A stretch of DNA of 34,544 bases, from IMG/VR virus record IMGVR_UViG_2529292736_000012. One strand, given 5' to 3'. Origin of the DNA: a virus (lineage: Duplodnaviria; Heunggongvirae; Uroviricota; Caudoviricetes). The position numbers and the translations under genes are program-made. Below, piece after piece: positions 1 through 34,544 of this stretch. The notes beneath the pieces were generated by a model that saw only the letters and a list, made by a program, of their open reading frames with translations, was not told the DNA's origin and did no database searches. Within the stretch, counting starts at the first letter, position 1; each line of letters begins with the position of its first letter.

Positions 1-300
1 ACGTTTGGGCTGGATGTAGTAGCGCAACATGGAACGGCCACCGGTATAACCCATCGCTTTGATTTCCGCCAGGATGACCTCGCCGTTCCAGACGTTCTCA
101 GCCAGACGCATATCTATATAGTCCATGAACGGCTTGAGTTTGGCCATTTTGTGGCGTGTTTTTCTGGCCGGAGGTTCCGGGTATTTCAGGTACCGTCTGA
201 CGGTCCGCTCAGAGCAACCAACCTGAGTGGCAATATCAACAATATACGCACCTTGCTGGCGCATTTGCTTTATCATGTAAAAATCCTCTCTGCTCAGCAT
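1..300 (-). CDS. istA: IS21-family transposase IstA, N-terminal fragment (ORF runs off the window)
   Basis: ATG at 300..298; open frame to position 1; recognised IstA N-terminal HTH sequence. Confidence 0.7.
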   Translation of the reverse strand, partial: MLSREDFYMIKQMRQQGAYIVDIATQVGCSERTVRRYLKYPEPPARKTRHKMAKLKPFMDYIDMRLAENVWNGEVILAEIKAMGYTGGRSMLRYYIQPKR

Positions 301-373
301 GAGTGTTCCCTTTGTGGTGTAGGAACCTTAAGGAAACAACATGTTGGGTGGAGCGGACAATCCAAATGGTGAA
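1..373 (-). mobile_element. IS21-family insertion sequence, partial (one end plus 5' part of istA); continues beyond window start. Exact terminus uncertain, somewhere in ~340-376
   Basis: Minus-strand ORF 300..1 translates to MLSREDFYMIKQMRQQGAYIVDIATQVGCSERTVRRYLKYPEPPARKTRHKMAKLKPFMDYIDMRLAENVWNGEV..., which I recognise as the HTH N-terminus of IS21/IS100-type IstA. Upstream leader contains TTTGGATTGTCCGCTCCACC. Confidence 0.7.
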
Positions 374-1540
374 TTACTGTCTTATATCATTGGCGCTGAC
401 ACCGTTCCTGTAATTCACGCGGAACTGTACAGCAGGGCAGCTCCCCGTATTCATATTGAAATGTAGGATTAATGTTGTTGCGCCACCAATATTTGCGTTA
501 TAGACCCCGCTATTCCAGTTCCAGCCAACAGCTTTATCATTTCCGACAGTGCTTCCTGTTTGCCCTAAAGCAAATGCAGGCTGCTGGTTTTTCGTGTTGT
601 AGTCTCGACGCCAGCCAGGAGCATAAGCATCACCATGATTAATATAAGTGAATTGAGCGTTAGTAATTCCGCCACCGCTGGAAGTGCTCGGGGTGGTTAC
701 ACGGATGGTCATGGCTCCTTTATTACCCATAACCTCAATAACGCAACCTGCAAGATGAATAGTTCCACAGCCAGTATCGGTAATAATTTTATTATTGCCG
801 TATGACCATGAACATTTGCACATCCAGTATGGGTGATTGAATGCCCCTTGAGAATCCAGCCATTCAATCAATTGTGCCGTCGTCCAGTTTCCTGCACCTG
901 TGCTAATAGCACCATGAAAAGAGCGGCAAGCACCTATTGTTTGCGTAAATTTATCTTTGTTTGGAATATCTGCGCCATTCTGGTTTTTCTGTAATGCGCC
1001 AGAAGCCTGATTTACCGTTTCCTGTAAACCGACGTTTTGGATAAACAGCGGCTTATTGGGAATATCTGCTCCGTTCCGGTCTTTTGCCAGACGGGCATTG
1101 GCATTATCCATCGCAATTTTCACCGCTTTTGCGGTGGCTGCCAGCGTTTCACTGGGGCTGTCAGTGGCACTGGTTAGCTGAACGAGTCCTTTTTTGTTCA
1201 GGCTGGCATCATAGATATCCAGATTTTCACGTGCTGTACGCTGTGCTGATGCCCCGGCAGTTTTAATTTCGCTGAGGTTATTTTTTATCAGCAGCGCGTT
1301 ATTGCTCATAATGGCTTTAATGGACAGTGCAAGCTGGTTTAATTTTGTTTTATCCGGTTGAATACCGGCTTCTTCCAGCGTGTTTAATAACTCCGCCTGC
1401 ACAATATTAAACCAGTCCATGCCGGGCCATGTGATAACATTATTCCCGTCACCTTCTGAAAACCAGCGAACGATAGCACTACGCTGGGCGGATACGGGCG
1501 GCATGACGGTTACGCCGCTGTCGTTATCAATATAAAACAT
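374..1540 (-). CDS. S: Mu-type tail fibre protein S (constant N-terminal part plus a short variable C-terminal part)
   Basis: 388-aa ORF; N-terminus MFYIDNDSGVTVMPPVSAQRSAIVRWFSEGDGNNVITWPGMDWF matches Mu S as I recall it; last gene of the tail module; contains gix-like site. Confidence 0.8.
   Translation of the reverse strand: MFYIDNDSGVTVMPPVSAQRSAIVRWFSEGDGNNVITWPGMDWFNIVQAELLNTLEEAGIQPDKTKLNQLALSIKAIMSNNALLIKNNLSEIKTAGASAQRTARENLDIYDASLNKKGLVQLTSATDSPSETLAATAKAVKIAMDNANARLAKDRNGADIPNKPLFIQNVGLQETVNQASGALQKNQNGADIPNKDKFTQTIGACRSFHGAISTGAGNWTTAQLIEWLDSQGAFNHPYWMCKCSWSYGNNKIITDTGCGTIHLAGCVIEVMGNKGAMTIRVTTPSTSSGGGITNAQFTYINHGDAYAPGWRRDYNTKNQQPAFALGQTGSTVGNDKAVGWNWNSGVYNANIGGATTLILHFNMNTGSCPAVQFRVNYRNGVSANDIRQ
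1017..1042. other. gix-like DNA invertase (Gin/Hin family) crossover site inside S
   Basis: TTCCTGTAAACC-GA-CGTTTTGGATAA, two 12-bp half-sites with partial dyad symmetry, closely resembling the Mu gix site as I recall it; lies at the constant/variable junction of S (encodes FIQNVGLQETV). Confidence 0.55.
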
Positions 1541-2082
1541 TAGTTATCTCCGTCATGGTAAACAAATTTATAAATCTGATGCGCGGGTTTATATTTCTCC
1601 AGTAAACATTCCAGCGCACCCGATTCATAAACACGTAACGGCGTCAGAACATTATCCAGCACCGTTGCGTTGCGATAATTTTTAATACCGTAAATATTGA
1701 CCTGCGTAACCCACTGGCCTTCTGTGGAATCCGTCAGCCTGACGGTAAAACCGTACTGCGCAGCCAGCCATTCATAAAAGCGCCGACTCAGATTGCCGGT
1801 CATACGCATTTTATTCGCGGCAGCCCGCTGGCGTTCGGACAGGGTGCCGTTTTCGCTTGTACAGTCCGGCAACCCCAGAAATGATTCCCACTCACCCAGA
1901 TACCAGCGGGATGTGGACGGGAAACGCTCCCGCAGCATTTGTCGCGCATCATCCGCCGCAGTGGCAATCACGTCGCTGATGGCCTGCGCCAGCGCAGATA
2001 ATTTGCTGTCGGGGCTTTTATTCCAGGCAAGCCCTGACGGCAGTAATTGCAGAAAGGCCGTCTGCCAGGGTGTTACAGCCAT
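1540..2082 (-). CDS. R: Mu gp48 (R)-like tail/baseplate protein (P2 gpI-like)
   Basis: 180-aa ORF immediately upstream of S; position in the Mu tail module. Confidence 0.7.
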   Translation of the reverse strand: MAVTPWQTAFLQLLPSGLAWNKSPDSKLSALAQAISDVIATAADDARQMLRERFPSTSRWYLGEWESFLGLPDCTSENGTLSERQRAAANKMRMTGNLSRRFYEWLAAQYGFTVRLTDSTEGQWVTQVNIYGIKNYRNATVLDNVLTPLRVYESGALECLLEKYKPAHQIYKFVYHDGDN

Positions 2083-3155
2083 TCAATTGTCCCCGGTGTT
2101 AACAGTTCCGTATTCTCCGAACGCTGGATCTCTGTCGGGAAACGCACTTCAAAATCATCCAGACCGGTAACACCTGCCACCGCACGGATAATACGGGAGG
2201 GGGCAAGTGCGCCGCCCGGCGTCACCTCATTAAAAAACATGGTATTAATGGCGTGGGTAATAGCCTGTTTCAGTTCGGCTGTCTTCGGTGATATATAAAT
2301 CCGTGGATTTACCGGCTTTGCCTTTGGCGCAAATACAGTGACATTTACACCGTCAGGCTGTCCGACAATCAGACCGGTGATCGGGTCAGTATGACCGGCG
2401 ATATAATCTGCCACGCGTTCCACGTCTGCCGGTTGTGGAAAAATATTGCTCCGGTTATCCATAACAAACGTCACCCCGACTGTGCCACCGCCTTTCCATG
2501 TCGGAAAACACCAGGCACGGGTAACGCCGCTGACTTCACGCGCCCAGCGGACGTAATCAAACTGATTACCGCCGAACGGAGGATACTGGACACGATATTC
2601 CAGCCGTGACAGCAGCTCCGCTGCACTCTCAATATCAGCCCCACCGGAAAACCCTTTTACAGTGATGGCATCGGAAACAACACAGGCAACCGGGGTGATC
2701 AACGTTAAAAGGGTATTCTCACCGGTATTTCCTGCTTCACCGGCAGCCAGTGCGGTAACGGTAATTTCCGTCGTTCCTGCACGGTCAATCACAATGGCAT
2801 CAGCCAGGCTGTAAACCACACCATCAGCACGCTGCCAGCGTGTACCGGCAGGAATGGTGGTCGCTGCCGATGTGGTGACAGTCAGCGGGCCGCTGGCGGC
2901 TGTCGCCTGTTTGCGGCGCACGCCCCAGAACCGGCAGTGCTCCAGCAACTCATCTTCATCTGCTGTCGACGGGATAATCTGCCGTCCAACCCATGAAATA
3001 TGCTCGTGACAACCGGCAGCAAGGCCCGCCTGAGCATAAGCAATGGCACTCAGCGTTTTTTCACGGGCCTGAGGCCAGCTACCCGGCAGGCGCTGTTCAA
3101 TATTCTGTTCTGTACGGGCAATCAGCGATGATAATGTCGGTGGTGAATAAGCCAT
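2073..3155 (-). CDS. W: Mu gp47 (W)-like baseplate protein (P2 gpJ-like)
   Basis: 360-aa ORF; synteny with Mu tail/baseplate genes. Confidence 0.75.
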   Translation of the reverse strand: MAYSPPTLSSLIARTEQNIEQRLPGSWPQAREKTLSAIAYAQAGLAAGCHEHISWVGRQIIPSTADEDELLEHCRFWGVRRKQATAASGPLTVTTSAATTIPAGTRWQRADGVVYSLADAIVIDRAGTTEITVTALAAGEAGNTGENTLLTLITPVACVVSDAITVKGFSGGADIESAAELLSRLEYRVQYPPFGGNQFDYVRWAREVSGVTRAWCFPTWKGGGTVGVTFVMDNRSNIFPQPADVERVADYIAGHTDPITGLIVGQPDGVNVTVFAPKAKPVNPRIYISPKTAELKQAITHAINTMFFNEVTPGGALAPSRIIRAVAGVTGLDDFEVRFPTEIQRSENTELLTPGTIEWL

Positions 3156-3593
3156 TTAAACCCCGTTAAATGCTGCTTTAAACTCATAAGGAATAACGGA
3201 ACCATCCGGTAATGTCAGTGCAATGTAGAGGTATAACCAGCCCTGATGTAACTGTTCCGCTCTGACGTTAATCGCACTTACCCGGCCCGCTGTTTTCAGC
3301 CATTCCAGCGCCTCTTCGGCATACCCTCTGGCGCGTTCCAGCGTATCCGGCGTGGTTTTTTCACGTGACAACAGCCACAACCGCGAACCGATGGGGCGGT
3401 CGCGGTAACTGTCCCCCCACCATCCACGGCGATCATCTGAACCATCCGGCAGCGTGTCAGAATCCAGCGCGCGCCGGTCGGTAAACAGGGAGATTGTCAC
3501 ATCGGTTGTCAGGCTGTCGTCGGTCAGCATATCGATGCCATCCTGTGCAATATCGCCGCGTCCGTTCGTCCAGATAATGGCTAAATCGGTCAT
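3156..3593 (-). CDS. V: Mu gp46 (V)-like baseplate protein
   Basis: 145-aa ORF; synteny. Confidence 0.7.
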   Translation of the reverse strand: MTDLAIIWTNGRGDIAQDGIDMLTDDSLTTDVTISLFTDRRALDSDTLPDGSDDRRGWWGDSYRDRPIGSRLWLLSREKTTPDTLERARGYAEEALEWLKTAGRVSAINVRAEQLHQGWLYLYIALTLPDGSVIPYEFKAAFNGV

Positions 3594-4183
3594 TGCATCG
3601 GCCCCGTGGTTCCGCCGCTGTCGCCGCGGTGGATATGCTTATCCGTCGATTTGCCATTGATGATGGCATCCGGGGCAGTAATATTGCTGTCGAACTGGCT
3701 TTTACCTTTAACGCCCAGACCTTTCTGGATCTCAACGTCGCCGGTAAACGTGGTTCTGGGTGTATCAACGGTCATGCTTTCATCAGCGTAAATCTCAACC
3801 GTTTTACAGGTAATGATGCAGCGCCCGTCCTTTGTCAGCCTGATACGATGCCCCTCGTGGTGGTAAATGCCTGCATCACCCGGTTCAAGATTTGTCGGGC
3901 GGTAGCGGCGGTCTTCCACCACAACGGCAATCCCCTGATCACGTTGTGCACCCACACAGGCAATCAGCGCCTCTGCGCCCGGCAGAGGAACGCTGAAATG
4001 CCCGTAATTTTGCAGGCGCTCCACTTCATCAGATTCCTCATCATCCAGCAGACCGACCTGCAGGTTCTGAACTTTTCGCCCGTCGTTAATCACGTTAACA
4101 ACGGCACGCGCAAGCATCAGACGCACACGACGCATCAGCGGTGTCAGCAGGCGGTTCATGGCGGAATCATTTACTCTTTCCAC
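3590..4183 (-). CDS. Q: Mu gp45 (Q)-like baseplate hub/spike protein
   Basis: 197-aa ORF; synteny. Confidence 0.7.
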   Translation of the reverse strand: MERVNDSAMNRLLTPLMRRVRLMLARAVVNVINDGRKVQNLQVGLLDDEESDEVERLQNYGHFSVPLPGAEALIACVGAQRDQGIAVVVEDRRYRPTNLEPGDAGIYHHEGHRIRLTKDGRCIITCKTVEIYADESMTVDTPRTTFTGDVEIQKGLGVKGKSQFDSNITAPDAIINGKSTDKHIHRGDSGGTTGPMQ

Positions 4184-5302
4184 GGCGGCGTTTTCTCCGG
4201 GTGTCTGCGATAATAATCTTCAACCAGCGCATCAATACCGCCGTTACTGTCGCCGCCTTTCCTGTTTTTACGGTCGCTTTCAACCGGCACCAGAAAGCCT
4301 TCGCGTGGTGCAAGGCTGACGCGGGTTTTCAGCCCGTCCTGGTCATTCAGTATCAGGGTGACTTTGCTGACCAGTAATTCTGTGGTTTTGATGGCATATT
4401 TCGAGGCATCAATAGTGACCAGCAGGTTCGGCATCCAGAGTTGCCCGTCCTTGCGTGTCCATCCGTCAATTTCTGCCTCAAAGATGATGGATTTTGCCAG
4501 TCTGCGGCGTTGCTCACGCAGGGCGCGGGCCTGTGCATCCTTCGCCGTAATTTTGCTGTCGGCAATGATGATCATCGGTCTGTAACGGGTCACATCACTG
4601 TCAGTGGCGGTCCCTTTCCGGGAGACGATACTTTTCGCATCAATATCATCACCCTCAGCACCGTTTGCGCGGGCATACCCCTTGACGGTGTATTCGCTGA
4701 ACCGGTCGCGGAAGTCTTCCTCAAAATCCAGTGTCAGCAGGTTTTCTCCGAGAACCAGCTCATCAGTGGCTGTGCTGGCAGCCCGGCTGAATACCAGCTC
4801 TCCGGCGGCATTGCTGGTCATCAGTACACCGCGTGCGCGGGAGGCACGCACCAGCGCCTCATAAACGGTTTCTGAATGGTCCAGCGTGAAGCCGGGAAAA
4901 ACTGCCGAACTTTCCTTATCGGAAAGCTCCCAGCGAACGGTAACGCCATAAGGAGCGCACAGGTCACGCGCAATCTGCTCCAGTGTGCGGTTTTTCCACT
5001 GTCCGCCACTGTAAACGGCAGCACAGTCAATCAGGTCAGCCGTTTTGTCACGTCCGGCGACAGTGATTTTCATACTGTCAGCGGTCATCTGGCGTCGCCG
5101 TGAATCGATATAACCGGTGCAGATAATCTGCCCCCCGATTTCCAGCGTGAACGCCTTCCCCGGTGCCAGCCCGGATAAATCCGTACCCGGTGGCACGTTC
5201 ACCCCCAGCTCAAAATATCCGGCTACGGATTCAATCGAGCGGGTGACAGAGACTGACGTCCAGCCGGTAAAAAGCCTGCCATCCGTTCGCAGCGTGACGG
5301 TA
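4171..5302 (-). pseudogene. P: Baseplate gene P (Mu gp44) interrupted by IS insertion; first 3 codons (ATG AGT AA-) lie on the far side of the IS at 6616..6623
   Basis: 343-aa ORF from an internal GTG, but the frame stays open up to the IS junction at 5302. Removing 5303..6615 restores ATG-AGT-AAT-ACC-GTC... (MSNTVTLRTDGRLF...), a 379-aa protein whose ATG overlaps the stop of N (ATGAGTAA). Confidence 0.85.
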
Positions 5303-5327
5303 TGAACCGCCCCGGGAATCCTGGAGA
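5303..5327 (+). repeat. IS left terminal inverted repeat
   Basis: TGAACCGCCCCGGGAATCCTGGAGA; matches the right end in 22 of 24 positions. Confidence 0.85.
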
Positions 5328-5356
5328 CTAAACTCCCTGAGAAAGAGGTAAACAGG

Positions 5357-5683
5357 ATGACTAAAAATACTCGTTTTTCCCCCGAAGTCCGTCAGAGGGC
5401 GATTCGTATGGTTCTGGAAAGTCAGGGCGAATATGACTCACAGTGGGCGGCAATTTGTTCCATTGCCCCAAAGATTGACTGTACACCGGAGACTCTGCGT
5501 GTCTGGGTACGCCAGCATGAGCGGGATACCGGAGGCGGTGATGGCGGGCTCACCACCGCTGAACGTCAGCGTCTGAAAGAGCTGGAACGTGAAAATCGTG
5601 AACTGCGCCGCAGTAACGATATCCTTCGCCAGGCTTCCGCTTATTTTGCGAAGGCGGAGTTCGACCGCCTCTGGAAAAAGTGA
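5357..5683 (+). CDS. IS3-family transposase OrfA (HTH / leucine-zipper part)
   Basis: 108-aa [33 protein letters not shown]...AEFDRLWKK, recognised as IS629-type OrfA. Confidence 0.9.
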
Positions 5684-6570
5684 TGCCACTGCTGGATAAG
5701 CTGCGTAAGCTGTACGGGGTCGGACCGGTATGCAGTGAACTACATATTGCCCCGTCAACGTATTACCACTGTCAGCAACAGCGACATCATCCTGATAAAC
5801 GCAGTGCCCGTGCGCAGCGCGATGACTGGCTGAAGAAAGAGATACTGCGCGTATACGATGGGAATCATCAGGTATACGGTGTGCGTAAAGTCTGGCGTCA
5901 GTTGTTACGGGAAGGAATCAGGGTAGCCAGATGTACAGTGGCGCGCCTCATGGCGGTTATGGGACTTGCCGGTGTTCTCCGGGGTAAAAAGGTCCGCACT
6001 ACCGTCAGCCGGAAAGCCGTTGCCGCAGGCGACCGCGTAAACCGTCAGTTTGTGGCAGAACGTCCTGACCAGTTGTGGGTGGCTGATTTTACTTACGTCA
6101 GCACATGGCAGGGGGTCGTCTATGTGGCGTTCATCATTGATGTGTTTGCCGGATACATCGTGGGGTGGCGGGTCTCATCGTCTATGGAAACGACATTCGT
6201 GCTGGATGCTCTGGAGCAGGCGTTATGGGCCCGTCGACCGTCCGGCACAGTCCATCACAGTGATAAAGGTTCTCAGTATGTATCGCTGGCCTACACACAG
6301 CGGCTTAAGGAAGCCGGATTACTGGCATCAACAGGAAGTACTGGTGACTCGTATGACAACGCGATGGCGGAGAGCATCAATGGCCTTTACAAAGCGGAGG
6401 TAATACACCGTAAGAGCTGGAAAAACCGGACAGAAGTGGAGCTGGCCACACTCACGTGGGTGGACTGGTATAACAATCGACGATTGCTGGAAAGGCTGGG
6501 CCATATCCCACCGGCAGAAGCAGAAAAAGCTTATTATGCTTCCATCGGAAACGATGATCTGGCAGCCTGA
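5680..6570 (+). CDS. IS3-family transposase OrfB (DDE catalytic part), expressed as an OrfAB fusion by -1 frameshift
   Basis: 296-aa ORF in the -1 frame relative to orfA, overlapping at GAAAAAG (5674..5680); integrase-core-like sequence (…HHSDKGSQY…YDNAMAES…). Confidence 0.9.
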
Positions 6571-6588
6571 GTTCACAGATAAAACACT

Positions 6589-6612
6589 CTCCAGGAAACC
6601 CGGGGCGGTTCA
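6589..6612 (-). repeat. IS right terminal inverted repeat
   Basis: Reverse complement reads TGAACCGCCCCGGGTTTCCTGGAG. Confidence 0.85.
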
Positions 6613-6615
6613 GTA

Positions 6616-8103
6616 TTACTCATTAATCACCTCAATACTGACACCACCGGGAACAAACAACGGGTTGCTGATACCGTTCCTGCGGGCCAGCCGTTGCCAG
6701 TTCCGGCTGTTTCCTGTGTAACGGTACAGGGCCACCATTGCAGGCATCGTCTCCGGCAGGCGGTGCGTTTCACTGCCCGCCAGTTGCAGCCCGCGTTTTT
6801 CCAGGTCGGCAACAACCAGCAGACGCAGTTGCGTAAGCTGAACACTGTCTGTCGAAAAGCCCTGCTCAGATGCCGTCAGAATGACGGTATCCAGTGCAGC
6901 CCCCAGCATGGCGGCTGTTTTTCCGATATCGGACACACTTTCAAATACCGGGGGCGTGGCTGTACCACTGTCTGAAAAGGATACCTGTGAAAAACCGCTG
7001 TCCGGGGTTATGGCAGTTAACTGTAACTGTCCCTGTGTGACGGTAGCAGATGTGCTGCTGGCCCCGCTGGCTGTGCCGGTTGTGGTGGACGGAGCATCCA
7101 GTACAGGTGCACGGGCGGCATTATCCATCCGGCGACTGAAATCCAGTGCCGCAGTCAGTGCCTGGCTGGCAGCTTCTGCCCGGTATGTCTGCGCCGCTGC
7201 CAGCATGACGTAGTTCAGTGTGGCAATATTTTTTTCTGCAACCGGACTGTTGTACGAGGTTGTGATTGTCCCCTGTCTGCCTGCGGTGGCGGCATGGCGA
7301 CGTTCGAATCGCTGCGCCAGACGGTTCCATGTGGAAAATGCTGTCCGGGTATCGCATAACGATGAAACGCCGGATAACGCCCCCATCAGCGAGGAGGCCA
7401 GCATGGCAGGCTGGTTAATCAGGCTGGTCACAGAGCCTTTCATCGCAGAAAGTGACCCCATCAGGCCGCTGACAGTCTGGGTGATCCCCAGATTATCCAC
7501 CGCATCACAGATATCATCGATGACACCGGTTACGGCATCCATTACGGCTGTTGCCGCCGCTGTGCCATCTTTTACGGTCTGCCAGACAGAGGACAGCGTA
7601 TCTCCCAGAGAACCGGTTACAGCAACAGCCTGTGCCGGTACGGCTGCACTGGTGTCTGTTTCTGCGTCCGGGGCAGTATCCTGCAACGACGGATAAACGG
7701 TAACGGTGAACGCGTAATAATTCAGTTCATCCGCTTTAGTGCGGCATTCCCATGAATCCACCATGACGTCCACAGTGCCGAAATCAGGATGTACCAGCTC
7801 ACCGCTACCCGGAGCATCAAGAGCATCCATCAGCGCACCCGCTTCATCTCTGGCTGTTTCTGCGTTGCTGTTCAGAATGCAGGCGCTGAATGTACGGGAG
7901 CGAAGCTTTTTCCCCAGGTCATTGACGCCGCCGGTATCACGTAACGGGTACTCGCGTTTAACCAGACGACGTCCGCCAGCCTGTTTTTGCTCCTCGATGA
8001 CGAGAAACGGCACGTTACGGAACGTGCCTTTGCCGGTTGTTTTCTTACCACCGCTGATTTTATCCCGGACAGCATTAACGGCATTTAAAGCATCTTCAAA
8101 CAT
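6616..8103 (-). CDS. N: Mu gp43 (N) DNA circularisation protein
   Basis: 495-aa ORF between tape measure and P; synteny. Confidence 0.8.
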
Positions 8104-8107
8104 GGTT

Positions 8108-10276
8108 TTACCAGCCTGTAATGTAGTTATCGCCCGCGTAAATATTCAGCCCCATACCGTCCTCGGTGACACGGGAACTGGCCAGTCGTAACCCCTCGCC
8201 AAGTTCGACGCGCAGCGAGGCTTCCGCATTCACTTTTTGTTCCTGCGGTTCCTTATCCGGGGCCGTCCATTTCTGATACAGGTCGGTTACAAAACCGCCC
8301 AGATACTCCCCGGCGACACTGCCCAGCGTGGCACCGGCAACCGTACCCAGCGGTCCGGCAAGGCTGCCAACGGCACCGCCGAGCCATGCACCGGCTGTAC
8401 TGCCAATTGCGCCTGCTTTTTCATGGGTTGACGCCTGCTCATCCATCAGGACGGGGGCAAGCTGGAGTGCCCCCATTACCGGGCCACCCAGACGTGACAA
8501 CGCACGACCGGCACCTTTCCCCATCCAGCCCAGCGCCCCGGCACCTTTTGTCATAACCCGACCGATCGCACTGCCTGCAAGTTTGTTTCCGATACCGGAA
8601 AACCACCCGCCAACAGCACGCCCGGCATCAGCCAGCTTTCCGACCGTTCCCGTAACCAGTTGCCCGGCAGCACTGCCTGCAAGCCTGCTCAGAAGACCGG
8701 ATTTACCGGGTAAAGGTAATGGTGCAGGCCGTGCCGTTACCGGTACGCCGGGTGGGGGTAATGCCAGTACAGGGCGTGGTGCAGGTAATGCCAGCGGCTG
8801 TGGCCCCGACAACAGCAACGGCTGTCGGGGTAACAGGGGCGTCATGCCTCTGCCTTTCCGGGTGCGGCCACCACGGCCACCGCTTCCGTAACCGCCGAAC
8901 CCGTGAGGCCAGTTAGTGACAAACACACGCTGAATGCCGATGCCTTGCAACAGCGCCTCAGACGTCATGGCATCCGGGACCGGCAGACCTGCCTGCCCAC
9001 GTTTGCGGTTTCGCATCCAGCGCCACATACGACGCCCGGTTTTAAACGGATAACTGGCAACCTGCCATGAGGGTTTTGCCACGGCCCAGCCTGCTCTCAG
9101 GGCTTTATTGGCAAGCCAGACAGACACCAGAACAGCAGCCAGTTTTTTCAGGCTGACAATATTCTGGTCAACCCATGCCAGCGCATCCTTACCCGGTTTC
9201 AGCCAGCGCCATAATTCCTGCGCCGCGATTTTTACCGTTCTGAACGTGGTCAGAAATTTCTGACCAATGTTTTCTGCCAGTGCGTCAAGTTCCCCGGATT
9301 TATCCGCCATGTCGTGCCAGTTAAGCACCCGGCGCATCTCGTTCTTGATTTCTTCAAAGGGGCCGCTGTTTGCCACCTTCGTGCGAAACTCAAGCAGGTT
9401 GCCCTCCATCTGGGCCATCATCCCGTCCCAGGAGTTCATGGCAGCCGCCTGTGCGCCTTTTGACTGCTCCAGCAGGGTCCGGAATACCGTCAGGATGGAT
9501 TTCAGGCCCAGCTTGCCTTTTTCACCCAACTTGCGGATTTTTTTCTCATCCTCACCCGTTGCATCTGCCAGCACCTTGTAAACGTTGATGCCATAGCCGG
9601 TCAGCAGGTTGGCATCCGCCGCGGTGATTTGCTGGCGGGCAAACATCTGTTTGAACTGTAACGAAGCCCCCTGTGCAGTGGGTAAATCCCAGCCGTGCAT
9701 CGCGCCCTGGTTCTGTAGCATGGTGATGAACTGTTTTACCTGTTCATCATTCATACCAAACGCCGTTGATGTGCGGATTTCCTGCAGAACGCCGCCCAGC
9801 CCCCAGGTGGTTTCTTTTGCGTTCTGTTTCGCCCAGGCCATCATGGCCTGCGCTCTGGCCTTATCGCCGTGATACAGCGAGTTCATGGCGATGATCTGCT
9901 GCTCACGCTGGGCGGCTGCACCAATAAACAGTTTATTGGCGGTGTAACCCACGCCAGCGATACCCAGCGCCCCGGCTGACAGCATTCGGAATGTACGGGT
10001 TGACAGAGAACCCATTCTGTCAATGGCACCAGAAACGCGCACAACCTCCATACGCAGGGCACGAAGGGAACTTTGTCCGCTACGGGACAGGGCGTTTATC
10101 TGGTTCGAATACTGGCGGGAACGCCGGGAAAGATTGCCATTAAGATCAATAATGACAGACGCCTTTAAGCGTTTCCCGGTCATAGAGATTTCCTGATTTA
10201 ACGGTGATATTGAGAGAGGGTTTTCGCCTGCTGGCAGTGCCGGAAAAAGCGGGACAGCGGGAGAGACAAGGCCCAT
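8108..10276 (-). CDS. Tail tape measure protein (Mu gp42)
   Basis: 722-aa ORF with Gly/Ala-rich repeats and a long helical region, downstream of sheath/tube genes. Confidence 0.8.
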
Positions 10277-10327
10277 TCCGGGCCACTTTTCAGAATAACG
10301 CCAATCGCTGTCGCCGCTTTCTCAATA

Positions 10328-10762
10328 TCATTCCGGCACCGCAGCCACTCGCCCCCGTTCTTGCGTCAGCGATGCCGCCACAGCCATGTCGTGCATCTCT
10401 GTAGCCAGCGACAGACGCTGGAAGTCATCAACAGACAGCTTGCGCATCAGCGCCAGCGATAACGGGCCTTTGATGCAACCCACGCTGGCAATCTGTCGGC
10501 GCAGCATTTCCAGTCCCATCCGGGACGGGGAACTGACCAGCACCGGGCCTTCCTTGCTCATTACCAGCTTTTCAGCAGCCGCCTGGGCATCAATCAGATC
10601 GCCTGCGGTCAGTTCACGTAGTGTCACGTCATACTGCATTTCAGTCTCGTCACCGGTGCCGAACGGCAGGCCGTCTTTCAGTTTCAGACCACCGGACTGA
10701 AGCTCAGCCACAATGCTGTCATGCAGTTCCTGTGCTTCAGGACTTAAATTCATTTCGTCCAT
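10328..10762 (-). CDS. Y: Mu gp41 (Y)-like tail assembly protein
   Basis: 144-aa acidic ORF between tube and tape measure genes. Confidence 0.65.
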   Translation of the reverse strand: MDEMNLSPEAQELHDSIVAELQSGGLKLKDGLPFGTGDETEMQYDVTLRELTAGDLIDAQAAAEKLVMSKEGPVLVSSPSRMGLEMLRRQIASVGCIKGPLSLALMRKLSVDDFQRLSLATEMHDMAVAASLTQERGRVAAVPE

Positions 10763-10771
10763 TGTTTCCCC

Positions 10772-11128
10772 TTATGCAATGCGTTTGCTTTGTTTTGCCA
10801 TCAGTACCAGCGAAATTTCGCCGCCGTCGTTTTTCGGTTCATCTGCCTGCCAGGCATTCGCCATCATCCAGGTTTCACCGGTGTCTGCCTGAAACTCTGC
10901 CGTGATGTTTTCCCAACCGATGATTTCATCCAGACCGATATCACCACCGCCCGGAATTTTGCATTCCAGCTTTGCGGCACGTGGTTTACCTTTCCAGCCA
11001 TAAACCCGCGAGCCGGTCACTTCTTCACGGGTGATGCCGGAAGGCGTGAAGGAGGCGCCTTCCATCGTTTCAAGCTCCATGCCATTGACACGGATGAACG
11101 CCACCCCCTGACGCTGATTTCCAGCCAT
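10772..11128 (-). CDS. M: Tail tube protein (Mu M, gp40)
   Basis: 118-aa ORF immediately after the sheath gene. Confidence 0.8.
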   Translation of the reverse strand: MAGNQRQGVAFIRVNGMELETMEGASFTPSGITREEVTGSRVYGWKGKPRAAKLECKIPGGGDIGLDEIIGWENITAEFQADTGETWMMANAWQADEPKNDGGEISLVLMAKQSKRIA

Positions 11129-11137
11129 AAATGCTCC

Positions 11138-12625
11138 TTACAGAATGAACTGAACTTGTGCCGCGAAAATGCGGAACTGGTTAATCAGATTCGGGCCGCA
11201 CAGCACATCAAGGCGGTCTTTGTCGTCCTTGTTACGTGCCACATACAGCTCCTCTTTGAACGTGTCGAAATCCTCGACCAGTCCGGCGTTTTCCCATTCT
11301 TCAAACAGTGCCAGCAGCTCCGTTTTGATCACGGATGGCGTCACCACGGCCTGACCGGTGGCAAAGCGGGTGCCATCACTTGCCAGTTTGTAGTTCGGGA
11401 ATTTCTGCGTGATGCGGGTTCGCAGCGAATAACGCAGATAACTCAGCGTGGCGATGGTATTCACGTTCAGATAAGACGGATCACTGTCACCGTACTTGTT
11501 TGTGCGGTACATCGTGATCATGCGTTCAATCTGCATTTCACCACCATCATTCACGTTAAACGTGGAGATGCCGTCAAACAGCAGCGCATTACGTTCTGAC
11601 CAGGTGAAACGATCCCCCACCGCAGGCGGCATTCTTCCGGGCAACGTCAGCGTCTGGAGAGGACGCGCCGGGTCGATGGAAAGCGCCTGGCTGGCAACGG
11701 CACACAGTGTGGCGGCGTACAGATATGACGGTTCCGGTGCACCGGCAATCCCCATACAGGAGATCAGATGATCATTACGACTGACACCAAACGTGGAAAT
11801 ATCCCCATACGTGCCGGACAGCACTGTCACGGCAAAGCCATCAGCCTGATTGACCGGTCCCCAGCGTTCCTGCAATTCAGTGCGTAACAGATTCAGGTTC
11901 GGTTCATCGGTATAGGGCATCACAATATATTTGTATTGCAGATCGCCCATTCCCGCGATACTTGCGCTGATATCCGGGTTGCTGTTTTTCCCGGATGCGG
12001 CTTTGAATGCCGTGATAATCCCGTAAGGGGTGGTTTCACCCGCGTAATAGTTCCAGCGCACGTCCACGGCAGATAATGCACCTGTAAATTTTGCACTCAG
12101 AACCACATCTGCATGGGTGTCATCATCCCCGCTGTCTGCGCGAACTTCTGCCGTCACCGGTAAATCCGGCTGACCTTTGATTCGGGCAACCAGCAGGTCA
12201 GCCAGCGCCGCTCCCGTTGCACCTGCTGCGACAGATACCGCCAGTCGCTGACCGGCAATGTAAGTCACAAGCGAGCCGTTTTCGCCTGCTGTTCCTGACA
12301 GTGAAATTTCACCGACAGCAGCATTACCGGTGCCGTTCCCCTGCGGAATACACCACAGCTCCGCCACGCGGTTAGCGTTCAGGAATGCATCTGCCATCAG
12401 TGCCAGCATGGAACCCTGACCAAACGCCGCACTGGCCTGTGAGCCGGAACGGATACGGACAGGCACGTCTGGTGCCGCACTGGCTTTACTTCCGCTTTGC
12501 CCGAACATCAGCACGCGCTGACGGGGTGCCGGTGTTCCGCTGACGGCATTACTGTTATCAAATTCGATATACGTCAGAGGAACACGAACATCTGACGGGA
12601 TCGCGTTAAATGAAATATCGCTCAT
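11138..12625 (-). CDS. L: Contractile tail sheath protein (Mu L, gp39)
   Basis: 495-aa ORF; size and position match Mu L. Confidence 0.85.
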
Positions 12626-12828
12626 TTCGATTTACTCCGTTTTTTCGGCGCAGCGTCGGTATCATCCGCCGTGTTTTCGGTGCTCCCGACTTCAACCACA
12701 TCACCGGCTGCAAGGCGACGTATCCAGAAACTGTTACGGGGCTTTTCTTCTCCCTCAGACGCCAGTAATTTCATCGTGAGCGGGTCACGGATGGCTTTTC
12801 CCGCTGCGGGTTTAATTTTCAGCATCAT
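12622..12828 (-). CDS. Small hypothetical protein (Mu gp38-like)
   Basis: 68-aa ORF with 4-nt overlap to L; synteny. Confidence 0.55.
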
Positions 12829-13360
12829 GATCCTTTTCCTGATTCACATTGATATGTGCGGCAAATTCCGGGGTTTCGTCCGGGAATTTCCAGGTCTGCC
12901 AGTGACGCTCGTAATCATCCAGCGAATCCATGTCCACCACAGACGGCAGCGGGGTAGTGCCACTGAACAGAACGCCGTAAAGCACCACACCGGCATTGAT
13001 ACGGTTGTCGTCACAAAGATTTCTGACCTGCGTCAGTCTCATCCCGGTGGTCGGGCCAAACGTCTGACCGTTAACACCGGCAATCAGTCGCTCCACAATC
13101 TGATAAATACCGGGCCGGTTTACCGGTTCCCCGTTCAGCAACTCCGCCACGACAAAAAATGCCCAGCGACTTTCAACTTCCCGACGCGTACGCCCCTCAC
13201 CACAGCCCATCCATGCCAGAAATACCGATGGCGGGGCCAGAAAGAGACGGTGCACATCCTCGTTAGTCCATGTGCCGGTAAGGGGTTCCACCTGCCGCAG
13301 GGTTGCCCCAAACAACTCACGAACGCGCGCCAGCAGTGCGGCTTCGGTTTCTTCCAGCAT
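12812..13360 (-). CDS. K: Mu gp37 (K)-like head-tail joining/tail completion protein
   Basis: 182-aa ORF; synteny. Confidence 0.65.
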   Translation of the reverse strand: MLEETEAALLARVRELFGATLRQVEPLTGTWTNEDVHRLFLAPPSVFLAWMGCGEGRTRREVESRWAFFVVAELLNGEPVNRPGIYQIVERLIAGVNGQTFGPTTGMRLTQVRNLCDDNRINAGVVLYGVLFSGTTPLPSVVDMDSLDDYERHWQTWKFPDETPEFAAHINVNQEKDHDAEN

Positions 13361-13785
13361 CAGATAAACCCCTTCTGTTTTCGTGAAAAAACAGGTGGAT
13401 CAGACTGAACCTGCACAAGATCCTCTCCCTCCGGCGAGGCTGCCGTTCTGCTTTCCACGCCGGGATCTGTTTTGCCATCGCGCACCTGTTCCAGCCAGCG
13501 CACCGTGTCCCTGTAAGTTGCGGTGATCTGCTCGGTGGGTTGTGATTCATTCAGATAAAACCAGGCCACCACGCAACACTGCCGTTTCAGCAGTGAGGGG
13601 ACGACGGTAAGCGGCAGAACAAAGCGCGCGGCGAGATAGCCATCAATAAAGGCCGAAGCATCTGCCAGTGCCTGTTCTGCCACGGCATCATCCGGCTGCC
13701 CGTCCGCTGTTTTAGGGCGGGTGAGAATATCCAGCCGCGTACGTGTATAGCGGGCGCACAGGTCATTTACCGTCGCGTAATTCAT
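13360..13785 (-). CDS. J: Mu gp36 (J)-like head completion protein
   Basis: 141-aa ORF; synteny. Confidence 0.65.
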   Translation of the reverse strand: MNYATVNDLCARYTRTRLDILTRPKTADGQPDDAVAEQALADASAFIDGYLAARFVLPLTVVPSLLKRQCCVVAWFYLNESQPTEQITATYRDTVRWLEQVRDGKTDPGVESRTAASPEGEDLVQVQSDPPVFSRKQKGFI

Positions 13786-14192
13786 GCATCCGCCTCAGCC
13801 AGCGCCGCTTTGATTTGCGCACTGCTCACCGGTTCCCCCAGCGCCGCACTGACGGCTTTCACTTTGGGTTCTCCCCCTGCGGTAAAGTGCTCCGGGTTTG
13901 CCTTATCCAGACCGGCAACGGTCGCACGGATACGGGTATTCAGATCGCCCACACCCAGAACGTCCAGCCCCCCAGCCTCAGCGAGCGTTTCTGCTGACGA
14001 TGCAGATACCACAGACAGCACGCTGTCGGCACGAATGATCGCCAGTTGTTCTTCGGTGACTTCCACGGTGTTTTCGCCACGCGTAAAGGCGATTCCGGCG
14101 CGGCGGTAGACCGGACGAAGGCATTTAATAATCGCCGTGCAAGTGATGCGAGAAGTGTCCAGCCGTTGTGAATTAAGCGAAGTGCCTGACAT
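13782..14192 (-). CDS. Mu gp35-like protein (possible head decoration/assembly)
   Basis: 136-aa ORF downstream of the major capsid gene. Confidence 0.6.
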   Translation of the reverse strand: MSGTSLNSQRLDTSRITCTAIIKCLRPVYRRAGIAFTRGENTVEVTEEQLAIIRADSVLSVVSASSAETLAEAGGLDVLGVGDLNTRIRATVAGLDKANPEHFTAGGEPKVKAVSAALGEPVSSAQIKAALAEADA

Positions 14193-14226
14193 AACACATG
14201 CTCCTCCTTTTCCTTTAAATCAGGTT

Positions 14227-14250
14227 AAAAGGCGGTCTGAACCGCCTTTT
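14227..14250 (-). terminator. Perfect hairpin (candidate intrinsic terminator/attenuator) just downstream of the major capsid gene
   Basis: AAAAGGCGGT-CTGA-ACCGCCTTTT, a 10-bp perfect inverted repeat with 4-nt loop, A/T tracts on both sides. Confidence 0.5.
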
Positions 14251-14258
14251 AATGACGG

Positions 14259-15176
14259 TTACAGGTAGTCAGCGACAACCAGTTGCAGCTTGCCCTTCAT
14301 CTCGTTGGAGACGGTGGTATTGCCATCCGCGAACAGTTCACGGTTAAGCAGTTGCTCTGCGGCTTTTTCCAGCCCGACCGGTACAACGATATGCGTCGGC
14401 TTCAGGCCCAGCTTCTTACCGCCATCACCTTCAAAAGATCGCATCAGTTGCCAGCCCTTCCAGAGGTTATCCAGCGTCAGATCGCCTTTTACCGCGACAG
14501 CCATCTGCCAGAAGCCGTAACCGGCAGCACGGCGGGCGCTGGCACCAAACAGGAACTCGTTATCCATAAAAACGTGGTCGTCATCGATACGGGTACGTGC
14601 GACCAGCTCCGGTTTGCGGCGCTCCTGGAAAATCAGCGGTTTGACTGCGCGGGAGCAGTCCAGCAGATAGAACGGCAGACCGCTGAAGCTGTCCTGCTCA
14701 ACGATGTTGGAGGTATTAACCGCGCTGCCCGTGCCGTCCACATTCGGATATACCGGATGCTCCTTGTCGAAGAAGTTCTGACCGTCATAGCACGGCTGGG
14801 TAAAGCCATCTTTCAGAAGTTTAAAAATCAGCTCATCCGGCTGAACTGCCGCAGAACGGCCCATCTCCTGAAAAATCGGCGCATAAATACCCAGATTGTC
14901 ATCCTCGAAGTCATCACGGGAAATACCCACGGTGCCTTCAAACGTTTTATTGGCGATGGAGTAGCCATGCGCTTCCATTTGCTGAATGGTTCGCTTACCC
15001 ACCCATTCTTTCAGGGTCGGGAATTTACCCAGCCAGCCATAGGTATTACTGCGGGTGGAAGAGTTCACCACCATTGCAATTTTGCTGTACTGCGACGGGG
15101 CGTCTTCAAGACCGCCCTGAAAATCCTTACGCCAGGAGGTCATCAGGGCTTTAATGGATGCCGGGGTGACAATCAT
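14259..15176 (-). CDS. T: Major capsid protein (Mu T, gp34)
   Basis: 305-aa ORF after the protease/scaffold gene; followed by a hairpin. Confidence 0.85.
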   Translation of the reverse strand: MIVTPASIKALMTSWRKDFQGGLEDAPSQYSKIAMVVNSSTRSNTYGWLGKFPTLKEWVGKRTIQQMEAHGYSIANKTFEGTVGISRDDFEDDNLGIYAPIFQEMGRSAAVQPDELIFKLLKDGFTQPCYDGQNFFDKEHPVYPNVDGTGSAVNTSNIVEQDSFSGLPFYLLDCSRAVKPLIFQERRKPELVARTRIDDDHVFMDNEFLFGASARRAAGYGFWQMAVAVKGDLTLDNLWKGWQLMRSFEGDGGKKLGLKPTHIVVPVGLEKAAEQLLNRELFADGNTTVSNEMKGKLQLVVADYL

Positions 15177-16258
15177 TTTTCTTGTTCCTGTTTCATTTTC
15201 AGATACTCAGCCTCAGTAATGCCGAGCGCCTTCACTGCTGCCTGTTCATCAGCAGACAGCACCGCCACCGCCGGTTTTTCCTGCGACGGGATTTTCGCTG
15301 TGGTGGTCTGCATGGCAGATAACGCAGCGATGGGCTGTTTTTTCTCAAGCTGTGCCGACAGTGCCGCCACGCCAATCTGACCGCCAAGCTGTTCCAGATA
15401 GGTACGTTCGCTTTTGAAAATGCGGCCTTCCTGTTCCGCCTTGTCCAGAACGGCGCTCAGGCTGGCTGTGGCGCTTTGTGCAGTCGCCTGTGCCAGTTCA
15501 TCACGCAGGGCGTTGTAGCTTTCCACAGGGACGTATTTCGTCAGGTCAACGGCGGCTTTCTGTGCCTTTTCCAGTTCGGCGGATAACGACGCCACTTTTC
15601 CGGCATCTGTTTCGAGCGCATCAAGCGCACTCAGGGCCGCGCTGGCCTGTTCATCGGTGATGTCTGCATTTTCGGGGACAGTCACCCCAAGACGCGCAAG
15701 CAGCTTGCGCAGCGTTTCATTCATGGGTTTGTTCTCCTGTTGAAGGATGTCGGGAAGGTCTGCCGCCAGTGCGGTCAGCTTTTTCATGCCGGTGGCACCG
15801 GGGTCATTGGTCAGCGCAGCAAGGCGGATTTGCAGCACCGCACCGGTGGCGGTGTCATACGGAAAAACCGCAGAGAGATAACCAAATTCGCCGTCATCGA
15901 TGCGCTGCTGGGCCGCCGCCGTCCAGCGTGGGTGGATAAATAACCCTTCACCTTCACGCCACTGCATTTCATCGGCGTTAAACCAGCCAGCCGCGACGAG
16001 TTGTTCCGGGGGTAATCCTTTGTCCTTACGTAGCTGGTTATGCTCGTAATCAATCAGCACGTCCTGGTTGAGCGCGCGAATGCCTTCAACCAGACGCCCG
16101 GCAATCTCACCGTCGATGAACCACCCCTGACCACCTGTCACATCAAACGGGCGACCATCACGGGCACTGAAATGACCGGCAGGCAATAGCTGGCACCAGC
16201 CGTCATCGTCAATGGACAGCGCATTCAGTGCGGCAATGCCAATCGCGTGTTTTTTCAT
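15173..16258 (-). CDS. I: Head maturation protease / scaffold protein (Mu I, gp32; Z from internal start)
   Basis: 361-aa ORF with N-terminal protease-like part and Ala/Glu/Gln-rich helical C-terminus typical of a scaffold. Confidence 0.85.
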   Translation of the reverse strand: MKKHAIGIAALNALSIDDDGWCQLLPAGHFSARDGRPFDVTGGQGWFIDGEIAGRLVEGIRALNQDVLIDYEHNQLRKDKGLPPEQLVAAGWFNADEMQWREGEGLFIHPRWTAAAQQRIDDGEFGYLSAVFPYDTATGAVLQIRLAALTNDPGATGMKKLTALAADLPDILQQENKPMNETLRKLLARLGVTVPENADITDEQASAALSALDALETDAGKVASLSAELEKAQKAAVDLTKYVPVESYNALRDELAQATAQSATASLSAVLDKAEQEGRIFKSERTYLEQLGGQIGVAALSAQLEKKQPIAALSAMQTTTAKIPSQEKPAVAVLSADEQAAVKALGITEAEYLKMKQEQEK

Positions 16259-16454
16259 GTCCTGCTGCTCATCATGGTTTGTGAGCAGTCAGTTTGCGGG
16301 AGGTGCGGGAAAATCTGGGGTTATGCTATTTGAGTAATGGAGAAAGAAAGTGAAAGGAAGATAAAACGGGATTCATACACCGTTAAATACCGGTTTAAAA
16401 ATCCCGTGGCGCGTTTTAAAAAATCTGTGCGGCTGATTTCATGTCTGATTCCGT
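16259..16454 (-). promoter_or_regulatory. G-I intergenic region: candidate late promoter for I and candidate Mu central strong gyrase site
   Basis: 196-bp non-coding gap in an otherwise tightly packed operon; motif TTCCCGCACCT shared with the region upstream of lys; inverted repeat ACGGGATT...AATCCCGT; located near the middle of the prophage. Confidence 0.5.
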
Positions 16455-16925
16455 TTATTGCCTCAGAGCGGCGCTGACGCGTTTTCTGATGGCATCAAAA
16501 ATTTCCTGTTCCCCGGTCTTATCCAGCCCCATATAAGGACGCGCAGGAACGCCTGCCGGGCGGGGTGCCATATCGGGTGTACCGCCCCACTGATGAATGG
16601 CAGCATAAATTTTTGGCGAACCAATCAGGGCATAATCCTGTCCATAATCGGTGGTAATGCTGCGTGCCAGATCGCCATGCAGGGTAAGAATACTGCCCGG
16701 AACAAAACCATGATCCTGACGCCATGCCTGCCACGAATCGCTCCACGCTTCCCAGCCTTTCCCTGTATCCGGGTCTGCCTGCCGTTCAAATGCCTGTTCC
16801 GTGGATGACAGCAGCGCCGCAGCCATCACACGGGGAATGGCGCGGTCACGTGTAACGGTTCCCAGTTCATCCAGTGCAAGCTGAATACGTCGCACATCCA
16901 CGGCAACGTTCATATCAAGACTCAC
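16455..16925 (-). CDS. G: Mu G (gp31) head protein
   Basis: 156-aa ORF; synteny. Confidence 0.75.
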   Translation of the reverse strand: MSLDMNVAVDVRRIQLALDELGTVTRDRAIPRVMAAALLSSTEQAFERQADPDTGKGWEAWSDSWQAWRQDHGFVPGSILTLHGDLARSITTDYGQDYALIGSPKIYAAIHQWGGTPDMAPRPAGVPARPYMGLDKTGEQEIFDAIRKRVSAALRQ

Positions 16926-18277
16926 TTATTCACCTCCACATGCCCCTCCAGTACGTCAATCATCCCGTCAGCAATCGCGGCTTCAAGCGACTGTGCAGAT
17001 ACGCGGCTGATACTGACCAGCACATCCGCACGGTCATTCTGTCTGCCGACTGTCTGTGATGTTCTGACCACAATCCGGGCCATGCCGTCACGGGTTGCCA
17101 CAACATACAGCAACTGGTGGTTCTCCCTGTCCCACAATACCGCCTGTGGTTTTGCCATCAGCGACGGCAGACGCTGTAAATCCTCCGGTTTCAGGGCGGC
17201 ATCAGAAGTGGTCGCCAGACTTTTCCCGTTCATCACAAGCAGACGGGCTGGCATATTCCCGGTGCGCTGATATACGGCCTCCGCCACGGATCCCGTCATA
17301 AAACCCAGCGCACGGACCTCATGTCCTGCCCGGCGTGATTTCGCCAGACGTTTAAGCCAGAGGGAAAAAGCAAGCTGACGCTCCCGGCTGTTATTCAGCG
17401 TCTGAACAACCTGCTCACGCAGCTGCGCGTCACGAACTTCCACCAGTTTTCGAATCAGTGCCTGATCCGTACCAAATGCCGCCGAACCGGGGTTATATGA
17501 CCAGCCCACATCTGGCGTCATTTTTACCCGACCGTTGTCAAACGTGGTTGACGATGTGCGGAAAATCTCTCCGGTGCTTTCATCCGTACCGGCATCCACT
17601 TCGCGGGTATTCATGAATGACGCACCATAACTGACCTGTAGCCCCAGTTCTTTCATGCGGGCCGCAGACAGCGCCCGGACGCGACAGCGGCAGTTCCAGC
17701 CATTGGGCGGGTAATGCGTCTGCCAGAAAATGTCGTCATACTGGAAAACCATATTGTGCAGCCGCGCATGTTCCGGGCGTGTTCTGCCATCCATAACGGC
17801 AACGTACTGCCAGTACGGGTACAAATCGGCGGTATTCATCATCTGCGCATAACGTCCTGCCCCATACGCCGTACGGGTATTGACGTTATAAATGGTTGCC
17901 AGACGACGCGGACTGCCCAGTTCGATTTCCTTCGCGTTTCCCTCTGCATCCACGATGATTTGTTTTCCCCACCATCCGAGTTTTTGCAGCCGGGGGGCCA
18001 GTGTGCGGGTAAATTCCTCACGGGTGATGCCTTCACTGACAGCCCGCTCCACTTCCTCACGGATTGTGGTCAGGACATCCATCCGGGTGGCTTTGGCAAC
18101 GGTAAAGGCGCGGGCGTGCGCGTCTGCCAGTTGTTCGTACCAGTTCCAGGTGATGTTGTAGCCTTTGGCGCGGAAATACGCGACAGCCTCCTTTGGCGGG
18201 AGGCGTGCGGCATACGCCAGATCAATGGTCTGCTGCGGCATCCAGACGCCCCCATATATCGGCAACAAAAATGGCAC
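16922..18277 (-). CDS. F: Mu F (gp30) virion morphogenesis protein
   Basis: 451-aa ORF directly after portal gene. Confidence 0.8.
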   Translation of the reverse strand: MPFLLPIYGGVWMPQQTIDLAYAARLPPKEAVAYFRAKGYNITWNWYEQLADAHARAFTVAKATRMDVLTTIREEVERAVSEGITREEFTRTLAPRLQKLGWWGKQIIVDAEGNAKEIELGSPRRLATIYNVNTRTAYGAGRYAQMMNTADLYPYWQYVAVMDGRTRPEHARLHNMVFQYDDIFWQTHYPPNGWNCRCRVRALSAARMKELGLQVSYGASFMNTREVDAGTDESTGEIFRTSSTTFDNGRVKMTPDVGWSYNPGSAAFGTDQALIRKLVEVRDAQLREQVVQTLNNSRERQLAFSLWLKRLAKSRRAGHEVRALGFMTGSVAEAVYQRTGNMPARLLVMNGKSLATTSDAALKPEDLQRLPSLMAKPQAVLWDRENHQLLYVVATRDGMARIVVRTSQTVGRQNDRADVLVSISRVSAQSLEAAIADGMIDVLEGHVEVNK

Positions 18278-19760
18278 GGGTCAGCATGTCGATAAGTTCT
18301 GCATCATCCATCTGCGGATATAATGAAGCGGCTTTGTTCATGGCGGCTTCCGGGCCATCTTTCAGCACAGAAAAAATGACGGGTTTCAGCAGGGGGTCAA
18401 CCGAACGCTGCCAGTCTTCCGGTGAGACGCCCATCCGGTCGATATCATCCTCCTGCGGGATATCTTCAGCGGATAATGCGGCCTCTTTCTGCGAACCGTT
18501 ATCCGGGACAACCGGTTGTATAGTAAACACGGCTTCATCACCGACCGGCTGTGGAATATGAAGTTTTTCCTGTATCCAGGAGACCGGAATACGCATTCCC
18601 GCCGCCAGTTTCGGAATGGCGTCAGACAGTGCCGTAATATCACCCGCTTCACTGGTATCAAATACAATGCCCGGCAGGCGGTTAATATCAATGGTGCTGT
18701 CACTGTTCAGTGCCAGCAGGGGATAAATCAGGTCACGGTTAATACTGCGGGCAAGCTGGCCCACATCCGCATTACGGATTTCCCGGCGAACCTCATCATG
18801 CACTTCACCCAGCGACCGCGCACCTTTATCGCCAGCCTCTGTGGTCAGGGTGCCGCCCAGAATGGCTTTTGAAATCGCTTTTTCTGCCCAGCCAATCATC
18901 GCCATAAAAGGGTCTGACTGACCATCTGCGGCGCTCTGAAAATCCAGCGTCATCCCCATCGGAATAATGCCACCGGCACGTCGCCCGATATCCATCACGG
19001 CCTGCATCAGCGTGGCTTTCTCGCGGTTCGTTGAGCCGGTCGGATATTTACCGACGCGCATGGGGAGTCCGTAAATTTCCAGAAACTCTGCAAAATCACG
19101 CACGGAATAGTTTTTAAAAATAAAAGGCCAGATAAGCGTGCGCACAAGGCCATTGGTGCCGACATACCCGGTGCGGGATTTGGCCCGGTGCATAAACCAG
19201 CCGAACGGTTGCAGCTCCAGCCCGTGATAAGACGCATCACGCAGGCGTAATTCGTTCAGATTGTCGGGGTTCGCGCAAAATAGCGCCGGATCGCGATGAT
19301 GCAGCGCCACCGGCACGCGCATTTTCCCCAGCCAGCCCCATTCAATCTCCTGCATGGAATAGCCCTTGAGAATGGCATCACCGGCATCAAACAGGGCATC
19401 TTCAAACCACGCCGCATCATGCAGATATTCATTCAGCATGTCGGCGTCTTTTTTCTCCTGTGCGCTGGCATCACGTGCCGGAGCGATGCGCCATTCCAGC
19501 GCCTGAATGGCAAGGCGGCGTTTGCTCAGTTCGGAAAAAAGGTGGGTGTCCTTTTCTTCCATATCAAAGGCCAGGTCAGCCTGTGCTGTCAGATCACCGC
19601 GTTCGGCATCACGCAGCATCTGCGCGGCCCGGTTCGGCGTCACACCACTGGAAGGATGCTCCTGCGTACGCTTCATGACCATTGCCAGCTCATCGCTGCG
19701 GGTCTGCATTTCATCGTCAAAATCAAACGGCTGCCCGGAAATATCCAGAATACGGCCCAT
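18222..19760 (-). CDS. H: Portal protein (Mu H, gp29)
   Basis: 512-aa ORF directly after the large terminase gene. Confidence 0.85.
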   Translation of the reverse strand: MGRILDISGQPFDFDDEMQTRSDELAMVMKRTQEHPSSGVTPNRAAQMLRDAERGDLTAQADLAFDMEEKDTHLFSELSKRRLAIQALEWRIAPARDASAQEKKDADMLNEYLHDAAWFEDALFDAGDAILKGYSMQEIEWGWLGKMRVPVALHHRDPALFCANPDNLNELRLRDASYHGLELQPFGWFMHRAKSRTGYVGTNGLVRTLIWPFIFKNYSVRDFAEFLEIYGLPMRVGKYPTGSTNREKATLMQAVMDIGRRAGGIIPMGMTLDFQSAADGQSDPFMAMIGWAEKAISKAILGGTLTTEAGDKGARSLGEVHDEVRREIRNADVGQLARSINRDLIYPLLALNSDSTIDINRLPGIVFDTSEAGDITALSDAIPKLAAGMRIPVSWIQEKLHIPQPVGDEAVFTIQPVVPDNGSQKEAALSAEDIPQEDDIDRMGVSPEDWQRSVDPLLKPVIFSVLKDGPEAAMNKAASLYPQMDDAELIDMLTRAIFVADIWGRLDAAADH

Positions 19761-21415
19761 TACCAGCCCCCTCGTTCAAACTGGTGATAATCATCAAAAT
19801 CATCGTTATCAACATCATCACCACGGTGGCGTGGTGGCAGCGCCTGTATGCTGTCCTCGTCGATAACAAAACCATTCATATAAGACGCTCTGACAGCCAT
19901 ACAGAGCGCCACGGCAAAGTCGCCATGTCGTCGGCCTTTACCGCCTTCATCTTTTGTGCGCCCCTTATCAATCTGCGGAATACCTTTGTCCACCTTGATG
20001 TGGAGCAGGTCATCAAGTGTGGTCTGGTGCCGGGCAATCGTGATGTTCGGCGCTTCAAACTCGCCTTTCAGTTTTGGCATCCACTCCTGATACCAGGATG
20101 CGGTCAGATTCACACAGTCGATCATCTCCGGGCCATAAATCAGACGGGCGGCTTCTGCCAGATAACCGCCGTTACCGGTGGCATCAAATGCAGCGCCGGT
20201 AAAACGGGGCAAACGGGACAGAATGAATAAAAGGATTTGTCGCTGCTGGTCATAGGTCACATTACGCAGCTCCACGCGGAAACATTCGCGTTTGCGTAAG
20301 TCTGGAGTGATGGCAAGCGGCACAAACACCGTCAGGTCGCCACGGCGTGCAAAGTCTTCGCCCAGTACGTGTTTATTGAGCGGCGACAGCGCATCGAGCA
20401 ACGGGAGCAGCTCCTGTTCACACCAGTCCTGAACGATGCCGTGGCGCATTTGTGGTGTCAGCGATTCAAAATCGTCCGGGGCTTCAAAACGCAGAATCGG
20501 GATATCCCGCGCTGGCGTCATGGCGGCTTCAATCAGCACGCGTGACAGATAAGCGCCCCCGGATTTTTTAGGAATGCAGCCGTATTCCTCGTCGGCACTC
20601 TCTTTATTCGGCGCATTCCGGTACAAGCCATCACGCCAGGCTTTTTCCGCTTCCGGCGACCACGGCTGATTCGTGACGTAACAGATACGTCGGTACAACC
20701 CGTCAGCGATGGCATCATCCAGCGTGATGCGGTGAACGCTGTAATCCTTGCGCCCCTCGCGCGCATCCTGAATGTACTGGTTAAACAGGTTATCGACGCC
20801 GTTATGTGTCGATATGATGCGCACGCTGGCACCCCACATGTTTAGTGCAAAGGCCGCTTTCAGCAGTTCGTCCAGGGCTTCATGGAATGCCGCCTCATCA
20901 ATCACCACGTCCCCCTGCAAACCACGCAGGTTAGACGGGCGGCTTGACAGCGCCTGTATCTTAAATCCGCTGTTCGGAAAGCGGATCATGTAGGTGAGGA
21001 TTTCTTCTTTTTTGTCGCTGTCCCAGAAGGTCTGCTCCCAGACGTCAGCCTTTGCCAGTTGGTTAAAGGCGCGGGCAAACAGGGCACAGGCGGCGATGTA
21101 TTCCAGCGCCATTTCCTGACGGGAACCCACATAAAAGACGTTGCGACCACCGCGACGCTTCGGCTTTGCGGCCGTCATGACATTGCGGCCCGCTTCAGCC
21201 CATGTCAGACCGGTTCGACGGGATTTTTCAGCAATACAAATCTGGCTTTCATCCTCAAACCAGCGGCGCTGATAGCCCAGAAAAACCGGTTCATTGCGGG
21301 GCTGTGCTTCCCCGATATCGGTCACGATATTCACGCCCAGCAGTCCGGCTTCCTTACGCAGGTCGATTTTGCGGGGCGCATGAAGGGCTTTAAGTTTGCT
21401 TTCTCTGGTACTCAT
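19760..21415 (-). CDS. Terminase large subunit (Mu gp28)
   Basis: 551-aa ORF; position between a small DNA-binding-type ORF and the portal gene. Confidence 0.85.
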   Translation of the reverse strand: MSTRESKLKALHAPRKIDLRKEAGLLGVNIVTDIGEAQPRNEPVFLGYQRRWFEDESQICIAEKSRRTGLTWAEAGRNVMTAAKPKRRGGRNVFYVGSRQEMALEYIAACALFARAFNQLAKADVWEQTFWDSDKKEEILTYMIRFPNSGFKIQALSSRPSNLRGLQGDVVIDEAAFHEALDELLKAAFALNMWGASVRIISTHNGVDNLFNQYIQDAREGRKDYSVHRITLDDAIADGLYRRICYVTNQPWSPEAEKAWRDGLYRNAPNKESADEEYGCIPKKSGGAYLSRVLIEAAMTPARDIPILRFEAPDDFESLTPQMRHGIVQDWCEQELLPLLDALSPLNKHVLGEDFARRGDLTVFVPLAITPDLRKRECFRVELRNVTYDQQRQILLFILSRLPRFTGAAFDATGNGGYLAEAARLIYGPEMIDCVNLTASWYQEWMPKLKGEFEAPNITIARHQTTLDDLLHIKVDKGIPQIDKGRTKDEGGKGRRHGDFAVALCMAVRASYMNGFVIDEDSIQALPPRHRGDDVDNDDFDDYHQFERGGW

Positions 21416-21511
21416 GGGTGAAAAATCCGGTGTAAAACGTTACCGGCGAATCCAGGAACAACCGATCACCTGACCTGCCGTCGCCGGGCATCCGCCATTT
21501 TCATCTCCTCA

Positions 21512-21679
21512 GGACAACATCCTTAGTTGCTTTATGGTGGTATGCCATGAATTGCCTGAAGCCATGGCCTGAACAAGCACATCCCGAATCTGGTGTATCA
21601 ACCGGACATCAGACAATGTTGCAATCCTGAAGGCTTTTTTATGGGCACTGATTAGCTGTGCTTTGTAATTATTTTTCAT
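21512..21679 (-). CDS. Hypothetical small protein (56 aa) between gp27-like gene and large terminase
   Basis: ATG 11 nt after the gp27 stop; MKNNYKAQLISAHKKAFRIATLSDVRLIHQIRDVLVQAMASGNSWHTTIKQLRMLS; weak RBS, so uncertain. Confidence 0.3.
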
Positions 21680-21689
21680 AACGTAACGC

Positions 21690-22280
21690 CTACGCTTTCC
21701 CCAGCAGTACATCACGGATGCGCTGCTCCAGTTCTTCGCTGATGCCATCCTGCCCGCGCAGTTCTTCACTGACAGCGTTTGCCGCTTCTTCTGCGAACGC
21801 CTGGCGGATTTCTTTCTCGCGCCGGTGGCTGGACATTGCCGTGGATTCCAGACGCTGTGCCGCCAGCATGGCATTTTTCAGCAGGTCAATATCCACGTCA
21901 GATTCCGGGTTTTCGATTTGCCGCATCATGGCCTTAAAAAGCTGGCTGCGGGCCATTTCCAGAATCAGCTTTGTGGTTTCGCCCATTGGCTTGTCGCCAA
22001 GTTCTGCGGTCAGTGCTGACGTCATTTCACGCATCTGTCGCAGGTTATGGCCTACCTGCTCGACGTTCGTCGCGTAACGGTTCAGACCGGAACGGGAGAG
22101 TTTCATCTCATCCGGCAGGCCTGCGTCTTCAATCAGTGCGTTAATTTCTTCCAGAATGCGGGCCTGTGGGATCGCCTTATCACGCAGCATTTCATGCAGC
22201 GTTTTACGTACGTTTTCCGGCAGTAAATCCACTTTTGAAGCCCGGCCCCGTGTTTTCCTGTCCATCACGCCTCCTGTCAT
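21690..22280 (-). CDS. Mu gp27-like protein (putative terminase small subunit / DNA-binding)
   Basis: 196-aa helical, charged ORF upstream of the large terminase. Confidence 0.65.
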   Translation of the reverse strand: MTGGVMDRKTRGRASKVDLLPENVRKTLHEMLRDKAIPQARILEEINALIEDAGLPDEMKLSRSGLNRYATNVEQVGHNLRQMREMTSALTAELGDKPMGETTKLILEMARSQLFKAMMRQIENPESDVDIDLLKNAMLAAQRLESTAMSSHRREKEIRQAFAEEAANAVSEELRGQDGISEELEQRIRDVLLGKA

Positions 22281-22567
22281 GCACGTGGACGCGGACGCTT
22301 GACACCGGCAACGCGGGCGCGGCCTTCCGCCACATCCTGACCTCGGGAGGTCAGCGTTACGACATAAAAGCCGCGCAGGTTTTCCACGGTGACCAGTTGC
22401 TGCTCTGCCAGCCAGTCAATCTGGCCGCGAACCACATCGCGGGAAACGTTGTGTCCGTATGCATCCAGACAGTCCTGAAGGATGGATTCGTTGGCTTCGT
22501 TATTGCAGTCCATCAGGGAACGCAGGATGACCAGACGACGGTCTTCAGTCAGAATATCGTTAATCAT
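22277..22567 (-). CDS. Mu gp26-like hypothetical protein
   Basis: 96-aa ORF with 4-nt overlaps to neighbours. Confidence 0.55.
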   Translation of the reverse strand: MINDILTEDRRLVILRSLMDCNNEANESILQDCLDAYGHNVSRDVVRGQIDWLAEQQLVTVENLRGFYVVTLTSRGQDVAEGRARVAGVKRPRPRA

Positions 22568-22881
22568 GAATTACTCCGGTTTACTGCGTTTTCAAGCAGT
22601 AGCTCCAGTTGATGGGAAAATGACTGCACCCGCTGGGACAGCACCCGGATATCGCCGGACAGCTCTGCAATACGCAGGCGCATTTCGTGTACATCTTCTG
22701 TGCCAGGGATGCTGGCGTAGCGGGTTTCCATTTCGGTCATCCGGTTTTCAAGACGCTCCACACGCTCGGTGCTGGCAAAACTACGACGCATCGCCCAGAC
22801 GGCCCCACCGGCCACAACAGGCAACAGGTAAGGCCATAACGCTAAAACTGAAATCAAATCCATTATTCTGCTCCACGGCAC
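22564..22881 (-). CDS. Mu gp25-like membrane-anchored protein (lysis-associated)
   Basis: 105-aa ORF with N-terminal hydrophobic segment followed by a helical domain. Confidence 0.55.
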   Translation of the reverse strand: MPWSRIMDLISVLALWPYLLPVVAGGAVWAMRRSFASTERVERLENRMTEMETRYASIPGTEDVHEMRLRIAELSGDIRVLSQRVQSFSHQLELLLENAVNRSNS

Positions 22882-23057
22882 CAGTGGCAGTAGTTCGCCA
22901 TCGGCTGCTGTCTCAGCACATCAGGCCGCAGCTCACGACCGCAACCGGCACACAATACAGGCGGGTCATACGCCGCCGGGCGGGGAATATCACGGGTATC
23001 CCCCTGCCAGAGTTCAGCGAGCAGCAGCGCCACCGCCCGGTTCTGGTCTTCGTTCAT
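22863..23057 (-). CDS. Mu gp24-like small Cys-containing protein
   Basis: 64-aa ORF with CAGC...CHWC motif (possible zinc ribbon); overlaps the 3' end of the preceding ORF. Confidence 0.5.
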   Translation of the reverse strand: MNEDQNRAVALLLAELWQGDTRDIPRPAAYDPPVLCAGCGRELRPDVLRQQPMANYCHWCRGAE

Positions 23058-23601
23058 AAATTTCTTTCCTTCGGATCTCCTGTTCCCGGACTGATGCCTT
23101 GTCGCGGTTGCACTGCCCGAGCGCCATCAACAGGTCAGCATTCCAGAGAAGGGATGCTCCCCACGTCAGGGGCTGTGGCATGGGCGGAACGGGCGTTGCT
23201 TCTGTCAGTTCTGTATCAGTTTCGGGCAGGATCACCACCGATGGCACGGGTGCGTTTTTCGAGTTCCCGCAACCTGTCAGCAGCAACGGCAGGCACAGGA
23301 CGAGTGCTGCAATTGTCACCAGTAATGGCGGTTGTAATTTTTCTTTTGCATCATGATGTTCTGTCTCATCTGCCAGCCGTGCGGCACGATTTGCGGCACG
23401 GATAGCGGAAAATACCTGCATCGTCTGTTCCTGACCGTGTAACAACCATTCAGCAGTGTGGCGGGCCTGTTGCTCCGTCTGTAATTCACGGCGCAGCGTC
23501 TGGTTATCGTGGCGGGTGCTGTCCAGCCTGTGCCACAACACCCCAGACAGAACGGCGGTAAACACGGCTGCCAGCAGTAAACTTTTACTGGCGAAGGTCA
23601 T
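23014..23601 (-). CDS. Spanin-like lysis protein (Mu gp23-like): N-terminal TM anchor plus coiled coil, followed in the same frame by a lipoprotein-like segment
   Basis: 195-aa ORF; N-terminal SLLLAAVFTAVLSGVLW; internal LVTIAALVLCLPLLLTGC (lipobox-like) followed by a Pro/Thr-rich stretch. Confidence 0.6.
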   Translation of the reverse strand: MTFASKSLLLAAVFTAVLSGVLWHRLDSTRHDNQTLRRELQTEQQARHTAEWLLHGQEQTMQVFSAIRAANRAARLADETEHHDAKEKLQPPLLVTIAALVLCLPLLLTGCGNSKNAPVPSVVILPETDTELTEATPVPPMPQPLTWGASLLWNADLLMALGQCNRDKASVREQEIRRKEIYERRPEPGGGAAAR

Positions 23602-24103
23602 CCGCCCCCCTGATATTCCAGATTGCCATTTCCACTTCGCGACGGTTCATCAGTCCTTTCCATTTATGGCCTGCGGCAAACACCCAGCGGGCCATCTGGT
23701 CACGCGCTCCGGCGTAATCACCGGCATTGAGTTTTTTCAGCAGCGTTGATTTACTGAATGCGGTAACACCGGTGTTGAAAATAAATGTTGCCAGCGCCGT
23801 TTTCTGATATGGCGTCAGCGGCACCCTGACAAGACGATCGATTGCCGCATAAACCGGTTTTAAATCACTGTCGAGGAGAGCCATACACTCCGCATGGCTG
23901 TAACGGCGCATTTCGATATCCGGCCCGGTATGTCCCACACAGACCGTAAGCACACCGGCAATATCGCGGTAAGGCATATAAGCGATATTTTCCAGATGGA
24001 TCAGAGACTGACGGGTCATTTCCTGATAACCACCCACACCACCACCGGCAATCGTTGCCGCCAGCAGTGCGGCTTTCAGTTTTTTTGGTATCCCCGCCAT
24101 CAT
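23585..24103 (-). CDS. lys: Endolysin (Mu lys, gp22), with N-terminal hydrophobic signal-anchor-like segment
   Basis: 172-aa ORF directly after C; lysozyme-like sequence; N-terminal LKAALLAATIAGGGVGG. Confidence 0.85.
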   Translation of the reverse strand: MMAGIPKKLKAALLAATIAGGGVGGYQEMTRQSLIHLENIAYMPYRDIAGVLTVCVGHTGPDIEMRRYSHAECMALLDSDLKPVYAAIDRLVRVPLTPYQKTALATFIFNTGVTAFSKSTLLKKLNAGDYAGARDQMARWVFAAGHKWKGLMNRREVEMAIWNIRGADDLRQ

Positions 24104-24194
24104 GCTTCCCTGAAAAAATGCTCTGATGGCAGTCTAAAAAATCAGGTGACAGGTGCGGGATTATGGTGACAGGAAATAACCGGCAGGATGCCGG
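24104..24194 (-). promoter_or_regulatory. C-lys intergenic region: hairpin after C and candidate C-dependent late promoter for lys
   Basis: Hairpin CCGGCATCCTGCCGG just after the C stop; motif ATCCCGCACCT shared with the G-I intergenic region. Confidence 0.5.
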
Positions 24195-24617
24195 TTATTT
24201 TGGGCTTTCAGGTGAGAACAGATCAGGCTGATGACGCCGTGTATGCAGCTTTCTCTGGCGGGCAATAATCTGGTAGATCTGCGGCTGGGACAGGCGGTAC
24301 TGGCGACGCAGTTCTTCCATGTTACGACCATTGAACTGGCAGTAAAGCAAATCGTCGCGTAACGCGGTCAGGATAGTATCGCCACAGGGGATATAAAACT
24401 GCCGCCCGCCCAGAAAACAGGACAGGGCAACGGCCTGTTTACGGGCAAGCTCACGGGGATTGCTGACGTTCTGGCGTTTCAGTTCGTTTTCCAGAACATC
24501 AATCAGATCAACCACCGAACGGGGCCAGCGTGATTCCAGTTCCGGGGCCGGGATGTTATCAATATGTCCGATTAACTGGCGAATTGCCGGATCGTGTTCA
24601 AATAAATCATGCTGCAT
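24195..24617 (-). CDS. C: Late transcription activator C
   Basis: 140-aa ORF MQHDLFEHDPAIRQLIGHIDNIPAPELESRW... recognised as Mu C; paralogous to Mor. Confidence 0.9.
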   Translation of the reverse strand: MQHDLFEHDPAIRQLIGHIDNIPAPELESRWPRSVVDLIDVLENELKRQNVSNPRELARKQAVALSCFLGGRQFYIPCGDTILTALRDDLLYCQFNGRNMEELRRQYRLSQPQIYQIIARQRKLHTRRHQPDLFSPESPK

Positions 24618-24629
24618 ATTTTCCCCCGG

Positions 24630-24749
24630 TTAACAGACAGAAAGATACACCACGGCACTGATGGTTATCAGAACCACAAGGGCAATCACTTTTATCGCAT
24701 TAATCAGCGTGGACGGCCCGAAACATTCATCACTGAATTTTCTGTACAT
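24630..24749 (-). CDS. Small hydrophobic protein (39 aa), Mu gp20-like
   Basis: Manual translation: MYRKFSDECFGPSTLINAIKVIALVVLITISAVVYLSVC; sits between the membrane protein ORF and C. Confidence 0.4.
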   Translation of the reverse strand: MYRKFSDECFGPSTLINAIKVIALVVLITISAVVYLSVC

Positions 24750-24758
24750 GGTGCCCCT

Positions 24759-25172
24759 TTACCCGAACAGACGAGCGCGAAAACGAAAGGAGAGCCAGAA
24801 CGTCAGCAATCCGGCCAGCGCCCAGATGACATGCTCAGGACCCGTTTTCAGTTGAGACGTTGCCATCACGGCTAATCCCAGCCCGGACAGACTCCCCAGC
24901 CAGGTCAGCGGCCAGACGAACCGGGCAAAATGTTCAGGCACCCGGCAGCTCATTATCAGCGCATCCAGACAATCACCGGCAACACATAAAGCAACACTGA
25001 AAACCGAGGCACAGCAAAACATCAGCGCGCGCCAGCCACAAAACAGACTTATCCACAATAACAGCGCCAGTAACACCACCGATAAAAAATCAGGCCACTG
25101 ACGAGCAGAACGCTCAGACATAATGTTTCTCCCTGTAAAGCAGGCAATGATGAAGAATTTCCGGCATATCAA
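24759..25172 (-). CDS. Membrane protein (Mu gp19-like; possibly lysis/holin-related); real start probably the internal Met at ~25121
   Basis: 137-aa ORF with several hydrophobic helices; using the 25172 start would overlap the upstream ORF by 59 nt. Confidence 0.55.
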   Translation of the reverse strand: MICRKFFIIACFTGRNIMSERSARQWPDFLSVVLLALLLWISLFCGWRALMFCCASVFSVALCVAGDCLDALIMSCRVPEHFARFVWPLTWLGSLSGLGLAVMATSQLKTGPEHVIWALAGLLTFWLSFRFRARLFG

Positions 25173-25332
25173 CTGACTGCCAGCCTTTCATGTAATAACT
25201 GCCGTGGGTGCCATCATGACCGGTATAGTCGCGGGGTGCAGGCCGTGGCCCACCGGCGACACGGTGCAAAACCTCCTGACGCAGCCGCTCACGTCTGCCA
25301 AGATGAAAGGATGCATTCCAGCCTTTACCCAT
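25114..25332 (-). CDS. Mu gp18-like hypothetical protein (first gene of the middle transcript)
   Basis: 72-aa ORF starting ~50 nt after the early terminator. Confidence 0.5.
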   Translation of the reverse strand: MGKGWNASFHLGRRERLRQEVLHRVAGGPRPAPRDYTGHDGTHGSYYMKGWQSVDMPEILHHCLLYREKHYV

Positions 25333-25379
25333 GATGATTTCCCCCGGTACGGTTATTCATCACAGGATATTGAGGACGT

Positions 25380-25402
25380 AAAAAAAGCCGGATTAACCGG
25401 CT
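25380..25402 (-). terminator. Intrinsic terminator after mor (end of early operon; Mu t9.2 equivalent), overlapping the expected middle promoter/Mor-binding region
   Basis: On the transcribed strand: AGCCGG-TTAAT-CCGGCT followed by TTTTTTT, 8 nt after the mor stop. Confidence 0.75.
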
Positions 25403-25409
25403 TTACTGT

Positions 25410-25799
25410 TTACAGAAGTGAGGGCTGGTACTGGCGGTATTTCAGCCGTCGCATCCGGCGAATGGCCTTGTAAACCGTATTGAAAGTGACACCATAACGG
25501 GTGGTCAGTTCGCTGACGTTGCGACCGTTAAAATCATTCCAGATACGCAAATCCCGAATCAGCGAGTCCAGAACCTGACCGCGTGGAATGTAGACCTGAC
25601 CGCCGCCCAGATGCTTACAGATAGCCACAACAATCTCCAGTGAATGGGCAGGATCAACACCCAGCCGGGACAATTCCCCGCGTAGTAAATCGTTCAGCTC
25701 CGCCAGCAGTGCCGGAAAGCGTGACGTATCCTCTGCGGGATTGTCAAGATGTGCCAGGATGGTGTCATCCTGCAAATCACCAAATAAATCTTCCGTCAT
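25410..25799 (-). CDS. mor: Middle transcription activator Mor
   Basis: 129-aa ORF MTEDLFGDLQDDTILAHLDNPAEDTSRFPALLAELNDLLR... recognised as Mu Mor; paralogous to C. Confidence 0.9.
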   Translation of the reverse strand: MTEDLFGDLQDDTILAHLDNPAEDTSRFPALLAELNDLLRGELSRLGVDPAHSLEIVVAICKHLGGGQVYIPRGQVLDSLIRDLRIWNDFNGRNVSELTTRYGVTFNTVYKAIRRMRRLKYRQYQPSLL

Positions 25800-26347
25800 T
25801 GTGCCATCCTCCGTGTCTTTCTGGCATGGGCATAAGCCGCCGTCATGGCATCATAGCCGCGCAGTTCACGCCCGGACGGACTGACTGGCAACGGAAGCCC
25901 GTGACGGGAAAAGGCTTCACGAATACAGCGGATATGCCACTGCTTGAGAGTTTCGAGAACAATCAACAGGGTGTCGCCATGACACCACGCCAGCGTGGAA
26001 ACGCCCTGTCCGCCATTACGTTTCGCCGTCAGGCGCTGAACATATTTATCCAGCGCCACATCACCGCCATCGGTAATAAAACCGTCTTCTGCCATCTGCT
26101 GCCAGACTTTGTATACCTTCTCGCGGGGCGTGACATGCCCCTTAAAGCGGCGACGTGGATGTTTATTCAGCTTCTTAAAGCCGCGTTCTTTCATGGCATC
26201 GAGCACCTGTTCCAGTTGCGTAACCGTCAGCTCGCGGCAACTGATTTTGCCCGTTTTCTGCATCAGAAAAGCGCGGTAAGTGTCGTCGTCGAGTTGTAGC
26301 TCCCGACGGGCGACATGGATTAATTTAATCAGGGATGTGCGATTCAT
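25796..26347 (-). CDS. gemA: GemA
   Basis: 183-aa ORF overlapping the mor start by 4 nt; GGAGG RBS. Confidence 0.8.
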   Translation of the reverse strand: MNRTSLIKLIHVARRELQLDDDTYRAFLMQKTGKISCRELTVTQLEQVLDAMKERGFKKLNKHPRRRFKGHVTPREKVYKVWQQMAEDGFITDGGDVALDKYVQRLTAKRNGGQGVSTLAWCHGDTLLIVLETLKQWHIRCIREAFSRHGLPLPVSPSGRELRGYDAMTAAYAHARKTRRMAQ

Positions 26348-26416
26348 GATCGTACCTCCGGAAAGAGGCGGTGCTGCAACACCGCCTGAATTTACACATC
26401 AATCAGAGAGGATTTT

Positions 26417-26683
26417 ATGGAAAATAATGTACAACCTTATGATGTTGCAGGTTATGCGATTGCATCAGCACTGGTGCGCCTTCTGGTGAAGAAGGCGATC
26501 ATCACCGCAGAAGAGGGCCAGGCCATTTTCAGCTCTTCAGCAGAGATTTTAAAAGATGCGCCTGCAATAAGAACAAGCCGCCGCGAAAACATGCAACTGT
26601 CAAAGATCATGGAAGACATTATCAGTTCGTTAGACCCAGATGCTGACGGATCTCAAAAGCCTCAAACACATGAGCGTCAGTAA
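26417..26683 (+). CDS. Hypothetical 88-aa protein encoded antisense to the early operon
   Basis: ATG preceded by AGAGAGGA at 5-nt spacing; helical sequence MENNVQPYDVAGYAIASALVRLLVKKAIITAEEGQAIF...; 62-nt 3' overlap with the convergent gp15-like ORF. Confidence 0.35.
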   Translation: MENNVQPYDVAGYAIASALVRLLVKKAIITAEEGQAIFSSSAEILKDAPAIRTSRRENMQLSKIMEDIISSLDPDADGSQKPQTHERQ

Positions 26684-26924
26684 CAATATCCTGGTCTGAT
26701 AACCCCAGCCTGCGGCGGATGTACTCCTCGCGGGCTGTTTCATTTTGCAGTGCCACTACTGTTTCCAGACGATTCATTTCGCGGTTGATAATGTCACGGA
26801 CTTCTCTGGCGGTGAGATTATGCTTAATACCATATTCAACGATAGCGCGAACACGTTCCAGCATCCCTTTTTCAGCCATGACGTTATCAATATTAAGGGG
26901 AGTAAATTTATCTTCATTGTTCAT
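26622..26924 (-). CDS. Mu gp15-like early protein
   Basis: 100-aa ORF; synteny in the semi-essential early region. Confidence 0.6.
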   Translation of the reverse strand: MNNEDKFTPLNIDNVMAEKGMLERVRAIVEYGIKHNLTAREVRDIINREMNRLETVVALQNETAREEYIRRRLGLSDQDIVTDAHVFEAFEIRQHLGLTN

Positions 26925-27244
26925 TTTGCGGCCCTCAGAATAAATTCAGGATAAAATTTCAGACTCATTTGCCGTAACACATCCAGTGCAGCAACGGCTG
27001 CTGATTTATCGTTGCCATCAGCAATAGCGCGGAGATTTTCAATAATCCAGTGAGGACTCAGTGACTCAGCAATAATGCCAAACCGGTACGCCATGACCTC
27101 ATCAATAGCTTTTTCATGAGACGTCTCATATACAAAATTCACAAATTCATGCACTTCTTTTTTCGGCAAACCACCGGCAATCAGCAGGGCGGCAAGCTCT
27201 TCTGATTTTGAAAATACACCATTATTCATATCACTCACCTTCAC
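26921..27244 (-). CDS. Mu gp14-like early protein
   Basis: 107-aa ORF; synteny. Confidence 0.6.
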   Translation of the reverse strand: MKVSDMNNGVFSKSEELAALLIAGGLPKKEVHEFVNFVYETSHEKAIDEVMAYRFGIIAESLSPHWIIENLRAIADGNDKSAAVAALDVLRQMSLKFYPEFILRAAK

Positions 27245-27413
27245 AATTCATGCACGCCGTGTCATCGCCCATATCGCAGTGGTTGCATTTCTGCCCGCCA
27301 CAATGAGGGCACTCTTTCAGATATTCAGGGGATTCATTACCGCAGGTCGGGCATTCCTGTTTCACCGTGGTAAATTTCCCCAGCCACGAATACGATGTTT
27401 CACTGTTTTCCAT
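27231..27413 (-). CDS. Mu gp13-like small Cys-rich protein (probable zinc ribbon)
   Basis: 60-aa ORF with CPTC...CPHC...CNHC...CMNC. Confidence 0.6.
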   Translation of the reverse strand: MENSETSYSWLGKFTTVKQECPTCGNESPEYLKECPHCGGQKCNHCDMGDDTACMNCEGE

Positions 27414-27969
27414 TAGTTACCTCCGCCTGTTTTTGCGCCCGGATAAATTCGTCAGAAAGGATTTCAGTCATGCGGCCTTGCGCGGGTGTCATCCCCGTCA
27501 TGACGTAAATCACATCACCAACACGGAACCACTGGAGCGGCCCGAATATTGTTGCGCTGAAATCCAGTCCCAGTGCGGGTAAAAGAGCGTCTGTGCGGGC
27601 GTAAGTGACCGGAATATTCTCCTGCCATATTTTCGCCAGCTCTCTTGCCTGCTCCCTGAGATGAGCAGGTATCCGCGAAGTTCTGGGCCTGCAACTGTTA
27701 CCTGATGCGGGCCGTTGTACGGTCCACAGCTCCCGCGAGAAGGGGCGCTCATTCCCCGGAAAGTTCACACCATGAAAATGACGCCCACCAATACCGGTGC
27801 TGAATACTGACCGGCAACCACAGCCCAGAACCTTATCAAGATGGCGGGCTTCTTCGCGTAGTTTCAGGCAGTCCGCCATAAACTGGTCCCATGCCAGCAG
27901 TGCTGCGGGATTTGACGTTTTAAAAAACATCACGCCACCTCCTGCACCGTTGCGGGAACCGGAGAACAA
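27400..27969 (-). CDS. Mu gp12-like early protein
   Basis: 189-aa ORF; synteny. Confidence 0.6.
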   Translation of the reverse strand: MFSGSRNGAGGGVMFFKTSNPAALLAWDQFMADCLKLREEARHLDKVLGCGCRSVFSTGIGGRHFHGVNFPGNERPFSRELWTVQRPASGNSCRPRTSRIPAHLREQARELAKIWQENIPVTYARTDALLPALGLDFSATIFGPLQWFRVGDVIYVMTGMTPAQGRMTEILSDEFIRAQKQAEVTNGKQ

Positions 27970-28460
27970 TCAAGAATGAGATAACGCAGTACATGGTCGG
28001 TGATATTCCAGGCGCTTGAACTGCAAATAAAACGCCCCAGCCGGATATCGATATAAGCCATCACAAAACGGGGCATTCCCTGTTCGCACATTCTGTTATC
28101 CACCTCAGCAACAATGTGGACTGACTCACAGGTCAGCACGCCCGTCGCAAACTCTTTTGCCAGTGCGGGGATGGTATTACCTTCCACCCAGGGTAATGAG
28201 CGACGCCAGTTGCACCACACCGCATCATCAACAGCAGGCTGTTCAGTTGCGCTTCGTCTTACAGGCGGCGTCGGACGCGGGCGCGGAACGTCATAAAATC
28301 CGTTGCATTCGGTGAGAACGCCGGCATCAACCGCATCACGCAGGAAATACACCATTGATGAGGAAGGCATCTTCATTTTTTCAGCCAGAACTCCGCAGGT
28401 CAGGCGTCCGTAAGCCCGTAATAATGTGCTGACACCATTCAGAATTTTTGCATCAACCAT
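27930..28460 (-). CDS. Mu gp11-like early protein with possible N-terminal winged-helix fold
   Basis: 176-aa ORF; synteny. Confidence 0.6.
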   Translation of the reverse strand: MVDAKILNGVSTLLRAYGRLTCGVLAEKMKMPSSSMVYFLRDAVDAGVLTECNGFYDVPRPRPTPPVRRSATEQPAVDDAVWCNWRRSLPWVEGNTIPALAKEFATGVLTCESVHIVAEVDNRMCEQGMPRFVMAYIDIRLGRFICSSSAWNITDHVLRYLILDCSPVPATVQEVA

Positions 28461-28558
28461 GTTTTATTCCTCAGTAATCTTTTTCAGGCGCGAGCAATCC
28501 CCTGACGCATCGCGCCATAATTAAAAGAATGTGAATTAATTAAATATTAATGGTGGTA

Positions 28559-29083
28559 TTAAATACCGGCTTCCTGTTCAAATGGAATAATGGAAAAATC
28601 TTCAATTCCCGATTTAACCGTAATTCCGGCAACACCTGCGACGGCTTTTGGTTCCAGTAAAATCGCCTCCTTGTTGATTTCCTGCTTCGTGCGAATAAAG
28701 CGTTGCAGGCCAAGGCGCTCCAGCGTTTCCATCACTGCATCCATACCACGAATACTTACTGATGGTGGACGGACCCGCCACGATACATCACCGGTGACAA
28801 GATTCGCCGTCTTCACTTTGCCGCCGTTCGTCAGTTCGTCGCGGTTCGCTTCACACCATCCCTGAACGCCTTTTGAAAGGGTTTCAATATCGGTTTTAAT
28901 CGGTGCAATCCGGGCCGCAAATTTCTCCGTAATTTCCGCGATGGCATCATTCATTTCCGTTTCCAGACGTGATGCTTCGCGCTGTAAATCCCCGATGCGT
29001 TTAATATCGATAATCACCGCATCGCGGTTTTGTGGCACATAAGCCGCTGCGGCACTTTTGATGCGTTTTGCTGGTTTAGCCAT
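28559..29083 (-). CDS. gam: Gam (Ku-like DNA-end-binding host nuclease inhibitor)
   Basis: 174-aa ORF MAKPAKRIKSAAAAYVPQNRDAVIIDIKRIGDLQREASRLE... recognised as Mu Gam. Confidence 0.9.
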   Translation of the reverse strand: MAKPAKRIKSAAAAYVPQNRDAVIIDIKRIGDLQREASRLETEMNDAIAEITEKFAARIAPIKTDIETLSKGVQGWCEANRDELTNGGKVKTANLVTGDVSWRVRPPSVSIRGMDAVMETLERLGLQRFIRTKQEINKEAILLEPKAVAGVAGITVKSGIEDFSIIPFEQEAGI

Positions 29084-29102
29084 AAATTAAAGCTCCTGTT
29101 AA

Positions 29103-29402
29103 TTAATATCCGCTGTATACAATGCTGGATACAGCACGATTGCTTAATTCCATCTTTCGGGCAATGACATGAATATCCAGCCCTTCTTTATAAAGTTCAC
29201 GACACAAATATTTATCGTGTTCACTGACCTGGTATGCACATAACGATATTCCGTGCCTTCTGGCATGTGCCCGGAGGGCGGTTGTGGCGACGTTCAGTTT
29301 TTCCGCCATTTCTTCAACGGTCATTTTTCCAACGTTGGCTTCAATAAATTCCCGGTCTTCGCGTGACCAGTGCTTACGATTACACTTCATGTCAGCCACC
29401 AT
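29103..29402 (-). CDS. Mu gp9-like early protein with HTH-like segment
   Basis: 99-aa ORF; TVEEMAEKLNVATTALRAHARRHG resembles a helix-turn-helix. Confidence 0.6.
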   Translation of the reverse strand: MVADMKCNRKHWSREDREFIEANVGKMTVEEMAEKLNVATTALRAHARRHGISLCAYQVSEHDKYLCRELYKEGLDIHVIARKMELSNRAVSSIVYSGY

Positions 29403-29822
29403 TCAGTACAGCAGAGGCTCGCGCATTGATGCCGGAATATGCCGCAGCGATAGCTGAACGGCTTTCAGGGCAAGCGAGGAATAACAGCAGCGCGCCCAGC
29501 TTTTTGCCATTAATCGGTAATCGCGCCAGATACGCTGCCACGTTTCACGTGCTTTCGGGTCTGATACACAGATGTATTCCCGGTCCATGACGTATTCCCA
29601 TAAATCCACGTTGAACGCACCGCCAAACGCAATGGCGCGGGAAATGCTTTCACCGCAATAACGCGCACAGATGCTGTAATGGTCGAAAGCAATCAGGTAA
29701 GTCTTTTCACCATAACCATCAACTTCACGCGCACAAATAAACTCGCGTAATTCACCACCGTTGTTATTACGTTCCCGGATTCGGATTAATGCCTGAATTT
29801 CATTTCGGATTTTGACGTTCAT
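29403..29822 (-). CDS. Mu gp8-like early protein
   Basis: 139-aa ORF; synteny. Confidence 0.6.
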   Translation of the reverse strand: MNVKIRNEIQALIRIRERNNNGGELREFICAREVDGYGEKTYLIAFDHYSICARYCGESISRAIAFGGAFNVDLWEYVMDREYICVSDPKARETWQRIWRDYRLMAKSWARCCYSSLALKAVQLSLRHIPASMREPLLY

Positions 29823-29842
29823 TGTCAGCGCTCCTTTGCGAA

Positions 29843-30112
29843 TTAATGTTTAACCGCATTCACCGGACGTGGTACTAAATCACATTCAGCTTCCATACCC
29901 GCTTTCTTCATAGTGGTCAGCATCTCATCTTTGGCCTTTTTAATAATTTCAGGAGCCATAGTCAGGACGATATTTGCCAGTAAATCATGAGGCCCGGTAT
30001 TTTCCGTTGGCGAGATATCTGCAAGACATGCTTTTGCATCCAGAACTTCTCTGCGCCCATTGCAACCGTCACTACTTTCCAGCCATGTAAACTCAAAGAT
30101 AACTTTTGCCAT
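29843..30112 (-). CDS. Mu gp7-like early protein
   Basis: 89-aa ORF; synteny. Confidence 0.6.
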   Translation of the reverse strand: MAKVIFEFTWLESSDGCNGRREVLDAKACLADISPTENTGPHDLLANIVLTMAPEIIKKAKDEMLTTMKKAGMEAECDLVPRPVNAVKH

Positions 30113-30123
30113 TTTGCTTCTCC

Positions 30124-30336
30124 TTATTGATTAACGGGCGTTGCATTTGTGATTTTGTTAAGTTCACAAAGCACATTTTCTGCGTGATGATGGTTGCCGA
30201 CATGAACGACCAGCCTGTGACCACCAACAAATTCAAAAGCAACACCGCCCTCAACAGTCGTTTCCATTACATTGACATTATCAAGGTTGATTAACTTACT
30301 AATTCCCAGATTATCGTGAATATTTATCACCATCAT
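30124..30336 (-). CDS. Mu gp6-like early protein
   Basis: 70-aa ORF; synteny. Confidence 0.6.
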   Translation of the reverse strand: MMVINIHDNLGISKLINLDNVNVMETTVEGGVAFEFVGGHRLVVHVGNHHHAENVLCELNKITNATPVNQ

Positions 30337-30343
30337 TTAAATG

Positions 30344-30571
30344 CTATCTCCAGATTATCTGACAACCATTAAGACGGGCCGTCCATACAGAACGGGCCAC
30401 CCCGGACTTATGCTCCATAATTCTGACCGCGTTTTTTACCAGTTCCACCGGTGGGTAAGTGATTTCAAGAATCGGACGCGCCACGCCGAGATATGATTCA
30501 TTTACATGGCTCCCGCGCGCCTGTAACCAGTTCTGCGCATCCGTTGCCATTTTTATATTTCGGGCCATCAT
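30344..30571 (-). CDS. kil: Kil (host killing / cell-division inhibition protein)
   Basis: 75-aa ORF immediately downstream of B; sequence [19 protein letters not shown]... recognised. Confidence 0.8.
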
Positions 30572-30586
30572 AATTTCTTCTCCTTC

Positions 30587-31525
30587 TTAATTACGCAGCA
30601 GCGTTGAAATATCAACGTCCAGGTCTAATTCACGGAAAGCCTGACGCAGATAATCTTCGTTAACACGCTCACCTTTACCGTGAGCCGTCATGGCGGCAAG
30701 GCGAAGTGAATGATTCAGAATGCGAAGCGCACCTGGTTTCTGCGCAATCTGCTGTAATAACTCCAGTTCTTTTTCGCCGTTAATCTGCCAGGCATCCGCA
30801 ATAGCTTTTACATCGGCTTTTTTGGTTTTATTAATTGCAGTGCGCTTTGCAATACGGGAAAACAGACGGGCAAATTCAACCGTTCTGTTACCCCCCGTCA
30901 TATTTGAATAAACCCGGTGATTTCCCATCAGCACAAGGCCAGTGCGGGTTGATTCCTGTAACAGGCGGAGTTCTTCCAGAACTTCGGCACCAAGATGATC
31001 AGCTTCGTCGATGATAACCAGCCCCTGTGTACCTTCAAGGCGACGTCGCAGGGCGCGGGAGAGCGGCCCTTTACGGCGTGGTGCGTCATTCATTCCCAGC
31101 TCAAACGCCAGTTCAGTAAGACATTCCAGAACGCTGGCACAGGATGGCGTAATGGTGATCATCCAGACATTGTTATTGGTGCGGCGATATTCACGGGCCG
31201 CTTCGGTTTTGCCCACACCAGGATTGCCACATACAACAGCAATACTTTCAGTCAGGCTGGCAAAACGCATACTTGTCCAGATTTGTTTTACCGTCTGCGT
31301 TTCCACAAAGCGGGGCGGTTCAGGTAGTTCTGCAACTGCATGATATTTTTCCAGCCAGCGTTGCAGAATTTGTGAAACACGCTCGTTATCCCCGTTGTAC
31401 TTATCATTGATAAAACTACTGATAGTTCCGGTAGAAAGTCCGCTCTCAAGAGCAATTTGTTTAAAGGTGGTTTCTTCATTTTCTACAAGCGTGCGCAGTC
31501 CTGCGCGAATATCGGAAATATTCAT
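30587..31525 (-). CDS. B: Transposition target-DNA activator MuB (AAA+ ATPase)
   Basis: 312-aa ORF with Walker A GNPGVGKT and Walker B VIIDEADH; sequence recognised as Mu B. Confidence 0.95.
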   Translation of the reverse strand: MNISDIRAGLRTLVENEETTFKQIALESGLSTGTISSFINDKYNGDNERVSQILQRWLEKYHAVAELPEPPRFVETQTVKQIWTSMRFASLTESIAVVCGNPGVGKTEAAREYRRTNNNVWMITITPSCASVLECLTELAFELGMNDAPRRKGPLSRALRRRLEGTQGLVIIDEADHLGAEVLEELRLLQESTRTGLVLMGNHRVYSNMTGGNRTVEFARLFSRIAKRTAINKTKKADVKAIADAWQINGEKELELLQQIAQKPGALRILNHSLRLAAMTAHGKGERVNEDYLRQAFRELDLDVDISTLLRN

Positions 31526-31563
31526 CTGAATAACCTCGTAATTAAATCTTGTTTAAACGTTAA

Positions 31564-33555
31564 TTAAATGGCTTTTTTACGTCTGTTCTGTTCCAGTATA
31601 TCCAGCGAATGATTCAGATATTCATCACGCTCAGTTTCGTATTCATCATCACGCTCCTGATTCTTCACTCGTTCCGTATTACCGGAAGGCCGGAAAATGC
31701 CGACAATTCGTGATTCTGGTGCTTCAGGTTCGGCTATCTGCGGCAGCAGCTCTGCCACTTCCAGTGCATCCATTTGTTTCTGTGCCTTAATTGCTGCTTT
31801 CGTCGCAGATTTCAGTTGTTTCTGGCGGCGGCGATATTCACGGCCTGCCGCAGCATCATTAAACGCAACAGGTGCCAGACATTCCGCTTCACAGATAAAC
31901 CGACCGTCCAGGGTGTAGCAATAAACCGTGCTGTGTAGCTGTTGTGGATCAAATCTGACCACAACTTTTTTCACTCCGGCATTCATTAACGCCATGTTGT
32001 AATAAACGTTTTTCGCGCCTTTAAGGGAGCCGCCAACTTTAAGCGTAAACTCGCCTTTGCGTGAAACGTTCACCGCCTCGGCAGGCAGTAACAGCATCCG
32101 TTTTTGTTCTTCGGTTGGCTTACGCACAATCGTTCTGGCGTATTCACGCTCGAAAACATCATCAAACGAGAGTTTGCCCCCGCACATTTCTGTTTCACGG
32201 CCTGTTCTGGCATTGAACATCGCCACACCTTCGGCAAGGGTTTTCAGAAACAGCTCTGCATCAACAGCGCGGTCGCCATAGTTATCAGGTTTTGCCTGCG
32301 GATTAGGCCCCGTATATGCGCCAGCCAGTGCCGGATGCTTATCAACGTATTCCTCAAGCCCACCAACACCGAAAGCACGTTCAACAGGTTTTGCCTGGCC
32401 CCAGCCTTTACCGGCAACAACGCTTGTCCAGTGCATTTTCGCCCCCATCAGTAAAAACAGTCCTTTTGGATCGTCCTCTTTTACCTTAAAGCGGTAGCGA
32501 TTGGGCGCGCCTCCCGTCAGCCATTTATTCGCAGCACCACGGGTGTTATCAATGGTGATGTGAAAATCCTCCGGGATACCGTAGCGAGTCACAACATCCA
32601 TGAACGAGAGGCGAATTGAATCAATGTTCTCGCTCACATCGCAGCGCCAGCCCAGAATTTTTCGGGTTTTCACATCCTGCCAGAACCATGTTTTCGGGCG
32701 GATCACATCACCGTTAAACCAGCGTACAAAGACGTTATGCAGATAACCGTCGCCGTTGATCCACTGCATGGCGTCCAGGTGTTCCACAGTTCGCTGCTGT
32801 GCCGGTATCAGATGCATCAGTGCATGTTCACCTTCACGACAGGCAACAACCATTGCCTCGTCCAGTTGCTGAATCCGGCGAAAGGCCGTGGCACGGGAGG
32901 GAATACTCCAGCCATGCTCGCGGGCTGCCAGTTCCAGACGCTCATAACATTTGCGGAAGGCGGGTTTTTCCGGTCGCAGATAATCTGCAATCAGAAACTG
33001 CCAGGCATCCTCGTCAAATTCACTTTTGTGAACGTTGCGACGGGATGCACCACGTCCATCAACAAGCGCAGCCGCCCAGTCAGGCTTCGCAAACTTCTGT
33101 ACCTGGTAATACTTGTCCCGCAAAGTGGATGCGCTGACCTGGTAATGCCCTGCAACGGTCGCAAAAGCCGTTTTTGTTGAAATCCCCTGGTTCAGCATTT
33201 CGTCTGCAGCCTGAACCGCAGGCAACCATTTTTCAGCAAGTCTGCGCTGGGAATCGCTGGCGTTATCCCATTTGCTCCACAGTGCCTCACGATCATAATC
33301 ATGGGCTTCCAGCGTGGGGCGGGCGATTTCAAAATACCCCAGGCTTGTTTCAATCTCTCCTTGTCTCAGCAATAACGCCGCTTTCGCTTCAACAGGTAAA
33401 GAGTTCGCATTGTATTCAATTGCTTTACCACCTTTGACACCTGCTCTAGTGCGGTTTTGCCATCCTTGCTTTTTAGCAACATAAATCACACCAGCCGATG
33501 TTTTCGGCAAACCAGGAAGATTCGCACACTCTTTCGGTGATACCCAAAGTTCCAT
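31564..33555 (-). CDS. A: DDE transposase MuA
   Basis: ORF is open from 33564 (MNNMELWV...) but the recognised MuA start is [32 protein letters not shown]..., giving 663 aa and a start 2 nt after the ner stop. Confidence 0.95.
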
Positions 33556-33556
33556 G

Positions 33557-33784
33557 TTATTCACCTGCTTGATATCGGCTAGGCCAGATTACTTCCGGTT
33601 TAGTTTCTAAGGCGTTAGCAATAATCTGCTCACCCTTTGGCCAGTGTCGTTCTAGCGCATTAGCTAATGTAGTTGGCGCATAACCAAACTGCCGGGAAAG
33701 AGCTGATAAAGAGAGCTTTCTTTTCTTAAGTCCCGCAATCACATCCGCACGATGCCAATCACGGGCCTTTTCGTTGGAACACAT
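33557..33784 (-). CDS. ner: Ner (early negative regulator, DNA-binding)
   Basis: 75-aa [51 protein letters not shown]... recognised as Mu Ner. Confidence 0.9.
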
Positions 33785-33953
33785 TTAAAAACCCTCCTAA
33801 GTTTTGTAATCTATAAAGTTAGCAATTTAACTAAGTGTAAAAACTTAGCTAGCTTGCTAAAAAGATAATTACTGAAAAGCTTTTTGTAAAGCTGCTTTTT
33901 AGTAAATTCCTTTGATTACTGATTAACGCATTGATAAATAAAGGATTTAAATT
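33785..33953. promoter_or_regulatory. Divergent c/ner control region: repressor operators, early promoter, repressor promoter, transposition enhancer
   Basis: AT-rich 169-bp divergent intergenic region with repeated CTTTT(T)-N-(G)TAA(A/T)-like motifs: CTTTTTGTAAAG, CTTTTTAGTAAA, CCTTTGATTACT, GTTTTGTAATC. Confidence 0.7.
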
Positions 33954-34544
33954 TTGAAAAGTAACTTTATAGAAAAGAGCAATACTGAAAAGTCAATTTG
34001 GTGTTCGCCGCAAGAAATTATGGCTGCTGATGGTATGCCTGGATCTGTTGCTGGTGTTCACTATCGAGCAAATGTTCAAGGCTGGACGAAGCGGAAAAAG
34101 GAAGGTGTCAAGGGGGGGAAAGCTGTTGAATACGATGTGATGTCGATGCCCACCAAAGAACGAGAGCAAGTTATTGCGCACTTGGGGTTATCCACACCGG
34201 ATACTGGTGCTCAAGCCAATGAGAAACAGGATTCTTCGGAACTGATAAACAAATTAACCACAACCTTAATCAATATGATTGAAGAGTTGGAACCAGATGA
34301 AGCACGCAAGGCACTGAAACTTTTAAGTAAAGGGGGGTTGTTGGCGTTAATGCCTCTTGTATTTAATGAACAGAAACTTTACAGCTTTATAGGATTTTCA
34401 CAGCAAAGTATTCAGACGTTGATGATGCTAGATGCATTACCTGAAGAAAAACGCAAAGAGATTTTGTCAAAGTATGGGATTCATGAACAGGAAAGTGTTG
34501 TAGTACCTTCACAGGAACCACAGGAGGTAAAAAAAGCCGTATAA
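33954..34544 (+). CDS. c: Mu repressor c
   Basis: 196-aa ORF starting at TTG; MKSNFIEKSNTEKSIWCSPQEIMAADGMPGSVAGVHYRANVQGW... recognised as Mu Repc; stop codon is the last triplet of the window. Confidence 0.9.
   Translation: MKSNFIEKSNTEKSIWCSPQEIMAADGMPGSVAGVHYRANVQGWTKRKKEGVKGGKAVEYDVMSMPTKEREQVIAHLGLSTPDTGAQANEKQDSSELINKLTTTLINMIEELEPDEARKALKLLSKGGLLALMPLVFNEQKLYSFIGFSQQSIQTLMMLDALPEEKRKEILSKYGIHEQESVVVPSQEPQEVKKAV

Follow-up and report, generated by a model that had tools for sequence, protein, structure and literature searches.

An ISEc62-like insertion in a Mu-type prophage: interruption of the tail fibre gene within the G segment

The analyzed window, a stretch of 34,544 nt, corresponds to bases 2..34545 of contig AIHJ01000030.1, window base 1 being contig base 2. 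It carries a Mu-related prophage that, over 4.3 kb, shares 98.6% nucleotide identity with Mu itself. Pfam analysis of the contig detected Mu repressor/transposase HTH, DDE_2, Mu-transpos_C, MuB_C, Gam, Mor, and GemA domains, and the structural identity to Mu together with the early region c, ner, A, and B assigned the prophage to Muvirus. Its attL was located 339 bp past the window end (at about contig position 34,883; L014 8929/8930), where ...TTCGTACTTCAAGTGAATCAATACA meets the host gene yfaP at codon 58. Insertion of Mu duplicates 5 bp of target DNA, one copy lying at attL and one at attR, and the duplication at the yfaP site is predicted to be ATGGC. The resulting YfaP'-Mu chimera of 77 aa was found under three DEC-project accessions, DEC13C and DEC13D being named, and this shared chimera indicates that the DEC13 strains have the same prophage at one and the same place in the chromosome. 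No yfaP::Mu attL junction was found in complete E. coli genomes. A search for a chimeric attR-side yfaP fragment found none; a 202-aa form of yfaP considered as such a fragment was rejected as a common alternative start call that is not diagnostic.

At the beginning of the window, a tail fibre open reading frame (ORF) of 388 aa on the minus strand (374..1540) runs into a partial insertion sequence (IS). The constant part of the fibre (Sc; 1045..1540, minus strand) was nearly identical to that of Mu, with 99.5% identity over an Sc-containing stretch of 595 nt (1006..1600), and is common to both fibre versions of the DEC13 strains; nucleotide identity to Mu and D108 was 98.6% from the baseplate genes through Sc. 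At 1019..1044 we found TTCCTGTAAACCGACGTTTTGGATAA, a gix recombination site (gixL) in which 25 of 26 positions agree with the gix core of Mu, RM8082, and SfMu. The site was identical to the gixL of SfMu and coincided with the homology break among relatives. The 5' portion of the variable part of the fibre follows at 402..1018 (minus strand) and resembles SfMu gp49 and Mu S'; SfMu gp49 is itself of the Mu S' type (PMC4406740). The identity to the variable region of Mu S' was 84.6% over 402..1044, and alignments of 4.9 kb extended through the variable part in Yersinia phage vB_YpM_6 (97.6%) and in SfMu (NC_027382; 96.4% over the whole fibre-to-baseplate stretch).

Positions 1..401 (minus strand) constitute part of an ISEc62-like element of the IS21 family. 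A nucleotide search of E. coli with window 1..420 matched 2,868 records, the best of which showed 99.5-100% identity over 1..405-415 and were labeled by PGAP as "IS21-like element ISEc62 family" transposase. We compared three complete copies (L004, L005, and L006) situated at unrelated loci with different flanks. Each copy is 2,125 bp in length and carries two genes, istA (390 aa) and, after it, istB (264 aa); IstA contains HTH (HTH_23), rve, and Mu-transpos_C_2 domains, and IstB matched IstB_IS21 (E=1e-87). Window 1..401 showed 0 mismatches to the last 401 nt of these 2,125-bp copies, a match that chance cannot account for. The window holds just the first 401 bp of the element, comprising the istA-proximal terminal repeat, a leader of 101 nt, and istA codons 1-100 before the contig ends. 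The name ISEc62-like follows the PGAP annotation of identical copies. The 5' part of istA (1..300, minus strand; residues 1-100 of 390) was recognized by its translation, which begins MLSREDFYMIKQMRQQGAYIVDIATQVGCSERTVRRYLKYPEPP..., and by identity to the annotated istA of the complete copies. It matched NCBIfam NF033546 (IS21 family transposase; E=1e-15, 57.9 bits), the score being below the 160-bit cut-off because only 100 of the 390 IstA residues are present. These data confirmed the original prediction that the minus-strand ORF 300..1 encodes an IS21-family IstA N-terminus.

IS21-family elements characteristically carry consecutive istA (HTH and DDE/rve transposase) and istB (AAA+ helper ATPase) genes, imperfect terminal inverted repeats starting with 5'-TG, and target duplications of 4-8 bp. 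All of these traits were found here: istA and istB in the complete copies, repeats of the TG type, and 4-bp target duplications. The ends of the complete copies read TGTCAACGCCAAGATTAT... and ...ATATCATTGGCGCTGACA. In the window, the terminal inverted repeat of the left, istA-proximal end (382..401, minus strand) reads TGTCAGCGCCAATGATAT..., the opposite terminal repeat of the element reads TGTCAACGCCAAGATTAT, both being of the TGTCA... type, and the istB-proximal end is TGTCAACGCCAAGATTATTGG. The 4-bp duplications at four independent ISEc62-like insertions (1277/3401 in each of L004, L005, and L006, and 18431/20554 in L031, the DEC13D contig described below) were CCGT, CCGT, CTGT, and CCGT, and these four sites may point to a CYGT target preference of the element. 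A literature search on ISEc62 returned nothing beyond plasmid maps.

The exact terminus of the IS, for which an ISfinder search had been proposed, was instead determined by aligning the three independent copies with their differing flanks, which placed the IS end after ...GGCGCTGACA, at window position 401. One copy of a 4-bp target duplication, CCGT, adjoins it at 402..405; the same tetranucleotide is present at both IS ends in DEC13D, and the uninterrupted fibre gene of SfMu carries a single CCGT at this spot, corresponding to the empty site. The original prediction was right in calling an IS here. The boundary it gave, near the stop codon of S, needs to be moved, as this codon (376..374) lies inside the IS.

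The consequence for the fibre ORF was evident from alignment with the intact homologue of the RM8082 Mu-like prophage (486 aa) and with the reconstruction from DEC13D described below. Residues 1-380 match the intact RM8082 gene with few substitutions up to ...FRVNYRNG, and residues 381-388 (VSANDIRQ) and the stop codon are IS-encoded. After NYRNG, the intact RM8082 fibre carries on with GIFYRSARDGYGF... for 106 further residues. The window fibre ORF is therefore a chimera, and the sequence comparison showed that about 106 C-terminal residues have been truncated from it. A gp37_C-like domain, located at residues 326-419 of the reconstructed intact fibre, is cut through by the insertion. The exact 388-aa chimera was found on just two contigs, AIHH01000046.1 and AIHJ01000030.1, both drafts of the E. 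coli DEC13 group, and is deposited under the name of DEC13C and under a second accession. The 388-aa "tail fiber protein" deposited for DEC13 genomes is thus an IS-truncated chimera, for which correct annotation matters.

It had been supposed that S is complete and ends naturally at 374..376, the IS lying just downstream, in U or in its place. An ORF with a fibre-repeat domain does end at these positions. However, 374..401 recurs unchanged at the end of IS copies located at unrelated loci, fibre homology stops at 402, and every intact relative aligned only from 400-408 onward. Moreover, intact fibre homologues (486 aa in RM8082 and 488 aa in SfMu) are 106-108 codons longer past the break, and excision of the IS in DEC13D gives back a long ORF. 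The IS-end identity, the fibre alignments, and the DEC13D excision together refute a natural end of S at this stop codon, and we regard it as barely conceivable.

Counted from gix at 1019..1044, the IS is inserted 617 bp inside the G segment. One of the placements originally considered, that the IS sits within this segment, was therefore borne out, and the full insertion is visible in DEC13D. U, U', S', gin, com, and mom were all absent from the window, as had been noticed from the sequence alone. In all relatives examined, the gene order is S-U-U'-S'-gin-com-mom-attR, with gin adjoining gixR. Contig breaks in multicopy IS elements are the usual outcome of short-read assembly, and the right-arm genes are very probably unseen here because the draft contig stops inside such an element; the apparent loss of the Mu right arm would then be a break in a draft assembly rather than biology. 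The DEC13C contig AIHH01000046.1 showed the same junction and also ends within the IS, 573 nt further in.

To the far side of the IS, we gained access through the sister strain DEC13D, whose contig AIHI01000017.1 (L031) was found via the DNA-circularisation protein of the window; the Baseplate_J protein proved too widespread to single out this strain. The IS of DEC13D occupies 18431..20554 and has CCGT at both ends. Directly behind it are the 3' remnant of the variable fibre part Sv, U (17569..18102, 177 aa), U' (17013..17540, 175 aa), and an intact alternative fibre. U and U' are both Caudo_TAP domain proteins. The intact fibre, Sc::S'v, is 586 aa in length (15251..17011) and has an alternative variable part of 412 aa. 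Removal in silico of the IS and one CCGT restored an open fibre gene of 486 aa. Inverted gix sequences flank the segment S'v-U'-U-Sv(::IS), and 2.1 kb of IS now stands between the interrupted fibre gene and its chaperone gene, U.

Taken together, these data argue strongly for a 2,125-bp ISEc62-like insertion in a Mu-type fibre gene within the G segment, the right arm being hidden by the contig break. According to this explanation, the ISEc62-like element of 2,125 bp would have transposed into codon 380 of the fibre gene, in the variable, receptor-binding part, and would have duplicated CCGT. The recipient would have been a Mu-group prophage with a variable part of the Mu S'/SfMu type, the insertion point lying 617 bp inside the Gin-invertible segment, and the insertion would have added eight IS-encoded residues and an IS-encoded stop to the fibre. 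Such an event can be regarded as an ordinary IS insertion in a decaying prophage, both components of which were already known and exist in identical or near-identical copies. The window strain would be expected, by analogy, to have the DEC13D-like remainder on another contig, with gin, com, mom, and attR following as in all relatives. In the orientation of the window, the far junction should read ...GAACGATAAAAAATACCGCCGT joined to TGTCAACGCCAAGATTATTGG, that is, the IS end joined to ...AATACCGCCGT and the 3' remnant of the fibre gene.

The joining of IS and fibre gene might instead be an assembly chimera with no true insertion behind it. The contig end in a repeat, as well as an oddity at the end of the DEC13D contig described below, could be taken in this sense. 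We nevertheless consider it highly improbable, as the junction is identical to the base in three independent assemblies (DEC13C, DEC13D, and the window strain), and the expected target duplication is found at both IS ends in DEC13D. The IS/fibre junction was found in none of the complete E. coli genomes, and the exact 41-nt junction pattern had no match in a contig collection with one genome per species. The absence of the junction from complete E. coli genomes marks it as lineage-specific, not as new in kind.

A genuine insertion leaves room for a secondary IS-mediated deletion or rearrangement in the window strain, by which the fibre remnant, U, U', S', gin, com, mom, and attR were removed or displaced. 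The far side of the IS is out of sight in the window, whose contig ends within the element, and the window strain is IS-active, having gained a further IS in the prophage. Only two NCBI accessions, moreover, are listed for the U and U' proteins of the DEC13D type, compared with three DEC13 lysogens. On the other hand, breaks in multicopy IS elements are normal for short-read assemblies, and DEC13C breaks in the same IS. In DEC13D the insertion is clean, with the 4-bp duplication and all downstream G-segment genes, so the suggestion that the IS had deleted or displaced the right arm found no support. The U and U' alleles of DEC13D are also rare, being found on three contigs only in a collection of 15 billion proteins, and a second DEC-project genome shares them (accessions EHX71296 and EHX71298). 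We consider such a deletion quite improbable. An intact U, a second gix site, and gin beyond the IS, with a target duplication, had been named beforehand as the sign of a simple insertion; of these, U and the duplication were seen in DEC13D, not in the window strain. The insertion hidden by a contig break thus remains our preferred explanation.

Several searches for the parts beyond the IS returned sequences from elsewhere. With the missing 106-aa C-terminus of the fibre as query, only unrelated strains were recovered; one match (P0010) was rejected as belonging to a P2-like prophage, and another (P0002) because it represented 2.3-kb contigs of other isolates, whose breaks fall close to this point and at gix. 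The protein collection contained none of the silent S'v ORFs that we postulated (371, 377, and 336 aa), and a search with the S'v variable part found relatives at 96-99% only, none from DEC13 strains. The DEC13 contigs recovered with window proteins or search representatives as queries showed no gin, com, mom, or attR. When an ORF was modeled across the far junction of the IS, it lacked an in-frame start codon, and no gene would be called there.

The orientation of the G segment differs among the sister strains. The configuration is Sc::Sv(::IS) in the window and in DEC13C; in DEC13D it is Sc::S'v, and the Sv that bears the IS occupies the silent position. The presence of the identical insertion in both orientations implies at least one inversion after the arrival of the IS; that is, inversion continued after the insertion. 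The invertase has presumably flipped the segment since then, although a different Gin/Pin/Hin-group invertase could in principle have acted in trans. Particles made in the window orientation would be without functional fibres; those made after flipping would rely on the intact S'v/U' pair.

The end of the DEC13D contig (L031 21172..21328) reads Sv5'-gix and continues with a copy of the constant fibre part (window 1045..1176) in reverse. The flank there is the Sc-side AAACAG and not the gin-side sequence, and both gixL configurations are therefore found in one contig (gixL variant sites at 15772 and 21172 of L031). Their co-occurrence in the DEC13D assembly implies mixed orientations in the sequenced culture, and the oddity is most simply explained by the assembler walking through reads from both G orientations. 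The IS copy of DEC13D is 2,124 bp long, with a 1-nt deletion in istB at about IS coordinate 762; its istB is called as pieces of 225 aa and 31 aa. Compared with L004, this IS copy also shows six substitutions. The deletion reflects either a genuine, inactivating frameshift or an error in sequencing a homopolymer.

With respect to transcription, istA-istB are co-directional with the fibre gene, starting 74 nt past the chimeric stop, and no terminator-like site is found between this stop and the start of istA. Read-through from the late operon into istA-istB is therefore possible on the basis of the sequence. A promoter and terminator scan of window 1..1200 gave nothing above shuffled expectation. 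From the gene arrangement, it can further be imagined that the IS is a passenger of a still-inverting G segment, such that the infectivity conferred by the fibre and the read-through into the transposase would be phase-variable; we see this as a slim but real possibility. One phase would then have the IS-broken fibre, with late transcription running into istA-istB, and the other would express the intact alternative fibre, with the IS facing away. The SfMu-type gixL would in that case be proficient for inversion, contrary to the suspicion published for SfMu (PMC4406740).

This gixL has a G-to-C change right after the central GA, exactly as in the gixL of SfMu (L036 4756), and the authors describing SfMu suspected that the change may reduce or abolish G inversion (PMC4406740). 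Both configurations were present here among sister strains: in strains with the IS insertion in common, the SfMu-type gixL is linked to one or the other variable part. Inversion has thus taken place with this gixL variant. SfMu also shares with the DEC13 prophage the empty site with a single CCGT in its 488-aa gp49. It differs in being an intact, plaque-forming phage free of IS insertions, and its second variable part is unlike that of DEC13.

In Mu (NC_000929), the G segment consists of S, U, U', and S' between gix sites and is inverted by Gin. The DEC13 prophage resembles Mu in the gix core (25 of 26 positions), which is situated at the same place in the fibre gene, and in its Mu transposition and regulatory genes. 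By contrast, the variable part joined to Sc in the window is of the Mu S' type (about 85% identity), the alternative variable part of DEC13D is unrelated to Mu Sv, and the IS enlarges the segment by 2.1 kb. The RM8082 Mu-like prophage (NZ_CP043825) has the same gene order, with 97.7% identity in the fibre gene. RM8082 and the very common family of E. coli Mu-like prophages have a canonical right arm of the order S-U-U'-S'-recombinase-com-mom-host; prophages of this family are uninterrupted and lie at other chromosomal sites, as expected of transposing phages.

A second IS, of the IS3 family and about 1.31 kb in length, is present at window 5304..6612, with an overlap of 3-4 bp at its junctions. 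It encodes OrfA (5357..5683, plus strand) and OrfB (5680..6570, plus strand), identified by HTH_Tnp_1 and rve in the element and by the PGAP label "IS3 family transposase". On one side of the element is the stop of the DNA-circularisation gene (6616); on the other is the body of the gp44/P baseplate-hub gene. The element separates the first codons of the hub gene from the body, so that the hub gene now starts inside the IS, with a call of 382 aa, the intact version having 379 aa. The sister contigs of DEC13C and DEC13D lack this IS, which indicates that it is specific to the window strain and arrived later than the IS21-family element. With this extra IS at the start of the hub gene, the prophage of the window strain is probably decaying and yields no infectious particles in the orientation seen.

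Contigs of 2,288 bp (L008 and L009) from unrelated E. coli isolates start a few bases at most from the equivalent of window 402-408 and end exactly at gix, which suggests that a recurrent mosaic or repeat boundary exists in this fibre type near the landing point of the IS.

Follow-up and report, generated by a model that had tools for sequence, protein, structure and literature searches.

A Mu-type tail-fibre gene S with a gix-type crossover site, broken by an insertion sequence at a draft contig end

The tail-fibre gene at one end of a 34,544 nt segment of viral DNA (IMG/VR record IMGVR_UViG_2529292736_000012; this whole segment, the first 34.5 kb of draft contig AIHJ01000030.1, is referred to here as the window) has a crossover site of the kind that bounds invertible segments, together with a short variable region, a duplicated motif and no visible partner site. 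The initial annotation read these as a mosaic or rearranged host-range cassette, possibly frozen in one orientation, and the question is whether the locus is in fact a departure from the Mu-type switch. We conclude with high confidence that the gene is S of a Mu-like prophage close to Shigella phage SfMu, in which the constant part Sc is joined to the variable part Sv', and which is truncated by an insertion sequence (IS) at the end of a draft contig. Everything visible at the locus belongs to families that are already known, namely the Mu G segment, the S' fibre and ISEc62. The features are:

1..401, minus strand: left end of an IS21-family element (ISEc62-like), running off the window and the contig end (terminal inverted repeat, istA)
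374..400, minus strand: IS-encoded end of the S open reading frame, VSANDIRQ plus stop (alignment break, IS terminus)
374..1540, minus strand: truncated tail-fibre gene S in the S' (G(-)-like) configuration (ORF list, protein alignments)
402..1030, minus strand: 5' two-thirds of an Sv'-type variable segment, aa 171-380 (alignments, domain search)
957..988, unstranded: direct repeat copy 2, on the variable side and 32 codons from copy 1, encoding QNGADIPNKDK (repeat search, alignments)
1019..1044, unstranded: gix-type crossover site TTCCTGTAAACC-GA-CGTTTTGGATAA (match to Mu gix)
1032..1540, minus strand: constant part Sc, up to the crossover dinucleotide (alignment with Mu)
1053..1084, unstranded: direct repeat copy 1, on the Sc side, encoding RNGADIPNKPL (repeat search)
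1082..1204, minus strand: Pfam Phage_fiber_2 tail-fibre repeat, aa 113-153, inside Sc (E = 6.8e-18)

The crossover site and the S' module

The 26-mer at 1019..1044 (TTCCTGTAAACCGACGTTTTGGATAA) has a single mismatch (25/26) to the Mu gix sequence TTCCTGTAAACCGAGGTTTTGGATAA, which is the exact sequence of both Mu sites, and these bracket the annotated G-segment boundaries; the number of Mu gix matches expected by chance in the window is zero, as judged from shuffled sequence. The gix-like site of the initial annotation is real, although it was placed 2 nt away, at 1017..1042. It has the gix architecture of two 12-bp dyad half-sites around a 2-bp core, with the central GA at 1031-1032 conserved, and the variant base is a C at 1033 (G in Mu) that is in the Sc-side half-site and adjoins the central GA. 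Read in the coding sense (TTATCCAAAACG-TC-GGTTTACAGGAA) the site encodes FIQNVGLQE, residues 166-174 of the product, and it sits in frame at the Sc/Sv junction, where identity to Mu Sc ends and beyond which Sv and Sv' diverge. This is where a Gin-type site had been proposed, at the boundary of the constant and variable parts of a Mu-type S. Sites of similar design are present in P1 (cix) and e14 (pix), which share the 12-2-12 dyad architecture and the position in the tail-fibre gene, but have a TT/AA core whereas that of the window site is GA/TC. By our own count, 6 positions separate P1 cixR from the window site; against the Mu gix consensus, cixL and pix have 7-8 differences, and cix and pix overall have 5-8. 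Assignment to the cix or pix type is ruled out by the core and by the 6-8 mismatches of these sites, and the alignment to gix, cix and pix sites places the window site with gix.

Another one-base variant is seen in the gin-proximal gix of many Mu-like prophages, which has TTATCTAAAACC where Mu has TTATCCAAAACC (L001 3528..3553, L006 8072..8097, L012 8314..8339, L013 7775..7800 and L015 490..515). Its presence in many prophages shows that natural gix half-sites tolerate single changes.

The 388-residue S product consists of 380 phage-encoded residues followed by 8 residues and a stop codon that are IS-encoded. The first 174 residues are identical to Mu Sc at 173 positions, and the sole difference, L170V, arises because of the one-base gix variant. 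Residues 175-380 are identical to Mu S' at 175 of 206 positions (85%; the Mu S' reference protein was made by in silico inversion of the Mu G segment, NC_000929) and to S of an intact E. coli RM8082 prophage at 201 of 206 (98%), whereas the variable part has only ~25% identity to Mu Sv. Over residues 1-380 as a whole, 374 of 380 positions are identical to the intact 486-aa S of RM8082. Mu S, Mu S' and SfMu were included in the multiple alignment of the window protein. A tblastn search with the intact relative matches features annotated as Mu S', D108 S' and P1 'Sv prime', and an alignment of the RM8082 protein with PDB 8ju3 ('Tail fiber protein S,Tail fiber protein S'', 488 aa) runs the full length of both. 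The window has the same module as Mu S' (PDB 8ju3) and P1 Sv prime, with both the second NGADIP motif and the cysteine-rich WMCK...CG stretch present, but is missing the last ~106 residues. Relative to Mu S', it belongs to a sub-allele that lacks two residues and diverges over aa 205-225; RM8082 has this sub-allele as well, and P2 H has the 2-residue deletion and part of the divergent stretch. The alignments, the tblastn matches and 8ju3 together identify the segment as S', and the 'different receptor-binding module' of the initial annotation is thus the alternative module already well known from the Mu/P1 host-range switch.

The locus shares with the Mu G segment (NC_000929) the near-identical Sc, the crossover site with the same GA/TC core in the same in-frame Sc/Sv position, and the upstream gene order (gp43-48, S). 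It departs from the Mu reference in its S' configuration, in the break of Sv' by an IS, in the one base changed beside the crossover core, and in that the distal site and gin are past the contig end. The window is colinear with SfMu (KP010268) 33014..1457 at 95-98% identity, and SfMu ORF49 has both the same Sc-Sv' orientation and the identical Sc-side gix variant. As an intact phage that forms plaques, SfMu has the whole G segment together with gin, whereas the window copy bears two IS insertions and differs in its immunity region.

Several observations concern the remainder of the prophage. Part of the early region (29837..30345) and the immunity end (33364..34544) diverge from SfMu, and the rest is 95-98% identical; an ORF at 33954..34544 (plus strand, 196 aa) is in the position of the Mu c repressor, and the divergence of the immunity end indicates that this prophage is of a different immunity type. 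Two segments, 24749..25117 and 21416..21693, have no SfMu counterpart. An ORF (24759..25172, minus strand) at the first of these encodes a small, very hydrophobic protein and is possibly a moron gene, and the second overlaps an ORF at 21509..21874 (minus strand). There is a 1.3-kb IS3-family insertion at 5304..6612, with overlapping ORFs at 5357..5683 and 5680..6570 (plus strand), located at the overlap of the gp43 stop and the gp44 start in the Mu-like baseplate operon; the sole Rfam match in the window is the ALIL frameshift pseudoknot of IS3-family elements at 5638..5754. We take this element to resemble IS629/IS1203. It is absent from the sister assembly (L003), and is therefore more recent than the IS21-family insertion in S.

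An insertion sequence after codon 380

The alignment of the window protein with its 486-aa RM8082 relative breaks off at residue 380, with no similarity beyond, and at the DNA level similarity to prophages and to SfMu ends at window position 402; among complete E. coli genomes, the best matching places begin at 402 or 408. An IS terminal inverted repeat (TGTCAGCGCCAA), with a TGT start, begins at 401 and reads downward, and the end of the S reading frame (...NYRNGVSANDIRQ) has its final VSANDIRQ and stop codon read from this repeat. The istA start codon is at 300..298. The N-terminal HTH of istA is found in the window, and both the HTH and the rve (DDE) domain are found in the sister contig, where the 984 nt of the element that are available are 99.8-100% identical to ISEc62 (RefSeq annotation). 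Three independent ISEc62 copies with unrelated flanks all begin TGTCAGCGCC (TGTCAGCGCCAATG...) and all end ...CTTGGCGTTGACA; the full element has a length of 2125 bp and carries both istA and istB, and the other copies have target duplications of 4-5 bp. The element at the window edge shares with ISEc62, a member of the IS21 family, its terminal repeat and an istA with HTH and rve, but only the first 401 nt are included, istB and the right end being past the contig end.

Because the break in homology coincides with the IS terminus, the short S is explained by an IS insertion after codon 380, and not by a native short variant. The initial annotation correctly counted about 214 codons after the site (aa 175-388), but the shortness that it took as a property of the variable region is a product of the insertion, and the C-terminal domain ending ...CPAVQFRVNYRNGVSANDIRQ is not a native C-terminus, as homology to S' runs to residue 380 and gives way to the IS. 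A native short S, or a mosaic with a different and compact receptor-binding module, might be suspected from the length of the ORF (388 aa, compared with 504 for Mu S and 488 for Mu S') and from aa 205-225, which are noticeably unlike Mu S'. However, the variable part is colinear with S' as far as residue 380 and 98% identical to RM8082 there, the last eight codons and the stop are inside the ISEc62 terminal repeat, and the intact relative has 106 further residues that are near-identical to Mu S'. With the break falling exactly at the IS terminus we consider this explanation refuted, and grant it almost no probability. The locus is rearranged in that the IS insertion is a real disruption, but it is not a mosaic with a foreign module, since the variable part is the S' of Mu/P1, and a match to a known S variant of standard architecture is found up to the exact IS terminus.

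It is very improbable that the S'-IS junction is an assembly artefact, such as a chimeric contig end. A mis-join would be in keeping with the position of the junction at a draft contig end and with the multi-copy nature of the IS. Nonetheless, the identical 388-aa ORF is present on two draft contigs (AIHJ01000030.1 and AIHH01000046.1), both of which end inside the IS, and the same junction is thus seen in two separate assemblies, one of which reaches 946 nt into the element. The break is also exactly at the terminal base of the IS, as is expected of transposition and unlike a mis-join. No complete E. coli genome spans the S'-IS junction, and an exact scan of IMG/VR yields no contig that has it. 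The predicted right junction (...CTTGGCGTTGACA, a 4-5-nt duplicate of (A)ACGG, then CGGTATATTTTATCG...) likewise has no matches in an exact IMG/VR scan.

In the favored explanation, an ISEc62-like IS21-family element of 2.1 kb inserted into Sv' after codon 380. The fibre thereby lost ~106 C-terminal residues, among them the remainder of a gp37_C-like distal domain and the conserved C-terminal tip, and the downstream chaperone gene U' was separated from S. The Pfam gp37_C domain is at aa 326-419 in RM8082 S and is undetected in the window protein, and the distal domain (the gp37_C-like region and the conserved ...INGTWYN tip) is incomplete in window S, which is cut at residue 380, partway through the gp37_C-like region. 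With its distal domain missing and U' apart from S, the truncated S' fibre is presumably non-functional in the present orientation. We assume a simple insertion at S', for which the target-site duplication and the 3' remnant of S' would lie past the readable DNA; alternatively, an IS-mediated deletion or rearrangement may have taken gin along with what remained of the G segment.

The position of the contig end also bears on the missing partner site. All of the intact relatives examined (RM8082, E. coli W, Mu and SfMu) have the layout S-U-U'-S'v-invertase-com-mom, with a second gix in inverted orientation ~3.03-3.06 kb from the first. In the window, the variable side of gix extends for only 1018 nt before the contig ends. 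Of the two Sv/U cassettes that are present in the relatives only the 5' part of one (Sv') is visible, and because the contig ends inside the IS, U', U, Sv, the second gix and gin are all out of view. The gin gene is beside the segment in RM8082, E. coli W, Mu and SfMu, and its expected position is past the contig end, outside the window. The absence of a partner site was correctly reported, as no second gix is found in the 34.5 kb of the window when up to 5 mismatches are allowed, but it is uninformative with a contig that ends inside an IS. We note as a caution that a 'short' variable region and a 'missing' partner at a window edge can be the combination of an IS insertion and an assembly break, and are not in themselves a sign of a novel cassette layout.

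The duplicated NGADIPNK motif and P2 H

The two stretches that flank the crossover site (961..984 and 1057..1080) are, as initially annotated, direct imperfect repeats that match at 20 of 24 positions and both encode NGADIPNK. A repeat search extends them to 957..988 and 1053..1084, giving 32-nt copies with 81% identity and a 96-nt spacing, and by our own estimate the chance expectation of such a direct repeat inside gene S is ~0.002. The motifs are at aa 156 and aa 188 of the window protein. The second NGADIP motif is kept in Mu S' (as NGADIPGK), SfMu, RM8082 and P2 H, and Mu Sv opens with a degenerate counterpart (KNGDTLSGGLTF). The duplication had been taken as a sign of rearrangement, but it is conserved in S'.

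A further comparison is with P2 H, in which an S'-type distal module is joined at the NGADIP motif and is fixed without any inversion system. Aligned with window S (aa 150..200), P2 H (L025, aa 330..350) matches to either side of a gap that takes out precisely the 32 residues separating the motifs, and there is no gix-like site in P2 H at up to 9 mismatches. The conservation of the motif in S' and the P2 H alignment show that the repeat is a conserved 32-residue shaft unit, one copy of which carries the crossover site. The NGADIP repeat marks a module junction that tail-fibre evolution has used repeatedly, and is not a scar of local rearrangement. Recombination between the two NGADIP motifs would yield a fixed fibre gene like P2 H, and the motifs thus delimit a 32-codon gix-bearing unit that separates the invertible S' genes from the fixed P2 H.

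The variant gix and inversion of the cassette

The switch is evidently active in at least one intact relative. Two complete assemblies of E. coli W (L002, NC_017635.1; L009, NC_017664.1) have the G segment in opposite orientations, the 3058 bp between the site centers (record 294493..297550) being an exact reverse complement with identical flanks, and this is direct evidence of an active switch in E. coli W.

For the window prophage, a frozen cassette is possible but doubtful, and could have come about in either of two ways: the partner site and gin were lost in the IS event, or recombination is disabled by the base change beside the crossover dinucleotide. On the second of these, the C at 1033 adjoins the central GA and is the same change as in the Sc-proximal gix of SfMu, whose authors described a 1-bp mutation beside the crossover bases, proposed that it possibly reduces or abolishes inversion, and found no host-range difference between lysates obtained by induction and by infection (PMC4406740). 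Furthermore, SfMu, the window and the sister strain are all Sc-Sv'. A truly frozen relative is also known, an SfMu-like prophage (L018, IMGVR_UViG_2562617057_000010; 1313..4875) with the variant gix in the Sc-Sv orientation, in which a ~1.2 kb deletion has left only the last ~40 nt of gin and has taken out both the distal gix and the 5' portion of Sv'.

There are several points on the other side. The variant base is in the Sc half-site and remains with Sc in either orientation, the central dinucleotide itself is unaltered, and the DNA past the IS, where a partner site and gin would be, lies outside the window and both of the draft contigs. An IMG/VR scan for the variant 26-mer identified eight loci, all with the same Sc side and with upstream regions 97-99.6% identical to SfMu; the variant base is absent from Yersinia Mu-like phages, which are therefore uninformative here. 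The variant site is joined to Sv'-type DNA in two of the eight loci (L015 and L021) and to Sv-type DNA in five (L014, L017, L018, L019 and L020), and in the eighth (L016) the variable side is unreadable. With both the Sv and Sv' modules beside it, the variant is not linked to a single orientation on an evolutionary time scale. This pattern, which is drawn from sequence, is suggestive and not proof: it speaks against the variant as a strict block to inversion, although recombination between prophages could mimic it.

One of these loci, a metagenomic contig (L017, IMGVR_UViG_3300023289_000038), has two inverted copies of an Sc end with a gix-like site, at 3770..3795 and 6448..6473, ~2.65 kb apart. 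One of the sites is degenerate (TTTACGAGAA), with P1-like sequence after it. The arrangement may represent a multi-cassette, shufflon-like organization or an assembly artefact.

If the insertion in S' was simple and gin is intact, then on the basis of established Mu biology the enlarged segment of ~5.2 kb may still be invertible: with the distal half and gin surviving past the IS, Gin acting with host FIS could invert it and restore Sc-Sv-U. We regard as rather unlikely the fuller form of this proposal, in which survival of the distal G half and gin leaves a lopsided switch that is semi-permanent if the G-to-C change slows inversion.

The biological weight of the locus itself is small, as it amounts to a decayed version of a textbook switch, and the prophage around it has at least two IS insertions. 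Of wider relevance is that the variant gix is found joined to both Sv and Sv', which argues against the published suggestion that the variant abolishes inversion. Were the lopsided switch real, one orientation would present a dead, IS-truncated S' and the other an intact Sc-Sv-U fibre, so that the IS insertion would be conditionally silent, and the G-to-C change beside the core, in common with SfMu, might slow inversion and render the state semi-permanent.

Follow-up and report, generated by a model that had tools for sequence, protein, structure and literature searches.

A very recent IS629-type insertion splits baseplate gene P of a phage Mu prophage in Escherichia coli and probably leaves the prophage tail-defective

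Insertion sequences of the IS3 family are about 1.2-1.55 kb long, carry imperfect inverted repeats that end in 5'-TG...CA-3', and generate target duplications of 3-4 bp. The closest described relative of the element reported here is IS629 of EHEC O157 and Shigella, with which it shares a length of 1310 bp, TG...CA ends, a 3-bp duplication and an ALIL pseudoknot; we take IS3411 to be an isoform of IS629, like the annotated IS1203. In the gal and lac operons, classical IS1 and IS2 insertions abolish expression of distal genes by way of Rho acting on RNA left untranslated. Prophages are frequent targets of IS629, as 62% of the copies in O157 lie within them, with duplications of 3-4 bp (PMC3271280). 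In the Sp and SpLE prophages of O157:H7 strains Sakai and EDL933, this same element inactivates or marks prophage genes. Here we describe an IS629-type copy that, in contrast to those in O157, has entered a genuine Mu prophage, in a host background that is ETEC-like and not O157. This element very probably inserted into gene P of the resident Mu prophage only very recently, disrupting the gene and abolishing tail assembly, and as such represents an ordinary prophage inactivation, an already-known kind of event.

The window, that is, the whole stretch of 34,544 nucleotides analysed, corresponds to bases 2-34545 of the draft contig AIHJ01000030.1 (GCA_000250395.2). A preliminary description made from the sequence had called it a Mu-type prophage, which was an understatement if anything: the prophage is phage Mu itself (AF083977), at 97-99% nucleotide identity over ~34 kb (collinear blocks of 96.7-98.9%) and with the Mu gene order c-ner-A-B...N-P-gp45-gp48-S. 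It is integrated in E. coli yfaP, which the Mu L end (...GAATCAATACA) abuts, and its right end (the rest of the G segment, gin, com, mom and attR) lies outside the window. Mu genes c to gp48 are full length, with 94-100% amino acid identity, except for a replaced gp6/gp7 segment and a frameshift in gp23/gp55. The frameshift is an older 1-nt deletion that joins the genes for i-spanin and o-spanin into one; the mosaic differences from Mu comprise extra ORFs of 56 and 107 aa, the replaced gp6/gp7 segment and a variant tail-fibre tip.

The inserted element and its borders comprise the following features.

5300..5302, no strand: target-site duplication GTA, left copy (nucleotides 9-11 of P, TAC on the minus strand)
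5303..6612, plus strand: IS629-type element of the IS3 family, complete at 1310 bp
5303..5327, plus strand: IRL, the left terminal inverted repeat, starting with TGAACCG and matching the right repeat at 23 of 25 positions
5357..5683, plus strand: orfA, 108 aa, with HTH_Tnp_1 (Pfam PF01527, E = 4e-12)
5638..5754, plus strand: predicted programmed -1 frameshift region, ALIL pseudoknot (Rfam RF01497)
5680..6570, plus strand: orfB, 296 aa (-1 frame with respect to orfA), with HTH_21 and an rve (DDE) domain
6588..6612, plus strand: IRR, the right terminal inverted repeat, ending with CGGTTCA
6613..6615, no strand: target-site duplication GTA, right copy, present as a single copy in empty sites

The length, TG...CA ends, 3-bp duplication, ORFs in 0/-1 frames, and HTH and DDE domains are all those of the IS3 family, and the 25-bp repeats are imperfect, with mismatches at positions 15-16. 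Additional Pfam matches in OrfB are to PF00665 (E = 3.5e-27), PF13276 and rve_3. An A5G run, AAAAAG (5675-5680), lies directly 5' of the orfA stop within the ALIL pseudoknot, which matches the full Rfam model (1-117) at E = 8.7e-30 and scores 116.2 bits, the gathering cutoff being 50. The IS629-like, 1310-bp IS3 element proposed in the preliminary description is thus borne out by matches to annotated copies, by the imperfect repeats and by the 0/-1 frames of orfA and orfB.

All 1310 bp are identical (1310/1310) to copies in ETEC H10407 and in other genomes and plasmids, which RefSeq labels "IS3 family transposase, programmed frameshift". Over its full length the element is 96.0% identical in nucleotide sequence to one annotated as IS629 in phage BP-4795 (98% amino acid identity for OrfA, 97% for OrfB), with the same ORF layout (orfA at nt 55-381, orfB at nt 378-1268), and it is 94.8-95.0% identical to copies annotated "IS1203 family". 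By the ISfinder naming convention, sequences share an IS name at ~95% or more nucleotide identity to the type element. The name used here is taken from annotated copies (BP-4795, "IS1203 family" and RefSeq), the ISfinder type being a sequence from S. sonnei. Assignment to another IS3-family member was considered and rejected, as every full-length match bearing an IS name was to IS629 or IS1203. Whereas EHEC copies of IS629 are only ~95-96% identical to it, the element is 100% identical to the copies in H10407 and related ones and represents an ETEC-type variant. Its intact ORFs and ends, its many 100% identical copies and its polymorphism between sibling read sets give it the appearance of a functional element.

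The insertion lies in the late region of the prophage, whose relevant features are as follows.

6616..8103, minus strand: N/gp43, intact and full length, encoding the DNA circularization / tube initiator protein (97.2% identity with Mu N), its stop abutting the IS
~6958..7024, minus strand: homologue of the C-activated Mu late promoter P_P, inside N (Mu annotation 27287-27353)
6573..6623, minus strand: 5' stump of P, its ATG (6623..6621) overlapping the N stop, encoding MSNT plus 12 IS-encoded residues, then a stop
4171..5302, minus strand: body of P/gp44 (baseplate hub), comprising the last base of codon 3, codons 4-379 and the stop
3590..4183, minus strand: gp45, P transcription unit, intact
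3156..3593, minus strand: gp46, P transcription unit, intact
2073..3155, minus strand: gp47, P transcription unit, intact
1540..2082, minus strand: gp48, P transcription unit, intact
374..1540, minus strand: tail fibre S, P transcription unit, intact

Gene P follows N (gp43) and precedes gp45. Positions 6623..6616 read ATGAGTAA on the minus strand, and here the start of P overlaps the stop of N (TAA, 6618..6616); this overlap and the start context of P are identical to those of Mu. The triplet GTA occurs once at each of three independent empty sites (in E. coli JCKP02, SRR096911 and SRR13614867), and the GTA duplication flanking the element is therefore real rather than a 1-in-64 coincidence. 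Because the duplicated triplet corresponds to nucleotides 9-11 of P, the IS follows nucleotide 11 of the gene (or nucleotide 8 if the other TAC copy is counted). Codons 3 and 4 are split, gene N is left untouched, and codon 4 (ACC) resumes at 5301. In the comparison with Mu, gene order, the N/P overlap and P_P are shared, and only here is P split by an IS.

Deletion of 5303..6615 in silico produces a 1140-nt ORF of 379 aa that is exactly the empty site found in other E. coli. The restored protein aligns with Mu P in a single piece over residues 1-379 (98.7% amino acid identity), matches PDB 1WRU with E = 8.5e-250, and contains the Pfam domains GpP-like_1st (residues 4-88), Gp44-like_2nd and GpP_4th. 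The reconstructed DNA aligns with Mu 25188-31324 as one block of 6142 bp at 97.4% identity, continuous across the junction. In the preliminary description the ATG of P was placed over the N stop with the frame resuming at 5301, the element lay between codons 3 and 4 within a 3-bp GTA duplication (here at 5300-5302 and 6613-6615), and excision restored a 379-aa P. These coordinates and the restored gene hold, as does the expected continuity with Mu P, and the point of insertion is now refined to nucleotide 11 (or 8).

A passage in PMC4461284 that cites Grundy & Howe 1985 describes P as needed for tail synthesis, and the baseplate hub is a trimer of gp44 (PMC11915804). The body of P is intact, yet it is severed from its start codon and ribosome-binding site. 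In the P frame there is no ATG, GTG or TTG from the stop inside the IS to the GTG at 5202, which is codon 37 of P, and thus gp44 should not be made. With IS629 transposing by copy-out/paste-in, a very recent insertion into the resident Mu prophage in yfaP would have duplicated TAC (nucleotides 9-11 of P), leaving the start codon, the ribosome-binding site and P_P on the N side and the other 376 codons 1.3 kb away. Ribosomes initiating at the ATG of P would then produce a 16-residue peptide that terminates within the IS, and the gp44 baseplate hub would be lost.

The same geometry is expected to affect the genes beyond P. An insertion that leaves RNA untranslated can, with Rho, cut promoter-distal expression. 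The position of P_P was taken from the Mu GenBank annotation and later papers, and the aligned stretch differs from Mu by just 2 substitutions. The IS separates P_P from codon 4 of P, giving the order P_P, IS, and then the P body through S. The genes 3' of P (374..4183) overlap or are closely packed, leaving no space for another promoter, and gp45-gp48 (Q, V, W and R presumably being their older genetic names) have full-length matches to Mu at 99-100%. Since P_P is conserved upstream of the IS and the downstream genes are tightly packed, loss of P, polarity on gp45-gp48 and S, and a tail-defective prophage are all well-supported predictions. Transcripts from P_P would include a 1.3-kb antisense stretch of the IS that is not translated, and Rho-dependent polarity would be expected on gp45-gp48 and the tail-fibre genes; as in the IS1 and IS2 insertions in gal and lac, an IS here separates a promoter from its distal cistrons, with polarity in the present case predicted from geometry. 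On induction, transposition, replication and head filling would persist, while assembly of the baseplate and tail would fail. A sigma-70 scan of 5000-7200 on both strands identified no promoter; since it missed even the IS transposase promoter, it is a poor guide to outward promoters. A simple terminator scan of the IS minus strand found only one weak terminator-like hairpin, in IRR.

Several comparisons bear on the age and distribution of the insertion. In the IS-free sibling read set SRR096911 the flanks are 100.000% identical over 5491 and 4001 bp (9.5 kb), which indicates that the insertion is very recent and rules out an old, decayed one. The prophage in SRR096911 is suggested to occupy the same yfaP site. 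No complete E. coli genome among 5426 contained the insertion (0/5426), scans for the exact junctions in species-representative genomes and JGI metagenome contigs yielded no further carrier, and a literature search for IS629 in baseplate genes of Mu-like prophages returned nothing relevant. Junctions at several loci were checked by pattern search. Because IS629 occurs in many copies and the contig comes from a draft genome built from short reads, an assembler might have misplaced the element into the prophage. This is hardly credible, since the single contig AIHJ01000030.1 contains both junctions and, at them, an exact duplication of a triplet that occurs only once in empty sites, a duplication that a chance misjoin would not produce, and a second assembler (Logan, SRR096912) also recovered the N-side junction in a contig that ends inside the IS.

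Three further readings accept the insertion and differ as to its consequences. The prophage may have been defective before the IS arrived, through the spanin frameshift or through lesions outside the window, such that the insertion was neutral; we regard this as unlikely. In its favour, the 1-nt deletion fusing the spanin genes is shared by the IS-free SRR096911 and absent from 10 other Mu-like loci, and the right end of the prophage is not covered by the window. Against it, the other Mu genes from c to gp48 are full length (94-100% amino acid identity), apart from the replaced gp6/gp7. Spanin defects affect only the last step of lysis, which, together with the integrity of the other genes, is compatible with P as the first morphogenetic lesion. 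Prior defectiveness would in any case supplement disruption of P by IS629 rather than replace it, and defects other than the IS may exist or may have preceded it. The insertion could also be leaky rather than null, with translation of a hybrid P from ATT (5319..5317; IPGAVH followed by residues 4-379) or of a truncated P from GTG 5202, and with read-through supplying the downstream genes for some tailed phage. The open P frame extends 30 codons into the IS with only 3 native residues lost, a 382-aa hybrid P with a rare ATT start in IRL was annotated by one gene caller, such that a trace of near-full-length P may still be made, and the IS minus strand contained no strong intrinsic terminator in our scan. 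Yet the 30 IS-derived codons contain no ATG, GTG or TTG, the ATT lacks a well-spaced Shine-Dalgarno (GGGAG is found 13 nt upstream of it and AGG directly next to it), the product from GTG 5202 would be missing residues 1-36 of the 85-residue first domain (GpP-like_1st), and a 1.25-kb untranslated leader invites Rho termination. Leakiness of this kind is quite improbable.

A related proposal, which we consider highly improbable, is that IS629 acts as a reversible gate rather than a dead end, or that the ATT start in IRL provides low-level hybrid P and the block is leaky. In EHEC, the IS-excision enhancer IEE promotes precise excision of IS629 (PMC9943667). The proposal starts from the displacement of only three P codons and from the pristine flanks. 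If IS629 were such a gate, its precise excision would give back a tail operon with full function, the lineage would switch Mu back and forth between an infectious and a tailless state, and SRR096911 would represent a revertant rather than the ancestor.

Under the preferred reading, disruption of P by a very recent insertion, the 343-aa and 382-aa "P" ORFs called at this locus would be artefacts of a split gene, and the prophage would be scored as defective, most likely yielding tailless heads, despite ~98% identity to Mu and nearly all genes intact. Our understanding of IS3-family elements and of Mu is unchanged by this locus, the interest of which lies in annotation and strain biology. The presence and absence of the IS in two otherwise identical read sets provide a clean, datable instance of IS629 activity outside O157, and this polymorphism could act as a strain marker.

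Judged by its ends, flanking repeats, two ORFs, encoded domains and frameshift signals, the stretch at 5303..6612 shows every structural part expected of an IS3-family element, in keeping with the preliminary description, which had claimed a 1310-bp member of that family with imperfect inverted repeats, a GTA target duplication and a -1 arrangement of orfA and orfB. All of these were recovered, and the two termini match at 23 of their first 25 positions. An Rfam match to the ALIL frameshift pseudoknot spans the orfA/orfB overlap (5638..5754; whole model, 116 bits versus a gathering score of 50), and an A5G run at 5675-5680 lies immediately 5' of the orfA stop.

Features of the inserted element, and an ORF in a separate segment of the prophage
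5303..6612, plus strand: IS element, 1310 bp, first letters TGAACCGCCCCGGG, last letters CCCGGGGCGGTTCA
5300-5302 and 6613-6615: GTA direct repeats immediately flanking both ends of the element
5357..5683, plus strand: orfA, 108 aa, Pfam HTH_Tnp_1 (E = 4e-12)
5680..6570, plus strand: orfB, 296 aa, in the -1 frame relative to orfA, Pfam HTH_21 and rve integrase/DDE core (E = 3.5e-27)
21509..21679, minus strand: 56-aa ORF within a 275-bp segment, beginning MKNNYKAQLISAHKK

Across its full 1310 bp the element matches copies from ETEC H10407 and from several further E. coli isolates of human origin at 100% identity, and RefSeq labels these identical copies 'IS3 family transposase, programmed frameshift', marking an 'AL1L pseudoknot' in them; 3043 of 5426 complete E. 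coli genomes hold a copy at a coverage of at least 80%. For naming, annotated genome, phage and plasmid copies served as surrogates for the ISfinder type sequence. The element is 96.0% identical to the annotated IS629 of phage BP-4795, in which the ORFs occupy the same positions (nt 55-381 and 378-1268; OrfA 98% and OrfB 97% identical as proteins), and ~95% identical to 'IS1203 family' plasmid copies. Together with the ETEC copies, these identities argue that 'IS629-like', the name originally proposed, is accurate.

By its sequence, the window, which corresponds to bases 2-34545 of contig AIHJ01000030.1 (assembly GCA_000250395.2), is phage Mu read in the reverse direction. Mu coordinates 339 to ~32,000 are covered by collinear blocks at 96.7-98.9% nucleotide identity, followed by a more divergent piece of the G segment, and the Mu proteins c through gp48 are all full-length at 94-100% identity except for the gp6/gp7 segment, the gp23/gp55 pair and P. 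The Mu left terminus meets E. coli yfaP, beside yfaQ, just beyond the window end; in the retrieved locus covering this junction (L028) the Mu end is at 3430 (~window coordinate 34883; feature at 3369..3602). Integration is thus in yfaP, adjoining yfaQ and an alpha-2-macroglobulin gene. ETEC strain TW10590, which carries no Mu at that site, matches the host flank at 100% identity.

The element interrupts P, which encodes the baseplate hub gp44, after nt 11 of the gene. The minus strand at 6623..6616 reads ATGAGTAA, so that the P start codon overlaps the stop of the upstream gene N exactly as in Mu and as had been described. In silico removal of 5303..6615 gives the predicted 379-aa ORF, which aligns with Mu P in one piece over residues 1-379 (98.7% identity) and matches the gp44 crystal structure 1WRU with E = 8.5e-250. 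The restored DNA aligns continuously across the junction with Mu 25188-31324, in one unbroken block of 6142 bp (97.4%). These matches confirm that the restored ORF is P. The restored junction also equals, letter for letter, that of E. coli JCKP02, which has an empty site.

Two-piece alignments spanning ~2788 bp (4101 - 1313) were the best matches when 4100-8200 was used to query complete E. coli genomes, and the insertion was present in 0 of 5426. Both junctions are present in GCA_000250395.2, the source assembly, and a contig of SRR096912 contains the N-side junction and then stops inside the element. In a Logan contig of the sibling read set SRR096911, which encodes an identical N protein, the site is empty and the two flanks (5491 and 4001 bp) each match the window at 100.000% identity. 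The insertion sets apart otherwise identical prophages and, given these flanks, must have happened very recently. Scans for the junctions in species-representative genomes and JGI metagenomes yielded no further carrier, and the literature searched contained no report of this insertion site.

The C-dependent late promoter P_P lies within N in the Mu record (27287-27353), ~335 bp upstream of P. Because its homologue is at 7024..6958, with only 2 positions differing from Mu, the element separates P_P from the body of the P-to-S block, whose genes overlap or abut and therefore leave no space for a further promoter. Translation from the P ATG would run for 16 residues and stop within the right inverted repeat. 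The frame of the P body is open 30 codons into the left inverted repeat, and the earliest ATG, GTG or TTG is the GTG at 5202 (codon 37), and a product begun there would miss nearly half of its first domain, placed by Pfam at residues 4-88. A leaky phenotype is conceivable in that, in one public gene call, P is a 382-aa hybrid begun at an ATT inside the left repeat (6785..7933 of the retrieved locus L006; window ~5319..4171, minus strand), but this ATT has no correctly spaced Shine-Dalgarno sequence, and we consider leakiness very improbable. The call itself comes from annotating a split gene, an artefact that would mask the disruption in protein-level surveys.

In the centre of the Mu baseplate gp44 forms a trimeric hub (PMC11915804), and a passage of PMC4461284, citing Grundy & Howe 1985, states that tail synthesis needs P. 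The expected phenotype is loss of gp44, with Rho-dependent polarity on gp45-gp48 and S predicted as probable. Such a prophage should still be able to transpose and fill heads, and be unable to make tails.

Few insertion sequences of E. coli have been studied as well as IS629, polar IS insertions are described in textbooks, and both the structure and the genetics of Mu gene P have been characterised; the insertion is a further case of a phenomenon already fully understood, not something new in kind. In O157:H7, 62% of IS629 sites are in prophages, and 3-4 bp duplications are made (PMC3271280). The value of the present case lies in correct annotation, that is, of a split gene and a defective prophage, and in an isogenic pair that cleanly records how IS629 moved recently within an ETEC-like background.

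The prophage also carries a 1-nt deletion in an A-run at ~23338-23347 (Mu AAAAGAAAAAA to AAAAGAAAAA; ORF 23014..23601, minus strand). This shifts the i-spanin gp23 after ~87 aa into the frame of the o-spanin gp55, giving a single fused 195-aa ORF in which the o-spanin's own ATG is out of frame and meets a stop after 12 codons. Since the IS-free SRR096911 and an independent third run, SRR28409869, share the fused ORF, and ten other Mu-like loci have a normal 128-aa gp23 and lack the deletion, the deletion is older than the insertion, which suggests that the prophage was already gathering lesions before the element arrived. Either it is a second, earlier lesion, or the product may be a covalently linked spanin that may or may not be competent.

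Other departures from Mu include the 275-bp segment (21416..21692) flanked by the terminase genes D (small) and E (large), which has no Mu counterpart and, among 50,697 phage records, is found only in Yersinia phage vB_YpM_Tongde (88.6% identity); its 56-aa ORF is probably a small moron gene. An extra 107-aa ORF (26921..27244, minus strand) lies between the gp13 and gp14 homologues in ~290 bp without Mu counterpart. In the early region, at the position of Mu gp6/gp7 (E5/E6), 29837..30345 holds unrelated sequence of similar length, in which tblastn found no match to gp6 or gp7. The window start, base 2 of the source contig, falls inside the invertible G segment (1..1540), where the 388-aa tail fibre S (374..1540, minus strand) combines constant residues 1-186 with a variable part that shares only 84% identity with Mu S'. 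Other contigs carry the chaperone gene, gin, com, mom and the right end, and the left boundary of the window probably reflects a break in the assembly at the inverted repeats of G.

Follow-up and report, generated by a model that had tools for sequence, protein, structure and literature searches.

Genomic setting of the G–I spacer

The window, a stretch of 34,544 nucleotides that was analysed as a whole, holds a Mu-type (Muvirus) prophage in reverse orientation, with the late genes on the - strand and with neither prophage end included. A non-coding spacer of 196 bp separates gene G, with which the lys transcript ends, from gene I (head protease / scaffold), with which the PI transcript begins (Table 1). 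All signals in the spacer are read on the - strand of the window, which is the forward direction of Mu, and coordinates around G–I were converted as window = 34314 - Mu coordinate.

Whole-window BLAST against Mu (AF083977) gave a collinear match running from Mu position 339, in gene c, into the G segment. Identity to Mu was 98.4% for a 14-kb query, and for a 501-bp query around the gap it was 99.8% to the Yersinia phages vB_YpM_5/6, 98.8% to Mu, and 98.6% to D108. The counterpart spacer in AF083977 (17860-18055) has the same length, and its alignment to the window, a check proposed in the preliminary description of this DNA, showed 98% identity, with four substitutions in 196 bp (16452, 16444, 16440, and 16337). 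The ORF of gene C lies inside a block 98.3% identical to Mu 7652-12881 (Mu C is annotated at 9963-10385). Compared with Mu, the window has ~0.57 kb of extra DNA in the left arm and a 1.31-kb IS element in the right arm, and since the IS element interrupts tail gene P, the prophage may no longer be able to complete lytic growth.

Intergenic distances between the Mu late genes range from -20 to +14 bp, with the exception of T/gp35 (66 bp), and the ORF coordinates in the window match this packing. A second long spacer is present in the window between D and E (274 bp vs 7 bp in Mu), where a 56-aa ORF (21509..21679, - strand) leaves 93 bp free. The preliminary description had pointed to a 196-bp gap among tightly packed late genes, near the middle of the prophage, and had proposed a late promoter and a strong gyrase site within it. 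The gap was confirmed from the ORF coordinates, the packing stands with T/gp35 and D–E as caveats, the central position holds by homology, with the prophage ends absent from the window and the Mu cut lying at 17879 of 36717 (48.7%), and both the promoter and the gyrase site are annotated in exactly this spacer of Mu.

In the late-gene direction, the gap contains no ORF of at least 20 aa with a start codon, and an Rfam scan of 15900-16800, with E values up to 1, returned no known RNA family. The gap is very probably the regulatory spacer at the centre of a transposable prophage of the Mu type, with four overlapping signals packed into its length. It repeats almost base for base a classic region of Mu that has been defined by experiment, with the same features annotated in the Mu records AF083977 and NC_000929, and is in this sense already known; the strong gyrase site (SGS) and PI of Mu have reportedly been under study since 1989-1990. 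The spacer also serves as a check, in that a first-stage reading of the raw sequence had recognised a known regulatory hub. In what follows, Mu identity, the register of promoter elements, conservation in relatives, and compensatory changes in hairpins come from the present analysis, gyrase cleavage, C dependence, and the mapped transcription start are taken from the Mu literature, and terminator activity and the masking function of the fold-back hairpin are inferred.

Table 1. Features of the G–I spacer and related loci in the window, with the corresponding annotations of the Mu record
Feature	Coordinates	Strand	Basis or remark
G–I non-coding spacer	16259..16454	-	196 bp; 4 substitutions vs Mu
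Gene G, last of lys transcript	16455..16925	-	
Gene I (head protease / scaffold), first of PI transcript	15173..16258	-	
Gene C, activator required by PI	24195..24617	-	140-aa ORF
Strong gyrase site, gate (G) segment, -25..+25	16408..16457	.	Limits from PMC6463007
Strong gyrase site, right arm, +26..+85	16348..16407	.	PMC6463007, PMC13284261
Three phased A/T boxes	16380..16421	-	Direct repeat and conserved alignment columns
Box 1 TTTTAAAACG	16421-16412	-	+12..+21 from cleavage centre
Box 2 TTTTAAACCG	16400-16391	-	+33..+42 from cleavage centre
Box 3 ATTTAACGG	16388-16380	-	+45..+53 from cleavage centre
Intrinsic-terminator-like hairpin ending lys...G transcript	16358..16407	-	TransTermHP in AF083977
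Late promoter PI	16271..16337	-	Matches 67-bp Mu-record feature; one substitution
C dyad	16335-16320	-	Centre ~-43.5; PMC2582627, PMC12867686
C box CATAACCCC	16317..16325	-	Contains right half-site ATAA, 16324-16321
10-bp match TCCCGCACCT in PI	16301..16310	-	Between C box and -10 hexamer
-10 hexamer CAAACT of PI	16291..16296	-	Register with other late promoters
PI transcription start, T or C	16283..16284	-	7-8 nt past -10 hexamer
Fold-back hairpin	16262..16292	-	Inverted repeat; RNA fold z = -3.5
Plys copy of the 10-mer	24151-24160	-	Overlaps C box CATAATCCC (24157-24165); between C and lys
Mu AF083977 gyrase cut site	17879/17880		misc_feature
Mu AF083977 terminator	17908-17953		TransTermHP
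Mu AF083977 late promoter	17977-18043		PMID 2522923; 67 bp
Mu AF083977 ribosome-binding site	18044-18046		
Mu AF083977 gene I start	18056		

Strong gyrase site and phased A/T boxes

The top-strand cut annotated in Mu maps by alignment between 16435 and 16434, which places the predicted cut 20 bp past the stop codon of G, and a staggered bottom-strand cut would fall between 16431 and 16430. The cleavage-site sequence is ATC^AGCC as in Mu, and the wider sequence around the Mu-annotated cut, AAATC^AGCCGCAC, is unchanged in the window. The right arm is 100% identical to that of Mu, as are all 97 bp past the cut, and the three substitutions near the cut (16440, 16444, and 16452, at -8, -12, and -20) all lie to its left; two of the three are shared by D108. 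In 19 sequences of the Mu clade, variation is seen at 7 of the 19 positions to the left of the cut; elsewhere in the spacer 0-4.5% of sites vary (1 of 47 in the right arm), much like the flanking coding sequence (~4.5%).

Published work on the Mu SGS describes a dispensable left arm (-65..-26), a gate segment at -25..+25, and an essential right arm (+26..+85) that serves as the transported segment (PMC6463007, PMC13284261). Variation concentrated left of the cut is the pattern that this anatomy predicts. Efficient replication of Mu and the prophage domain both depend on the SGS, and its right arm has been credited with "phased anisotropic bending signals" (PMC13284261). A Topo-Seq weight matrix ranks the SGS first in the Mu genome (Sutormin et al. 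2019), and by a plain match to the 133-nt Topo-Seq consensus string, which carries no position weights, the site ranks ~3,500 among 68,824 positions and does not stand out. The window lacks the nuB-type change found in the "Mu SGS" fragment of pMP1000. The site corresponds to the Mu SGS in locus, cleavage-site sequence, and right arm, and in being central by homology; it differs in the three substitutions, which fall in a naturally polymorphic region, the left half of the gate segment, and in its position, the IS element and small insertions having moved it slightly off centre.

Three A/T boxes, spaced ~21 and 12 bp from start to start, lie past the cut. For comparison, relatives were gathered using the I protein as query (35 viral contigs and 66 genome loci, the latter from Enterobacterales, Pasteurellaceae, Aeromonas, Vibrio, Oceanospirillales, Photorhabdus, and Gilliamella). 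In ~100 Mu-like prophages the G–I spacer is ~160-265 bp long, even where G is only ~30% identical, and at least two TTTRAA boxes are found in 55 of 61 distinct spacers, with the conserved order TTTAAACG, ~13 nt, TTTAAACGG, 2-3 nt, TTTAAACGG. In the alignment of diverged spacers the conserved islands are the phased boxes and the promoter elements. The boxes match the bending signals ascribed to the right arm. The order of elements is kept across several gammaproteobacterial orders, and the whole module, consisting of gate segment, three TTTAAACG boxes, terminator, C box, and -10 hexamer in that order, is ancient.

By this reading, host DNA gyrase would bind and cut at the gate segment and wrap the right arm, whose 60 bp carry the three phased TTTAAACG-like boxes, and processive supercoiling from the prophage centre would aid pairing of the Mu ends for replicative transposition.

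Predicted terminator of the lys transcript

The inverted repeat ACGGGATT...AATCCCGT listed in the preliminary description was found, with arms at 16366-16385 and 16388-16407 that are 80% complementary over 20 nt. That description gave the repeat no function; it matches the terminator predicted by TransTermHP after G. The stem runs from 16407 to 16366 and is followed by the U-rich tail UUUUAUCUU at 16366-16358. Folded as RNA, the hairpin has a free energy of -19.8 kcal/mol (z = -3.0). A 4x4 internal loop divides its stem into a lower part of 9 bp and an upper part of 4 bp, the latter made by boxes 2 and 3 and closed by an 8-nt loop. A stable, G+C-containing stem-loop is followed by a U-rich tract, as in an intrinsic terminator, with an atypical internal loop. 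The hairpin went uncalled in a consensus scan of 15900-16800 for promoters and terminators, whose limits are too narrow for a loop and an internal loop of this size.

In sequence and position the hairpin is identical to the Mu lys-transcript terminator, with an unchanged stem. Zha, Zhao and Howe (J Bacteriol 1994) are said to have mapped the 3' end of a ~7.6-kb lys transcript to the G–I region, and the distance from Plys to 16358 fits a transcript of this length. Among related spacers, 34 of 61 have a hairpin of -8 kcal/mol or lower followed by a U tail at the equivalent place, built from different stem sequences, with a common tail, CCCGTTTTATCTT, in Photorhabdus-type prophages; ~44% of relatives have no clear terminator. 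In Pasteurellaceae prophages canonical terminators are present between the boxes and the promoter.

The hairpin and U tail would end most lys-operon transcripts after G. As the predicted terminator lies wholly within the gyrase right arm, a stretch of 46 bp would do double duty, as gyrase-wrapped DNA and, if the putative terminator is active, as an RNA hairpin.

Late promoter PI

Aligned on C box and -10 hexamer, the 67-bp features of the four late promoters of Mu need no gaps; cATAAcCCC falls at alignment positions 13-21, and the -10 hexamers TAGACT, CAAACT (PI), TATCCT, and TAAGAT fall at positions 42-47. The transcription start of PI was placed from an oligonucleotide designed with 20 nt downstream of the S1-mapped start (PMC4461284). 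In the promoter alignment the ATAA half-site occupies -40..-37 and the dyad is centred at -43.5, as published for C, whose footprint and dyad extend from ~-30 to -55 (PMC2582627). Against the dyad consensus TTAT-N5-6-ATAA (PMC2582627, PMC12867686), the C dyad is present in PI with a degenerate left half, a poor CTCA in place of TTAT, identical to that of Mu. A C-site motif search, also suggested in the preliminary description, returned CATAAYCCC at exactly three places in the window, PP (7004-7012), PI (16317-16325), and Plys (24157-24165), all on the - strand.

No full sigma-70 promoter was found in 15900-16800 by consensus scan, as expected from the activator dependence of PI; PI has a -10 hexamer with no -35 hexamer, and the genome also carries its activator gene, C. 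From C box to -10 hexamer the distance is 24 nt, and in relatives it is fixed at 23-24 nt while the sequence between them has diverged; 49 relatives show at least 90% conservation of A at position 2 and T at position 6 of the hexamer. PI of the window equals Mu PI in C box, spacer, -10 hexamer, start site, and leader, with a single difference in the promoter, 16337 G to T at -53, just outside the 16-bp dyad. Mu PI is reportedly one of four C-dependent promoters described by Margolin, Rao and Howe in 1989.

In vitro, transcription from Mu PI needs C, which acts at open-complex formation (PMC4461284). In the prophage, Mu protein C would bind the dyad centred near -43.5, with the C box CATAACCCC as its right half, and sigma-70 RNA polymerase on CAAACT would start near 16284 and transcribe I, Z, T, and the downstream genes.

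Fold-back hairpin at the start of gene I

An inverted repeat joins -8..+3 of PI with the ribosome-binding region of I. Its 5' arm (CTGaCTGCTCA, 16292-16282) ends at the PI start, and its 3' arm (TGAGCAgCAG, 16271-16262) spans the annotated ribosome-binding site GAG (16270-16268); in Mu itself the stem covers this weak Shine-Dalgarno GAG and not the ATG. The arrangement is that of a fold-back element, with the 5' arm upstream of the PI start and the 3' arm over the ribosome-binding site. RNA started at PI lacks the 5' arm, and therefore the hairpin can form only in read-through RNA from upstream.

For 69 distinct 48-nt segments ending at the ATG of I, the mean folding z score was -2.8, with 61% below -2, compared with means of -0.2 to -0.9 for control segments shifted by -200 to +300 nt. 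Among relatives, three to four different Watson-Crick pair types occur at every position of the 3' arm, and such compensatory changes point to selection on pairing. The formal count of pairs covers one register group of 10 sequences, since MAFFT alignment of all leaderless-type hairpins put gaps at the 5' end and not in the loop. In this group 89% of cells are paired, against 80% in shuffles (0 of 500 reach 89%) and 21-45% in slid controls, and both partners have changed in 5 of 10 pairs. A covariance model of the 10 sequences matches almost only the I start in 239 kb; the covariance-model alignment mixes both strands of the palindrome and was excluded from the counts.

The arms themselves are diverse. 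Close enterobacterial relatives have ATGGCCT...AGGCCAT(G), ATGACCT...AGGTCAT, ATGGTCCG...CGGACCAT, and a variant with U.G pairing; the arms of Vibrio prophages read GTCACTGT...ACAGTGGC. In most distant relatives the ATG of I is found 6-7 nt past the -10 hexamer, from which their I mRNA is predicted to be leaderless, and there the inverted repeat brackets the hexamer, as in CATGCCGCC-ATCAT-GGCGGCATG, with further arm pairs such as GTTGC/GCAAC, ATCGC/GCGAT, GCAGC/GCTGC, and ATGCCCT/AGGGCAT. In Mu and the window, the start of I is preceded by ~26 nt of leader with a weak Shine-Dalgarno sequence.

No description of a fold-back hairpin at the I start was found in the literature that could be searched. 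Fold-back inhibition of read-through transcripts in IS10 and IS50 was reportedly described by Davis, Simons and Kleckner in 1985. In these elements, RNA from the element's own promoter starts past the 5' arm and the 3' arm lies over the translation start, so that folding is confined to externally started RNA. The hairpin at I is alike in the placement of its arms relative to the transcription and translation starts; it differs in that the gene is a phage head gene behind another late operon of the same phage and not a transposase, and in that the case made here is sequence-based. Among phages, lambda cI transcribed from PRM is an example of a leaderless mRNA. Most distant Mu-like prophages are likewise predicted to start their I mRNA with AUG, a prediction that applies to these relatives and not to Mu and the window with their ~26-nt leader.

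In read-through RNA, the fold-back hairpin would mask the translation start of I, and this masking, which follows the logic of IS10 and IS50, is the most likely role of the hairpin.

Alternative readings of the spacer

Two alternatives concern what the spacer encodes and where C binds. It is scarcely credible that the spacer encodes a small protein, either in the frame of D108 gene 31.5 or in an antisense ORF. A 42-aa CDS, '31.5', is annotated in the G–I spacer of D108 (GQ357916), and the + strand of the window holds a 46-aa ORF beginning with ATG (16337..16477); however, in the window the first codon of the 31.5 frame is ATC and the frame offers no ATG, GTG, or TTG start, the ATG of the antisense ORF is made by the window substitution at 16337 and is absent from Mu and most clade members, and no ORF is conserved among 61 diverged spacers, where conservation follows boxes and promoter elements and not codons. 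Both small-protein readings were rejected on these grounds, namely the absent start, the window-specific ATG, and the lack of a conserved ORF. It is also very unlikely that the sequence (A/T)TCCCGCACCT of Plys and PI is the recognition element of protein C. The preliminary description had noted this motif in the gap and upstream of lys, and the sharing is real and non-random, TCCCGCACCT occurring exactly twice in the window, at Plys and PI, both times on the - strand, against a chance expectation of 0.03 and with none of 100 shuffles giving two matches; with the preceding W base the copies occupy 16301-16311 and 24151-24161, and in Plys the 10-mer directly abuts the ATAA half-site. As a C-binding site, however, the motif fails on register: it occupies -36..-27 of Plys but -26..-17 of PI, a shift of exactly 10 bp, or one helical turn, relative to the -10 hexamer and the start, and being out of register it is not a common C site. 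It is also missing from PP and Pmom and is not kept in the PI spacer of relatives that retain the spacing of C box and -10 hexamer, and the published footprint and dyad of C cover ~-30 to -55 around a centre at -43.5 (PMC2582627). The 10-mer was rejected as a C site by its register and non-conservation, and corresponds to the published "10 bp match", which is not the C site.

The other two concern the inverted repeats. The repeat after G might be a by-product of the gyrase right arm with its palindromic TTTAAA boxes, or a protein-binding site. This is unlikely: boxes 2 and 3 do make the upper stem (ACCG/CGGT), the boxes occur with no U-tailed hairpin in two close relatives (L020 and L024), and the 4x4 internal loop and 8-nt loop are atypical for a terminator, but the 9 bp of the lower stem are not part of the box consensus and lead into UUUUAUCUU, diverged stems with a U tail are found at the same place in relatives (GAAGGGG/CCCCTTC in L007, GGGGG/CCCCC in L038, and ACGGGG/CCCCCGT in Photorhabdus), the canonical terminators of Pasteurellaceae prophages sit between boxes and promoter, and the transcript length attributed above to Zha, Zhao and Howe fits an end at 16358, all of which argues for a terminator. 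For the repeat at the start of I, the main rival to RNA masking is a role in DNA, as a supercoiling-driven cruciform that exposes the -10 hexamer or as the operator of a dimeric protein, and it too has a low probability. In its favour, the repeat of most distant relatives has the -10 hexamer as its loop, the repeat is ~150 bp from the strong gyrase site, and the covariance model scores both strands. Compensatory arms running through many unrelated sequences (e.g. GCCGCC/GGCGGC and GTTGC/GCAAC) would, however, be unexpected for a protein half-site, and enclosed mismatches are mostly G.T on the sense strand (~9-10, vs 3 A.C and 4 others), an excess that fits pairing in sense-strand RNA (or in top-strand single-stranded DNA), whereas in a cruciform such G.T pairs would be mismatched. 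The preferred reading is that the hairpin masks I translation in read-through RNA.

Possible insulation of gene I translation

From the masking reading it is tentatively proposed, as a possibility that falls somewhat short of probable, that Mu-like prophages insulate the translation of I from upstream transcription, by a covarying hairpin that would pair the start codon or ribosome-binding site of I with bases just before the PI start; in most lineages the -10 hexamer forms its loop and a leaderless I mRNA is predicted. Only RNA started at PI would then be translatable for I, and RNA escaping the lys terminator would be masked. Mu and the window, with their ~26-nt leader, would represent a derived version of this arrangement. 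If confirmed, the fold-back hairpin would provide a simple, testable case of translation coupled to promoter choice in a phage late operon.

Variation in the G–I spacer

A single substitution, at 16337 (G to T on the − strand, position −53), was found in the region of PI, the C-dependent late promoter of gene I. An antisense ORF of 46 aa, which is absent from Mu (AF083977), is common to just a few members of the clade, and was not conserved among the related sequences compared, owes its ATG to this change. The PI leader of Mu, and the corresponding part of the window, also contains a 6-codon mini-ORF (ATG ATG AGC AGC AGG ACA TGA); its stop codon and the start of gene I share bases (ATGA). A similar 4-codon mini-ORF is present in some relatives (prophage loci L030 and L034), and none in others.

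Four of the relatives, comprising two Edwardsiella-type prophages (L035, positions 1–1500, and L045) together with L068 and L102, have G–I spacers of ~490–760 bp, enlarged by DNA inserted between the three phased A/T boxes of the gyrase site and the promoter. The boxes are retained at one end and the promoter and hairpin at the other. The insert of L035 is A/T-rich.

Elsewhere in the window, the covariance model of the fold-back hairpin over the gene I start, built from 10 sequences, matched only once, at 15.7 bits (E 0.77), within gene N and about 80–110 nt downstream of the start of PP, a second C-dependent late promoter; this match is probably due to chance.

Departures from Mu elsewhere in the prophage

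Between terminase genes D and E, the window carries additional DNA encoding a 56-aa ORF with no Pfam match, and the only phage found with this insert was Yersinia phage vB_YpM_Tongde, at 89.7% identity. By BLAST, two stretches of the early region did not align to Mu, one of additional DNA and one a diverged substitute for Mu 4539–5046 (E5/E6 region). The invertible G segment, within which the window ends, is in the G− orientation, opposite to the Mu reference, and its identity to Mu is just 84.6% by BLAST, which together suggest a different tail-fibre host-range variant.

Coordinates of the features described in the text
Feature	Position	Strand	Description
Invertible G segment	402–1044
IS3-family target duplication	5300–5302, 6613–6615		3 bp, GTA
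IS3-family insertion sequence	5303–6612		1310 bp; inverted ends TGAACCGCCCCGGG...
Second hairpin-model match	6866–6894
PI-leader mini-ORF	16259–16290
Antisense ORF	16337..16477	+	46 aa
D–E insert	21416–21689		~270 bp additional; corresponding Mu gap, 7 bp
ORF in D–E insert	21509–21679	−	56 aa; begins MKNNYKAQLISAHKKAFRIATLSD...
Early region, additional DNA	27220–26928		~290 bp
Early region, diverged substitute	30344–29838

Insertion sequence in tail gene P

An IS3-family element, flanked by a target duplication and containing two ORFs with HTH_Tnp_1 and rve domains, interrupts tail gene P 11 nt into the gene (ATG at 6623, − strand). Copies of this element, 99.8% identical, are contained in >4,000 complete E. 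coli genomes, and the IS/Mu junction of the window was found in none of them. Because the insertion cuts off PP from the tail genes, the prophage is probably defective.
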